A stretch of DNA of 63,581 nucleotides, filler included, from Dugesia japonica (taxonomy: Eukaryota): the NCBI GenBank assembly GCA_001938525.1. It is 6 parts of 6 records of this genome, joined end to end, with 100 filler letters (N's around TTAATTAATTAA, not from the genome) between each part and the next. Parts side by side here need not be neighbours in the genome. Positions count along the whole stretch, not along the records: positions 32,441 to 41,387 come from MQRL01451091.1; 5 more parts are not named here. One strand, given 5' to 3'. Below are positions 1 through 63,581 of the stretch, in pieces. The first letter of the stretch is position 1, and each line of letters starts with the position of its first letter. The position numbers and the translations under genes were made by a program. The notes under the pieces were generated by a model, which searched no databases, had not been told where the DNA came from, and saw only the letters and a program-made list of their open reading frames with translations.

Positions 1-93
1 CAAAAAATCATAGCCCCAAAAATCATAGCCCCAAAAAATCATAGCCCCTAAAATCATAGCCCCAAAAATCATAGCCTTAAAAATCATAGCCCC
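1..93. repeat. Tandem array of six 15-16 bp units (AAAATCATAGCCCC)
   Basis: ATCATAGCC recurs at 7, 22, 38, 53, 68 and 83, followed by a GC-rich patch; probably the subterminal repeat of a DNA transposon. Confidence 0.85.
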
Positions 94-744
94 AGCGTAA
101 TGTGTTACCGAGCGCCCCCCTCCCCCGGGGAGCTCGCCCAGCGCTATGTGAGTGGGGCCTTTGCGCTTCTATCCCCTTACTGGTTCCTTTGAAAATGCTC
201 CACTCAATTTTATCTCTGAATTTTCTAATAAAAATATGAATTTTGTAGTGATTAGTTAAGTTAATTTTTTTTCTATGAACGCTATAATAATGAACTAAAA
301 AAATTTTAAGCAAATTAAGAAGATTTCATACGGTAACCTTTGAAGAAAATGAAATTTATTTTGAGTTATTCAAAAAAGAATAGATTTTCAATAAATTTTT
401 ATCGGTATTTAATGAAAACCATCGGAGGCAGTTTAAAAAATACAAGACCATGTTTTATGAAGATCCCGTTTATTACAATAAATATCAAATTAAATTAACT
501 ATTCTTAAAATTTATCATATTATTAAAAAAATATTCACATTGGTCTATTAATGGATACTAGATGGTTTATGAGCGACAAGTCACTCTGTGATCAAAGAAT
601 GCGCGTAGAAAAAATCATTTGCAGAATTTTGTTTTGAATTAAATTTTATTTATGGATCATTGTATTTTTACAAAAGAAAAGATAAAAATATACATATTTA
701 CCATCGATTTGGGATAAAAATTAGGTCTGTTAAAAGGTTTCTGA

Positions 745-1100
745 CTAACCACCCGACTATCCAAGAATACAACTTGTTTATTGCAGTCATTAGATCAAGG
801 GATAATTTCAACTTTTAAGAAACTGAACATCAAACGAACCTTAACATATATTTTAGAACAAATGAAAAATGATAAATCTAGCACCAATTATGGATTCTTG
901 TAAAAATATTACAATTTTAGATTGTGTTAAGCATGTTGGAGTGTCACATACCGAAATTAAGAAATCAACGCTCAATGCCTGCTGGAAAAACTTTAGGCCA
1001 GATGTAGTTAAAGGTGAGAATTTAAGATTACCATTGGAGCATGAATATTTTCAGATAACAAAGATGGTGCATACAATGGGATAAGGTTTCGAGGATTTTG
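745..1100 (+). pseudogene. pogo/Tigger DDE_1 transposase C-terminal fragment
   Basis: Reads NTTCLLQSLDQGIISTFKK (Tigger PNTTSxxQPxDQGII motif), then frameshifts into ...TILDCV...LNACWKN (ORF 869-1084). Confidence 0.75.
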
Positions 1101-2267
1101 CCGATAGGCTTTCAATACGTAAAAATCAAAGAGCTTTGATAATAATTTTTTTAAAAGATTAGAAATTAAAATAATTAGACAGCTGATTAGTTGAATGCCA
1201 AATAAAATTTAAACAAATTGAGTAATTTTAGAATTGAAATAATGCAACAGAATTTTAATTTTAAATACTTGTCTAATCAAACATTTTATCTAGTATTATA
1301 AAATAATTCAACATTAGTATTTTCCTGCAAATTTGACATGTATTTTGATATATCAAAAGATATTTAAGTTATAAATTATGCAGATTTACTTAATTAATAA
1401 ATTTGATTTAATACATCAGTTCATAAAGTTAGACTGAATTAACTAAAACCAGCGATATAAATTGATTCCATTTATTAAATATTACTAATATAAAGTGGTT
1501 TGTAATTTGAGAAATTGAAGCTTCAAGTTAACAATTATCACAAACACATTTTATTTAAAAATATATATATAATTTCCGAGAACTAGATTAGACATCATAG
1601 AAGCTTGAAATTGCTTTGATTAAATATTTTTAATATTAGCNNNNNNNNNNNNNNNNNNNNNNNNNNNNNNNNNNNNNNNNNNNNNNNNNNAATCAAACAT
1701 TTTATCTAGTATTATAAAATAATTCAACATTAGTATTTTCCTGCAAATTTGACATGTATTTTGAGAATATATCAAAAGATATTTAAGTTATAAATTATGT
1801 AGATTTACTTAATTAATAAATTTGATTTAATACATCAGTTCATAAAGTTAGACTGAATTAACTAAAACCAGCGATATAAATTGATTCCATTTATTAAATA
1901 TTACTAATATAAAGTGGTTTGTAATTTGAGAAATTGAAGCTTCAAGTTAACAATTATCACAAACACATTTTATTTAAAAATATATATATAATTTCCGAGA
2001 ACTAGATTAGACATCATAGAAGCTTGAAATTGCTTTGATTAAATATTTTTAATATTAGCAAAACAAATACAGTAAAATAAGAAAACTAACTTCGAAAATG
2101 TGGAAAATGTAAAAAATGAATACTTGATTTAGTTATCAAATAACAAAGTATGCGATATTTTTGAAGTTAAATCGAAATTAAGCAGAAATTTTTAACTAGG
2201 ATTTCAATATTTTAAAAAATATAATTTTGTATTAATATTATAAATAAAAGTATTATATTCTATCAAA

Positions 2268-2680
2268 ATGTCAAGTAATCAAGATATAATAGAAAAACGA
2301 CATGCCTTTACGGACTTTGAGGATAAATACATCGGCAAACTTCGACGGTAAGTGGCATGATTAGGCGCCATATTGAATTTTTTTAAATTTAAAGTTTTTG
2401 TATGTAATCANGCTGTTTAGTTATTTTATTTTATTATAATTATTAAATTGTGTTAAAATGATTTAGTAAAAAAAATTTCATTGCATGACTTCGTTATTTT
2501 CCATGAAAATTTCAACATAAACTTTTCCAGCTGATAACGTGGTATTCAAGGTCATACTTTGTATATAAAAATAATATCCCTAATAGCAACGAAAGGCGCA
2601 GAATGGAAAGTATAAACATTGGATTTGAAACTCTCAAGCAGCTTTTGCCAATGACTATAGATGGTGAAAAGTTAAGCAAA
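2268..2680 (+). CDS. TFAP4: TFAP4/AP-4 (cropped)-like bHLH transcription factor, first exons (2268-2347 and 2551-2680); remainder not found
   Basis: Exon reads NSNERRRMESINIGFETLKQLLPMTIDGEKLSK, matching the AP-4 basic/helix1/loop consensus (NSNERRRMQSINAGFQSLKTLIPHTDGEKLSK); GT donor at 2681. Upstream ATG exon ends at GTAAGT (2348) and joins in frame via the AG at 2549-2550. Confidence 0.8.
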
Positions 2681-4553
2681 GTAATTACATAATTTATGAT
2701 TTTATAATTCAAAATTCTATTATTGAAGCAATAATCATTATTATTTTTAATTATAAACTATTTGTTCTATGATTTACTTTATCAAACTTTATCAAAATTA
2801 GGATTTCTAATAACGTGGGCGTTTTTAACATTAAGAAATTTCAACAGTATTGAAAATAAAAATTTTTATTTCAGAGTATAAATTAATTTTTTTGCCATTT
2901 TTAATGAGTAAAATAAATCAATGTTTCTGATAGATTATTGAAAAGTTTTATTATTTGAAACGATTAAGTCAACCAGCGAGAAGTTATGATCTTGAGGTGA
3001 TTGAGAAACGAATTTATTATACAGTGGAATTTCTGAGAATTCTTTGTTATCCTGAAGAACAGAATCTTTATCAATTAATCCGAATTTAAGGTCATGATGC
3101 GTGCTCGAAGAGGATGAGCTAAACGATGTGGTGTAATCACGGACGGATCCTTGAATTTTTCAAAAGGGGACAATATTTTTATTTTAGTGAAAATTTAATT
3201 AATAAATCGTAAATCTTTATTTGCAAGTNNNNNNNNNNNNNNNNNNNNNNNNNNNNNNNNNNNNNNNNNNNNNNNNNNCAAAAGAAATATTACACTTATA
3301 ATATACGTATATAACAATAACATTACTTACTATTGCAATCAGAACTAAAAAAATGTGTTTAATTATCTATCAATACAATAATAAACTGACACGAATCGTC
3401 AAATCACGCAATATTTACAAATCAATGAAATCACTGAACGTAACTCAACGAAAGTTGAGAACAGACTAATTGTGACGGAAACTTTTGAAAATAAAAAAGC
3501 TTCGACTTCAAATCAAACATTTGTTCATATTTCTCAGTAAGAGATTATTTTTAATTAAAAGTTTCCCAACGTTTATTGTTAAGATTCATAGTTGCATAGG
3601 GTTTGAGTACCAACCTTTTACACTGTTGGGTTTATGTGGTTTATGTTATNNNNNNNNNNNNNNNNNNNNNNNNNNNNNNNNNNNNNNNNNNNNNNNNNNG
3701 ACTAATTGTGACGGAAACTTTTGAAAATAAAAAAGCTTCGACTTCAAATCAAACATTTGTTCATATTTCTCAGGAAGAGATTATTTTTAATTAAAAGTTT
3801 CCCAACGTTTGTTGTTAAGATTCATAGTTGCATAGTGTTTGAGTACCAACCTTTTACACTGTTGGGTTTCCTGATCTTATATATTTATGTGGGTAGCTGT
3901 TATGTGTTGTTATATAGTTTTTGGTCAAAGAAATTAATACAGTGGTTCTCAAACTGTTCGCCGTGGCACCCTAGGTTGCTGTATCTGTGTCACAGGGTAG
4001 CCGTGACAATTGTCCAACATTAGAAATGTATAAAAGTAATAAATTCGAAGAACAAATAAAATTCTATTAACTCTTGTTCGCAATAATATAATTTTTGAAT
4101 AATATGATATAATTAACCCATAAGTCAAAAACTTCCATAATAATTTAACAATATTTTGATTAACGTTTAAAATTAAGTTTTTTGGTCCCATTTTGTTACA
4201 TTATAAAAATATTGATTTCCTTAAATACCGATAAAATTTTTTTGGATACAAAGAACAAAATCTTTGGTCCCGAAATGTTCACTTTATCCGGATTCTACTG
4301 TATATATAGTNNNNNNNNNNNNNNNNNNNNNNNNNNNNNNNNNNNNNNNNNNNNNNNNNNAAAACTTCCATAATAATTGGACAATATTTTGATTTACTTT
4401 TAAAATTAAGTTTTTTGGTCCCTTTTTGTTACATTACAAAAATATTGATTTCCTTAAATACAGATAATTTATTTTGGATACAAAGAAAAAAATCTTTGGT
4501 CCCGAAATGTTCACTTTATCCGGATTCTACTGTATATATAGTGATATATATTA

Positions 4554-4759
4554 CAATTATTGCGAGAATAATTGTTGGACGTAATCATTGATCGTTTTTT
4601 TAGAATTCATTTAAAATAAAAGCTTCGATCAAAATTTGTTTTTTGATCATAATTCTATATTTTGACTTTGTCTTAATATTTAATGTTTATTTGGTATTAA
4701 ATATTATAATCAGAAAAACGATCGATGGTTACGTCCAACAATTATTGTCGCAATCATTG
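4554..4759. mobile_element. Tc1/mariner-type MITE (~206 bp)
   Basis: ~48-bp imperfect TIRs (CAATTATTGCGAGAATAATTGTTGGACGTAA... / ...TTACGTCCAACAATTATTGTCGCAATCATTG), flanked by TA on both sides. Confidence 0.75.
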
Positions 4760-6091
4760 TAATTGTAAAAAACTGATATTTAGTGCTAATATAATATATT
4801 AAATTAAATGACTAAATAATTAAATGGAATGACAAATACTGTATGTCATCGGAATTAGTGTAAATTTTTAATTTATCTATTTTTATCAGTAACATTTGAA
4901 ATAATTACGTAAAAGTAGTTTTAATATTTCAAACAGCAAATAATAATCATAAAAAACGTAATAAGCAATAAATAAATTATGTAACAGTTGGATAATATAA
5001 TATAATTAAAAATTTTAATTGAAAAAATGCATTTTGAATTTTCTATCGAAAATATAAAAGTATGCGCCCACTGATTTATTTTATAATTTTGTTGGGCTGG
5101 AACACCAAAAATTACTCGAGTTAATAAAGGAATAGAGAATAGCGAAAATGGCTGAAATGACAAAGAATNNNNNNNNNNNNNNNNNNNNNNNNNNNNNNNN
5201 NNNNNNNNNNNNNNNNNNNNATTATTATTATTGTTATTATTATTATGTAATTATTATTATTATAATTATTATGGCGTATTTTGAGAAATATCAAAAAAAT
5301 GAAAATTGGGCGTGTTACAATTTCAGTGTTACAAAAAACGAAAAGTATATTTAAAGAAAGGCAATGATAAATAGGATAATAAAAATAAAATACGATAATA
5401 TAATAATTTATTAACAAGGTCTCTATGACCCATTTTATTTATTATAATAATGGATATTATCCATTTAATATTATTAAGTAAATCGGTCCAGTCATCAGTC
5501 CTTGTCTGGTTGACGAAAAATAAAACGAAAATCATCAGCAGATTAGCTGATTCATCCTGAGTCAGACAAGTACTTTTCCTCAGCAACGAGAAAGTTCATC
5601 GAGGTCACATGAGGTGACTGTCGAACGTTCCAGAATCTGGAAAATACGAGTTGTGGTGCGCCGAATTCACTGCCCAGAGGAGGAAAATAGGCTCACTGAC
5701 AACAGAGTACCAGCCAATCAAATACCGGAGTTTGGAAATCCACAAATCAAATACCGCTAACGAGTCAGATCCAAGATTTTTGTGTTCCCTAACAATCATA
5801 AAACTAGGAGACGCAAAGGAAAATGATCACTCTTTACTTTCTTATTTCCAAATTTTAAGAATTGCAAATTAAGGAGAAGTGCTACCATTTTTGAAAATAT
5901 TAANTTTATTGTTTGCGTTGAAAATTTTATCTACCATAATCATTTTATTTGGAAAACTCTTTTGGATTCAAACAAGGAAACTTAAAAGTAATTTTTTTCT
6001 ATTTATGGTATTGATTTAAAACGTTGAGGTATAATTTAAATGAATTCCGAGTGTCCTAATCGAGTCGTGCTCCCAGAAAAAAAAACAAAAG

Positions 6092-6430
6092 AATTGAAGC
6101 AGAAATATTTGAAAAATTCATTGTGAAAATTGAGAAAAGTATTATGCAAAAATTGAAACAGAAATATTTGACAAATTCATTATAAGAATTGAGTAAAGAA
6201 TTATGTAAGAATTGAAGCAGAAATATTTGACAAATTCATTGTAAGAATTGCGAAGAGTACTATGCAAAAAATGAGGCAGAGATATGTGACAAATTAATTG
6301 TGAAAACTAAGAAAAGTATTATGCTAAAATTGAAGCAAAGATATTGGGCGAATGGGTGGTGAAAACTGAGAAAGTTATTAGTCCGAAAGTGAAACAGAGG
6401 TAGGACAAATAAATTGAGGAAGCTAAGAAT
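6092..6430. repeat. Minisatellite, ~59-bp period, ~6 copies degenerating rightwards
   Basis: AATTGAAGCAGAAATATTTG-like units start near 6092, 6151, 6210, 6269, 6328 and 6387. Confidence 0.8.
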
Positions 6431-6989
6431 TTAATGTGGCAAGGAGAATCAAAATATTTGGTGAATCGCTAGTGCAAATGAGGATGTTATCGTGGGGAAA
6501 TGAATCGAGTATATTTGAGGAGTAATGGTATGAGAGTCAGTTCGTCGACACGAATGGGAGCATGTTTGAAAACTAATCAAGGAAAAGGATAAAATTATTT
6601 TGGTGTGAATACTTTGTGTAACGTGTGTCTGGGAGCTCGATGGGTGTTTTCATGTTACCTATTGTTATCTTTTGATTTTGTTATGATTAACCGTTNNNNN
6701 NNNNNNNNNNNNNNNNNNNNNNNNNNNNNNNNNNNNNNNNNNNNNGGGAGCTCGATGGGTGTTTTCATGTTACCTATTGTTATCTTTTGATTTTGTTATG
6801 ATTAACCGTTTAATTGGATAAATATTATATTTTCATATGTTTACTGGGTTTATATTGTTTTATTTTCTTTTCCATAGATTATAATTTATAATTTAAATAC
6901 TGAAGAATTAATAATAACTAATGAACAATCTATATAGTTAGGTAATCGGAATTTTATNTACGTACTCCAATGAAATATTCTGGTAATGA

Positions 6990-8630
6990 TTATCGTGTAT
7001 AAAATTAAGGATATCTTTTCAGAATTCCGGACGGTGGAGGACGAGGAAAGATGGTGGTCTACGATTGTCATCTTCTCTGGTCCGTCACTTAGGCATGAGG
7101 ACGAAGCCATGATAGGCCGCAGGCCGAAGAAACGGCGGTGTTTTAAGTAGTTAAAATATTTTTTTGTTGTTTGTCTTCGATTGGCTATGTGAAATATATT
7201 TAATATCAATGATAGAAAACCAATTAATTAATTCATTTTTAACAGAATTATGACCAAGTATTTCGAGCCGCATATTCCGTTGGTACTGGCCAATGACGGG
7301 GACGAAGGGACCTTTTGGATCCCATGGAGGAACACCGTGGAATTACTTGACAAACATAAGAAACTTTACGAGACAGATAAACAGTCANTGAAGGCCAGAC
7401 AACGAGAACTATTGAGACAGAATCTGGAATTGAGGCACCAGTTAGAAACGGCCCGTGTCGAAAATGAAAAACTCAAACTCCAGGTGTCACAATGGCAATT
7501 AGAATTTCAGGCAACAGCGCGGGATATTGCCATAGCCACGCAACAGCAGATGGAACATCGACACGTGGTGGAGAAAATTGAAGAGAGGGTGTTACGGCAA
7601 TTGTTGGACGACAGTGGGGTCACGGCTGAGGTTCGAGACCCAGTGATCGTCAAAGTAGAGTCGATAAGTTAATAAATGTATTAATGTGTTCAAGAGTCGG
7701 AATTGTTTGTTAAAATACTAATCGTGATATGTATGTCACATTATGGTCTGCATTTATTTTGGGGTCATAGGTTTAAACGATATTAGTTAATCGTTATTTT
7801 CTTTCTTAGTAAAAGTACAATTGAGGAGTGAATTTTTATTACGTTAGTTTTTTTTTCGATCTAGGTCTTCGGATGGAATTTTTAATTGNAATGATTGCTC
7901 CCTGTTATTAGTTTTATTCACACCTATATTAATTGAAACTAGTTTTATTTAATTATCTCTTAATTTTAGTGAACAAATCGAGTGAGGAGATGATGCCAAA
8001 AAGAGAGGTGGTACTATTACAAAGGAAGTGGAAGGATGATCGGCGAGAGTTATGAAATGAGATTTTAAGTTTAAAAGGCCAGTTAAATAAAGCCTCATCC
8101 AAGTTTGCACAATTTAAAGAGAAGGAGATGGCTCTTCAACAGGCCAATCGACTCATGGCCGATGTAATTAAGATCTATGCAGATCGTGAGGCCACCATGT
8201 TCCTCACGTTGCGGACGTTGTAGTTAAATTATCGGTCCTCTGCAGAATCAACCGAAACCATGGAGCAGACCGTGGATCTGGATGCCTAACCACCAACGAG
8301 GTCATGTACATATAAAAATAAATATTAATGCCTGTGTCTAGCATACCTTGATTTTCGTTGAATTTTATTTGTGACAGTAGAACTATAATAGCCACCTTTT
8401 ACTGAGCATAAAGAGAATCATTGCTGTCCGGGTTAAAATATTTAATGAGTAAGACGCGATACCGCAAAGTCGCGCTGGACCCGAGGTAAAGGGGCATGTC
8501 ACAGAGGTGACATAAACGCTTGTGGTTTTTAGGTATGCCCCTAGACAGATAAATGAGTTGTTGATTATTAAAAGCGAGATCCGCGAAATTCGATGAGAAA
8601 GTTTAAAACACCAAATCCTAAAAACCCAAC
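6990..8630 (+). other. Unclassified repeated cassette, copy 1: coiled-coil ORF1 (7250-7672), degraded ORF2 (~7990-8290), structured motif (8451-8549)
   Basis: ORF2 KEKEMALQQANRLMADVIKIYADR matches KERDLALSQTCRAMADIIKTYMDR at 11165-11479; TTAACAG|AAT acceptor shared with copy 2; downstream motif shared with copies 2 and 3. Confidence 0.6.
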
Positions 8631-8744
8631 AATTTTAAATAGTTTCAGATAATCTTTGTTTTTGTGTAATATTTATATTTTCGAAGATTCACAATTATAA
8701 TGCAAACAAATTATAGTTGTAAATTCGGTTTACTAAAAACATTT

Positions 8745-8844
8745 NNNNNNNNNNNNNNNNNNNNNNNNNNNNNNNNNNNNNNNNNNNNTTAATTAATTAA
8801 NNNNNNNNNNNNNNNNNNNNNNNNNNNNNNNNNNNNNNNNNNNN
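8745..8844. other. Artificial contig linker N-TTAATTAATTAA-N (also ~20237, 32385, 41432, 52931)
   Basis: Identical 12-mer with stop codons in all six frames, embedded in N runs, five times. Confidence 0.95.
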
Positions 8845-10119
8845 TTATAAAATTTTTACAAGTTTTAGAAAATTATTATATTTTAAGAAAAATATTATTA
8901 TTTATAATGAACAAGAAGAAATTATGACAGGAAATTTATATGTAGACGATAATCTGATGATTTTATGTAAGAATTTAGGATTGATATCTTTATATTTGTA
9001 TGTGATTGTGGAGTTATCGTTATTTCTAAAACCCTTACAAGTTTCAGAAAATTATTATTTTTTAAGAAAAATATTATTTTTTAAGCCTCTCCCCTTGAGG
9101 AAAAAATAGAACATCTGTGAGCACATAGTCCGCTACAGAATTAACAAAAAATAAAAATAATCACGCCCATATTTGGACATTTATGTGGAAGCTACGAGTG
9201 AGCAGCGTACGATTTCTTGCATTAGCAGAAATCTGAAGTGGACGCCAACTGTATCTGTCAAAATTTGACGATACAGTGAGGTATAAAAGAAAATCAAAAT
9301 CAGTAGAAAATCGATCTTAAAAATTCAGTTTTTCTGGAGCTCTTATTAGTCGATTAAACTGAACTTTTAAGTAGCATTTGTTATTTCCAACGGAAAAGCA
9401 AAAGTATAAACGGAAAAATTCTAAACGGAAAGCAAAGAAGTAAATATTTTAATTTATTTATAAAATTATCATGANNNNNNNNNNNNNNNNNNNNNNNNNN
9501 NNNNNNNNNNNNNNNNNNNNNNNNNNNNNNNNNNNNNNNNNNNNNNNNNNNNNNNNNNNNNNNNNNNNNNNNNNNNNCCATGAATTTTTACACTGTGAAT
9601 ATTGTTAGGATGATTATGATAAAGTTAAACTTCGCATTATGAAATGATTTTAATGAATATAGTGAGATATGATGATGATGATGAGAGAGGTGTTAATAAC
9701 GAGATTTGACTATGAGTCTTAGAGAGATGCTACTAAAGAAAGATGATAATGAATATGATGTTAACGATTATAAAGACATGTGATAATTATTACGAGAGAA
9801 ACGCACTAGCGTGTATGAGATGGATTGCTATAGTACAGAGGCGATGAATATATACAAAATATCGATGATTGAAATCGAAATAAATGTATTGGGTGTTACA
9901 CGATGACCAGAATAAAATAGTGGCGGTAGAATACTTATACTTAATTTTTATGGTGGGAGTGTAATTGTCATTTTGAAAATATCACGTCAATTTTAGAAGA
10001 TGAATTTTAGTTTTTGATTTATTGTTTTATTATTAATGGTTCATAATAATTTATATGATAATNTAATAGTTAATTAATAATATTAAAATAACATCATTAC
10101 ATTTAGAAATTTAATATAA

Positions 10120-11830
10120 TAGTGTAGCTAACAGGAGGATCGATAATCACCTGGAGGAAGTTGGCTACTCACAGACAAAACAGTTTGCCTAAAAAAAATA
10201 TTATCTTCAAGATGCCTGGACAGTAAAATGATGAGAACTGCTAAATAGTAAGCCAGCTCCGTGCGGCATGATGAGCGATCGATAGCATGTTATTCAAAGA
10301 TCTGGTATCTGATGGGTACTATTTTATTAATGCAATAACAATTATTGAATTATATACTTGATATAATTATAATCACGACACAATACTATTATTTAACAGA
10401 ATGATACGGAAAATTATGCAAGCAGATGCCAACAAATGTTTAACAGAGGGATGGTCCTTCTCGACGAACGTGATAAACACCATGTCAGATATGTGAAACT
10501 CCCTTGGAGAATTTGGAACAGATAAAGACCCATGGTGGATTGTTCAGGACCGTATTCATCAAAAAGATATTCAATTGATAATTATGAAAGAGCAAATCAA
10601 CCAGCAGGAGGAAACTCTTCCACAAAATAAATAACATTGGAGCAGCTTCACCAAATAGTAGAACAACAAGAACAGGATTACAATAAACGGTTACTTGAGG
10701 TAACTAAATGGCAGCAGGAGCGCGAAAAAGAATTGGTCTCTTTACTGATTCGGACAACAGNNNNNNNNNNNCAACAGCAACATTTGATTCGAACAATGCG
10801 GACAACATAAACCGAGGCCGAAGAGTTTACAAAGCTGACAGAAAGGTTATTGACCCGAGTGGAAACGACCTTATAGAAAATTCTTGCACCGTTGGATGAA
10901 ATTGACAATGTGTGAATAACCGAAGTTTAATCTAAATACAATATAGTTTTAGTTTGATCATTGTTTTGTCTTTGATTTTCATTCATATTTGACAACAGCA
11001 TTATAAATAAATGAAGCNATTAGAAAGATTTAAAGATAAATTCAGTACCAAATTACATTGATTTCGACTTCTAAAAAATATTGTTAAATAATATGATGAA
11101 TAATTTTACATTTGCAAAAATAGTTGAATATAGATAATTAAAATTATAAAATATTACATATCAATTGATTACAGTGACGGATCCAAGGAAACTCACTGAT
11201 ACCTCAATGACAGACAACAGAGTAAAATGGTTCTCCATACAGAAGAATTTAAAGAGTGAGATCACGGATCAGCAACAAAGGAATGCACAACTCAGAAGCA
11301 AAGTTGATAAGATGAAAGAAAGAGATCTGGCGCTATCACAAACATGCCGAGCCATGGCAGATATTATTAAGACCTACATGGATCGGGCAGGAACACTGAT
11401 TTCCACAGATCGTACTCTTACCCAGGTGTCAAGACCAACCAAGGAGATCCAAAAAGAAATCATTAATATGGATGAGTAANNNNNNNNNNNNNNNNNNNNN
11501 NNNNNNNNNNNNNNNNNNNNNNNNNNNNNAGTTTCTTTGCAAATTGTTTAATTGGAAGGTTTATTGTTAATAACAACAAATATCATCAATAGATTGAGAG
11601 CCGCATTAAATAGAAATTGCATATCTAAGATGGGGTACAGCATAGTCCCACTGAATCCAGGAAAAGAAGGATCGGGTTACTAGAAAGAGTAGCACAAATT
11701 TCTGTGGTTGCTAGGTGTCATACCCTCAGACAGAAAAGATATGCCGGAGAAGTAATTATGATCAAGAGATTAAAAATAAAGAACACTAAAATCAAATATT
11801 AAAACAACATCAAAAGCCTAGCAACTCAAT
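10120..11830 (+). other. Unclassified repeated cassette, copy 2: degraded ORF1 (~10400-10915), ORF2 (11165-11479), structured motif (11627-11734)
   Basis: Same ORF order, peptide similarity and downstream motif as 6990-8630 and 26030-27370. Confidence 0.6.
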
Positions 11831-12789
11831 AATTGGACGATTTTTATGACAAGGTAGCATCAGTAAACACTGATGCAATCATGGAAAGTATTTTATCGTG
11901 GAGATGACCTCTAAAAGTTCATCGAACGATGTGATTTATATTTCGATACAAAAATCATCACACAGAGAGGTGAACAAGGAAGGTTTGTTTCCTGTATGGT
12001 TGATGAGAATCTCTTGGAAATATGTACAAAGACTAAAGAAACTCGAGGGATTTGAAGCTCTTCTGCTTTTTGAAAATAAACTAGATGTAATTTAAGATTT
12101 CCAGTCGTATTGGCAAAAATGTTGAGACATAGTTTTAAAATAGTAGAAAACTTAGTAAAAAGATTTTTCTTTTCTCTTACGAGAAAGAGGGTTAGAGTAA
12201 GTATTGTTAGTCTGCACAAAAAGTAAATAATTGGAAGAAGTAATTTTGAAAAATCAGAAACCATATAAATCTATCAGTTCAAGGAACTAAGAGAATAAGT
12301 CAAAGTAGCTAAAAACTATGCGAATATAATATAATGTAATAATATAATATAACAAAAAGTTGCAAATAATAATCAATGAAGACATGCATGACAAGACATA
12401 AAAAAGAAAGTTTTAGGGTGTTGGTCGGGCCATAAATTAAGTCATAACAGGAGATATTTTCCAATAAAATAAAAGAAATGGTATAATGTTGGACTAGTTA
12501 TTAGAAGGTTATGCAGGAGATGAGGTGTAAACGATATTAAAATGGTGGACATATGCAGAAGAGTGAAAAGAATGAAAAGAACAAACCTTAAATTTGTAAC
12601 TGTTGGAGGACCAGGAAAACAATAAATTCGATACATTTGCGGATCGTTACAAAATAAATAAAATTCAAATATATAAATTCAAAGGCAAATTTTAGAATAT
12701 AAATTTCCGAAGGCAACATCTATACATATGTGAAATTGTTTAAATGAATTATTTAAAAGAAATGCTTCTAAGGTTTTAAAATATTTTTA

Positions 12790-14120
12790 TGGCAGATACT
12801 TTTGATCCAAGAAAACACATTTTGTAAAACATTTCATTCCAATAGTTGGTGATCTTATTCTACAACAACCTCTACGTCAACCAATAAATCTTGAACAGAA
12901 GATTGATGAATTGATTGGGCATCTGATAGAAAGCAATATTATCAAAGAATGATGAAGTGATTGGAATTTTTATGTTAATTTTTGGTAAAAAGTATGGCGC
13001 GATCAGACTGTGCTAAGACTTTAGAATGTTGAATGATTCTACAAAAAGTTTTAAATCCCAATGACAGATCTATTCATCTGTAACTGTCTTTGAAGAAATA
13101 TTCTTCAATGGTATTAACGCTATATATCTAGAAATAACATCGATGATTCCTAAATCTCGGAATATGGTAGTGGCCCTGTTATATCGCAACATATCAAATG
13201 GTTCTGTCACTGTAAAGGAATTTTTGATATTGTATCTAATTTTATTTTCCTGCTTTCTCTTAGCACGTGGAATACAATTTGCAATAAATTTCTCCGTATC
13301 TTTTTTCATGTTTATCCATTCATTATATCTCTTGAAATTATTCAAAGTTTGTTTAGCGTTTAGATGGCCTCATCGTTCGTGAAAATATTTGAAAATGTCA
13401 TTAAGTTTCTGTTCATTATATTCTTAATGAGTATCTTTTAATTCATTGATTTGTCGATAACCTTCATCATTTGAATCGCTCTGGTTGTACTTTGACACTT
13501 TGAAAGACAAAAGAAGCTAAACTATAAAATAATAAATAAAGTATTAACAGAAATTAAGAATTCTGGTCTAAGAGTTATTCCGGAGAAATGTCAATTCATG
13601 CGAAAGGAGATCAAATTTTTGGGACACGTTATCAGCGAAGAAGGTGTCAAAACAGATCCGACTAAGATAGAAGCAATTAAGAACTTTGGTAAACCAAACT
13701 ACGTTTAGAAAATGAGAAGCTTTTTGGGAATTTGCAATTACTATCACAAAGTTTATTAAAGATTATTCGAAAAAAGTTAGATTGCTGGAACAACTGTGTA
13801 GTGGGCCGAGTAACAAGAAAATTGAATGGGCGAACAAATTAGGAGACGTTTTATATGGAATGAAAGAAGCACTAAAGATGTCTCCAATATTATGTTTTCT
13901 AGATATAAATAGAAAATTAATTTGGACACGGATGCGAGTTTCGATACGATTGGGGCAGTACTATCTCAAAGGGACAACGATGGACAAGAAAGAGTAATTG
14001 CATATGGGTCACACGCAGTGACGAGCCATGAAAAGGATATTGTACTACGCGGAAAGAATTACAAGCAATTTACTATTTTTGTATTCATTTCAAACATTAC
14101 TTATATGGGAAGAGATTTAT
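12790..14120 (+). mobile_element. Degenerate Ty3/Gypsy pol (RT-RNase H) with an inverted integrase fragment inserted at ~13070-13500
   Basis: IRLCxDFRMLN, EKCQFMRKEIKFLGHVIS, SFLGICNYY and DTDASFDTIGAVLSQ motifs; the minus strand reads LGIIDVISRYIALIPLKNISSKTV (integrase core). Confidence 0.9.
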
Positions 14121-14450
14121 AGCACTTCCATTTATTCCTGAAGAGGATTTGATTGCGACCTTTAAACACTTAGTTGAAAGTTCCTCCATTTTGCTAATTG
14201 ATTTTGCACAATACCTTGGAAAATACTATGTTAACCTCGAGTTTAATGGTTATTTTTGGAAAAATTCAAATGTTAGGTTTAAGGTTAATACTTAGAATTT
14301 TTATAATTCTGTTTTGTCTGTTCAGAAAAGGACAAACAATGCCGTGGAGAGTAGGCATTCACGATTTCAAAAGGCTTGCATTACTAAACATTCAACAAAT
14401 TGGAAGTTAATCTAACTCTTACAAAATAAAGAAAGTGTTAATTTCACAGA
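14121..14450 (+). pseudogene. MULE (Mutator) transposase C-terminal fragment
   Basis: ALPFIPEEDL...DFAQYLGKYY and RTNNAVESRHSRF resemble the MULE ALxFLP and RTNNxxEGWH motifs. Confidence 0.65.
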
Positions 14451-14974
14451 GACAATAAAATTCATGAATATTTATTAAACATTGGAATGCTTCTGGAAAA
14501 TAACTTTAACAATATATTCCATGGCAACAATTTACCATCACTGAAGAAAGTTTAAAAAAATAAAACCTTAAATTTCGTTATCAGTTTTTCATCAGTTCAT
14601 TAGTATAATAGTTTATTTTCTATTTTTTACCATTTAAACTATTTTGATTTATTTTATAATGCAAAGTTTTTATATGACAAAGTTTTGTATGAAATGTCTA
14701 GATACGATAAAAGTAGATGTGATACATTAAAATTCATCAAAATGAAAAGCCCGTACCATTTCGAAAAATATTCATTATAATAGAAATACAAACGTTACGT
14801 TTATCTCAAAAGAAATTTAAATTGAATAAAATCAAAATTTTAATTTCCAAAAATATATTTTTTCAAATTGACATCAAAGATTAAATAAAACATATTAAAA
14901 TGTCTCTAAGTAAAACATGAAATATAATACAAAATATGAATTGATATGCAATTACAGATATTATCTATCTGATA

Positions 14975-17795
14975 TTATGAAATCTTGTATTCAAATAGTT
15001 CACTGAAGTTTCCAGTGGACATAGTTCTATAATGTAAAAGAGATATGCTCAAATTAAGGCTTGATACATTGTCAACTTTATTCAAACTAAAATCAGGTTT
15101 AATAAGGCTCAATTTTTCAAAGATAAATTCATAATTCATTCTTAACTTAACAAGTTTAGAATTCATTGTTTTTATTTTAACAGATATTCTATTATCAGAT
15201 TTTTCGTAATGAATTTTCCAACATTGATTATTAAGCTTTTCAATTTTCAATATTTCTTTGGAAAATATATCCTCAATAACCCCTTCAGTCAGTAGTTTCA
15301 CTTCGACAATCGTTGGTCTATAAAGCAGATAATAAATACTGATTGAATGAATAAAATAAAACAGTTAATTAAAACAAGCAGAGATTATTTAATTCAATAT
15401 TTAGGTCCCACCATAACGGAAAAACTTTAAAGAAGAAAATAAAATAAATTGCATTTAATTGTGATATACAAACAAACAAGTTATTTTTATAACAATATCT
15501 AGTGAGGACAATATTTGCGCATTTTTTAAATTAGAAAATTAGTGTTGCATAACTAGGATTTGTCTTCTTAAAATCTAAAAATTATGTAATACAGAAAAAT
15601 GATCATGACAAATCAAATCAAATAAAATTGTAGAATATCAATATGATAAATTAAATATGATATGAAAAAACAAACTTCAAATTGTTGAATTTATCAATTT
15701 ATTATGGATTATTGTTAATTAGCAAAATCACTGAGAAAAATAAATAATTCCATTTTAAAATGTATTTTTTGACGAATCTTCAAAATTTGAAATGAAAACC
15801 AATCAAAGCTAAAATTTTAAATGAGAACTTTATGTTAAGCACAACGAGGCAGTATTATTATTATTATTACTGTGAGTATCGGATTCATGAATTTCGGATG
15901 TCTGAGATTTTTTATTTTTTATATTTAATATTAAGATTGGTTTTTTGAAAGGTTGAAAAATAAATAAATATATATGTATAACAAAGGTATTTTAAATTAA
16001 AGTTAAAATTTTACATTGCGTTAAATTATAAAATTTTAAAAAATCATTTTCTAAAATGAGGTTGAAAATTATTATTTTGGAATTTAAAAGAACCAATATT
16101 TTTGAAAAATATTTTATTAAGATTTGTTTGAAATTTGTGAATTGTTATTTCATATTTTAATTTTTTAGAAAAGACTTGTAATAATCAATAAACAATTTAT
16201 GGAGACTTGTAAGACTTTAAATTTAACTAATAATTACTATTACGTATAAATCAATAGAATAATCAGCAGAACATTTCCAATTGAAAAATCATCCTGTTAA
16301 TGATCCAACATAAATATTATAACAATTATTCAAATTTATAACTATTTATAATTATTCTTTATAAATTAATTATTAAAATTATTATTAATTATTATCAAAT
16401 GTGAACCAATCACATTGCGATCTTATTTATCCAAAATTACAGAGGTTGGTTTCACCAAGCATCATCGAATAGGAATTATTTGGAATTATGATAATAATTC
16501 AAATTTATAACTATTTATAACTTTATTTATAAGATTCTTTTATAAAAATATATTGGCGAGGAACACTTGGAAAATTAATAAAAGATAAGGCATGGATAAA
16601 AACGTTGAAATAAAACAAAATAATAGACGATTAATTTACACTAGAAAAATAAATGATGATTAAAAGAAATTCCAATGGAATAAGAAAATATATAAGAATA
16701 AATATTAGAAACAAATAAATTATGACGGTTTGTAAATGAGATTTTAGTAGTCTAAAAATTTAGCAATTGTCTGAAAAAATAAACTAAATTTTAAGGATTA
16801 AAAAAAATAAAATTGGTTTACAATTTTCCAAAGTCCAGTTTAATTTTTCCTCAAGAGTGCGTTTTATTCAAAATTTCTTTTCTTGTTACATTTTCATAAT
16901 TATTTTATAATTTGATGCAAAACTATACAAAATATTTTTTATAAAAACAACGGTCAATTTTAAAATTTAATTTATCTTTCTGCTGAACTAAGATATTTTA
17001 GTTCTGTTATACCTTCAAAAAGTTTAATTACATTAATTTTTTAAATAAATTAAAATCTACATGAAATTTACGGCCATATCTCTACAGATACATTGCTGGA
17101 CTTAACCACTGATCGCATCTGAGATTTCATTAAATTAAAAACTTCGATAAACGTTCTGTTTTGTTTCTTTTTATTTCACTTTTGGTAGTTATCCGCATGT
17201 TAGATTATCGTCTTCTTCAAGATTTATTGATATTAATGAAAAGGAATTTAAAGAAATATTTATATTAACGTTTATAACTCGAGTGTTACAGACAAATTCA
17301 CATAAATACAGATGTAGGAAATTATATATATTATTTACAACGGTATTAAATTAAAAATTAATTTAAATCAAAATGTACTAAAATTGTTATAAACTTCTTT
17401 TCAGCTAAAAACTAAATTCCGAAAATCAAATATTGAAACATATTAACAAACATAATAATATATTAACTTTGAATATAAAGTAAATTAAAATTTTAATACT
17501 TGTTAACTTCAAACCAAATACTCGTTAGTGTGAAGTCAAATTGTATATTCGGAACTTGAGATATTGCCCATCGAGCTTGACATTTAATAAGCTTTTCTTG
17601 AACATTATTAAAAGGTGCAAAATATTCGAAAATTGGAATTGAAATTCTATTAGATATTTGAAACTTCACTTTCGACAATGATTCATTCGATAAACATTTT
17701 TTTAGGTATCCAGTGTTGATTGCAATAGAATATAAATTGTTATCAATTCTCTCTAATCTAATACAAAAGATTTCATTGACGATCATAATTTTCAA
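14975..17795 (-). CDS. Possible exons of an unidentified host gene (14975-15317, ~17073-17200, ~17500-17795)
   Basis: Three same-strand open stretches with plausible GT/AG boundaries in low-complexity AT-rich DNA; no family recognised. Confidence 0.3.
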
Positions 17796-17898
17796 AACTA
17801 TTATTTTAAAATTTATTTCAAAAAATGATGATAAAAATATCCTTTAAAACATTTCCTATAATGATTAATCAATATAAAATGCTATGAAGCATAGTCTA

Positions 17899-19151
17899 TT
17901 GGGTTGTCGGAAAAGTCATGACGTATATTCGTAACAGGGTTTTTTACAGTCACATTTATTATGTCATTGAATATCTTATTTACAATATTATTTAAAGCCT
18001 GATAGTTTTAAGTTCATATTTTAAATAAATCAATTTTTAAAGTGATTCATTAAAGTTTGTAAATTTTACAAAACTTTGAAGATGGAACAACAAAGTTTGT
18101 ATTTTCGCCATATTTTATTACATTACTTTCGAGGGAAGAACACGCGTAAAGCTTGTAAAAAGCTACACAGTTAAAGGTGACAAGGCTTTACAAGAACGTC
18201 AATGTCAACGATGTTTCACAAAATGCCATGCTGGTGACTTTGGTATATACAACGCCCCTCGGTCCAGAAGACCAACTGAGATCGATGCCGACAAAATAAA
18301 GATATTGATTGAGTCAAGTCACCATTACATGACAGGAGAGATTGCTGACGTATTGAACATCTACAATTCAACCATTCATGAATGTTTGAAGAGGCTGGGA
18401 TACATAAAGAAGATGAATATTTGGGTTCCTCATGAACTCAAGGAAGTTCATTTGACGGCATGCATAAACATCTGTTGTTTAATCATTAATCGCTAGAAAA
18501 ACGATCTTATCTTAAAGCAATTGGTAACGGGTAATGAGAAGTCGATCGTTTACAATGACTTGGTGTACAAACGGTCTTGGTCACGGCGCGATGATCCGCC
18601 TCAAATGAAATCGAATGCTGAAGAAGAAGCTTGTGGTGGAATGTTAAACGTGTCCTGTTTTAGAGTGTCTACCAAGGAACCAAACTATCAATTCGGAAAC
18701 GTACTGTCAACAATTGTGCAGTTTGAGTGAATCCTTCATACAGAAACGTCCAGAGTTCGTTCATCATAAAGGAGTTGTGTTGCATCACGATAACGCGAAA
18801 CCATAAACAATTTTTATCATTGTCAAAAAATATTGGAGTTTGGATGGGATGTACTGTCACACCCACCATACTCAGGTGATATTGCACCAACAAACTTCCA
18901 TTTATTTTGCTCTCTTCAAAACTCCTTTCGTGGTGTAACGCTCAATTAAGATGAAGATATAAATTTGGATCTTGTTCAGTTTTTTGCCAACAAAGTCTTT
19001 CTATGACAGAGGAATTATGAATCTTGCTGAAAGATGACAAAAATTTATTGAGAAATAAACAATATATTATTGATTGATCTATGTTCTTTATATAAATAAA
19101 TATACTTTTTAAAACATAGAAAAACGCGTCATGTCTTTTCCGACAACCCAA
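17899..19151 (+). mobile_element. Full-length, non-functional mariner (DD34D) element, 1253 bp
   Basis: TIRs TTGGGTTGTCGGAAAAG.CATGACG at both ends, TA duplication; transposase motifs WVPHEL, VTGNEK (TGDEK), LHHDNAKP and HPPYSGDIAPTNFHLF, with stops and frameshifts. Confidence 0.95.
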
Positions 19152-20807
19152 TAAAATAATTTATAGCAGAATTAGTAATTTTGCATTCAATTTCTGTGAA
19201 ATCAAAGAAGTTGCTATCTTGGTTTTAATCGGTAATTATTGTAGTGAATTAATTTTTTGGCTTCTTTCAAAATTTTCAATTAATATTTGATTTATGAAAT
19301 TTAGATTTTAACAATTTCTATTTATTGGTTGCTTTACACATACATTATTCTCGATATCATATTTTTTGTCAGAAAAATACTTAAAAGTTAGTCTTGAAAT
19401 GTACAATTTAATAATCGTTTAAACCCGCCAAAATTAAATTTACTGATCTCACACAATGGTGTTCTTCAATGTAACTGTTATAACTATTTGGTTTCTTATT
19501 TTTATTTTCAATTGTTGAGTTTTGACGTAATTATTTCAGTGTTAATTAATAATTAATAGTGTATATTAAATATTTATCTTGAATTTATTTAATTAATTAT
19601 TTGTCTTTAAGATATTTTTTCAGGAATCTTTATTAGGAAAAATTAAAACTATAAATCGCTTTTAAAATGGAGAGAAACCATGTATTTAGAGACATCAAGA
19701 TCTTAAGCAACTTTTCTAACTATTTCGTGAGTGCCGGCTTTAAACGTTGCCTTCGACTCCTCATTATTTAACCGCGTAAACGGTCTGCACTGTCTTTATT
19801 TTTTCTAGAAACACTGAGCCAAAATTGTCTTGTATATTCTTTTACATTATCTTTGATTCATTTTATGTTTTGACTTGCCCACATTACATTATGATTCAGT
19901 TTAAATTCATAAAAGATACAAACTCGAATTGGTTCTTTTGTCATATCTTAAAAATTACGAAAAATGAAATTCCATTTTTTGCGAGCAGTGTTGAAAAGCA
20001 AGTTGAAATTTTTGTGTGATTTGTGATCTTATTTTTAAAATATTTTGTTTAAAAAAGANNNNNNNNNNNTGGACGAAAAATTTAAATAAACAAATATTTG
20101 GTTTAAGGATAAATTAAAATTATTGAATATAAGTTTAACTTTTTAATAAATTAAATTTTAAAGTAGTTAAAATTTTATCGTAAATTTTTAAANNNNNNNN
20201 NNNNNNNNNNNNNNNNNNNNNNNNNNNNNNNNNNNNTTAATTAATTAANNNNNNNNNNNNNNNNNNNNNNNNNNNNNNNNNNNNNNNNNNNNGAGGTCGC
20301 GAGGATATCGGCTAGCAGGAATCGGAATCTACCAGCTGATTTTGAGTACCCCTTTGACGATCTAATAATGAAACTCTTCTAAGGCAGAGATTAATTCTAA
20401 GAGAACACGATACACACCAAATACGGAGTGGTGGACTCCTTCTTGCACTGGAAATGCGTAAGGTTATCACCGACCAAACACGAGCTAAACTCAGTCGACG
20501 CTGATCACATTATAAGTACTAACGAAGCCTAGCGTTACTTAACGTTCCGAGATCGGATGTACCCTACAATGCACCCCTGCACTGTTCCCCTAACAACCCT
20601 ATCAAACGCGTAACATGCGAACGAATTGTACGCTGATATCCACATATTTCAAATAATAACCAAATCTGTAGCTAATTAACTGAATGCTGAACAGAATTGA
20701 TTGGATAATTGAGTGATTAATTAATTAATTAATTTTAATTACATTTAATTAATAATAAATAACAAATAAATTCATTAAAAATATGCATTAAAATGAAACT
20801 CTATTTT

Positions 20808-21035
20808 TTAATTTTTTGTTCTTTTACGTTTTTTGGCTGGAACTTCGACATCTTGTTCAGATTCTTTCTGAATTTCTACTTCATCTGTTTCCATTTTCCC
20901 CTCTACTTCATTTTGCTCGGATCCATTTAAATTTTCCATGTTTTCTGGAATATTTTCATCGCTTTCTTCATCACTTTCATTTTCTCCGTCTTCTTCAACT
21001 TCTAAATTCATTTCTTTCAACACTATTTCAAACAA
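20808..21035 (-). CDS. Acidic low-complexity ORF or terminal exon ending in a monopartite NLS (PAKKRKR)
   Basis: E/D/N-rich 75-aa ORF ending VPAKKRKRTKN; upstream exons uncertain. Confidence 0.35.
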   Translation of the reverse strand: MFEIVLKEMNLEVEEDGENESDEESDENIPENMENLNGSEQNEVEGKMETDEVEIQKESEQDVEVPAKKRKRTKN

Positions 21036-24000
21036 TAATTAATGTTTAATCAAAATATTTCATGTACGAGATTTATATTTCTTTGCATCTTTACTTCTAA
21101 CTTCATTAATAGGAGTGTATACTTGATTTTCTTCTTTACATTTAAACCCTAAGATAAATTTNNNNNNNNNNNNNNNNNNNNNNNNNNNNNNNNNNNNNNN
21201 NNNNNNNNNNNNNNNNAAAGTTATATCCATTAATGTGATTGTAAATATCTTTGTATGAATAGGCAATAAATTTACATGTTAATTCACAATATAATTCATT
21301 TTTTCTACAAAAGATAAGGAAATATATACATTTATAACATAATACTACAACTCACTTAGTTTTTAATAAAAATCGGCTGTATTGTTTGTAAAGATGTTCG
21401 GTTCTTGCCAAATTGAACTTTTTCCCTTTTAAATATCTCTCAATGTCATTTTTGTTGAGCGACATTTCATGTCCAGTAAGAGTACAAACTACCTAAAACC
21501 AAGTATCGAATTATTAATACGTTATTTTCAAAAATTTACTCTATTTTTTATTTCATTGTATTCTAAATGCTCATTTAACTGAATTATACTTTTTATTTCT
21601 TCATTCATTTTAATGAAATTTATAATGATAATATTAACGTGATAATATTATTTAAACAATCTTATTAAAATAAAAAAATATTTAATTAATATTGAAACAA
21701 AATATTTTAATCTAATATTACACTTTAATATTCTAAATTTTACTTTTATTTAGTTTCTTTTAATTTATTTAATTTCATTTAAATTCTTTTTCAAAAAACC
21801 TACCTTGGAATTTACTTTAAAACTGTAACATTATACTTTTTTACTATTGAAAAAAAATTAATTTTTAAAACTTTCTGAAAGATGTATTTTACAATTTTAA
21901 TTAAGTATAATACAGAGTTTTTAAATTGATAACTAAATTTGCAAAATTAACAAAATTATTTAATATACTTTTAACAGACAGACCTATTTAATTATCATTT
22001 TCTAGGTGGCGATCTTCAGTGACTCTGGATAGTTAAAAAGATCAATTGTTTAATTGCACCCTTGTTCAAACATTCATTATACGACTTCGATATTCAACTA
22101 GATCTTAAATTCTTTTGCGATACACTTCAGACTAGATAAATCTATGGATGTTAAATCCAGTTAAAGTAACCCATGAAATGTTGTTCATAACGTCATGGCG
22201 CACCATCTTTTTGAAAGATTACCGTACCAAGAATACTATTTTAAACAAATTAAATTTCGAGAACGTATACGGTTGTTATGATTGTAGCCATCAGACAAAA
22301 GAAGGGTCCTGAAACTTTAATCTTAGTTATAACAAGCCGCGCATTCACTTTGAGGGTGTCTCGTTCTAATTCAATATATGCATGTGGCTTTTGGTTTCGA
22401 AATATATAAGTTATGTCTATTGACCTTTAAGGCTTCTTCATGATTGAACAAAATTTTGTAAAAGTCTATTTAGACATCGAGCTTAATCGTACATTAATGT
22501 TCTTTGTTGATATTCTCATTTGTGTGTGTGTGTGTTATGAATGTAACAGCTTTTTTTTAAATCAAAAATAAGGATATCGTTGTTTGTGAAAATTTTTATC
22601 TCCGGATGATCTCCGAATCAATAATTTTGAATCATCTTCAAGGTCTTGTTGATACGAGGTCATGACTAGTTTGTACGAGGGACCGTTGATCCCAAAAATG
22701 GATCAATTGTTAATGTAATCAATAAGCTCATGACAGTGATCAAGTTGATTAAGTAAATTATTCTAACAAACTATCTAGTGTTACAAAATGTTGTTGGTGA
22801 TTTCAGCATTGAGATTTCCCCCGACTATCGCATCTAATAAAAGCAAAACTAATTTTAGCGACATTATTAAAAATAATAATTTGTCCACTTAATAATAACC
22901 GCACCCATAATGATAATAATATTAATAATGTTATGAGCCATTTTAACAATTAAGTTAATTAGAATTTAGGAACAATAATAATATTAATAATATTGATAAT
23001 AGTGATAATAATACTAATAGTAATACTTATAATCATAATAAGGATAGTAGTCATAATGGTATTACGGTTAATAATAATAATAATGATAATAATCATAGTT
23101 AATAGTTAGACGGTAGTAATATCGTTGACCAATCCATAAGATATTATATCCTTAATATTTGACGTCATTCATGTTACAAACGATACTGATTTCTCCATAA
23201 TTTAATCAATGACCTAAGAAGAATCTACTATCAATAATATGCCCATCGGATGAATCACCGGCCAACGCTCTAATCCCAAGTTCAATATTCGTTTTAAGTT
23301 TTCCGGACCAACGTTCACTTGGATTATTAATATTTTCAATAAGGCCCATGATCAAGAGTACTCAGGTTGAATATAATGCAGATAATAGATTAAACAAATC
23401 GAGTGCTTATTCGTGTAACTACATTATCAACAATGCCGACTGGTTTAGAAATTATATTCCATTCATAAAACAACTAAGTGATATCTAGATAACGGAATTA
23501 ACTGTAACTGTATTCGGGGAATTAAATCCAACAAAATCATCGCCAACATAGCTACTAGGATGATGTAATTAGTCATCAGTGAGTGTGTGTGTGTGTAGTT
23601 TGAAAGTTGAAGTAACCAACTGTTTGCTGCAGTAACTACGAAGCACTTTTTCCATTAAGGTCAATTAAAGCCGTACTCTGCTAATTTACTTAGTGTTAGA
23701 CAACCTACACTATTTACTGCAGAATTTCAGTGATTAATATTATCTCCATGTAAGGCAGTTAGAGTATGATTATTGTAGTGTGTTTGTATCCGAGTTTATA
23801 ACGAGAGAGTGTTGCTGATCAGGTGAAAAATGAGAGGAGAGAAATCAGGAGGGGGTTTTGGTCGATGAATTTACTTATCATAATTTTATCGAGACAATTT
23901 CTGCACGCATCTGTGATCGAAATTCACGTAGTAACCAGATTACTAATTCTGTAAGTTTAGTCCTGAACAAAAGGGCATACATTGGGCATTTATTCATATT

Positions 24001-26029
24001 TAGTAATAATAAAATTAATTCTAAAATTCTTTTTTAGACAAAATTAATCATCTGTAAATCAGTAAAAAATTTTATTAAGATTTTCATCAAATAACAAACA
24101 CAATTAACATTGAGAAACAAGAATTTTTTGCTTACTTTCAATCTTAATTTATTCTGCAACGGGAACAATTTTCAACTAAATCTACTATCGATTTCTGCTG
24201 CGAATATTTTCTTCCGATACTGGGGAAATGTTTCACCCCAGTTTTGGTTCAAAATGCATACTTTTCATTGGTTCTGGTGCTAATTTTCAAAGTTTTTCGT
24301 AGAGTTTTAGAACTCTTATTGACCGCTATTTTTAAATTGCCATGTGATGTTCGGGTCTTTGTGCTATTTTTATTTTTCAGCTTCTTATTAGCCCGTTTTT
24401 CCGATCCTTATAGGGGTCTTCCTGGTAATGACACGATTTTCTCATTACCGAATCTTAATGTCCCCGATCTTTTTCTTTCCAGTTTTTCTTTCCCCGAGTC
24501 TCTGCGCTTATCCTGAGCAAAGTTATTCGTAAAAATGTATTTTTTGACTAATTTTAATTTATTTTCTGATAAAATTAATTAATATTTCTTTACTAATTAA
24601 TTATTTTCTTTACTAATTAATTATTTTCTTAATAGTAATTTTCCTGTTTTTTTATGATAAATTCTATTTTTCCTTAATTAACAATGAATTATTGGGCTCG
24701 AATTTATTCCGTTTGAGATTCTTTTTCTGTCATGTATCTTTTCCTTGGTTTTTTCTTTAACATAGGTGCCATAGCTTTTATCCGATTCGCTATGTATTCT
24801 GGTCGATTTGCCTTTCTAAATTCTTCCACTCTATTTCTGAATTTCATCTTTCGGTTTTTTATTTTTCTTCATTAACCGGTGTTTCACCCCAACAATAATA
24901 ATAACTTAATTTAGAAAATATTAATAAATACCTAAAATTTAAAATAGTAAGTTTTAAAGTTTACCGAAAGTAGTAACACTTTTTTTGTTAAATTTATCTT
25001 ATGTTAAGAATTAATAAATAGGTAGATAACACTTACATAAATAATGATGAAATATAAATAGTGGTTGCAAAAATTATTATATCGCACAACTAATAAAATA
25101 ATAATATTTGTTTACTAACAATATGAGACACAGATATTAAAATTTTAAAGTTTTTAGCAAAAAAACGAGTTTAATTGGAAAATTAATTTCTTGAAAAAGA
25201 AAATTCGTGAGGTAAAAGTTCAAGTATTTTAAAATTTTAGTAATTTAAAGTAGTGAAAAAATCAGCATCATAAGAGGTCACTGCTACGAGGGACACAGAT
25301 GAACAACTTTTCCTAATGTATATTAAATAAAGCGGTTCCAAACTTTAATGGTCTGGAGTTTTTTTCCATCAAATCAGTGAGTCAAAATTGTTAAGCACTA
25401 CTGACGGAAAATCTTTAGGGTTATAAGTATTTACTGCACTTCTTTTTATTAAATTTCTAGAGTAAGTTTACCTCAGTGCAGACCTAAAACTAAGCATATT
25501 TTGTAGTTGAATTATTTTATATTTGAAATGTTTATTTTTTTATAAAGTCTAGATTTGTTCATACATAATAAAAGTGCCATTTAAAAGAATTCTCGTGTTT
25601 GTTTATTGAATGCATAATTGTTTATTATTTTATGATTTATAATAAATAAATAATAAGTACCTAATAATATTAAGTAAATAATAAAATATGAGTCAGAGAA
25701 AATCTTCTTTAGATATCTTTACACACGAAAATCTAACATTAATATAAAATCCAGTTCCTGCACATTAATCGTCATTGACGTGAGTCTTAAATAAAAATAA
25801 CAATTTGCATAACACTGTTTAAAAGAGAAAAAGATTTTGTTTTTATAACATGAGTCAAATTGTCACCAAAGAAATAAACAGGGCCTGTAAAAGCTACTAA
25901 AATACCCAGTGCACGTCCAATGAGTGGCCTACACTAACTCAAATAATAGTAATTTTTGACTACTTAAACGTTATATTTTGGAGACACTGGCCAAAAGACA
26001 TTTTTTAACCCATTTTTGACATATGAAGG

Positions 26030-27370
26030 TTTATAAGTTGAGTTGGGTTTCGAGGTTTTTGATGTTGTTATTTTTTCATTGATACTTTCCATTGATTCTC
26101 TTGTTTGTTATTCTTCTTGATATTGTTATTCTTTATATTACAATCTTTTAGGAGTAGATACAACAAAGCCAGCAGAAATTTGACAACCCCTCGTTCATTG
26201 TACCATCTACCCTGAGTCCATGTGGGACTATGCGGTATCCCGTATTTGTTTTATTCTTTCATCTTTGACTGCAGTTATTTCTTTTGATTATTTGTTTCTT
26301 AGGTCTGAAACTCTCATAAAGATGTCTATTATAAATAAAAATATATTTACATAAAAATTTATAATTCTTCAATGATTATGACTTCCGTTCTGTTTTTTCG
26401 AGAGACTAATTTATGGACTATTGCTATAATGACTCTTTTTTAAACTGCATAAGGCTTCATGGTCTCGGCCAAATCTCATTCCTTGAGTTTGGTATTATTT
26501 TCATGCAGCCAGTATTTGTTTGCTTCAACTTCAATAATTTCGCTTGCAACTTCTTTTGCAAGGAGCACCACTTTTTTTCTTAGTTCTGCCATTGATGTAG
26601 AATCACTTATTGTCGACTCTAAATCGAAATATAATATGTTAAATCATATTTCGACATAAAGTGAAGGTAATTTATGATTATCTGGTTATTATATTCATCA
26701 TTATTTGAAGCATTAATGAACAAAAGAAATTTTTTAATAACGCTTATTAAATACCTGATAGCAAAAACAAGAGAATAGTTTTACAGAAAAATTATATTGA
26801 CAGCAACAAATAGGATCACATATCTGTCACAATTCCATCTAGTGCAAGAAATATTGATTGAAGTACCGCCTCGATATAGGTCATCAATTTCTCGGAGCAT
26901 TTCTGGCATTCTTCAATCTCTAAAGACATGCTTTCCTTCTTCTCTATTAATCCTATCTGCTGTCGTAGATGTTGCTTGATGCGACCGAGGATATTCTCGA
27001 GTTCTTATTCTCTTTCATTCTACGAAATAATAACCTCTGTAAGTCCTTCCTGACATTTTCCCTCGCGCATTGTGGAAACTATCGACAAAACCTACTGGTT
27101 GTCGAGTCTCATCTAAAAATTGTTAAGTTCGGCGATTTTCTCCAAGTTTTTTTATTTCTGTAGCAATAATTTCTCCTTTGGAGTTGCGACCTGAATCTCT
27201 TTTTAATGAAGTTGATCGTTCATTATTTACCAAGACTAGGAATTGGTTCCCTCGAACCCCAGTTAATCCCATGAATTTGGATTCTCATTTGTTTGGTTAG
27301 TATAGAAAGACCAGCCCTCATTACTTAATGCTAACTCAGCTTCAACCTGAACCATTCGACGTGACATCTA
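26030..27370 (-). other. Unclassified repeated cassette, copy 3 (degraded ORF1 ~26850-27330, ORF2 ~26430-26620, structured motif 26145-26248)
   Basis: QQHLRQQ...EIEECQKCSEKLMTYIEAVL resembles copy 2 QQHLIRTM...EAEEFTKLTERLLTRVETTL; KLKE*DLA resembles KMKERDLA; GCATAGTCCCAC shared with copy 2. Confidence 0.55.
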
Positions 27371-28053
27371 GATAATAAAAAGTAATTCATATTTATAATA
27401 ATGGCTAATTCATAATATTGTCGGTCATTATTTATGAAATACTGCATGAGTTGTTATATATGGTGAAAAACTTTGAATTTCATCTCATATTCGATCAATT
27501 CAATTTATTTATATAATTACGGATGGTCAATACTCGCCAATAACTGATATCAATTTGATGTTTAATACCATGTCGATCATACTTTCGTTACTTTAAGACA
27601 AAAATATTTGTGAATATTTGCTCGTTAATAACTACACTATTTTGATTGGCAGACATGCAATCAATTGTCTCAATCATCAAAGTCGTCTATAACTTATTCA
27701 AGTAATAATTCCTTTAAAATCATCTAAAACCTTTAACCAAATCTGAAACATTATATTTAATGAATGCTCAACTTTGTGATTGTAATGATTGGTCCCCCTG
27801 CTTAATCCTAGATTTTCTTATCAACCAGTAAAAATGTATTAAACATATATTTAACAATGCTTAATTAGATATCTAAGGTTCAATTAGATTATATGTAATA
27901 TAAAATGATGAGTGATTAAAACCAGGATTATAAATTATATTATAATGAACACATAATATACGATTCAATTAAATTAAAATAAATAAATGACAAAAAATAA
28001 GAATGAACTAAATGATAAATCAATTAAGAATAAACTAAATAATATTACTAGGT

Positions 28054-28510
28054 CAGTGATCGGCAAACTTTTTAGCAAAAGAGCCAAATATGAACACTGC
28101 AACAATTTTTAAAAAAATTGGGAGCCAAATCTGCTTGTTTAGTAAAATTTTATTACATAAAATAAGTATTACACTAAATAAAACTAAATTTCACACTTAA
28201 TAATATGTATTAATGCGAAAAATGTGCTTGCATCTCCTTTGAAAGTTTGAGTAAGTCAGGTTTCTATGTCGTTGTTTTTAATTTTAGGCATCATTCCAAG
28301 TTCTTATCAATAAGATGACTTCTCAGTTTACTCTTGATAATGTTCATGTTTGAAAACGATTTTTTGCATAAATAAGTAGAACCGAAAAGGGAAAGAACAG
28401 CTAACGTGAGCTTTTTATTATTGCACCCTCAGTGAATATTTGTTTCAGAGCCGCACTTAAAGAACCAAAGAGCCACATGCGGCTCTGGAGGCGCATTTTG
28501 CCGACCACTG
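28054..28510 (-). mobile_element. Non-autonomous hAT (Charlie/Buster-type) element, 457 bp
   Basis: TIRs CAGTG(A/G)TCGGCAAA; perfect 8-bp TSD TACTAGGT (28046-28053, 28511-28518); retains transposase C-terminus FGSTYLC..SFSNMNIIKSKLRS...QAHFSH. Confidence 0.92.
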
Positions 28511-30246
28511 TACTAGGTAATAATAAGATAATAACCAAGTGCTAAACTTCCGCAGTAAAGTGGAAGCAAATAATATTCAATAAATAAAATAGTATAAAAT
28601 ATTAAATGGTTAGGATCAATTATGTTTATATAATTTTTTAATAATAATATTATAACCGAAATAATAATCAAAATCAATTTAATTAATATGTTAAAAACCC
28701 AGTAGTGCATGTTTATTTGTGTGATGCTCCATATTATTCATAAAATTACAAAATTAGGATTTTTTTATTATAAGTTTTAAAATTTCAATTAATAAATTAA
28801 AAAAAAAACATTGTCTTTTTGTATGTTGGTTTGTTTGTGTGATACTCAAAATTTTTAATTTAAACCTCTGAATTAATTATACTGATGTATATTTATTTTA
28901 AAACTTTATTAAAGATTAAAAATTTAAAAGACATAATGAATATCAATCAGAAAATGACCAAGAAAGTATACAAAAATTGGCAACTTCAAACTTTCAATGA
29001 AATTAAGATATTATGTTTGTAGAGTATGTTTGTTTGTGCATGATGTTCAAAATTAAAATTTTAAACTGAAGTTAAAAGACAAAAACATGAAGATTGAACA
29101 TGGTTAAGCTACTTTCTTAAGTAATGGATGTGTCTATAAGACGTGTGATTGGTGGAAAAATTAAAGTGAACATGTAGAACGTTGAATAACAGGAAGAAAA
29201 AGAGTTGGCGGAAGGCGTTGATATAGAGCAAAATGAGATTTTTTGAGTATGTCCTGTGCTACCGAACGAATGAGATAAAAAAATGAGATGCCTAAAAGAT
29301 ATGTGGTTGGTGGGAACCCTATTAGCAGATCTCATATACATGCCACATCAACAGTAAGTATATATCTTCATAATGATGCATAAATAAAATTTAATCAAAA
29401 AAATTCGATAAATTTTTTTTTCTACGCACATTCTTTCATCACGGCACAGGCTTGCCTCTTATAAACACATACTAGGTATTTTCATTAATAAATTATGAAT
29501 AATTAAAGATGGCAGATGACAAAAATGAGCATCGAATATTGATCAGATATTGCTGGAAATGCCAACCTTCAACAAAAGATAGAAAAATGTGATATCAGAA
29601 AGTGGTGAATAATTATGGACTGTACTTTGAATAGCTGTTATTGTTTTAAAATTCAATAAACTATTCTTTTTATTGTTTTGCAACTATAAAAAAACTTTTG
29701 GGATAACCTAATGTGTTTTCCAATTAACGGAAATTAATAAATTCATGAAATGAAATATATTTACTCAACCATGTAATTAAAGAAAAGGAAATTTAAATAT
29801 TTATGGCAATTGATTAAAATAAATCACAAGTTGAGTACCTTTTATAAAATCAATTTTATAAATACGGAAAGTAAATAATTGTACACAAAATTTAATATAA
29901 ATGATTAATAGATTAATATTTCTTCTTAATCTGATGCTTTAAATAAGTTGATTAAATTAAAAGTCTATTACATAGAAGCAGCATATCTGATTTTATATTA
30001 TCTGATGGCAGTAATCGCAATTTATCCTGAGAGTTGATATTAAATAATTAACGTTGAAGATTTTGAACGGATTCATCAATTTAGTTTACTTGACCGTTGA
30101 TAAGAGATTAATTGAATTGATTAAACAACTTTATTCCGACATTCAATAATTACTTAAGAAATTAAACTGCAGCAATTAAATCAATTAGTAGTATATTTAA
30201 AGTGAGATTGAAACATTAAATTTTGCAAAATGACGAATGAAATGAA

Positions 30247-31400
30247 CAGGGCTTTAGAGCAGTCAAATTTTTTTATGGTGCTACGCTACACATCCGCTCC
30301 GTCACTACAACTAGGCTCCGCTCCATGCTTCAAAGACAATTCATAAAAAATTACACATCCAGAAAATTTGAAAGAAAAAGGTTTTTTTTACTGTAAATTA
30401 ACTAAATAAACTTTATTTAAAGTTGTTACATATATGTACTAATTACACACAAACGATTTCAACTTTCGTTATTTATTCTATAAAATACAACTGCTGAGAT
30501 TAAGCCTTCTTTCATTTTTAATTTTGTTTTATTATTAATTTTAGAGCTTAAAATAGTCTCTCGATACTTGCTTGAGTAGTGAGCATACTGGATGCAACTC
30601 GACATGCATCTTGAATTCGTTCCGGATAATTATAAATTGCCTTGAAGACTGACTTAATTTTGAGCCTACCCATGCCCTCCATGATTTCACAATCTTCATA
30701 AAAAATGGTTCAAACTCTTCTTCGTTGGAATTATGTTTTTCTGAGATTTTTCGTCATTTTTCCTGCCTATCTAGCTCTTTCTCAAAATCATTCTCTTTTG
30801 AAGAATTTAAGCCTACGTCAGTGGTATAATTATTTACTTATCTATCTGATTCAACCGTTACTAATTTTTTTATTGAAATGTCGAATAATATTTTGTTTCT
30901 CAAGCCTTTGGGCGATATCTAAGAGTCCTTTTTAGCTTTTAATTTTTGCAATGAACTTAGTAAAATCCTATAGCGAGGATCGACATAAACTCCAGCAAAA
31001 ATGCGTGTTTTTAAAAAGATTCTCTTCGTGTTTTCGCATGTAGGATACCATTTCGAATGCAAATTAGACTCGTACTTTCTTGCTTAAATTTATTTAAACA
31101 ATTTAATAAATCGATTTAAATGAATAAATAAGTTGACCAAATTTTTATTTTCGGCTTTTTTCCGACAAAACATAAACCATAATCTCAAAATCCATAAACA
31201 CTCAAAATTAAATAAAACTAAATAACATCAAAGCAAAAAATGGAATAGATTTTTAGATACGTACGCAATGTATGTATGTAGTAGTTTAGTATATTTACTT
31301 TAGTAAATTTAGTAAATCTATTACAAAATGTATTTTTTAATAAACTGGAGCAGTAGAGCAATCAAATTTATTGTGCTCCGGGCTCCACTCCAAAGCCCTG
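30247..31400 (-). mobile_element. Internally deleted hAT element, ~1.15 kb
   Basis: CAGGGCTTT...AAAGCCCTG TIRs; 7/8 TSD (GAAATGAA/GAAATGAG); subterminal GCTCCG repeats; dimerisation motif TTQASIERLF*ALK on the minus strand. Confidence 0.88.
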
Positions 31401-32440
31401 GAAATGAGCAAATAGTAATTCATCATATCAAATTAACTAGAACCTATCAAAATTGTGTACTTATTACTTAACCCTTAAATGCATGAATTGTTATTTTTAA
31501 TTAATGAAAATTTGAAATCAACCAACAACGAAAATGGTCATAGATAAAAGAATTAACTGTCAAAAATTCTGGTTACGTTCGGAAACGATAAAAAGGTTTT
31601 AAAAAAATAAAAAAAACCCTGTGCAAAGGTTGCCACATAAAGAGATTTGAGGTTTTAAAGATCGCTATACATTTAAAGGTTCGACAAGTTAAAATAGTAA
31701 GTATTTAGACTAAAATACAAGAATCGGTATAATGATTAAATATGCAATTGTAATGAGGAAGTGAATAATCGGCGAGATATCCGATTTTTAATTATATTTT
31801 AACCCTATTAATCAATACATCTTTCTGTATTATTTAGCAAAAGTATTAATATTTTTATTACATGTATCATTGATTTCTTAATGAAGATATTAAGTAATTT
31901 CACCGACAAGGTCTATTTTCAAATAGATAACGATTAATATAGCACTAAAATTTGTTTTTATTTCTAATTAAAATAGTTCTTAATCAACAAAGTTTTAACG
32001 AAATTTTCCAATATAAACCACAGAGAGAAAAGTTTAGAAATTTACAAAAAAAATATTTTTATAAGCCGCATTTTCAACACACTTTTCCTCTATCCAGTCG
32101 ATTCAAATGGCGGGAAAACAAAATAATGGAAAAATTTTATAAATAATAAAGAAATTAATTCATTCCGTTAATCTTATATAAATTATTTAATTTTTTGTGT
32201 AATCATTTTATTTTTAACATTACTTTTTACTAATTAAGCAACTCTATTTATTGTCTATAATTTCAATGGTAATATTTATTGAGGCAGAAAAAAGATAATT
32301 CAAACAATAATTAAATTTATTAACAACTACTTAAGCAATCNNNNNNNNNNNNNNNNNNNNNNNNNNNNNNNNNNNNNNNNNNNNTTAATTAATTAANNNN
32401 NNNNNNNNNNNNNNNNNNNNNNNNNNNNNNNNNNNNNNNN

Positions 32441-32597
32441 AAGTAACCCCAAATTAAGTACTATTACCTAATGATGCAATTTATGATGCAATTTTTAAAT
32501 TCCCAACTAAATACGTTAGGATTAAATTTCGTTACGTCACGGCGGGAGGATGGTTACTGAATGTGTGCGTGGTGCGGTCCGCCACTATCTATCTACT
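32441..32597 (-). mobile_element. Polinton/Maverick-type terminus (rest of the element lost at the contig edge)
   Basis: Ends CGCCACTATCTATCTACT (reverse complement AGTAGATAGATAGTGGCG), near-identical to the termini at 41000 and 49230. Confidence 0.6.
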
Positions 32598-34328
32598 AAG
32601 GTCAAAGTCATATAGTATTCTGCGTTCTATTTGGTTGATTTGTTTCAAGATCAAAGTGTCATAGTATCCTGTGATCTGATTGGTTGATTTGTTTTCAGAT
32701 AATATTGATATAGTATCATGCAATATGATTGATCGATTTATATTAAGGTCAAAGTGATTTAGTATCCTGCGTTATGATTGGTTGAAGCCTTCCAAGGTCA
32801 AAGTGATTTAGTATCTTGTGATCTGATTGAACGATATGTTTCAAGGTTAAAGTGATATAGTATCATGTGATATGTTGGTTGATGTGTTTCAAGGTCAATG
32901 TGATATAGTATCCTGCGATCTGATTAGTCAATTTGTTTCAATGTCAAAGTGATAATGTATCATGCGTTATGATTGGTCGAAGCCTTTCAATCTCAAACTG
33001 ATATAGGATCCTGCGATTTGATTAGTCGATTGGTTTCAAGATCAAAATGATATTGTATCCTACGTTCTGACTTGTCACTACATTTCAAGGTCAACGTTAT
33101 ATAGTATCCTGCGTTCTGATTGTTCGACGTGTTTTAAGGTTAAAGTGATATAATTTGATGCGATAGGATTAGTTATTTAAATTCAAGGTCAAAGTAACAT
33201 AGTATCCTACGTTCTGATTGATAGATGTTTTTCAATGTCAAAATGATGTAGTATCTTGTGTTCTGATTGGTAGATTTGTTTCAGGGTCAAAATGATATTG
33301 TATCAAACTATATGATTTATCGATTTATATCAAGGTCAAAGTGATTTAGTATCATGCGTTATGATTGGTCGAAGTCTTTCAAGATCAAAGTGATATAGTA
33401 TCATGCGATATGGTTGTTGAAGTGTTTCATGGTCAAAGTGTTAAAGTATCATGCCATCTGATTGATCGATGCGTTTCAAAGTCAAAGTGATCTAGTATCA
33501 TGCGTTCAGACTGGTCGATGTTTTTCAATGTCAAAATAAAAAGTATGCTGCGTTCTCATTGGTCAATTTGTTTCAAGGTCAAATTAATATAGTATCCTTC
33601 GATCTGATTGGTCAATTTGTTTCAAGGTCAAAGTGATGTAGTATTCTGTGAACTGATTGGTCGATGTGTTTCAAAATCAAAGTGATATAGTATCATGCGA
33701 TATGATTGTTGAATTGTTTCAATGTCAAAGTGATATAGTTTCTTGTGTTCTGATTAGTAGATTTGTTTCAGGGTCAAAATGATATTGTATCAAACGATAT
33801 AATTGATCGATTTATATCAAGGTCAAAGTGATTTAGTATCATGAGTTCTGATTGTTCGACGTGTTTTAAGGTTAAAGTGATATGATATTATGCGATATGA
33901 TTGGTTATTTAAATTCAAGGTCAAAGTCATATAGTATCCTGAGTTCTGATTGGTCGCTTTGTTTCAAGATCAAAGTGTTATAGTATCCTACGTTCTGATT
34001 GATAAATGTTTTTCAATGTCAAAATGATGTAGTATCTTGTGTTCTGATTGGTAGATTTGTTTCAAAGTCAAAGTGATATTGTATCATGCTGTATGATTAT
34101 CGATTTATTTCATCGTAAAATTGATATTGAATCTTGCGTTATGATTGGTCGAAGTCTTTCAATGTCAAAGTGATATATTATCTGGCGATCTGATTGGTCG
34201 ATTTCTTTCAACATCAAAGTGATATAATGTCTTGCGATATGATTGTTAAAGTGTTTCAAGGTCAAAGTGTCAAAGTATCATGCGATATGATTGATAGATT
34301 TTTTCCAAGGTCAAGGTGATATAGTATA
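32598..34328. repeat. 49-bp satellite, ~35 diverged copies
   Basis: Consensus TCAAGGTCAAAGTGATATAGTATCCTGCGATCTGATTGGTCGATTTGTT repeated head-to-tail without spacers. Confidence 0.95.
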
Positions 34329-35263
34329 TTGAGTAGAGAAAAACAGAAATCGAGTTGATGTAGTTAGAAATTGCGCGAGAGTTACGAATCGAAATTATCA
34401 GAAATTGATAAATCATACAGTGAATAGACATGTAGAACAAAGAAAGGAAGAACAAAATATCGAATTCTGGTCTTGTCATAAGATCGGTCATGAGTAGTGT
34501 ATAAATGGCGTTTTCCCAACAAGGTTGTATCCCTTCCTTCACATACATGTTTGTTATGGGAAAAAATAGTGTATAGTGAATATAAATAAACCGCTTCTCG
34601 GGAAAACGCCATTTATACACTACTTGTGTTGATGGTTTAATTTCTAGATTTAGATTTTTTTATCTTTAGAAAAATAGAAATATGAATGCTAACTCAAACA
34701 GAAAAACAAATAAAATAATAAGTAGCTAAAAGTTGAATATTTTATTTTTTAAATAAAGTAGCGTGTAGAATATTTTATTTTTCTATTTATATTTGCAAAT
34801 ATGTTTTTAATTAAATTAATAAAAAGATAAAATATTTATTAATTAAATTTTATAAATTTATAAACGGAAAAATGTTTATCTATATTGTCATATAAAAAAA
34901 TTCTAAAATAAATTAACTTAAAAATTTTTTATGTTAGTAACTTTGTTATTATCTTTTTAGGAAAATGTTGCATTTATATAAAGAATGTTTATAATTATTA
35001 GGAAAGTAGATTGAAGTAGCGGTATCCTATGAATATATACTTTCTCAAAACTCACTCCTGAAGCTTGGTATTGACAAGACGAAAATTTAAGCACCTTGTT
35101 AAAGGAGTTTATGATTCTGATTTGCGTGTTTACTGTCACACAAATGACTTGCATGTAAATTAGATGATTAACAATGCATGAGATGGTGAAGAACCGGTTA
35201 TAAAAATAATAAATAAATTGGAGTTTTGCTATTTTTAATTTTATTATTTTTTATTATTAGAAA

Positions 35264-35541
35264 ATGGAAACAACAAAAATTAATCTTGACAATAATATTA
35301 ATTTCAATACTTATATTTGAAAAATGATGATTTAAGAATTTTACCCTCATCTGGAACAATTAATAATTTAATGTCTTCTGGAGATATAACTTTTCAATCT
35401 TTGCAATCATCCAACCCATTGGATATTTGTAGTTCAATGTTGTATATTAAAGTTAAATTAGAATTTGGTGCAGCTGATGCTCACAAAAATAAAATAACTG
35501 TAGAAAATAATTGGTTTCCAAGTTTATTTAAAACAATGGTA
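35264..35541 (+). pseudogene. Polinton major capsid protein (double jelly-roll), N-terminal fragment
   Basis: ILPSSGTINNLMSSGDITF...LDICSSMLYIKVKL...ITVENNWFPSLF follows the Polinton/adintovirus hexon N-terminal pattern; truncated at short AATAGTAATCG repeats. Confidence 0.7.
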
Positions 35542-35655
35542 TAGTAATCGAATCGTAATGGAATAGTAATGGAATAGTAATCGTATTGTATAGTAGTCGA
35601 ATAGTAATCGTATCATACAGTAATCGAATAGTATGGTAAAAGTTTTATTAAAAAA

Positions 35656-35871
35656 ATGGTTAGTCAAGAAATAACGCAAAGTGATTTGTATAAACTCTTA
35701 AAAATTTATAACTTTTTAGAAAACCCTATTTCAAGGTTTTGTGAACAAAATAATGTAAGTGAAAAAACAGTAACAAAATATTTAAAAGAATTTAATATTC
35801 AATATAATAGAAAAAACATTAAATTTTCTGAAAGAGATGCTTTTTTATTGGACAATATAAATCTTTATTAA
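35656..35871 (+). CDS. Small helix-turn-helix-like ORF inside element A
   Basis: PISRFCEQNNVSEKTVTKYLKEFNI fits an HTH pattern. Confidence 0.45.
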   Translation: MVSQEITQSDLYKLLKIYNFLENPISRFCEQNNVSEKTVTKYLKEFNIQYNRKNIKFSERDAFLLDNINLY

Positions 35872-36177
35872 AACGTTTTGATAAAAAACCCAACGGGTCC
35901 CATCAACAAAATCAAAATCCTATCAGACCTATTCAAAATCCAATTCCTAAACCACAGAATCAAAAAACCTAATATTGATTATCGCGCAATGAATGATTCT
36001 GATTTTTTAAAATGTGTTGAAAATACTATTCGAAAGAAATTATAACGTATCATTTTATCACTAATGAAAATGGCCAGTAAAAAATCCAATGATAATCCCA
36101 ACGGGTCCCATCCTAAAGGGTCCTATAAAGTAGAATAAGTTTTGGATATAAATACTTTATATAGATTTTATATCTAG

Positions 36178-36461
36178 ATTACATTTTGTTGTTGATTGAT
36201 CTGGTGTAACTTCTATTCTATAATTTTTAATTTATTAGATTTTTCTTTAATTTCATAAGCTCCTGGTTCAATTGTTTTAAGTTCTTCTTTCTGTTCTGCT
36301 TTGAAAGTAAAAGTATCTTTTTTATTAGTAACATTAAAAATAATATTATAACAACTAAAACATAATAATCCCATTTCATAATCTAAATCTTATTCTAATA
36401 GAAATTTTAAATCAACTTTTAAATCGCTTTCTTTACCAACAACTAAAAATTGATGAGACAT
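36178..36461 (-). pseudogene. Polinton minor capsid protein (penton), N-terminal fragment
   Basis: MSHQFLVVGKESDLKV...DYEMGLLCFSCYNIIFNVT...KTIEPGAYEI matches the penton YExGL..F..YNSIPNV and IPxGSYEI motifs. Confidence 0.75.
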
Positions 36462-36495
36462 TTTCTTTAGGTAAAGTATTTATTCTTATATACAT

Positions 36496-37310
36496 TTAAT
36501 TTTTAGTAATTAGTTCTAGCTTTAATAATTCTTTACAAACAGATTTAATTTCTTTGTCTAAATTATTATGACCGGCTTTTACAGCCGAAATTAATAATGT
36601 TAATCTTTCAAATAAAGAAAGTCTGTCAACATACTTTAAACCTTCACCTATAATGGGGTCCTTTGGGATATCTTCTTTTCCAATTAAAATGGGGACTTTT
36701 GGGATTTCTTTTTCACTATCAACACCTTTTTTAAGTTTTTGGTATTTTTGCTGTTCGCTTGTGCTCAGGACTGGAAGTAGCTTCTTTTTTCGCAGTTAAT
36801 AAATCGCGATGTTTAGAATTAGTAGGAAATGTAATATTTAATTTATTTAAATAAATATCTTTTACTTCTGGATCATTACTTCCATTTCCCAAAATTAAAT
36901 TCATTACTTCTTCAGAATATAGTATTACGTTTTCTTTAGATAAAAAGTATTTTTTCCCATTTTTTTCAAATAAATATAATTCTTGGGCCCCCTGGAATTA
37001 GGATCAATTATTTTTTGAAAGTTTTTATTATCAATATTTTCTATTTTAAATGTGGGTGTAATAATTGGAGATAAAGTTTTAATATTTTATTAATTTTAGG
37101 AAAGTATGGTATTCTTTTTTCAAATGAATTTGTAGATATTTTACCTAATTTTTCAATAGCTTTAATAGTAGGTTGTTGCTGAACAGTTAAATCAGCTTGT
37201 AAAGTTCTTGATTCAATTACATTACCAGTAAATAAATTATCATAATTATCTTGAGCTTTAATTAAATCTTTCAAAAGTTTCATTGTTTCTGTTATTTGTT
37301 CACTATCCAT
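36496..37310 (-). pseudogene. Conserved Polinton protein with C-terminal RLxLLxxSxxAGN motif, frameshifted
   Basis: C-terminus GEGLKYV...LFERLTLLISAVKAGHNNLDKEIKSVCKELL; N-terminus is ORF 37041-37328. Confidence 0.65.
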
Positions 37311-37312
37311 TT

Positions 37313-37753
37313 TTAAAATAATTATCATAAGGTTTTAAATACAAACCATCACCTTTTATTTTAACCTGAATTCCATTTTTAAAGTTTTTAGTAATCATTT
37401 TCAGTTCTGAATTATCTAAACTACTTTTTAAATATTTATGAATTGAACTTCCTTGATAAGTTTTTAAGTAAAGACCAGATCCGGAACTAGTTTTATGGAG
37501 CTCTTTAGGATTTTCAAGTTCTTTTTTATTTACTTCTAATTTATTTTCTAAATCTTTTTTTCTGTAATTTAACTAATTCAATTTCTTTTAATTTTTTGAT
37601 GGCATCTCTAGAATTACTAACTGTACTTGCAACTGCACTAGCTGTACCAGCTACTGCAGCCGCAGCTCCAGCGGCAGTTGTTATTCCTGCAATTATAGCT
37701 GGTATTGCAGCTAGGAAAGTAAAACCATCTTCACGTTCTTTTCCTGTTGCCAT
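37313..37753 (-). pseudogene. Polinton Gly/Ala-rich amphipathic virion protein with GxGLYLKPY repeats
   Basis: EDGFTFLAAIPAIIAGITTAAGAAAAVAG..., then GSGLYLKTY and GDGLYLKPY, resembling adenain-type cleavage sites. Confidence 0.7.
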
Positions 37754-37899
37754 TTTCTTTTTTTATTTCTTCTTTAACTAGTTTCCCAATTCAATAGTTT
37801 TATCCATTAATTTTTATAGATTTAGATTTATTTGAATTTACTAAATCAATTAATTCTTGTTCTGAAACTGAAGACATTTTCTTTGTAAAAATAATATAC

Positions 37900-37990
37900 C
37901 TAAAATTATATTAATAAAGAAAAAGAAATGATATAAGATTTTAACATAAAGTTGAACCTAAAGTTTAAGTTGAAGTAGAATATCACAGTT
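37900..37990 (-). pseudogene. Possible adenain-like cysteine protease C-terminal remnant
   Basis: YSTST*TLGSTLC*NLISFLF resembles Q...SxxCGxxCxxFL and lies between the ATPase and the virion protein. Confidence 0.35.
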
Positions 37991-38025
37991 TTCCAGTGGG
38001 AAATTTTCACTCTTCAAATAAATTA

Positions 38026-38775
38026 TCAATTAGTTTTCCAGTGTAAATTAACTTCATAATCATAATCGATTTTACTAGAAAAAATGTTACTAAATAAATC
38101 ATAATAAACATTATCTTTATCAGTTTTATTTAATTTAAAAAATATAAAACAATTAGAATTATTTCTATTAGAGTTTTTATCTAAATGAAAATAAGTTTGA
38201 GAAATATAAATCACATTACAATTTACATGTCTTCCTCTAGTAAAATAACGTTTTTGTACTTCTTGATTTTTTTCATTAACAACTTCATCAAAAACTAAAA
38301 AATTACTTTTATCCTTAGATAATTTATCACAAGGAAAAATTTCATTTGCTTTATTACTTAGAATTACATTTATCATTCTTTGGTTTTTGATATGTCCCTT
38401 TGGGATTAAATATTTTTTTATATACCTTTCAATAACTAGTAATGGAGTAATTAAAGAATCTAAAATTTTATTTTGATGTTCAAAAATAAAAATGATATCT
38501 TCTTTTGTTAATCCATTTTCAAAACCATGATAAAGTAATTGTAATTCAAATTGCTTTTGATTAAAGTATCATAATCTAAAAACTTTGGAGTTAATAACAT
38601 TTTCATTAGTAAAACATTTTTACCTGATTCTGAAGAACCAATTATTAATAATTTAAATTAGATGGAAAGATTTTATTATTAAATATATTTTTATTCCAAA
38701 TTAACGCAGAAATTTTTATTAAATAAAAAAATTAAGAATAATCGGAAGTTATTTTTTCATCTAAAAATTCATGTA
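38026..38775 (-). pseudogene. A32/FtsK-like DNA packaging ATPase of element A
   Basis: Walker A LLIIGSSESGK, Walker B FLVFDE, arginine finger YFTRGRH and IYISQTYF; frameshifted. Confidence 0.88.
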
Positions 38776-39204
38776 TTTTTATTTCATCCTCCTAACCTAC
38801 CATACGTTTATCATTTATTTTATTTACAATTAGATTTAATATACCTATACTAAATGGATCCATANTTTTTAAATTTAAATTCTTAATATAATTGATTAAT
38901 ATTTCAATTTCTTTATCTAACATATCTCGAGGTTTTAAAAAACAAGTATCTAAAGTTATCCACCTCCAAAAGTATTCTGGTGGATTTCCTAAATTATTTC
39001 TTTTATCTATTGAGTTTATTTGGGCTTCTTTTTTTAATTCTTGTTTTTTTCTTTTTATTTGGTTCCTTTGAATTTGTTTATCAGTTTTAATTAATAAATC
39101 ACTTTTTATGGTTTCTTTTAATTCTTCTATTAATTTTTCTTTTAGTTCTTGTTTAAATTCATTTTTAATTCTTGTTTATCAGTTTTACTTAATTTTTCTT
39201 TTAA

Positions 39205-39420
39205 TTCGTCTTTACTATAAAATCTGCCTAGAATTTTTTCATTGTCTAAATCAGTAATTCCATAAGTAAAAGGTTTTGTATTATAAACTCGAGTAACTAC
39301 AAATATTTCATTTGTCCATTTGGCTGTAAAACATTTTTCAAATTTATATTTATATTTAAAGATTCTATCTAACTCTATCTCCTATTTCAAACTTTTGTTT
39401 TTCTTTTATAAAATGTTTCT
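39205..39420 (-). pseudogene. Polinton integrase C-terminal fragment
   Basis: KFEIGDRVR...KYKFEKCFTAKWTNEIFVV...PFTYGITDLDNEKILGRFY; catalytic core deleted up to the TIR. Confidence 0.82.
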
Positions 39421-39739
39421 ATTTTACTAAAGATAAAAAAATCTAAATCTAAAAATTAAACCATCAACCCAAGTAGTGTATAAATGGCGTTTTCCCGGGA
39501 AATTGTTTATTTATATTCACTATACACTATTTTTTCCCATAACAAACATGTATGTAAAGGAAGGGATACAACCTTGTTGGGAAAACGCCATTTATACACG
39601 ATTGTCATGTCATACGAGCGGTCATACTAAAGTAAATTGTCTTACAAAAACAGTAATAGAGTGCTGAAGTTGTCATAAAACAAGACATATAAGTCGAGAT
39701 TGCTCAATTAAATATCATTACTCAATCTACAATCTTTAA

Positions 39740-40999
39740 CGTAGTGTTCTTATTTTCTGCTTGATTTTCATTTGGAATCTGTTTTCGTTTTTTTATGATT
39801 TTCGCCCTTAATTTTTTAAAGTTATTCTGAAAATCCATCTTGTCGATTTCTGCATTTGCAATCAAAATATCTGCTTTCAAATTCATCCTTTTGCAAATCG
39901 AATTTCATAAGGTAAGACCTCCAATTCTTTCTTATTTGATGATCTTATACTTAGTTCAACAAAGAATTGCTTTAACACACGATTGTTATGTGACTTACAA
40001 AATGCATAAAATTTGTTTCTGACTATTCTAAATACGCATTCTATAGGCCCATTACCCTGATGATAATATGGTGCTGAAAATGATTGCTTTATTTGTAGTT
40101 GATTACACTATTCCTTCATTATTTCAGATTTAAATGGTGTTACGTTATCAGAATAAATTATCCTCGGAACTCCAAAGTACGCTATTCATCTTATAAATAT
40201 AATTTCCGTTACTGTCTTTTCAGAGATATTTTTTAATGATATTAACGCTGTATCTAGAAAAAACATCAATGATTCCTAAAATAATCCAGGAGCAGTGCTG
40301 TGATGTATTTGGTCTTTTTCAATTGAACATTTAAACTTTTATGATCTGTGCAAATAATAAGTTTTTCCCCCAATAAATAATGCTTGTAATTCTTCACAAA
40401 GTAATAAACTGGTATGAGTTCTTTTCTGATTATACAATAATTTTTTTTCGCTTTCAAAAACTTCTTAGATCCATAGCATATTACATTTTATTGGTTATCT
40501 TTTAAATTTGACTCAAAACTACTCCCATTGCAAAGTGACTAGCATATGTATCCATTACTAAAATATCATTCCTATTTGAGAACAATAAAATTGGATCTCT
40601 TGTNNNNNNNNNNNNNNNNNNNNNNNNNNNNNNNNNNNNNNNNNNNNNNNNNNNNNNNNNNNNNNNNNNNNNNNNNNNNGTGATGGCATCTCTTGACAAA
40701 TCTTCTAGAGATTTAAAGACTTTGGCATATTCCAAAATAAAATTTCTGTAATAATTGCAAAACCCTAAAAAACTTGATAATTCTTTATTTGTATTAAGAA
40801 TACTCTAATTGTTTACTGTACCACTTTTTCTGGATCAGTTGTTACTCCTTCACTTGATATTATGTGAACAAAATATTTTACTGAAGTTTTCATAAAAACG
40901 CATTTCTTGAGAGATAACCTAACTTCTGACTGCCATATCTTTTCTTACACCGTTTTCAATCGTTCATTGTGTTCCTCTAAGGTTTTCCCGAAAATCAAA
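39740..40999 (-). mobile_element. Degenerate Ty3/Gypsy pol (RT-RNase H-integrase fragments)
   Basis: LIFGKTLEEHNERL, DTYASHFAMGVVLSQ, RKELIPVYYFVKNYKHYLLG and FGVPRIIYSDN motifs. Confidence 0.88.
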
Positions 41000-41387
41000 A
41001 GTAGGTAGATAGTGGCGCCCTGGATCACCCCCTCCCCCCTGGACAAAGAACTTTTATAACAAATAGCATGAGTCATAAGTATGACTCATCGCTGACTAGA
41101 ACAAAGACCATGACTCATCGATGACTTATCGTTTTTCTAGATCAGGATGAGTCATACTTTGAAAATTTTTTCTATGTACATTTAAACAAAGCCAAAATTC
41201 TCTAGATCAGGGTGACTCATCATTTATCGAAAATTTTTCTATGTCCATTTAGTAAAAGAATAAAATTTTTATTTTTATTTTTATTTATTTTTTTTTTAAA
41301 TTTTTTTTTTTTAAAATTTTTCTTAAAATTTTTTTTTAAAAATTTTCTTTTCAAAATCTTCTTTTTTTTCTGAGCAGTTTTCACAAT
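41000..41387 (+). mobile_element. Polinton/Maverick-type terminus inserted in Gypsy RT, with an AP-1 site cluster
   Basis: Starts AGTAGGTAGATAGTGGCG exactly where the Gypsy RT breaks (at the residues following YxDD); runs to the contig end. Confidence 0.62.
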
Positions 41388-42354
41388 NNNNNNNNNNNNN
41401 NNNNNNNNNNNNNNNNNNNNNNNNNNNNNNNTTAATTAATTAANNNNNNNNNNNNNNNNNNNNNNNNNNNNNNNNNNNNNNNNNNNNTGTCATTTTCAAG
41501 TCTTCTTTCCTTTTTGACAGAGTTTTCGAAAAAAATTCAAAAGCATTCATTTTGTAAAAAGTGAATTTATTTTAAAACAGGATCTATTTATATAAACCCG
41601 GTAAAAATTATAACTGTTAAAATAAACATTAACAAATCATATCAATTATAGTAAATATTAACCAATAGAAAATCACNAATAACGAGTATGTGTGTATCGC
41701 AACTAGTATATAAGCAACGGTTTACTTGAAAGTAATCACTTTTACAACTCAAAAATACAAGAAAATCAATTCACTAAAGAAAACACGTCAACAATAATTG
41801 TGGAACTTGGAAAAATTACAGATTTCCATAATTACAAGGTTTTGCTTATGAGGACTTCAATTATTTATGACTTCAAAGTAATTATTTTTTATTTTATTAT
41901 AATTTTTTATTTTTTTTATAAACAAGTTTCAATAAAAAGATCCAAATTTAACTTGCTTTTATCTGGAATTTATGAGAATGATAGAAATATACTGGAAGCT
42001 ATGTTTGCAAGATTAAGCAGACAAATTGAAATCAATTAGGCTGTTTAAAGAACGAGATGAAAACAATTATGAAGACACCAGTCAATGGATGATTCAAATG
42101 GAGATTAAAGGCTTCAAGAAATCAATTAATTCGGTAGGAGTAATATGGAAAATCAAAAAAATTTCAAAGAAGATCTAAATTTGTTTACTTAAGGTTTACT
42201 TAGTGTTATTTTTAAAATTAAAAAAATATTTAAGAAAATAGTCTTGTTTATTTTATTTAAATTATAATTTTAAAATACAATATTTTAAAAAACTTAATAA
42301 AATAAAACTAAATAAATAAATAAAACAAAGACTAAGTAATAATACATTTATTTT

Positions 42355-42661
42355 TAATGACCGATAACAAAAGAATTGTTGTATTTCAGCAGTTCATACT
42401 AATGTTTCTCCATGGCAACTATACAATTAAACATTGCACACCCATTACAGTAAGGAGTGCAAAAATTGGCTGCTATAAACTCATTTACTACTGAGTCCAG
42501 AAACATTGGTTTCCTTTCTTCGTCTATTAATCCTCGTTTTTCTACAATATCTGTAAAATTTCTTAATTAAATTTTTAATAAAATTACAAAATAAAAGATA
42601 TTCAACCTGTCTTCATAAAATTCTCTTCAAATTCCTTTATTGTTGATTTTCTTTTAGTCAT
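42355..42661 (-). pseudogene. Small spliced Cys-containing ORF inside element B
   Basis: Exon 42607-42661 (MTKRKSTIKEFEENFMKT), 56-nt GT-AG intron 42551-42606, in-frame continuation DIVEKRGL...FCTPYCNGCAMFNC; first stop at ~42400. Confidence 0.55.
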
Positions 42662-42829
42662 TTTAATTTAATTTTACAAGAAAATAATAATGAAATGCAA
42701 TATATATATATATGTATAATAAAAAACCAAAACGTAATATATTAATTATTTGAAATTTAAATATGTAAATTTAAATTGATATTTTTTGTACTTGAATTCT
42801 ACTTGTTTTGCAATCATGTTGCGAAATTT

Positions 42830-43237
42830 CTAAATTTTGTCAAGCAAATTAAAGAAATCTAAAGTAGTTTTATTCACAAATTATTGAAAATGCAAATTTT
42901 TAAGCCCTAGTATTACTTGTTTTCTTGTTGAAGGATCATAAAGGATTACATAAAGGATCATAGTTTACAAGTCTTAAAGCAGGAAATAACTCCGGTTCGA
43001 ACCAACAGTTGACTATTCTTGCTAATTTATACAAACTTATTGAAACTCCCATATTTACGACAATTGTTAGCGATTGTAATTGTAAATTCTTTATACCATA
43101 GGTGTTCAAATCATACAGTTCCAATGGTTTTTTACAAGCCATTATTATACATTTTCCTGATCTGAAGAATATAATTGTATATTTGTCACTTTTGACTTGG
43201 AATTGACATGGTTTGCCTATAGGAAAGCTCATTTTCT
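42830..43237 (-). pseudogene. TATA-binding protein (TBP)-like gene carried by element B; 5'-truncated, one frameshift
   Basis: YTIIFFRSGKCIIMACK (cf. TALIFSSGKMVCTGAK), LQLQSLTIVVNMGVSISLYKLA (cf. [21 protein letters not shown]), FEPELFPAL (cf. YEPELFPGL) and, after the frameshift, STRKQVILGLK (cf. VSGKVVLTGAK): four TBP motifs in the correct order. Confidence 0.88.
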
Positions 43238-43606
43238 TTGTATCAGAAAACGAACAAAGAAAACGATTTCAATAATTTATTCACAAAAATATCGAGGCAT
43301 CGTAATGTTACTGTAATATTTATTACACAAAATCTATTTCATCAAGGAGACAGTCATAGAACCCGTAATTTAAACGTGCAATATTTAGTTCTATTCCAAA
43401 ATCCTAGGGTTCAAACTTTTGTTGATTTTCTATCAAGAAAAGCATATCTAAATAATAGACAATTTCTTATTGAATAGTTTTACGATGCAACGAAAATACC
43501 TCATGGATATCTATTTCTTGACTTTACACAACAATGTCCAGATGACTAAAGATTGAGAACAAATATATTCAATCCAAATAGTATCACAGCATTTAAACAA
43601 AATAGA
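43238..43606 (+). pseudogene. Packaging ATPase of element B, C-terminal half
   Basis: LFTKISRHRNVTVIFITQNLF...RTRNLNVQYLVLFQNPR...DATKIPHGYLFLD...RLRTNIF, the typical Maverick ATPase C-terminus. Confidence 0.9.
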
Positions 43607-43887
43607 TAAGTTTTCCTATTAAAAAATGACAAATTTAAAGAAATTTGTAGTTGACCAAGTAACTGATGGTGTTGTTAATTGCCAAAAAATATCTTTTGAG
43701 AAGAAAAAGTATGGAAAAAAGAAGAAACAATCGCATAAGAAACAACATGTAAATAAGAAGAAACGAGTAAATAAACAGAATGTTTTAAAAACTTACAAAA
43801 CGAAATGAAAAGAAGCTGAAAATGATGAACAGAAAAAAGATATTATTATAAATAAATAAATTATATGTATTAATTTAATAAATAAAG

Positions 43888-44210
43888 ATGAAATTACAAA
43901 GAAGTATTCCGTTTTATACAGCTTTGATTAAATAATGAAACCCTTTTAAAATGAGAATTTTCCAATCATTCCCACCATATTTTATAGATGATTTACTAGA
44001 AATTATTATAAATACTGTTTGCGGTATTGTAGATTTGAGTGCAGTCAAAAGACAAACATTGAAAAAACATTAAAAAAAACTTTATTAACGCTTGTAAACA
44101 CACAATATAGAAAATCAATGAGACGAGTAAGGAATAATCAAGAAGGTAGCTTTATAGCAACATTACTACCAATTGCATTGGCTGCATTAGGCTTAACTTA
44201 TTTCAAATAA
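43888..44210 (+). pseudogene. Small basic Maverick virion-core protein (QxGGFL-type C-terminus)
   Basis: FIDDLLEIIINTVCG...KTLLTLV...NQEGSFIATLLPIAL; paralogous copy at 55180-55495. Confidence 0.7.
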
Positions 44211-44319
44211 ACAATGGTTGACTTTAATATTAATAATTACAATAGAATTAACTCAGATGAGCAATGGGTGGATTGCAATCATTACCCAACTTTGACCGGA
44301 AATTTGCATCAAATTGTTG

Positions 44320-44640
44320 TAATGGAGACAAAAATGAAGACAATATAGACGGATCCAAAAAACCGATCAGGTTTTCAAGGCGTAGAAAAATTGATGAGAG
44401 CAGCTCAAAAAACAAAAACAAAGACCAAAAAGATGTTATCTGGTCATCTAGTGTACAGCCTAAACAAGTCAATGTTGAAAAGATTTCCAACAAGAGCATA
44501 TAAAGCATATAGTATTGATGATTTATGGTAAATGTATCTAATGGAAATGATCCATTATTATTATTCAAAGATTAATAAACTTTACAAGTATATTTTTGTC
44601 TTTTATCGTTTTATTCAATAGATTTACAAGACATGTTNNN
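44320..44640 (+). pseudogene. Maverick integrase N-terminal fragment (element B)
   Basis: DPKNRSGFQGVEKL...YSLNKSMLKRFPTRAYKAYSIDDLW; colinear with 55568-55816. Confidence 0.8.
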
Positions 44641-44750
44641 NNNNNNNNNNNNNNNNNNNNNNNNNNNNNNNNNNNNATGTAAAATAATATAAATACGAAA
44701 ACCAAGTTGAATATTAGCAACACTAATAACATATCAAGACGAAAACTCAG

Positions 44751-45835
44751 ATGAAATCAAATAATTTTTATACGCTTTTATCTAGTAATAGTAGTCCGCT
44801 AGTTCATCCAAATAATACTCCTAGTAATTAGATTGTTGAGCTTCAAAATCCAATTTTCATGAATGGTAGTTAAGAAGTTGCCATGATAGATTTCACCTTT
44901 GTATATTCAGCTATGCCGATTTACAATCAATCTAGGATTGTAAATGAATTATTTAAACTAATTGAGAAGGAACTAATAATTGTTGTTAACAATAAAGAAA
45001 AAAAGTTCTTTTAACTGTTACTAGTAAAGNNNNNNNNNNNNNNNNNNNNNNNNNNNNNNNNNNNNNNNNNAACGAAAATATGATATACTTTAGTAGTGAT
45101 ATTAAATTCCATAGTTTATCATTTGATATTTTAGAAAATTAGGAAAGATTTTCGTACAATAGAGTTTAAGTAATACAATTGGGTAATTTTGTAAATCTTG
45201 ATACTAGTAAATATATTGGTGATAAAACTTTTACTATTCGCTTTCATACTTTTAAAAACGATGATTCTGTTGAACAAATAAATATTAAATATTATTATGC
45301 AATTGTAACTAAACATTATTTTCAATTTGAAAACCGATTTGTATATAAAAGATATAAACCAACTAAATGATTATATTAAGAAAAGCCTTTCAATGTTATT
45401 TAAAACTTTTTCATTAAAGCAAGATGAACTATTTCAATTTACATTATCAAATAAAACTAAAAGTGTTAAATTCAATAAATTCTTAACCTAATAATTAGGA
45501 TTAAAAGAATCGCAATATACTCGATTACATATTAGTGATGAACAACTACAATATGAAAGTATCAAGAAACCTAGAATATTAAAGTGTTATAATGAAATGT
45601 TCATNNNNNNNNNNNNNNNNNNNNNNNNNNNNNNNNNNNNNNNNNNNNNNNNNNNNNNNNNNNNNNNNNNNNNNNNNNNNNNNNNNNNNNNNNNNNNNNN
45701 NNNNNNNNNNNNNNNNNNNTATTTTCTCATCATATATAAACAATATAGAAATCAATATACGTGATGATAGTGGAAAACAAATCAATTTTGCAGAAGACTC
45801 AAAAACTCATTTAAAGTTACATTTTAGAAAAATTA
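44751..45835 (+). pseudogene. Maverick minor capsid protein (penton), element B
   Basis: N-terminus NNFYTLLSSNSSPLVHPNNT...LQNPIFMNGS*EVAMIDF; C-terminus IEINIRDDSGKQINF...THLKLHFRK. Confidence 0.82.
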
Positions 45836-45837
45836 AT

Positions 45838-46255
45838 AAGCAGGTGGAGAATTATCTTACTTTCTTGGGAAATAGTATGAATCTGGTTGGTTATGAACCA
45901 TAGTGAGATTTTCTTTGCCTATTCTTAGACGTATTGGTTCTTTGGGTATGAAAACCGCTCAAGATTTACTAACTAATGATGGAAAAATACTACCTATATT
46001 AAAATCAAATGCATTAGCTGAACTATGAAATGTAGTTTCTTCCTTACATAGTGGAGGTACCAGTATGATCCCAAAAGTAGCAGGTATATTGCCAGAAAGT
46101 ATAACAAATAAAATACCATCTGAAATAACTAATATGCTAACAAATCAACCCAAAACAGAACCAACTAATAAAAAACGTTAACAATCACATGCATCACGTA
46201 TAAACCAACGAATGAGAGGACATGGAACAATATTTTAAAAATGATTTGCTCCAGA
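45838..46255 (+). pseudogene. Maverick core protein (GGxLxYFxG-type) followed by the first codons of MCP (ATG 46241)
   Basis: AGGELSYF..GK*YESGWL*TIVRFSLPILRRIG...RGHGTIF; the next ATG reads MICSR, matching IICSK of the MCP in element C. Confidence 0.7.
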
Positions 46256-47519
46256 TTTTGATATAAATCAGAGTCAATAACCTCAACTAGGAAATTTGAG
46301 ATTGGATATCAAGTTTGTCAAAGCTTTAACTTATGTTATAATTTATGGAATATTTGAAAAAGAAATTCAGATTAAAGAAAACGGAACAGTATTGGTGTAG
46401 GCAATTACAATAAAGTAAGAGTTATTGTTTAATTTATTGTTTTATTTATTAATTCTATTCAGATTGAATGGAGTGCATCAAAGTTACTTGGATCAGGATA
46501 TTTCAGTAAACAATGTCTTTATCGTCAATACTCATACATCAACTCTATGTGGAGAAAATTAGATAGCTGTTTAAAATAAAAGAAGCAACATTACAGATGA
46601 AATATTTTTTTGCATGTATTTGTATTATACAAAATATGTTTTATTGTCAAAAGGTCTTGTTCATTTTTTTTAATAATACTAAGAAAAAAAATTACTCTAT
46701 TTATTAAACTTGTTATTATTTTATATTATTTATTTAATTTTGTGAACATGTCATGAACATACCTTTTGCATGACTCTAGCATGAATTTACATTACTACCT
46801 CATATTATATGGTTACTATATAAATAAACCCTATATTACACGATTGGTATGTAAATAATATAAAGTAAGTATATAAATAATACAGTTATTAAACTATTTA
46901 CTAATATGTTTTTTATATAAATAACGCAGAAAAAAACAAAATTATTATTCAAATCTATTTATTAAACAATAAAACAAAATTAATAATTATATCAATTTCG
47001 ACTAAACAACTAAAATAACACAACGAATTTCAATAGAGTTACAACAATAAATTTAGTTCTCTTTCGGCTCTTCGATTCTTCCTTAATTTTGACGATGAAT
47101 ATTGATCGGACAATGAGTTCAACATAGTCATGTTTACTTAATAGATTATTGTCGATCCTGCTTATAAATTGAATTTCGTAATTTCATCTGCTAATTTTTT
47201 ATTTCTCTTTCCACTTAATTCATTTCGTCAACGGATCCATTGGTAATTACATCTGTATTTTTTTAATTTCTCGTTCGACTTGATTCATTTTGATAACTTC
47301 GAATTGTAGAAGTCACTTATTTTACGAAACCGACTGTTTATATACTTGCTGTGATACATACATACTCATTATTNNNNNNNNNNNNNNNNNNNNNNNNNNN
47401 NNNNNNNNNNNNNNNNNNNNNNNNNNNNNNNNNNNNNNNNNNNNNNNGTGAAATTGGTTTTAAATGATATAATTTGTTATCTAAAATCATATATTCATGA
47501 ACATGATAAGAGCATGCAC

Positions 47520-48720
47520 TTTGCATGGTGACTTCTTATTACATGGTTAATATATAAATAATATAATCATAAGCTATATAATACACGGTTGCTATGTAAA
47601 TAATACAAGGTATTTATGCAAAAAATATACTCATAAACTCTATAATACAGGGTTAATATGTAAGTAATACACCCCAAAATCCTATAATACATGGTTGCTA
47701 TGTAAATAATACAAGGTAACTATCCAAATAATACACATAATATACTCATAAACCCTATACTCATGAACCCTATGTAAATAATATACTCGTTAACTCTATA
47801 TAATCATAAAAATATTTTCTTATACGTTTTTAAATAGACTAATTAGTTATATATGAAAAGGTACCATGAATTTATGATTTTTATGAAAGATTGTCAGTAC
47901 ATATATGTTTTTTATGAAAAATTACCTCGTTAATATGATTTTCTTTAGAAAATTATCTCGCTTTTATAATTTATTTTGGAAAATTTCCTCACCAATATAT
48001 TTTATTTTTGAAAATTACCTCGATAATATTATCTATTTTGGAAAATTAACTCGCTAATGTTTTTTATAGAAGAATATCATAGCTAATATGTTTTATAGAA
48101 AAAGTTTTATTTTTTATCATTTTGTAAGAAAAGTTTTGATTTGAATATTTTATCAAGTAAAAATCACTAAGGCTTCCCTTTTTGAAGATTTTAATAGATA
48201 AATTTTATCATGTAAATATCTCAAATATGTTATCATGCTAATTAAATATAATTAATTTTAATTAACTTATTTAAATTTTATACTATCCAAAATCTTTGCA
48301 ATAATATCAAGACATCATAAAAAATTAATGCTGACCAACTCTTGCAAAAATATCAAGACTGTCCGGTATACTAGAAAATATAAAGACTATACCAATAGTT
48401 TTTAATAATTAATGCAATAGGAATGCAATATGAATGCTATACAGCAACACGTACCTGAGAATTTTTATGGATTTTTAAAAAGAAATTTAATAAATGCAAT
48501 AAGTATGCAACTCGGATGCAACACGAATCCAACCAACATACACTGAAAATCACGTGCCTGGGAATTTTAGACTGCCCCAATCTCATACAAAAAAATATCA
48601 AAACTGCTCCATCCCATGCAAAATATAGAGACTCCCATCATCCTATGCAAAACAAAGAGACTTCCCCATGCAAAATATTAAGACTTCTCCATCTCATACG
48701 TAAAAATAAAGTCTTCTGAA
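47520..48720. repeat. Degenerate subterminal tandem repeats of element B (three families)
   Basis: TAATACATGGTTGCTATGTAAA-like (47540-47800), GAAAATTACCTCG-like ~32 bp (47915-48110) and ATGCAAAA...AGACT-like (48295-48715). Confidence 0.6.
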
Positions 48721-49230
48721 AAGGAGTTTTAAATTCTTCATCAAAAAATAAATTTTAAATTTTCCGCCCAAAAATATTTTTAAATTTCCGGCAAAAAATC
48801 CCACCCCATAAGTTCTTTAAACAATGTATAGTCAATATTTTATTTCCAACACACCCATATCATAAAACTCCAAAATAATTATTTCCAAAATCTCCACACC
48901 TCCTTCGAGTCCATTTCAACACAAACACACACACTCTCACAAACACCAACTCAACTTAACCTACTTTAAATTAACCCCCTAAGCAACCCAAACACACAAA
49001 AATATTAAAAAAATTTCCATACACACACATTAAGGATAAAAAAACTGATCCAATCAAAAAAATGAACAGATCAAAAAACATTTATTTCGAAAATCTTAGG
49101 AAAAAAATACCCTAAAAAATACTGTAACAACCGTAAGAAGTTTCCGAGCCTTCCTTTCCCTGGGGGAGAGGAGGTATTCAAATTGAGCTAGTTTCAAATT
49201 GTGCTAGTTCGCCACTATCCCACTACTACT

Positions 49231-52200
49231 GGCATTTCCGATGCTCAATGTAGAGGAAATACTAGATAATTTGAGTGGTGCAAGATATTAAAGTACCATT
49301 GAATTTGGTAATGCATACTATCAAGTTCCGTTACATAAAAATTCAATAGAGAAAAAAAAAACATTTTCTACGAAAGATGGGCAGTATTGTTTCACAAGAA
49401 TGCCTTTCGGTATAGCTGCAGCACTTAGAACGTTTCAAGAATTAATGACAAAAGTATTAGGAAAATTGAGTGGAACAATGCTGTACATGGATTATATATT
49501 GATATTTTCAGAAAATTTAGAGCAGCACTATAGAATTTTAGACCAAGTTTTTAAAAGAATTCAAGAAACACTAATAAGAATTAATCCGGAATAATTTCAT
49601 TTATTGTGAGCAGAAGTCAAATCTTTAGGACATATCATAGACAAGAATGGAGTTCGAATTGATCCAACAAAAATTGAACTATGAAAAATTTTGGAAGACC
49701 TAAATGTGTGAAGAACTTGAGAACGTTTTTTGGGAATATGCAATTACTATGGACAGTTTATTAATAATTGCTCAAAGAAGACTGGAATATTTGGAAGAGC
49801 CATGTCAAAGTAATAATACAAAACTTATCTTGCCTCAAATTTTGGATAAAGCTTTAAATGAGATGAAAGAGCCATTAACAAAATCACTGATATTGAGTTT
49901 TCCAGATATCAAAACGATTTTTGTATTAGATACAGATGCGAGTTTTGATGCCGTCAGAGCAGTTTTATCGCAAATATATGAGAAAGATTTAGAACAAGTC
50001 ATTGCATATGTGTCACATGCATTGTCAGCTCATGAAAAGGGGTGTAGTAAAACAAGGAAAGAATTATTGGCTATTTACTATTTTTGTAACCATTTTAAAC
50101 ATTATTTATTTGGAAAAAGATTTTTGGTGAGAACAGATCACAAGGGAATTCTTTGGAATAGGGATCTTTGCAGAACACTCAACCCCTCCCGGCGGTCCCA
50201 AAGGATGTAGCTTACCTCATCGTGGTTGAACGAAGAAGGGTAGTCATTAGGGTTCTCTACGTTGGAATTTGGACTTTTTGCACCGTTAATAACAGTTATC
50301 AGTGATTATCCTTGGGATAACCATTGAAAGGTAAAACTAAAAACAATAGATAGGTGGCTAATTTGATCAGTCTTAAAACGTGTTATTAGTGGAGAAAGAA
50401 TATTGTTTTGTGTTCTATTTACTTAGATAACGTAATTCCTGAAAAAGTCTCAATAGATAACTAAGTGTAGGGATCTCGTTAGTCTGTGAGTTTGCGTCAT
50501 TGTTCGGTAAAGGCGGTTCTGAATTTAATCTTATTTATCCCTCTAGGATTGGAAAATTGTACCCTATGTATAATTTTCATTTTATCTGACATCCACTTTA
50601 GGAAGTAAATACCTAATGTACAACTTTCATCTTAATCGAATTTCAACCTGGAAAATAAAAGGAAATGGCCGTTAGTAAGTTCTGCTACAACAAAAACTTC
50701 AAAGCTAACCCCATCAAAACGAAGCTGTTTTCTTCTGACATTGGGATGCTGATATTCAGGGAAAACTAGCTTAGCCTTTTAAATGTAAGCATTCGGATTG
50801 GCTCGAATTCTGGCTTGTTTTTCTATGTCGGAATGACAGTTAGTTAGCTCTGCTACAGCAAAACTCCAAAGCTAACCCAAATAGAACGGGGTGGTCTTCC
50901 TCTGACACTGAATTTCTAGTGTTCGGGAAAAGCTGGCTTAGCCTCATCATAAGCAGGCTTTTGATCGCTTAGGATTGTTTTTGATGCTTTATTATACAAG
51001 AGTATCTTCTGGATCTATATCAGGTTCAGATACAAATAAATGACAAAGTAACGTAGAAGAAATTGAACAGACAAAGCATGATATAAAAAATAAAACATGT
51101 AAAAAGCTTCGATTAATGAAAGATATAATAAAAACAAAAGATGGCAAAATATGTATCCCGTTAGAAGAAAAAATTCTAATGGTAAAACAAATGCACAATT
51201 TATTGGTGAATGCAGACATGGAAAACGTGAGAAATTATTTGAAAAATGAATATTAGATGGAAGATTTGAGAAAACCTGTGTCAAAAGTAATTAAATAATG
51301 TTCAGCGTGCCAAATGAACAAGTAACAACAATTAGAACAAACAAGGAAACCATTTGAGAGTATTTATATTGATATCTGTGGGCCATTCCAACAAACAGTA
51401 GGAAGAAAAGGTATATATTTGCCATAATAGATAAATTTAGCTGATACATATACCTAACACCCATAGTTAAACAAGATGAGGAATTAATAAAGAAAAAGGT
51501 TATGGATAAATGGATACTGAGATTTGGTGTCCCAAAAGAGATACATGTAGATTGTGGGAAGATCTTCGAATCGCAAGNCTTCAAAGAGATGACAGATTCA
51601 ATGAATATAATAACTTGATTTTCAAGTCCATGTCATCATAATACGAACTGGATAGTAGAGCGGCAATTTAGTACATCATCCGAGATTACATCAATGCAAC
51701 ATTAAAATATAAAAAGAATAAAAATTGGACAGAATTAATACCAAAAATTGAATATACACTAAATTCAACAAGCTAGAAAACTTTGGGGAAAAGTCCAGCA
51801 GAAGTGATATTCGGTAAGAAAATACATAGAGAAAGATGGTTCAATAATGGAGTAAAGAATGAAGAATCCGGAGATTTGACACCAACAAAGAAACATTTTC
51901 AAGTTGGAGACGAAGTGCTAATCAAGGTAGAAAGCAGATCAAAAGACAAAGAAAAATATACTGGTCCACACGAGGTGATAAAACAGATTCATGAAAGACG
52001 ATATCTGCTGAAGATTTTAGAAGGCAAAATGATAGAAAGAAATGTGAAAAGATTAAAAAAAATTTAAAGAGGGAAATGTAAGAATGGTTCATAAATTTTA
52101 AATATTTGGGAAATTATTTAATTTNNNNNNNNNNNNNNNNNNNNNNNNNNNNNNNNNNNNNNNNNNNNNNNNNNNNNNNNNNNNNNNNNNNNNNNNNNNN

Positions 52201-52501
52201 AAATATAAAACGTTTTTTTAAATGCAATTTAATTTGAATAATTTGTATATATTATATTAAGCAAAATTAAAAAAGCATAAATTATTTTAAAAAAGTTATG
52301 TTTAAAAATAATTAAAAATATATGTAAAGTAAAAATAATTTGTAGAATTAAAATTGATATTTTTAAAATATTTTATTAAAAATTTCTGAGATTATTTTTT
52401 TGAATACTATGGATTATTCTTCATCTTTTTTCCTTTATCAAAAACTTGTGATAATAAATAAAAACTTATGGAGAGTTGTAAGATTTTGAATTTGACTAAT
52501 T
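49231..52501 (+). mobile_element. Ty3/Gypsy 3' half: RT, RNase H, integrase, PPT and 3' LTR (52077-~52501)
   Basis: AFPMLNVEEIL, RMPFGIAAA, DTDASFDAVRAVLSQ, VRTDHK, IDICGPF, RFGVPKEIHVDCG and YTGPHEV (GPY/F) motifs; PPT AAAGAGGGAAA then TGT; LTR matches 59850-60157. Confidence 0.93.
50144..51010. other. Unclassified ~870-bp insertion between Gypsy RNase H and integrase, with a ~170-bp-period duplication
   Basis: Gypsy frame breaks after VRTDHK; higher GC content; 50670-50778 is repeated at 50839-50945. Confidence 0.55.
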
Positions 52502-55500
52502 ATCTTAATTAATATTTGTAATGTTATTGTTTTTTATATTTTTTAAAAGTTGCTTGTATATACATGTACACACATGTATAATGAAAACAATAATTTTAAA
52601 ATTTTATTATGGAAAAAAGCTGTCAATAAATTATGAATTATGAAATTCAAATTATGAATTAAAAATAAATATTAAAATTCTTGGCAACCGCCAAATGTTA
52701 TTGTTAAGTAATAATAAGAGAGAGAGATAAGTAATGATATCAAAAATGTGTATTTCACAACAATGCTATGTGTATATATATTGGGATCAGGTATAGTAAT
52801 TACCAAATCGAACTTGTTGGTAATTATATCATCAAACAGTCAAACATATCTGATTTTTCAGGCATACATGCAAACATACAATTACANNNNNNNNNNNNNN
52901 NNNNNNNNNNNNNNNNNNNNNNNNNNNNNNTTAATTAATTAANNNNNNNNNNNNNNNNNNNNNNNNNNNNNNNNNNNNNNNNNNNNAAAAAATGCTAAAA
53001 ACCTTCTGAAAATTTAAGAATTTTGATTGGTCGATAAAAATGCATGAGAAATTTTAAGTGTTCTAAAAATTTGAACATTTTAATTGGTCGATAAAAATAC
53101 ATGAAAACTTTTTTCGATTTGAATTTTGGTTTGACTAATTTTCGGTCGGGAAGTTTGAAAATTTTAATTTTCGGAATTTAATTTTCCAGGGAATTTTTAC
53201 GATATGATTTCAAATTTGTTATGGTTTAACTTTGAATTAAATTCTTAAAACGAATAAAGTTTTAATTTTTTCAAAACATGTTTGGGTCTCACTATAAAAG
53301 TATTAGTGCATCAGCACACTGACTTATTTTATAAATTTCTCAGTAAAAGCTTATTGTATTGCTCCGAAACTGATAGCATTTGATGTAGAATAAAATTCCA
53401 AACATAATTTGTATAGGGTTTGTTGTATAAATATTCTTGGTTCAAGAGATAGGAAATGGCCAGGTACCATGCCCCACCTTGGATAAAAGAAATTGTTTAC
53501 TCTAGAAATACTTATGATGAGTAAAAAAATTTAGTATAGTTGAGCTCAAAATAAAAAGCTAAAATTTACAGTATAAAAATGTTTTGTTCAAGAAATAATT
53601 TATGATTATATAATTACTTACATAATTAAATTAATAATAATTTTTTAAAATATTTTGAAACCATTCAACTCAGAAGTAAAAAACTATATTATTATTATAT
53701 AAAATAAGATATTTTTGATAAAACAAGATTTATTTCAATAAATAGTTCATATATAAACACATTTGAGCTGATTAATATTGTGTTGGTTTGCATTGATACA
53801 CTAAAAATAATGAATTAAACTATTGAAATAATAATTAATAAAATAATACATTTTATTGTTTTGATCAAAGGTTTTATCATGAATCGTTAATTTTTCACGA
53901 AAAATATCAGCCAAGTCAACTTCTTTCTCTACTTTAACTGGTTCCTTGGAAACTGAATAATTAATATCTATATACTACGCCAAATAATTTTATCAATGAA
54001 TAAGTTTTTCACAATTTACTTTTCGTTTATATTATTTAAAATCAATTAATCATACACACATTCATAGAAATAAAACATTTTCATAACATCACAGGGTCAA
54101 GGTTTATACAAAAGGTAATAAATCATACATATTACATAATCTAGAGCATTACAAATCACGTACACGGATAAATTGTTACATTTTTAATATAAACTAAGTC
54201 AATATGTAATATTTTATTAAAGAATATGCAAGAATCGAAAGATAGAGCAGCAACCATTGGTTTTGAATCTAAGAAGACCTACTTCGACAAACTAATCACT
54301 TATTAGTTTCATGTAACATTCAATTTCATCATTACAATTATTAATTTTCATTTAGGAACAAGTAAATGTACTCCAAATCTAAATGTAGCTTGCAGTTAAC
54401 AAACATTAGCAAGTCTGATCAAACAGCTATCAATGATATTCTATCAAAATTGAACAATATCATGTCAATAAAAGATAGGGCTTTCATAGATTCAAAGAAA
54501 ATAATCATTAAAAAATGTAAGATCATAATGAACATACTAGGATACAAGAAAATAGGTAAAGTTACAAAACCTATTTGGGAGTTGGAAAAGGCAGAAATAT
54601 GTACGAAAGAAGTTATCTTTACCTAAGACAATCTTATGAAAATTGTAATTGATTCTGGAATGCTTCGGGACTAATACCATTTTAAGATGAATTTCGTCCT
54701 AAAGCCGATTATTCATGCATTTCAAGTAAAATTTGTAACTATTATTACTGTTATTATTATAATTTAGAAAGCAATAAATATAAGCATGCAAATATTAGAA
54801 ATCAGTTCAGAGGACAAGAAAATAATCAACAATCTTTTATCAAGAATTGACAATATGTTGAAAATAGATGATGCTCCATTTAGAAATGATAAGGAATCAT
54901 ATGATAATAAAATGTCTGAAATTAAAAAGGTTTTAGTTGATCATGTAAATGATGGTTTATATAACGAGAATAATTCAAAAATAAAAGGTAAAAAGCTAAC
55001 TGTAAAGAACAAGAAGAATTCAATAAAGAAGCATACAAAGAGGAAGCATATAACAAAGAGATATGTAAAGAAATAGTTGAGCGAGTTCTTAAAACTATCA
55101 AAAAGCTTTAGAAAGAAAATTTCAAATGTTAATGGAAAATAGGTCAAGATATAAACAATCTGACTCTTTGTATTTAAATAAACATTGTGGAATTTAAGCA
55201 AAGTCTTCCGCTTTTTAATATATTGCAAAATGTTTCAAAAGAGTCGACAAGGAAATTGCTACAGTTATTTCCAACATTTGTTATAGATGATTTATAAGAG
55301 ATAATTGTGAATGATGTTTGTGGTAATTTAATTATAAGTAAAATAAAAAAATTAGCATTACAACGTCATAAAAAGTCATTGCTTTCAATTGTAAATACAA
55401 AGAATAAAACAACAATGAGAAAAATAATTTATAAACAAAATGGAAGATTCCATGCTGCATTATTACCAAAAGCATAAGAAGCATTATATCTAGTATAGTT

Positions 55501-55567
55501 TACATAAACAATGGGTAACTTGCAATCGTTGTCAAGAATTTATCTCGAATTTATGTCAAATTGTTGA

Positions 55568-56604
55568 AATGGACAAAATCGAAGCAATATGAACATACCC
55601 AAAAAATCCAGCAGGGTTTTAAGGAGTTGATAAACTGTGGAAAGCAACACATAATTCAAAAAGCGAGACAAAAAGTGGTTATTGAACCAGTAAGCGTACA
55701 GTCTGAACAAGTGAATGTTGAAAAGATTCCCTGCAAGATCGTATAAAACCTTTGGTATTGATGATTTATGGCAAATGGATTTGATGGAAATGATACCTTA
55801 TTCAAGAATTAATAAANNNNNNNNNNNNNNNNNNNNNNNNNNNNNNNNNNNNNNNNNATTTGCAAGAGTTGTACCGATAAAATCAAAATCTGCTAATGAA
55901 ATGGAAGCTGCAATCAAAACAATCTTCAAAGAGGTACATCCAGATAATTTGCAAACTGATTTGGGAAAAGAATTTTATAATTCAAAATTCAAGAATATTA
56001 TCAATCATCTCAAAAAAACCAATGTTCTGTGTTTTCGCAATACATAACAGCATATGTTGAAAGATTTAATCGAACATTGAGAGATGCATTGAAAAGGTAT
56101 TTTGCACATACTGGTAATAAAACTTAGATACATGTATTACCGAAAGTAATCGATACTTATAATCATACAAGTCACAAAGGATTAAATGGAGCAAAACCAG
56201 TTGATGTATTATCTGATAATTCAATGAAATTATGACTTTTGAGACATAAACTAAAAGTGATCAGGAAACTAAAATTTAAAGTTGGTGGTCATTTTAGAAT
56301 CTCAAAGATATCAACTTCACCATTCATCAAAAGTTTTGATAGTAATTGGAGTGATGAAGTGTTTCAAATATCTAAAATCAATATCAAACAGAATTCAATC
56401 ATGTATGTGATTAAAGATTATGAAGAAAACATCATTGTTGGAAAATTCTATGAATAAGAATTACAAGTTAATACACAACCAGCAGTATTTAGAATAGAAA
56501 AGATTATCAGATCAAAGGGAATTGAAAAGTATAAACAATTATATGTAACGTGGGATAGATTTGAAAAACCAAGTTGGATATCAGCATCTCAAGTAGTAAA
56601 CTAA
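55568..56604 (+). pseudogene. Maverick retroviral-like integrase with C-terminal chromodomain
   Basis: IDDLWQMDLMEM, LQTDLGKEFYN, VERFNRTLR, YNHTSH, NWSDEVF, GKFYE and FRIEKII...LYVTWDRFEKPSWI motifs; stops and frameshifts. Confidence 0.93.
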
Positions 56605-56620
56605 GCCAAGAAGAAGGAAA

Positions 56621-57352
56621 TTGAGCAAAACGAATAATTTTTATACACTATTACCGAGTAATAGTTGTCCACGTATTCATGCCGATAATAAAGCAAGTAG
56701 ATTCATTGTTGCACTTGAAAATCCTATTTACTTGAATGAACAATGGCAAGTAGCCTTGATGGACTTTACCTTTATATATTCTGCTTTTCAATTATACAAC
56801 AAATCGTACATAAATATGTAACAGATGATGATTATGAGAGGAATGTAGAAATCATAATCAATAACAAAGAAAAATCATTTATGATTCATGATGTTGGTTT
56901 TGATGCAATTGATGAAAGATCATTGTCAATCATATTAAAACATCATAATAATGTTGTAATATTTGAAAATTTAGAAGATTTCAAAAGATTTCAATTTAAT
57001 ATTTAAGGAATAATATAGAATCGGATTCTAACATACAATATCAAGACTTTAAAAACGATGATTCGATTGATGTTGTGAAAATGAAATTAGTAGTTTCAAT
57101 AGAAACTAATAAATCTATATCTTAACAAAACAAATATTACATATCAAATTTGGATCAATTTCGTCGTTTCATCACAAAAATGTTCAACTATGTTTTCAAA
57201 ACACTTACTATAAAAAATGATGAACAATTTCGATTTTTGTTGATGGAAAATTTTAAAAGAATATAAATATCAATATTCAAAGTGATAGTGGAGAATTAAT
57301 AAACTTTGCTAAAGACTCAAGAACTCATTTAACTCCACATTTTTGGAAAAAA
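56621..57352 (+). pseudogene. Maverick minor capsid protein (penton), element C
   Basis: NNFYTLLPSNSCPRIHADNKASRFIVALENPIYLNEQWQVALMDF ... INIQSDSGELINFAKDSRTHL. Confidence 0.85.
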
Positions 57353-57900
57353 ATGTCTAATCTCGAGATTATTAAACTTTATAGTACTAGTCAAGCTGAT
57401 GGAGAATTGCCGTACTTTGTAGGAAAACAGTTTGGATCTGGATGGTTGCAAACAATTGGACAATTTACTTTGCTTCGCCTTAGACGTATTGGAACTATTT
57501 GTATGAAAACAGCACATTATGTAATAAATAATAAAGCAAAAATTTTACCCTCTCTCAAAACAAATGCTTTGACTGAATTTAAAAACTTTATGACTTTTCC
57601 TGAAGTAACGAAACTAAGGCCAAAGGACAACATTACAAATGAATCAAAACTCAAAGTTGCTGGAATAAAGGGTATGTATTATAAAGCTTATAAAGAGGCT
57701 ATAATTTGTTCAAAAACTGAACTATGTATTTTTGATCGTCCAACTTCTCAACGTGTTATTGAATATGGATTATTTTAAGATGTGTTTCCAATGAATTCAA
57801 TTTATGAAAGTAGAAATGATTTAGACATTTTTAAAAATGGATCACAACTTGATTATATGGATTTGAATGATACATTATTGTATGATACAAGTAAGAGTTG
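57353..57900 (+). pseudogene. Maverick core protein running in frame into the major capsid protein N-terminus (MCP from ~57673)
   Basis: QADGELPYFVGKQFGSGWL; then CSKTELCIFDRPTSQRVIEYG...FPMNSI...NGSQLDYMDLNDTLLY, matching the MCP CxKSELDLF..PPTQ and YxDLxxTxLY motifs. Confidence 0.85.
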
Positions 57901-58157
57901 TTGATAAATTATATTAAATATAAAATTTAATGTTTATTTAGAATGATGTGTTTATGAATGAGTATGTCCTCCATTAAAACATCATTAAAGATGTCCCCAA
58001 TATAAACCAGAAAAATTACGTCATTTAATATAATATTTACTAGCAGTTATTTGTCTTCTAACAATATATTTAAGATTTCAAAAATGATAATTGAAAAAAT
58101 CATTCATAGATTTAAATTTCTGAGAAATCATTCTTTAATTTTTATATAAATAATATT

Positions 58158-59850
58158 AAAAAATAAGTAACGCCATTTTAAATAAAACTTTATTATATAT
58201 TTCGACGGATTAACCGTCATCACAATTTTTAAATTTATGCGAGAATAATGTGATTGATAATTCTGAATTGAATATAATTGCGTGAATTGTTGACTTTTGC
58301 AACGGCTAATGTTTCGTTTCTGTTTACCAATGACTGGTATAAACAGATTGATGGAGTGGCCATGGGTTCTCTTTTGGCTCCGACATTAGCGTCAATTTTT
58401 TTGAATAAGCTTGAAGAAAGAATGAACTTGTATTCTTTGAATAAGCCTCTTACTTACAAAAGATATGTTGACGATTTTTTCCTTATTTTTGGTTATCGTG
58501 AACATGTTTTGCCTTTCCAGAGTTTTATGAATTCGTTACATCTTAATAATAGATTTACTGTAGAGGAGGTAAGAAATGGTATTTTGCCTTTTTTGGATAT
58601 TTTAATAGAAAGGAAATCAACACATTATCGACAGAAAGAAAAGTGAAACTGGCTTGTATTTCGATCTTGGTCGTTGTCCTCAACTTATTCAAATTCCATT
58701 AAAAGCATTGAATATTTATTAAAGTTACTGCAAGCAAATGGATACAATAAACAATTTCTAAATTCATTAACTTCGCAGACAATTGACAAAATATTGNNNN
58801 GTAATAATATTGATTTAGATAAAAAGACTGAAACTGTATTGAATAATTCTGAACCTGATAACACTGTATCAAATTGTATTGGGACATTTGTTTTATCGAT
58901 TCCTTATTCTGAAGGTTTTAAAAAGTTTAAGAATTCGATTCTGAAAGCTGCTTAGGATTTTCCTTTATTGAAAATTGTTTCTATTTCTCAAAAGATTGTT
59001 AATAGCTTTGTTAATAAATCCCATACACCAATTGGTTTGTGTTCTAACCTTGTTTATCAATTTAAATGTAATGGGTGTGATGCCACATACATTGAAGAGT
59101 CTGCCCGTCATCTCTGTACAAGGGTTCAAGAGCATAATCGGTTTTGTGGTGGTAGTAATATTGTTGAGCATAAAAAAAAAATAAAAGTAATTGCAATGCG
59201 AATGTTGAAATTTCAAATTTTAAAATTTTGTCTAAGCAATTTAAAAATTACTGGGAGAGAGTGTTATATGAGGCGTTAATGATTAGATTTCATAATCCAA
59301 GCATTAATGTACAGGCAACTCATTCGACTAAATTAATAAATTTTTAAAAATTTTTTGGATATAAAGTAATTTTTCAGTTTTTATTGAAATCTTGATTTAT
59401 TTTTGCAAAAATTTTTATAGTTTGTGTATTTTTTTTATTAAAGTGAATTTTGAAAAATTTTTTTACTACATAGGTTTTTATTTTATTTTATTTTTTGAAA
59501 TAAATTTCAATTTTCATAGATTTTAATAAATTTTAATATAATCTAAAAATATAATCTAAAATTAAAAATTTAAATATGTTGGTTAAACATCTTTGATTTT
59601 AAAGGTAACAGTAATAAAATATTATAATATAAAATAATTTTATTGAAAAGTCGTTAAAAATTTAAAAAAATTAAGAATTTTATTTTAAAAAAGTTAAGAA
59701 TTTTAGCCGTCTTATAATCGCATTAATCTTTGTTTGAATAATACAGACTGAATAAACTCATTTATTTCAATTTTGTCTGATGATGATTGTTAATCCGTCG
59801 AAATATATAAAAATAAAGTTTTATTTTATATGGCGTTACTTATTTTTTAT
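58158..59850 (+). mobile_element. Penelope-like retroelement (RT + GIY-YIG), 5'-truncated, with inverted partial pLTR
   Basis: YKQIDGVAMGS, YKRYVDDFF and LPFLDILI; NLVYQFKCNGCDATYIEESARHLCTRVQEH; 58158-58222 is an inverted copy of ~59781-59850. Confidence 0.92.
59770..59815 (+). ncRNA. Minimal hammerhead-ribozyme-like motif in the Penelope pLTR
   Basis: CTGATGA(59777)-stem II-GAAA(59800)-TATA-TA; stem II is perfect (GACGG TTAAT CCGTC) in the inverted copy. Confidence 0.55.
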
Positions 59851-61858
59851 TAAACATTTGCCATTGTTTTTTGCATATTTATATAATATTAAAATTTATT
59901 TTTAAAAAATATGTAAAATAAAATATTTCATAAAATTAAATATATATTTTTAATTTATTTTATGAAATTATTATGTAAAATAGAATATTTCATAACATTA
60001 AAAAATCGATATTTTTAAATTATTTTATTAAAAAATTTCTCAGATTATTTGTTTGAATACTATGAATTATTCTTGACATTATTTTTATTTTAATCAAAAA
60101 CACTTGTAATAATAAATAAAATTTATGGAGAGTTGTGAGGTTTTGAATTTAACTAATATGGCGACCAGCATATTATTGGGTTTGCTAAAAGAAGCCATGA
60201 ACCCTAGAATTCTCAAATTGGGCGATGATGTCGAAAAATTTATTTTGAAGAAAACGAAATATTTTGATATAATCGGAACAAAGAAAAGCCAAAAGAGTTT
60301 GTTTGTAGTTGCTTTCACAGATAAAGAACTGTGTGAAATTTATGAAAATGAAGACAAATCACTTTTGATTTGAACAAATATTCAGAAAGTCATTTAAGCC
60401 ATTGACAATGATTAAAGATGTGGAGGAAGCTCTAAATTATCGAAGGAATGGAGAGCACATAAATATCTATAAGAAGAAGATTGAAGGATTGATATAAAAG
60501 TTAATAGCTAGTAAATGGAACAAAGAGTATTTAACAAAATAGCTAATAAAAAATAGCTGCAACGACAGAAAGATTAAATCTAAAATCAAATCAGGAAAAA
60601 TAGAAAAAGTAGACGATGTATTTAAAGCAATAAAAGAATAGNAAGACATACAAGACGAAGTAAAAATTGAAGAAATAAATGTAGTTAGTAACTACAGAGA
60701 TGTCGTTCGCAGAAGCCCAGAACAAACAAATTTCCACACGAATCGTAATGAAGGAATGGAACAGAACAGAAACAACGTAAGAACAAAAATCACGTGCTAG
60801 ATTTTAGAAAAATGAATGCAATCACAGAAAGGACATAGTATACAATTTGAGTGGTGCAAGATGTTTATTACTATTAATTTGGATAATGGATATTATCAAG
60901 TTCCTTACATAAAGATTAACAAGTGAAAACAGCATTTTCTACAAACAATGAACAGTATTGTTTCACAAGAATGCACTTTGGTATAGCTGCAGCACTTGGA
61001 ACGTTTCAAGAATTAATGGCAAAAGTATTAGAAAAATTTAGAGGAACATTGGTATACATGTATGATATATTCATATTTTCAGAAAATTTAGAGCAGCCCT
61101 ATAGAATTTTAGACCAAGTTTTTAAAAGAATTTAAGAATCAGGATTGAGTATTAATCCAAAAAAGTGTCATTTATTGTGAGCAGAAGTCAAATTTTTAGG
61201 ACATGTCATAGACAAGAATGGAGTCCGAACTGACTTAACAAAAATTGAAGCGATAAAAAATTTCGGAAGACCTAAATGTGTGAAGAAATTGAGAAGCTTT
61301 TTGGGAATATGCAATTATTTTAGACGATTTATCAATAATTACTCAAAGAAAGCTAGAAGCTTAAAGAGCTATGTGGAAGTAACAATAAAAAACTTGTGTA
61401 GTCTGAAAATAGTGATAAAGCTTTTAATGAGATGAAAGAGGCGTTAACAAAACCACCAATATTGAGCTTTCCAGATATCAAATATATGTTTGTACTAGAT
61501 ACAGATGCAAGTTTTGATGCAATCGGAGCTGTTTTATCGGAAATAGATTAAAAAAGTTTAGAGCAAGTAATTGAATAGGGGTCACATGCAATTTCAGCTC
61601 ATGAAAAAGAATATTGTATAACGAGAAAAGAATTATTGACAATTTACTATTTTTGTAATCATTTCACGCATTATGTGTATGTAAAATGATTTTTGGTGAG
61701 AATAGATCACAAGGTGATAGTATTTATGAAAAAGACAAACAAGCCAACTACTCCACAATTTTAGACTTGGATGAATTTTCTTAGTAGCCCAGATATGGTA
61801 TTGGAATAAAGACAAGGTGCAAAACACACAAATGCAGATATGCTGCCGAGAATGAAAC
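59850..61858 (+). mobile_element. Ty3/Gypsy: partial 5' LTR, PBS (TGGCGACCA, 60159), gag and deleted pol
   Basis: LTR matches ~52270-52500; RT/RNase H motifs closely similar to 49270-50143. Confidence 0.9.
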
Positions 61859-61869
61859 TTTTTTTTCTT

Positions 61870-63581
61870 TTGTTATTGCAGTTGTATTCAATTTTTTATT
61901 CAATTGTATTGAAGCATGTTAGCATTTATTTCAATAAACGTTTGTATTAAATTGTTAATTCATTGATATTTATTAATCTGTTTAAAAGTATATTTGTCAA
62001 AGTTTTAATGTTATAGTTAATAATTATATAAATTACTTCATGAGTAAATTAGAAGAATTTTTAGCTAGTTTAGGTTATCCTATTATGGTGGCAGTGGTTA
62101 ACACCGACTCAATTACCGAACGTCTGCTTCCAAAAATATTTTGCAAAGGTGACGATATTGAGCGTTTTATTAAGAGATGTGAGCTATATTTTGATGCAAA
62201 GGGATGAAGATTTAGTAGAAGAATACGTTTAGACAGCGAAGAAAACCAAGGGGTTTCAGTCCCGTTTGCATCTGGATTTTGAAAAAGATAAAGATATAGT
62301 GGATGATTTACAGAATTTATTAAATTTTAAACGAGGAAACATTTAGGTGGAATCATATAAAAAGAAAGTAGAAAATATGGTAGGTAAGATATTTGATAAT
62401 AAAGAGTTTACAAAGGTATAGTTAATTGCCAAAATGCTTGTACTTTGTGCTGAAAATCGGAAGATAATAGAAGAAGTAGTGCTTAAAAAACTGGAAACAT
62501 TAGAAGAAATTAAAGAAACATTAGTTTTGTCGGATCGAGTGGAACAGAAGAGGGAACAAGTTAATGTGGTACACAACGAGCGGAACGGAGAAAGTTTTCA
62601 AATAACAGACAATGTGATAGAAGTGAAGACAAAAGAGAATGAAAATGTTGGATATGCCATAAAGGTGGTCATAGCAGAGATAATTGTCCTGTGATAGAAG
62701 TACATGAATGTTAGTCGTGTCATAAAAAGGGTCATATTAGTAGAGAATACCAAGAAAGACTACAAATTAGATGTTTCGGGTTTGGGAAAGTCGGTCATAT
62801 TAGAAGATGGTGCTCAGAGGGGCGATGCAGACAATATAGACAAGTATAGACAACCATTAGATTTATAGAGTAAAATTGACGAGGCAATTCAGAATTTATT
62901 TGAAAATAATATCATTAGGAAATGCAATTCACCTTGGAATACACCACTGGTGTGCATTTGGAAGAAAGATAAGAAAGATATTCGTTTATGTTTAGATTTT
63001 AGGAGATTAAATGCAATAACAGAGAGACAGGCTTTTTCTATGCCGAATATAAATGAAATGTTGAATGCATTGAACGGATCTGAGTATTTCAGTATGATTG
63101 ACTTAAGGAACGCATATTATCAAGTAGAGTTAGATGAAGAATCACAGGAGAAAACGGTCTTTTCAACCAAAGTAGGGCCATTCTGTTTAATTAGAAGGCC
63201 GTTTAGAATAGCGGTGGCACATGTAACGTTTCAAGAGATGATGATGTAGGTGATAGGAGGTTTGGTCGGAGCAATGGTGTATTTAAATGACATTTTGATT
63301 TTCTCAAATTCGAAAGAAAAACATTATAAAATCATTGACATGGTGTTATCAAGAATTATGGATGCGGGATTGAGGATAAATGCGGGAAAATGTGTGTTTC
63401 TCTAAAAAGAGATTAAATTTCTAGGTTATATTATTAGTGTGAAAGGAGTACGTACTGATTCAGCGAATATAGAAGCTATAAAGACATTGAGAAGTTTTCT
63501 CGGAATTTGTAACTATTATAGAAAATTCATAAAAGGGTATGCAAATAAAGCTCGAATATTAGAACAATTATGAAGTGGGCC
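61870..63581 (+). mobile_element. Second Ty3/Gypsy: probable LTR end, PBS (TGGTGGCAG, 62086), gag with three CCHC knuckles, RT
   Basis: CWICHKGGHSRDNC-type knuckles; SPWNTPLV, IRLCLDFRRLN, IDLRNAYYQV and YLNDILIFS motifs. Confidence 0.9.

What the first reader, a model, noticed from the sequence alone, without database searches (positions are those of the whole stretch)
8451..8549. Covarying, pseudoknot-like non-coding motif downstream of a repeated ORF cassette (3 copies)
Seen: hairpin 1 is CGCGAT-accgcaaa-GTCGCG here, TGGGGT-acagcata-GTCCCA at 11631 and CGGGAT-accgcata-GTCCCA at ~26242 (minus), with compensatory C-G/G-C and C-G/T-A swaps. An outer stem follows (GGGGCAT/ATGCCCC; GGGTAGATG/TATCTACTC in copy 3; weak in copy 2). 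It encloses a variable hairpin and a conserved AAA....TG(C)TGG segment complementary to loop 1 (ACCGCA/TGTGGT in copy 1, imperfect in the others). It does not fit hammerhead, HDV, twister or pistol consensus as I recall them. Inference: an undescribed structured RNA or ssDNA element (ribozyme, packaging or 3'-end signal).
Basis: partly seen in the sequence, partly recalled or inferred. Interest (0 to 1): 0.7.

Follow-up and report, generated by a model that had tools for sequence, protein, structure and literature searches.

The report
Knotted RNA in retrotransposon terminal repeats
A folded RNA of about 100–200 letters with two knot-like pairings sits at the end of the long terminal repeats of a group of Gypsy retrotransposons in an AT-rich animal genome, where it probably helps the element pair up, package and start copying its RNA; it matches no catalogued RNA family.

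Summary
The motif is real: three divergent copies. It is not free-standing. Copy 1 lies at the 3' end of a 3.5-kb solo LTR (5090–8631; 7-bp terminal inverted repeat plus 4-bp target duplication, 1 of 3000 shuffles). Copy 2 lies about 125 nt before a decayed primer-binding-site-like segment and Gypsy gag-pol. The 'ORF cassette' is LTR-borne. Public contigs pile on the motif about 90–140-fold deeper than on the adjacent ORF, in two organisms (not a copy number). It competes with the loop pairing for the same GGU. G·U bias favours the gag-sense strand. No Rfam family, hammerhead core or type-6 IRES layout fits. Covariation on three sequences is not significant (198 of 500 shuffles). Best reading: an R/U5 replication element that works like the Ty1 5' pseudoknot and kissing-loop domain (0.5). 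A new ribozyme class is not excluded (0.13). No function is shown.

The parts
5090..8631 (+). Solo LTR (3,542 bp including two assembly gaps) that carries copy 1
   Evidence: Ends TGTTGGG...CCCAACA with ATTT on both flanks; 1 of 3000 block shuffles gives this (the end was picked among 3 CA candidates and 3 TSD lengths). 3 of the 16 contig pieces shown end at 8630-8631, and depth is 0 in all four runs at 8649-8677.
6092..6380 (+). 59-nt tandem repeat (4.9 copies) inside the LTR
7250..7672 (+). LTR-borne ORF A, 140 aa, coiled-coil-like by eye; acceptor-like AG before it, AATAAA after it
   Evidence: No Pfam family, 0 relatives among 1.84 billion proteins. Not detectably related to the ORF at this place in copies 2 and 3.
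7990..8289 (+). LTR-borne ORF B, about 100 codons, broken by stops, coiled-coil-like
   Evidence: 40% identical to copy-2 ORF B over 65 aa, E 1e-10; no database homologue for the copy-2 form
8384..8391 (+). TATA-like box (also before copy 3, diverged in copy 2); an initiator-like site near 8420 is inferred
   Evidence: alignment A2; consensus recalled; start site not mapped
8424..8434 (+). 5' strands of closing helix Pz (8424-8428 with 8544-8548) and helix P0 (8429-8434 with 8478-8483)
   Evidence: Both in the minimum-energy fold of 8418-8631. Modest alone: 56 and 75 of 1000 shuffles in copy 1, 12 and 40 in copy 3, not seen in copy 2. Common read variants at 8435 and loose ends lengthen P0 (unphased).
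8455..8474 (+). Hairpin P1 with 8-nt loop L1 (8461-8468)
   Evidence: 17 of 18 cells paired, 2 pairs changed on both sides; deepest bin of the read pile
8490..8542 (+). Stem P2 (8490-8497 with 8535-8542) enclosing variable hairpin P3 (8496-8513), AAA and the shared strand
   Evidence: a loose-end consensus shows P3 with two pairs changed on both sides (table 7, agreement 0.82)
8520..8533 (+). Shared strand: 8520-8526 pairs with loop L1 (pk1); 8524-8533 pairs with the LTR-terminal box (pk2); overlap 8524-8526
8549..8616 (+). Variable A/T-rich spacer (about 20-95 nt among relatives) with poly(A)-signal-like hexamers
   Evidence: joints and letters between them; hexamers (weak in such AT-rich DNA)
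8617..8626 (+). LTR-terminal box, pk2 partner, 5 nt before the LTR end
   Evidence: 10 of 10 Watson-Crick pairs, 0 of 2000 shuffles; second depth peak
10390..11479 (+). Copy 2: decayed ORF A and ORF B (11207-11479)
   Evidence: ORF A 31% identical to copy 3 over 101 aa, E 2e-13, read with X at stops
11626..11730 (+). Motif copy 2
11817..11826 (+). Copy-2 terminal box, pairs with 11706-11715
   Evidence: 9 Watson-Crick pairs plus G·U, 1 of 2000 shuffles; this helix is in the minimum-energy fold of 11590-11853
11852..11864 (+). Decayed primer-binding-site-like segment; LTR end inferred at about 11851
   Evidence: 8 of 13 letters as at 62086 in the alignment; tRNA-Leu type is recalled
11885..14121 (+). 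Decayed Ty3/Gypsy gag, reverse transcriptase and RNase H behind copy 2 (stops and frameshifts)
   Evidence: gag homologue P0002 59%, E 8e-14; Pol homologues to E 6e-61; Pfam RVT_1, RT_RNaseH
26148..26247 (-). Motif copy 3 (most decayed)
26046..26055 (-). Copy-3 terminal box; 6 Watson-Crick pairs, 1 G·U, 3 mismatches
   Evidence: not better than chance (1672 of 2000)
26400..27360 (-). Copy 3: decayed ORF B and ORF A

Best explanation
The motif is the structured core of the R/U5 end of long, ORF-bearing LTRs of a group of Ty3/Gypsy retrotransposons, and acts in cis on the element's RNA during replication. Shown: LTR position (copy 1), place before a PBS-like segment and gag-pol (copy 2), conservation far above the flanks, helix P1 and long-range pairing pk2. 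Inferred: transcription starts near 8420, so the domain is the 5' end of the genomic RNA; the 7-nt loop L1 and its complement (8520-8526) pair within one RNA or between two RNAs as a kissing contact that starts dimer formation and packaging; pk2 ties the domain to the LTR end beside the primer binding site, and because pk1 and pk2 share GGU they act as a switch between a translated or unprimed state and a dimeric, primed state. This is how the Ty1 5' domain works, without being related to it in sequence.
For: Solo-LTR signature, 1 of 3000 shuffles, with contig ends at 8630-8631. PBS-like segment and gag directly behind copy 2. Depth on the motif 144x (X1) and 89x (X8) that on ORF B, while the spacer is at 0.9x and 1.8x. 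Motif 62-64% identical between copies against 50-55% for ORF B. pk2 significant in 2 of 3 copies, own pairings 10 and 9 against cross-copy 7 and 8 Watson-Crick pairs. Strand bias 12 G·U to 2 A·C. Analogy: Ty1's first 326 nt form a pseudoknot holding two hairpins with complementary 7-nt motifs needed for retrotransposition (PMC5454406, abstract).
Against: No function was tested. Three sequences give no significant covariation. pk1, P0, Pz and P2 are weak copy by copy, and pk2 fails in copy 3. A gag of the same clade at 62040-62200 has a PBS-like site but no motif before it, so this clade can do without it, unless that LTR was replaced. The start site is not mapped; RNA reads rise where DNA likeness rises, so they do not fix it. 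No 5' LTR end was found for copies 2 and 3. Summed contig depth is not a copy number.
Confidence: 0.5

Rival explanations
1. A self-cleaving ribozyme of a new class in the LTR sets the ends of the element's RNA, as hammerheads do in retrozyme LTRs; pk2 could hold it inactive.
For: Compact multi-helix fold with a loop-loop pairing, invariant single-stranded letters and sharp edges at about 8450 and 8545-8547. Precedent: retrozymes have 4-bp target duplications and a hammerhead in each LTR (PMC6765202, passages).
Against: No hammerhead core on the sense strand even with one mismatch (motif recalled); no Rfam ribozyme; no place where many RNA molecules begin or end among 316 laid reads (fragmented libraries, a weak test). 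Autonomous LTR elements have their own promoter and poly(A) site (recalled).
Confidence: 0.13
2. A 3'-end element: the R copy controls poly(A)-site use, RNA stability or nuclear export, with pk2 hiding the signal in the 5' LTR.
For: Poly(A)-like hexamers lie in the spacer enclosed by pk2 in 3 of 3 copies; pk2 spans them.
Against: Such hexamers are common in DNA this AT-rich; the spacer is not conserved; no poly(A) junction was seen among the loose ends shown (314 not shown).
Confidence: 0.12
3. An internal ribosome entry site or other translation element for gag, possibly factor-independent as in type 6 IRESs.
For: Lies between upstream ORFs and gag; a P0-loop-P1-pseudoknot arm recalls domain 1 of type 6 IRESs; the frame from the end of P2 to the box is kept in copies 1 and 2.
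Against: The L1.1 motifs named in PMC10275262 are not at the matching places; no pseudoknot abuts a first codon; that frame has stops in all three copies, and 1 of 2 full spacer variants (5c) is out of frame; gag homology starts about 125-160 nt downstream.
Confidence: 0.1
4. DNA-level conservation: downstream promoter elements and the integrase end site, with hairpins as by-products.
For: The box lies 5 nt from the LTR end, where integrase constraints act (recalled); TATA-like box upstream.
Against: Paired positions change together over 70-90 nt (pk2) and in P1 and P3; G·U bias on one strand.
Confidence: 0.08
5. A small independent repeat (SINE- or TRIM-like) that inserted into these LTRs.
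For: Depth far above the flanks, with heterogeneous AT-rich loose ends on both sides; 94% of laid RNA reads run on into unlike sequence.
Against: Same place between ORF B and the terminal box in 3 of 3 divergent families, pairing with that box in 2 of 3; no target duplication noted around the motif. Short-LTR or non-autonomous relatives sharing this R/U5 could explain the depth.
Confidence: 0.05
6. Protein-coding conservation or chance.
For: Copies 2 and 3 each have an open frame across the motif (and the printed translations).
Against: The registers differ in the 3' half; copy 1 has a stop; 1- and 2-nt insertions at 8489 occur in 35 and 8 contigs of X1 and 13 and 14 reads of X22.
Confidence: 0.02

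Closest known systems
Ty1 5' TIPIRT domain (long-range pseudoknot plus SL1a/SL3a kissing loops; PMC5454406, abstract)
   Same: 5' end of an LTR-retrotransposon RNA, near the primer binding site; a long-range pairing; two complementary, non-palindromic 7-nt motifs.
   Different: Ty1 is Ty1/copia of yeast, 326 nt and overlapping gag. Here a Gypsy group, about 210 nt, inside the LTR; the complement lies in an internal loop and overlaps the long-range strand. Sequence kinship was not tested; function is untested.
Ty3 5' RNA (PMC11381356, passages)
   Same: Same superfamily; 5' region carries dimer and priming signals.
   Different: Ty3 dimerises through a palindrome and has a split PBS. No GC-rich 6-nt palindrome is shared by the three copies here.
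Retrozymes (hammerhead in each LTR; PMC6765202, passages)
   Same: Structured RNA in a Gypsy-type LTR, 4-bp target duplication.
   Different: No hammerhead core; elements here carry gag-pol and LTR ORFs; LTR ten times longer.
Type 6 (dicistrovirus IGR) IRESs (PMC10275262, PMC13273307, passages)
   Same: Similar size, nested pseudoknots, lies between ORFs, helix-loop-helix-pseudoknot arm.
   Different: No L1.1 motifs in place, no PKI next to a first codon, no Rfam match; lies inside an LTR.
Planarian Burro/GYPSM1 elements (PMC6431247, section 7) and the GLT2 repeat (PMC8532177, passages and Table S1)
   Same: Gypsy-like elements with long LTRs, tandem repeats and accessory ORFs in AT-rich planarian genomes; the GLT2 probe looks by eye like an acceptor plus coiled-coil frame as in ORF B.
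   Different: Copy 2 has a compact gag-pol (about 1 kb from gag to RT), not the 4,873-aa Burro polyprotein. No sequence comparison was made; no RNA motif is mentioned in the text read.
Pistol ribozyme (features recalled)
   Same: Hairpin whose loop pairs with a strand enclosed by a second stem; A-rich linker.
   Different: Order of the inner hairpin and pairing strand is reversed; extra helices; no Rfam match.

Membership tests
Ty3/Gypsy LTR retrotransposon, R/U5 region | LTR bounded by TG...CA with 4-5-bp target duplication | tested here: met
   copy 1: 5090-8631, 7-bp inverted repeat, 4-bp duplication, 1 of 3000 shuffles; not found for copies 2 and 3
Ty3/Gypsy LTR retrotransposon, R/U5 region | PBS directly behind the 5' LTR, then gag | tested here: inconclusive
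   copy 2: decayed segment, 8 of 13 letters as at 62086, followed by gag; no tRNA set was available, tRNA-Leu type recalled
Ty3/Gypsy LTR retrotransposon, R/U5 region | Pol order RT - RNase H - integrase | tested here: met
   RT then RNase H behind copy 2; the Pol proteins that match it carry RT, RNase H and integrase families; integrase follows RNase H in the related element at 49-51 kb
Ty3/Gypsy LTR retrotransposon, R/U5 region | Transcription start and poly(A) site that define R and U5 | tested here: inconclusive
   TATA-like box and hexamers only; no pile-up of read ends
Ty1-like dimer/packaging domain | Long-range pairing at the RNA 5' end | tested here: met
   pk2 in 2 of 3 copies, given the inferred start site
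Ty1-like dimer/packaging domain | Two complementary 7-nt loop motifs | tested here: inconclusive
   7 bp in copy 1, 16 of 21 cells overall; 78, 650, 428 of 1000 shuffles
Ty1-like dimer/packaging domain | Needed for dimer formation, packaging or priming | not testable with these tools
   needs bench work
Hammerhead ribozyme / retrozyme | CUGANGA and GAAA core at a three-way junction (recalled) | tested here: not met
   no match on the sense strand of 3 of 3 copies with up to one mismatch; one 1-mismatch hit on the antisense strand of copy 2 only; no Rfam hit
HDV-like, twister, twister-sister, pistol, hatchet, hairpin ribozymes | Match to the Rfam covariance model or to the strand order of the family | tested here: not met
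   0 hits at gathering score, no ribozyme among 6 hits at E up to 10; strand order compared from memory
Any self-cleaving ribozyme | Site-specific self-cleavage | not testable with these tools
   one search shows no pile-up of ends, a weak test
Type 6 IGR IRES | L1.1a/L1.1b motifs flanking P1.2 | tested here: not met
   motifs from PMC10275262 absent from the loop between P0 and P1 in 3 of 3 copies; some subtypes have other motifs (PMC13273307)
Type 6 IGR IRES | PKI directly before the first codon | tested here: not met
   no conserved helix joins the pk2 loop to sequence behind the box; gag homology starts about 125 nt or more downstream
Burro/GYPSM1 | Giant polyprotein with env-like and accessory domains between gag and pol | tested here: not met
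   gag 11885 to RT about 12815 in copy 2 against PMC6431247 section 7

The most novel reading that the evidence does not exclude
The motif is a new class of self-cleaving (or switchable) ribozyme carried in the LTRs of autonomous Gypsy retrotransposons, present in very many copies in this animal lineage, which sets the RNA ends and is turned off by pairing with the LTR-terminal box.
Probability: 0.13. Interest if true: 0.85.

Novelty: new variant of a known kind. Interest (0 to 1): 0.52.

Why it matters
Leader structures of LTR retrotransposons have been worked out mainly in yeast Ty1 and Ty3 (papers), and packaging signals are said to be hard to find because sequence is not kept (PMC4558846, passage). 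Here one domain is kept in sequence across families whose LTR proteins are 30-40% identical, and a single genome should supply enough copies for a decisive covariation analysis. It would give a small, assayable model of dimer formation and priming in an animal Gypsy group, and a sensitive marker for annotating these LTRs. If it self-cleaves, it is a new ribozyme class.

Tried and rejected
No whole genome is held, so no genome-wide alignment. Covariance model R1 finds only the three training copies in the window; next hit E 0.16. Pattern scans: viral contigs 8 hits, all without the P1 stem and 0 hits; metagenome contigs 0 hits with a strict pattern and 31 hits with a loose one, of which 1 had the outer P1 pairs and none reached nhmmer E below 0.1. 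Related Pol loci: none in viral contigs; one 1.4-kb contig without flanks in genome contigs. ORF A and ORF B: no homologues or usable Atlas hits. Run finder: no RNA holder listed on record; 4 of 24 runs were laid. Run X21 gave only 8 reads. First-mate strand in X22 was about 2.5 to 1 and the library chemistry is unknown, so the strand of the RNA is not read from it. Earlier scan notes: nothing in 3 look-ups. One search used a misregistered pseudoknot string and is superseded; the copy-3 box was misplaced by 2 nt in the helix list and corrected. I first read the motif as an IRES before a non-AUG gag frame and dropped this as the main reading when the LTR end and PBS-like segment appeared. Likenesses to hairpin, twister-sister, HCV IRES and SRP Alu words were noticed from memory and rejected: no Rfam support, different pairing. 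Literature: 8 searches listed no paper describing this motif; three short motif strings had 0 occurrences. The 2018 genome paper that named Burro is not held; it, its supplements and Repbase entries may describe these LTRs.

Full report
Setting. The window is six contigs joined by linkers of Ns, 20-34% G+C per 2 kb, filled with decayed transposons: Gypsy RT and RNase H pieces and integrase pieces. No genome is held. I infer an animal, probably a planarian, from composition, transposon content and the many runs on record for 'organism A'; no call names it.

The observation. The three copies exist as described. Copy 1 alone finds copy 2 at E 2.4e-4 and copy 3 at E 0.011, and the core pattern occurs 3 times against 0.003 expected. 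P1 pairs in 17 of 18 cells with 2 pairs changed on both sides; pk1 pairs in 16 of 21 cells. With three sequences the covariation score does not beat its shuffle control (198 of 500), though sliding the partners drops pairing from 85% to 31-51%. Rfam finds nothing at gathering score and only chance hits around each copy. A covariance model finds no fourth copy in the window.

What reads add. I laid 4 of 24 listed runs on 7895-8744 at 80% likeness. Summed contig depth on 8446-8561 is 144 times (X1) and 89 times (X8, a second organism) that on ORF B; the spacer behind it is at 0.9 and 1.8 times, and the box region at 7 and 3 times. Overlapping short contigs inflate such sums; at single place 8487 the depth is about 30,000 against 1,100-3,600 in ORF B, still near tenfold. 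The edges are sharp (about 8450 and 8545-8547) with mixed AT-rich loose ends. Joints link the motif to the box across shorter spacers of about 20 letters. Insertions of 1 and 2 nt at 8489 are common, which rules out a reading frame. Loose-end consensus words show a P3 with two pairs changed on both sides, a loop variant that turns the G·U of pk1 into A-U, and a longer P0; these are unphased and of modest agreement (0.6-0.85), and 160 variant rows and 314 loose ends were not shown. RNA: 308 reads in X22 and 8 in X21, with no pile-up of ends.

The missed pairing. 8524-8533 is fully complementary to 8617-8626 (0 of 2000 shuffles); in copy 2 both strands differ at two paired places and still pair (9 Watson-Crick plus G·U, 1 of 2000). 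Cross-copy pairing falls to 7 and 8. Copy 3 keeps 7 of 10 in register, with a third pair type at one place, but is not better than chance. pk2 is more stable than pk1 (-11.7 against -7.4 and -16.9 against -2.9 kcal/mol) and shares GGU with it. The fold of 8418-8631 adds a closing helix and P0, giving a three-way junction whose two arms can kiss (z only -1.2); these helices are modest in copies 1 and 3 and not seen in copy 2. Helices hold 12 G·U and 2 A·C, which favours the gag-sense strand (hand-registered, the weak P2, P3 and P0 of some copies left out).

Where it sits. Copy 1 ends 5 nt behind the box in CCCAACA; 3.5 kb upstream is the exact inverted 7-mer, and ATTT flanks both (1 of 3000 shuffles; allow about tenfold for the choice of end and duplication length). 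Three of 16 contig pieces shown end at 8630-8631 and depth then vanishes. Copy 1 is therefore a solo LTR holding a tandem repeat, ORF A, ORF B, a TATA-like box and the motif. In copy 2 the box is followed after 25 nt by a decayed segment matching a PBS-like site at 62086 (8 of 13 letters), then gag, RT and RNase H. LTRs starting TG and ending CA, a tRNA-Leu PBS and 4-bp duplications are reported for flatworm LTR elements (PMC4558846, passages). The gag at 62040-62200 is of the same clade but has no motif before it, so the motif goes with the long-LTR families, not with the whole clade. The LTR ORFs have no database relatives; ORF B is shared by all three copies, ORF A detectably by copies 2 and 3 only.

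How it most likely works. Position, strand and pairing fit a cis-acting domain at the 5' end of the genomic RNA. In Ty1 the first 326 nt form a pseudoknot with two complementary 7-nt loop motifs that start dimer formation, and both are needed for retrotransposition (PMC5454406, abstract); Ty3 uses a palindrome instead (PMC11381356, passages). I propose that loop L1 and its complement play the kissing role and that pk2, anchored next to the PBS, switches it. The start site, the switch and every function are inferred (0.5). Rivals: new ribozyme (0.13; precedent in retrozyme LTRs, PMC6765202 passages, but no known core), 3'-end control (0.12), IRES (0.10; type-6 hallmarks from PMC10275262 and PMC13273307 passages not met), DNA-level elements (0.08), independent small repeat (0.05), coding or chance (0.02).

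Known or new. It works like a retroelement leader domain and is a member of no family I could test. It is not Burro by gene layout (PMC6431247, section 7), though Burro or GLT2 LTRs may share it; this was not compared. Eight literature searches listed no description; PMC11410931 and PMC8532177 were seen as passages (and Table S1 rows of the latter); the 2018 genome paper and Repbase could not be read and may bear on novelty. Scans of viral, metagenome and prokaryote collections found no true copy. Verdict: a real, apparently undescribed, lineage-restricted structured RNA at the end of Gypsy LTRs; new variant of a known kind; interest 0.52.

Noticed in passing
window 7215-8360, 10375-11479, 26400-27400: Each LTR ORF is preceded by an acceptor-like AG after a pyrimidine-rich run, and the copy-1 ORFs are followed by AATAAA: spliced or trans-spliced accessory genes inside an LTR, with no known relatives.
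   Followed up: partly
window 7990-8289 against Table S1 of PMC8532177: The GLT2 probe, read by eye, is antisense to an AT-rich intron-like stretch ending in AG followed by a coiled-coil frame of the same style as ORF B; these LTRs may be kin of GLT2. Not aligned.
   Followed up: no
window 8243-8300: A second short depth peak (32,000 against 2,000-4,000) at the end of ORF B: another stretch shared more widely than its ORF.
   Followed up: no
window 62040-62200: Gypsy gag of the same clade with a PBS-like site at 62086 that reads as the first gag-like codons; about 200 nt of AT-rich DNA and no motif upstream, nested behind another element's RNase H.
   Followed up: partly
window 43000-46100 and 55200-57600: Two related (66-73% identical) decayed stretches with an integrase piece and ATPase- and penton-like frames by eye: Polinton/Maverick-like.
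   Followed up: no
window 34497-34683 and 39413-39599: 187-nt inverted repeat, 95% complementary, 4.7 kb apart: likely ends of a DNA transposon.
   Followed up: no
window 32536-34378: 49-nt tandem array of about 1.8 kb.
   Followed up: no
window 3624 and 3860: Two further matches to the LTR's terminal inverted repeat (10 nt) on both sides of an assembly gap, without the target duplication.
   Followed up: partly
L010-L038: 22 of the 31 chance metagenome hits are one palindromic repeat family in gut-type assemblies, unrelated to the motif.
   Followed up: no
P0003-P0122: Many metagenome contigs of about 2-6 kb encode Pol of this Gypsy clade at up to 62% RNase H identity; their LTRs could show how far the motif reaches, but their DNA could not be fetched.
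   Followed up: partly

Follow-up and report, generated by a model that had tools for sequence, protein, structure and literature searches.

We report a decayed Polinton of 5,111 bp (34493-39603) in Dugesia japonica whose terminal inverted repeats (TIRs) hold the family's terminal 25 bp twice, head to head. The repeated terminus delimits a module of 132 bp that constitutes the outer part of an otherwise ordinary Polinton TIR. The element is flanked by a target-site duplication outside its outer arms, and the same two-armed module is present in other copies of the family. We regard this arrangement as a real, family-level variant of the Polinton TIR, its function being a matter of inference. 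The reading that we favor, with a probability of roughly 0.55, is that of a family-level TIR design in which the outer ends alone would be used and the inner copy would be either a second, uncut site for an end-binding protein or a passenger.

Materials and methods

The window is the whole stretch of DNA analyzed, 63,581 nucleotides (63.6 kb) in length, and all coordinates refer to it. Positions 34400-35300 were compared at 80% likeness with contigs from 4 of 12 sequencing runs (X1, X2, X6 and X7, from three studies); at most 25% of the words of the stretch occur in any one run. Statements on these contigs apply to the entries listed, comprising 40 of 113 differences, 24 of 976 loose ends and 32 of 6,424 pieces. 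Contigs drop rare variants and show presence only, and summed contig depth is not equivalent to copy number. Nor were the depths of AT-rich bins (34555-34585 and inside 34710) read as copy numbers; at 80% likeness such bins attract unrelated matches.

Architecture of the terminal repeats

Both TIRs are 191 bp long and share a layout that reads, from the outside inward, as outer arm (25 bp), loop (82 bp), inner arm (25 bp) and tail (59 bp):

34493-34683, plus strand: left TIR, 191 bp, complementary to 39413-39603 at 180 of 191 positions
34493-34517, plus strand: left outer arm, 25 bp, beginning with (AGT)2; the true left end
34518-34599, plus strand: left loop, 82 bp
34600-34624, minus strand: left inner arm, a perfect inverted copy of the terminal 25 bp, with (ACT)2 at its plus-strand end
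34625-34683, plus strand: left TIR tail, matching 39413-39471 at 55 of 59 positions
39413-39603, minus strand: right TIR, 191 bp, an inverted repeat of the left TIR composed of tail (39413-39471) and module (39472-39603)
39472-39496, plus strand: right inner arm, identical to the left arms at 25 of 25 positions
39497-39578, minus strand: right loop, with 5 differences in 82 positions from the left loop and the same orientation relative to its end
39579-39603, minus strand: right outer arm, perfect for 21 bp (39579-39599), its last four bases damaged

The original prediction placed an inverted copy of 34493-34517 at 34600-34624, and the two agree at all 25 positions. Its description of the remaining termini calls for some amendment. 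The same module does lie inverted at the right end (39472-39603), but its outer arm is perfect for 21 nt only; of the four terminal-type sequences proposed, three have intact motifs and the fourth is damaged and lacks (ACT)2; and the 132 bp taken to be the TIR are a module, present at each end, of a 191-bp TIR that continues for 59 bp past the inner arm. At the damaged end, 39600-39603 match the mirrored left end at 2 of 4 positions, and because (ACT)2 is missing there the right stem measures 21 bp.

The two TIRs differ at 11 of 191 positions (5.8%), with 2 differences in the outer arm, 5 in the loop, none in the inner arm and 4 in the tail. At this divergence, 25 positions free of differences are expected with a chance of 0.23, and the perfect mirror formed by the inner arm therefore speaks neither for nor against its being part of an ordinary TIR. 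Between the two TIRs, arms and the remaining sequence (loop and tail) do not differ significantly (2 of 50 versus 9 of 141 differences; P = 0.73). The 21-nt core of the arm has four matches in the window, as against none in each of 100 shuffles, and no perfect inverted repeat of at least 21 bp with a loop of at most 150 exists in the window apart from the two modules. Three arm words are re-used in the left loop (34558-34564, 34567-34575 and 34581-34587), in which arm 7-mers cover 23 nt, compared with 2.3 in shuffles; 2 of 2000 shuffles reach 23. A 12-bp palindrome overlaps the junction of the right loop with the right inner arm.

Identity of the element and its insertion site

Polintons, or Mavericks, end in long TIRs with (AGT)2//(ACT)2 or (AG)3//(CT)3 termini. 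The claim that the present element is a Polinton holds on its end motif, which is of the (AGT)2//(ACT)2 type, intact at the left end and damaged in the last four bases at the right; on a 6-bp target-site duplication in an internally repetitive target; and on the remnants of ATPase, capsid and integrase genes that it encloses. The packaging ATPase and double-jelly-roll capsid genes are both present as broken remnants. The features of the element and its flanks are as follows:

34400-34492, no strand assigned: high-copy host repeat, the insertion target, resuming at about 39626
34487-34492, plus strand: left target-site duplication, 6 bp (GTCATG), identical to 39604-39609
35302-35538, plus strand: double-jelly-roll capsid gene, N-terminal fragment, 61% identical to residues 12-85 of P0170 (PF21738)
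37541-37762, minus strand: possible fragment of a protein-X-like core protein, a weak lead (Adeno_PX, E = 0.026, under the curated cut-off)
38026-38672, minus strand: A32-like packaging ATPase gene, two frames broken near 38556 (Pox_A32, E = 3.2e-05, above the cut-off)
39178-39366, minus strand: retroviral-like integrase gene, C-terminal fragment, 60-63% identical to the C-termini of P0167 and P0169 (rve, PF00665)
39604-39609, plus strand: right target-site duplication, 6 bp, identical to 34487-34492

The integrase trace is a C-terminal remnant only, its 60-63% identity being to rve-bearing proteins, and no integrase catalytic core was found within the element. A Pfam scan of 15 element fragments, out of 36 stop-to-stop frames of at least 40 aa, returned no polymerase, the protein-primed family B enzyme expected of Polintons included, and no HUH/Rep gene in what is a mostly deleted element. 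The copy is a non-autonomous Polinton derivative or remnant, not an intact Polinton, and neither an autonomous family member nor a helper was seen. Its nearest integrase relative also bears a PLA2-like domain, a domain type reported for adintoviruses in the accessible sections of PMC8502044. The sequence indicates an AT-rich eukaryotic host, and the adintovirus-like relatives point to a probable animal. ESM Atlas scores of the capsid and integrase fragments fall below the recognition threshold and are leads only, and a sub-threshold Pfam match to TcdB_N at 37044-37334 was taken to be a helical chance match. The capsid-gene fragment lies on the strand opposite to the other gene remnants, and directly after it a degenerate tandem repeat of 11/16 bp (35535-35643) interrupts the element.

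The two GTCATG copies enclose the element as a whole, in register beyond the outer arms, and neither 132-bp module has a target duplication around it at this locus. The host repeat into which the element inserted (34400-34492) reaches summed contig depths of 35,000-214,000. Among the 24 of 976 loose ends listed, the one most often met behind 34491 is, in each of the four runs, similar to the right flank from 39626 on; for the X1 loose end, 25 of 30 letters agree with 39626-39655 in a comparison by eye. Given the damage to the right terminus and the internal repeats of the target, the 6-bp duplication has an alternative reading. Positions 34466-34491 and 39600-39625 are alike at 20 of 26 positions, and at 19 of the last 22, so that a flank duplication of 22-26 bp combined with loss of the element's last four bases is possible. 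The divergence of a 26-bp duplication would be too high for the age of the element (P = 0.003), while that of a 22-bp duplication would be compatible with it (P = 0.13).

The surrounding sequence holds several other repeats. Directly left of the Polinton-bearing host repeat, positions 32598-34327 consist of some 35 tandem copies of a unit of 49 bp (73% matches). Further Polinton-like debris occupies two regions that are 66-73% alike (43238-46022 and 55267-57775) and includes an integrase-like stretch (55990-56466) and a weak ATPase match (43238-43531); the end module was not found in either region. Two small elements with perfect inverted arms of their own, of at least 18 bp (4550-4763) and at least 14 bp (41077-41159), are possible MITEs and are unrelated to the Polinton module. 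Near-identical duplications flanking 50-N gaps (1275-2059, 3464-3869 and 4128-4542) are likely scaffolding artefacts.

Related copies in sequencing runs and sequence collections

A diverged version of the complete module, differing by 22 letters and 4 gaps (about 80% identical), lies on a single contig in each of the four runs, and the two-armed design is therefore common to a copy about 80% identical to the one described here. The contig begins at 34494 in X1, X2 and X7 and extends 24, 24 and 7 nt, respectively, past 34624 into unlike sequence, at above-minimum depth in each case; in X6, it carries 212 unlike nt outside the module and 15 inside. Judging from this branching, diverged copies would have differing flanks on the outside and share a different tail on the inside. 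The original prediction had named the lack of the inner repeat in other family members as half of what would speak against it and had asked for the same nested repeat to be sought in autonomous members; other copies of the family carry the inner repeat in all four runs.

The outer arm behaves as a genuine end in these data. Nine X6 contigs have loose ends before 34493 whose agreement of 0.47 denotes mixed flanks, and this marks the outer arm as a true terminus at more than one site. In the mixed loose end, the final six letters are the reverse complement of 34625-34630. Depth at 34627, 3 nt past the inner arm, is 56-68% of that at 34606 in all four runs, suggesting that the inner arm is mostly part of a TIR and runs on into tail-like sequence. 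Depth at the start of the loop is 7-15 times that of the distal tail, both being summed contig depths. One contig (X1 record 1) covers 34494-34625 only, within 1 nt of the module ends, and is ambiguous.

At inner-arm position 34606, 81-90% of the depth carries another letter, with no matching change at its outer-arm partner 34511 among the 40 of 113 differences listed, a pattern that fits arms which are not corrected against each other in every cycle. The letter carried by 77-85% of the depth at 34518 would lengthen the stem by one pair. Majority differences among the same 40 of 113 affect 1 of 50 arm positions and 7 of 82 loop positions (P = 0.26). No strand change occurs in any of the 14 joints listed. 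Two of these joints retain both arms and omit or substitute the greater part of the loop; one leads from 34529 to 34601 and is present in three runs, the other leads from 34532 to 34610 and is present in a single run.

Searches for related ends in wider collections returned no relative. The exact 21-nt arm has no match in viral contigs, and the 16-nt terminus has 15 matches there, none with an inverted partner (best candidates with 10-13 mismatches in 25 for 13 matches, and none found for 2). A single metagenome match to the 20-nt arm, in a bacterial-looking coding stretch otherwise unlike the window, was dismissed as chance, and a gapped two-arm pattern gave five matches with perfect arms of 9-17 nt, neither of the two examined being related. 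ATPase-based locus searches of viral contigs yielded no locus in two cases and in a third 2 distant ones, 36-38% identical over 57 aa, in which no terminal repeat was found; phage records gave no match, and the cluster members of the six closest ATPases have uninformative names and contigs of at most 3.7 kb. Two contigs met in these searches have structures of their own. An 18.5-kb viral contig, an unrelated chance match of the gapped pattern (L020, 980-1170), terminates in a long inverted repeat, upstream of which lie short direct repeats. A viral contig encoding a distant ATPase relative contains perfect inverted arms of 22 bp separated by some 100 nt (L022, 11611-11756), not at a known end.

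Predicted folding and pairing of the ends

The modules are predicted to fold into a stem of 21-25 bp with energies of -29 to -33 kcal/mol, and all four module strands fold better than 200 of 200 shuffles (z from -7.6 to -9.4). The proposal that each end could fold back independently holds as a predicted stem at both ends: the left module would form a terminal hairpin with a flush 3' end, and the right one a hairpin frayed by four bases. End-to-end pairing of the TIRs into a panhandle is predicted at -190 to -193 kcal/mol, compared with -66 to -68 kcal/mol for two local folds, and is the co-fold minimum. Fold energies ignore kinetics, however; a displaced 5' end can fold locally before its partner is free. 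Isolated loops do not outperform shuffled sequences (31-120 of 200). Weak self-complementarity is present in the left loop (27 and 19 of 2000 shuffles), and that of the right loop is at chance level (425 and 368 of 2000). The only Rfam match, to a microRNA, was rejected as a generic stem far below threshold (22.6 versus 245 bits).

Interpretation of the nested terminus

In the reading that we favor, the inner copy would have arisen through fold-back or a template switch at the terminus during strand-displacement synthesis, an event that may also have left the arm words in the loop. Once established in one TIR, it would have passed to the other by way of an end-to-end (racket or panhandle) intermediate, and such copying between TIRs would give both ends the same loop orientation and a shared 59-bp tail. 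Integrase and protein priming would act at the outer ends. The inner arm would most likely constitute a second, uncut putative site for the integrase or for the polymerase/terminal protein, or else a tolerated passenger; a local hairpin could form transiently on the displaced strand, but replication would not need it. This interpretation is supported by the position of the 6-bp duplication, outside the outer arms and not around a module; by the extension of the inverted repeat 59 bp past the inner arm; by the common loop orientation at both ends; by the predicted energy of end-to-end pairing (-190/-193 versus -66/-68 kcal/mol); by the depth retained at 34627 in four of four runs; and by diverged contigs that start at the outer end and continue past the inner one. 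Counting against it are the 7- to 15-fold depth of the module over the distal tail, because solo modules would give the same, and the X1 contig that ends within 1 nt of the module on either side.

The nested terminus may instead be put to work. We entertain as a tentative possibility that an (AGT)2-ended Polinton family carries a second inverted origin or attachment site in each TIR and uses it for hairpin self-priming or self-repair, for shedding a 132-bp integrase-mobilized mini-element (a Polinton-derived MITE), or for both. Taken separately, the first of these uses appears doubtful. The module would then be a working fold-back end, in which the 3' terminus of a displaced strand anneals flush to the inner arm and serves as a primer for inward synthesis, the closed end being opened later by a nick, and self-primed replication or end repair would operate beside protein priming or replace it. 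The perfect 25-bp stem ending exactly at the terminus, the retention of both arms in a copy about 80% identical, the weak self-complementarity of the left loop and the additional stem pair at 34518 are all consistent with such a mechanism, and the same model is proposed for the terminal palindromes of protist virophages and PLVs in the available text of 10.64898/2026.07.28.741278. The match of the mixed X6 loose end to the reverse complement of 34625-34630 adds a faint hint of flipped modules or of inner arms placed on the outer arm. Hairpin priming predicts flip and flop forms, yet both ends share one loop orientation, an outcome expected half the time and alone uninformative, and none of the 14 listed joints changes strand, in contigs that show presence only. 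The right loop is self-complementary at chance level, no loop strand beats its shuffles, and no HUH/Rep gene is present among the 15 scanned fragments. Furthermore, it is with protein priming that ends of the (AGT)2 type have been linked, according to the accessible part of PMC4196379, and the preprint, as far as its available text goes, ties its palindromes preferentially to non-pPolB elements.

That the Polinton integrase also mobilizes the module alone as a MITE, in which case modules would outnumber full TIRs, we consider unlikely. As a short non-coding unit of 132 bp with 25-bp arms for TIRs, the module has the form of a MITE, with two complete end motifs facing each other. The excess depth at the loop start, the departure of whole-module contigs from the reference at 34624 in all four runs and the near-exact span of X1 record 1 point in the same direction, but the depths are summed over contigs and are not copy numbers, and AT-rich bins draw unrelated matches at 80% likeness. 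Neither module of the element is flanked by its own duplication, no solo copy occurs in the 63.6-kb window, 56-68% of the inner-arm depth runs on into the tail, and the diverged contigs break outside and continue inside, as a shared tail would explain better than random flanks. The related claim that two modules captured the intervening DNA and mobilize it as a composite transposon is not supported, and we give it hardly any credence: the layout is formally that of two inverted mini-elements around 4.8 kb, and the outer ends were used, but Polinton genes make up the interior, and the inverted repeat reaches 59 bp farther inward than the modules, a continuation that independent insertions would fail to produce. 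A one-off rearrangement or an assembly artefact at the locus is very unlikely as well. Gaps abound in the window (1,449 N), some of them next to duplicated stretches, at most 25% of the words of the stretch occur in any run, and no contig among those listed spans 34400-35300. Nonetheless, single contigs span both arms and the loop in four of four runs from three studies, though of other copies, and the 11 differences between the two TIRs indicate that they are not one collapsed copy; the reading as a local accident or artefact is thereby largely refuted.

To our knowledge, Polinton replication has so far been inferred from sequence alone. An end in which the terminal signal occurs twice leads to predictions that can be counted, namely the orientation of the loop (rolling-hairpin versus panhandle), the use of inner versus outer ends and the occurrence of solo modules. 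If flip/flop or solo modules occur, the panhandle model would be incomplete and the hairpin ends of protist relatives would extend to (AGT)2-type elements; if neither occurs, the TIR substructure would map the likely minimal end signal to 25 bp. Self-priming ends, if real, would form a bridge between adenovirus-like and parvovirus-like end replication.

Comparison with known systems

Duplicated end signals are familiar from the IR/DR-type TIRs of Tc1/mariner transposons such as Sleeping Beauty, which hold an outer and an inner end-binding copy in each TIR of about 200 bp, the outer alone being cut. The inner copies of Sleeping Beauty are direct repeats without a cleavage site, whereas the copy described here is inverted and includes the whole terminus. 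Among Mavericks, (AGT)2//(ACT)2 ends and 6-bp duplications are usual hallmarks and TIRs range from 46 to 1,447 bp, according to the available sections of PMC8097293. The element resembles Polinton/Mavericks of the adintovirus type in its end motif, 6-bp duplication, TIR length within that range, and ATPase, jelly-roll capsid and rve-integrase remnants. It differs from them in its length of only 5.1 kb, its broken genes, the lack of a polymerase remnant among the fragments scanned, and the inverted recurrence of its terminal 25 bp 107 bp inside each TIR, of which the available sections of PMC8097293 make no mention. A racket-like single-strand model of Polintons is presented in a review (PMC4196379, accessible part). 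Nested termini do not appear in the accessible portions of PMC10748475, 10.1101/2025.02.07.637071, PMC6431247, 10.1101/2022.07.28.501842, 10.64898/2026.10.13.758929 and PMC8502044. No description of an inverted second (AGT)2 terminus or of a Polinton-derived MITE was found in the accessible text of the literature searched, which mostly excluded subscription papers and left out the original 2006/2007 Polinton papers and Repbase entries, where nested repeats may already be noted.

Self-complementary ends are known from AAV, whose ITR of 125+20 nt requires Rep nicking at a resolution site and adopts flip and flop forms (PMC11575299, available text). The present module is similar to it in size and in having terminal self-complementary arms, a 3' end flush on the stem and a unique inner segment thereafter, but no Rep gene appears among the 15 fragments scanned and no flip/flop among the 14 listed joints, and the loop by itself shows no significant structure. 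In bidnaviruses, which possess a Polinton-derived polymerase, the repeats are said not to form parvovirus hairpins (PMC4061559, in its accessible part). Casposons, some of whose TIRs have internal palindromes (PMC4046053, available sections), are likewise self-synthesizing transposons, but are prokaryotic and rely on a Cas1 integrase, and a copy of the terminus within their TIRs is not described in those sections.

A further parallel is found in the endogenous virophages and PLVs of Halocafeteria seosinensis, which, in the available text of 10.64898/2026.07.28.741278, have palindromes inside their TIRs beside the target duplication, for which both hairpin priming and an accidental origin are proposed. 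The idea of a priming structure put forward in the original prediction thus has a precedent. As in the present element, these palindromes lie inside the TIR, beside the target duplication and at both ends. They are, however, tight, one subtype having palindromes of 52 nt and the search allowing gaps of up to 10, and belong preferentially to non-pPolB elements of a protist host, as far as that text goes, whereas in the element described here 82 nt separate the arms, each of which repeats the (AGT)2 terminus.
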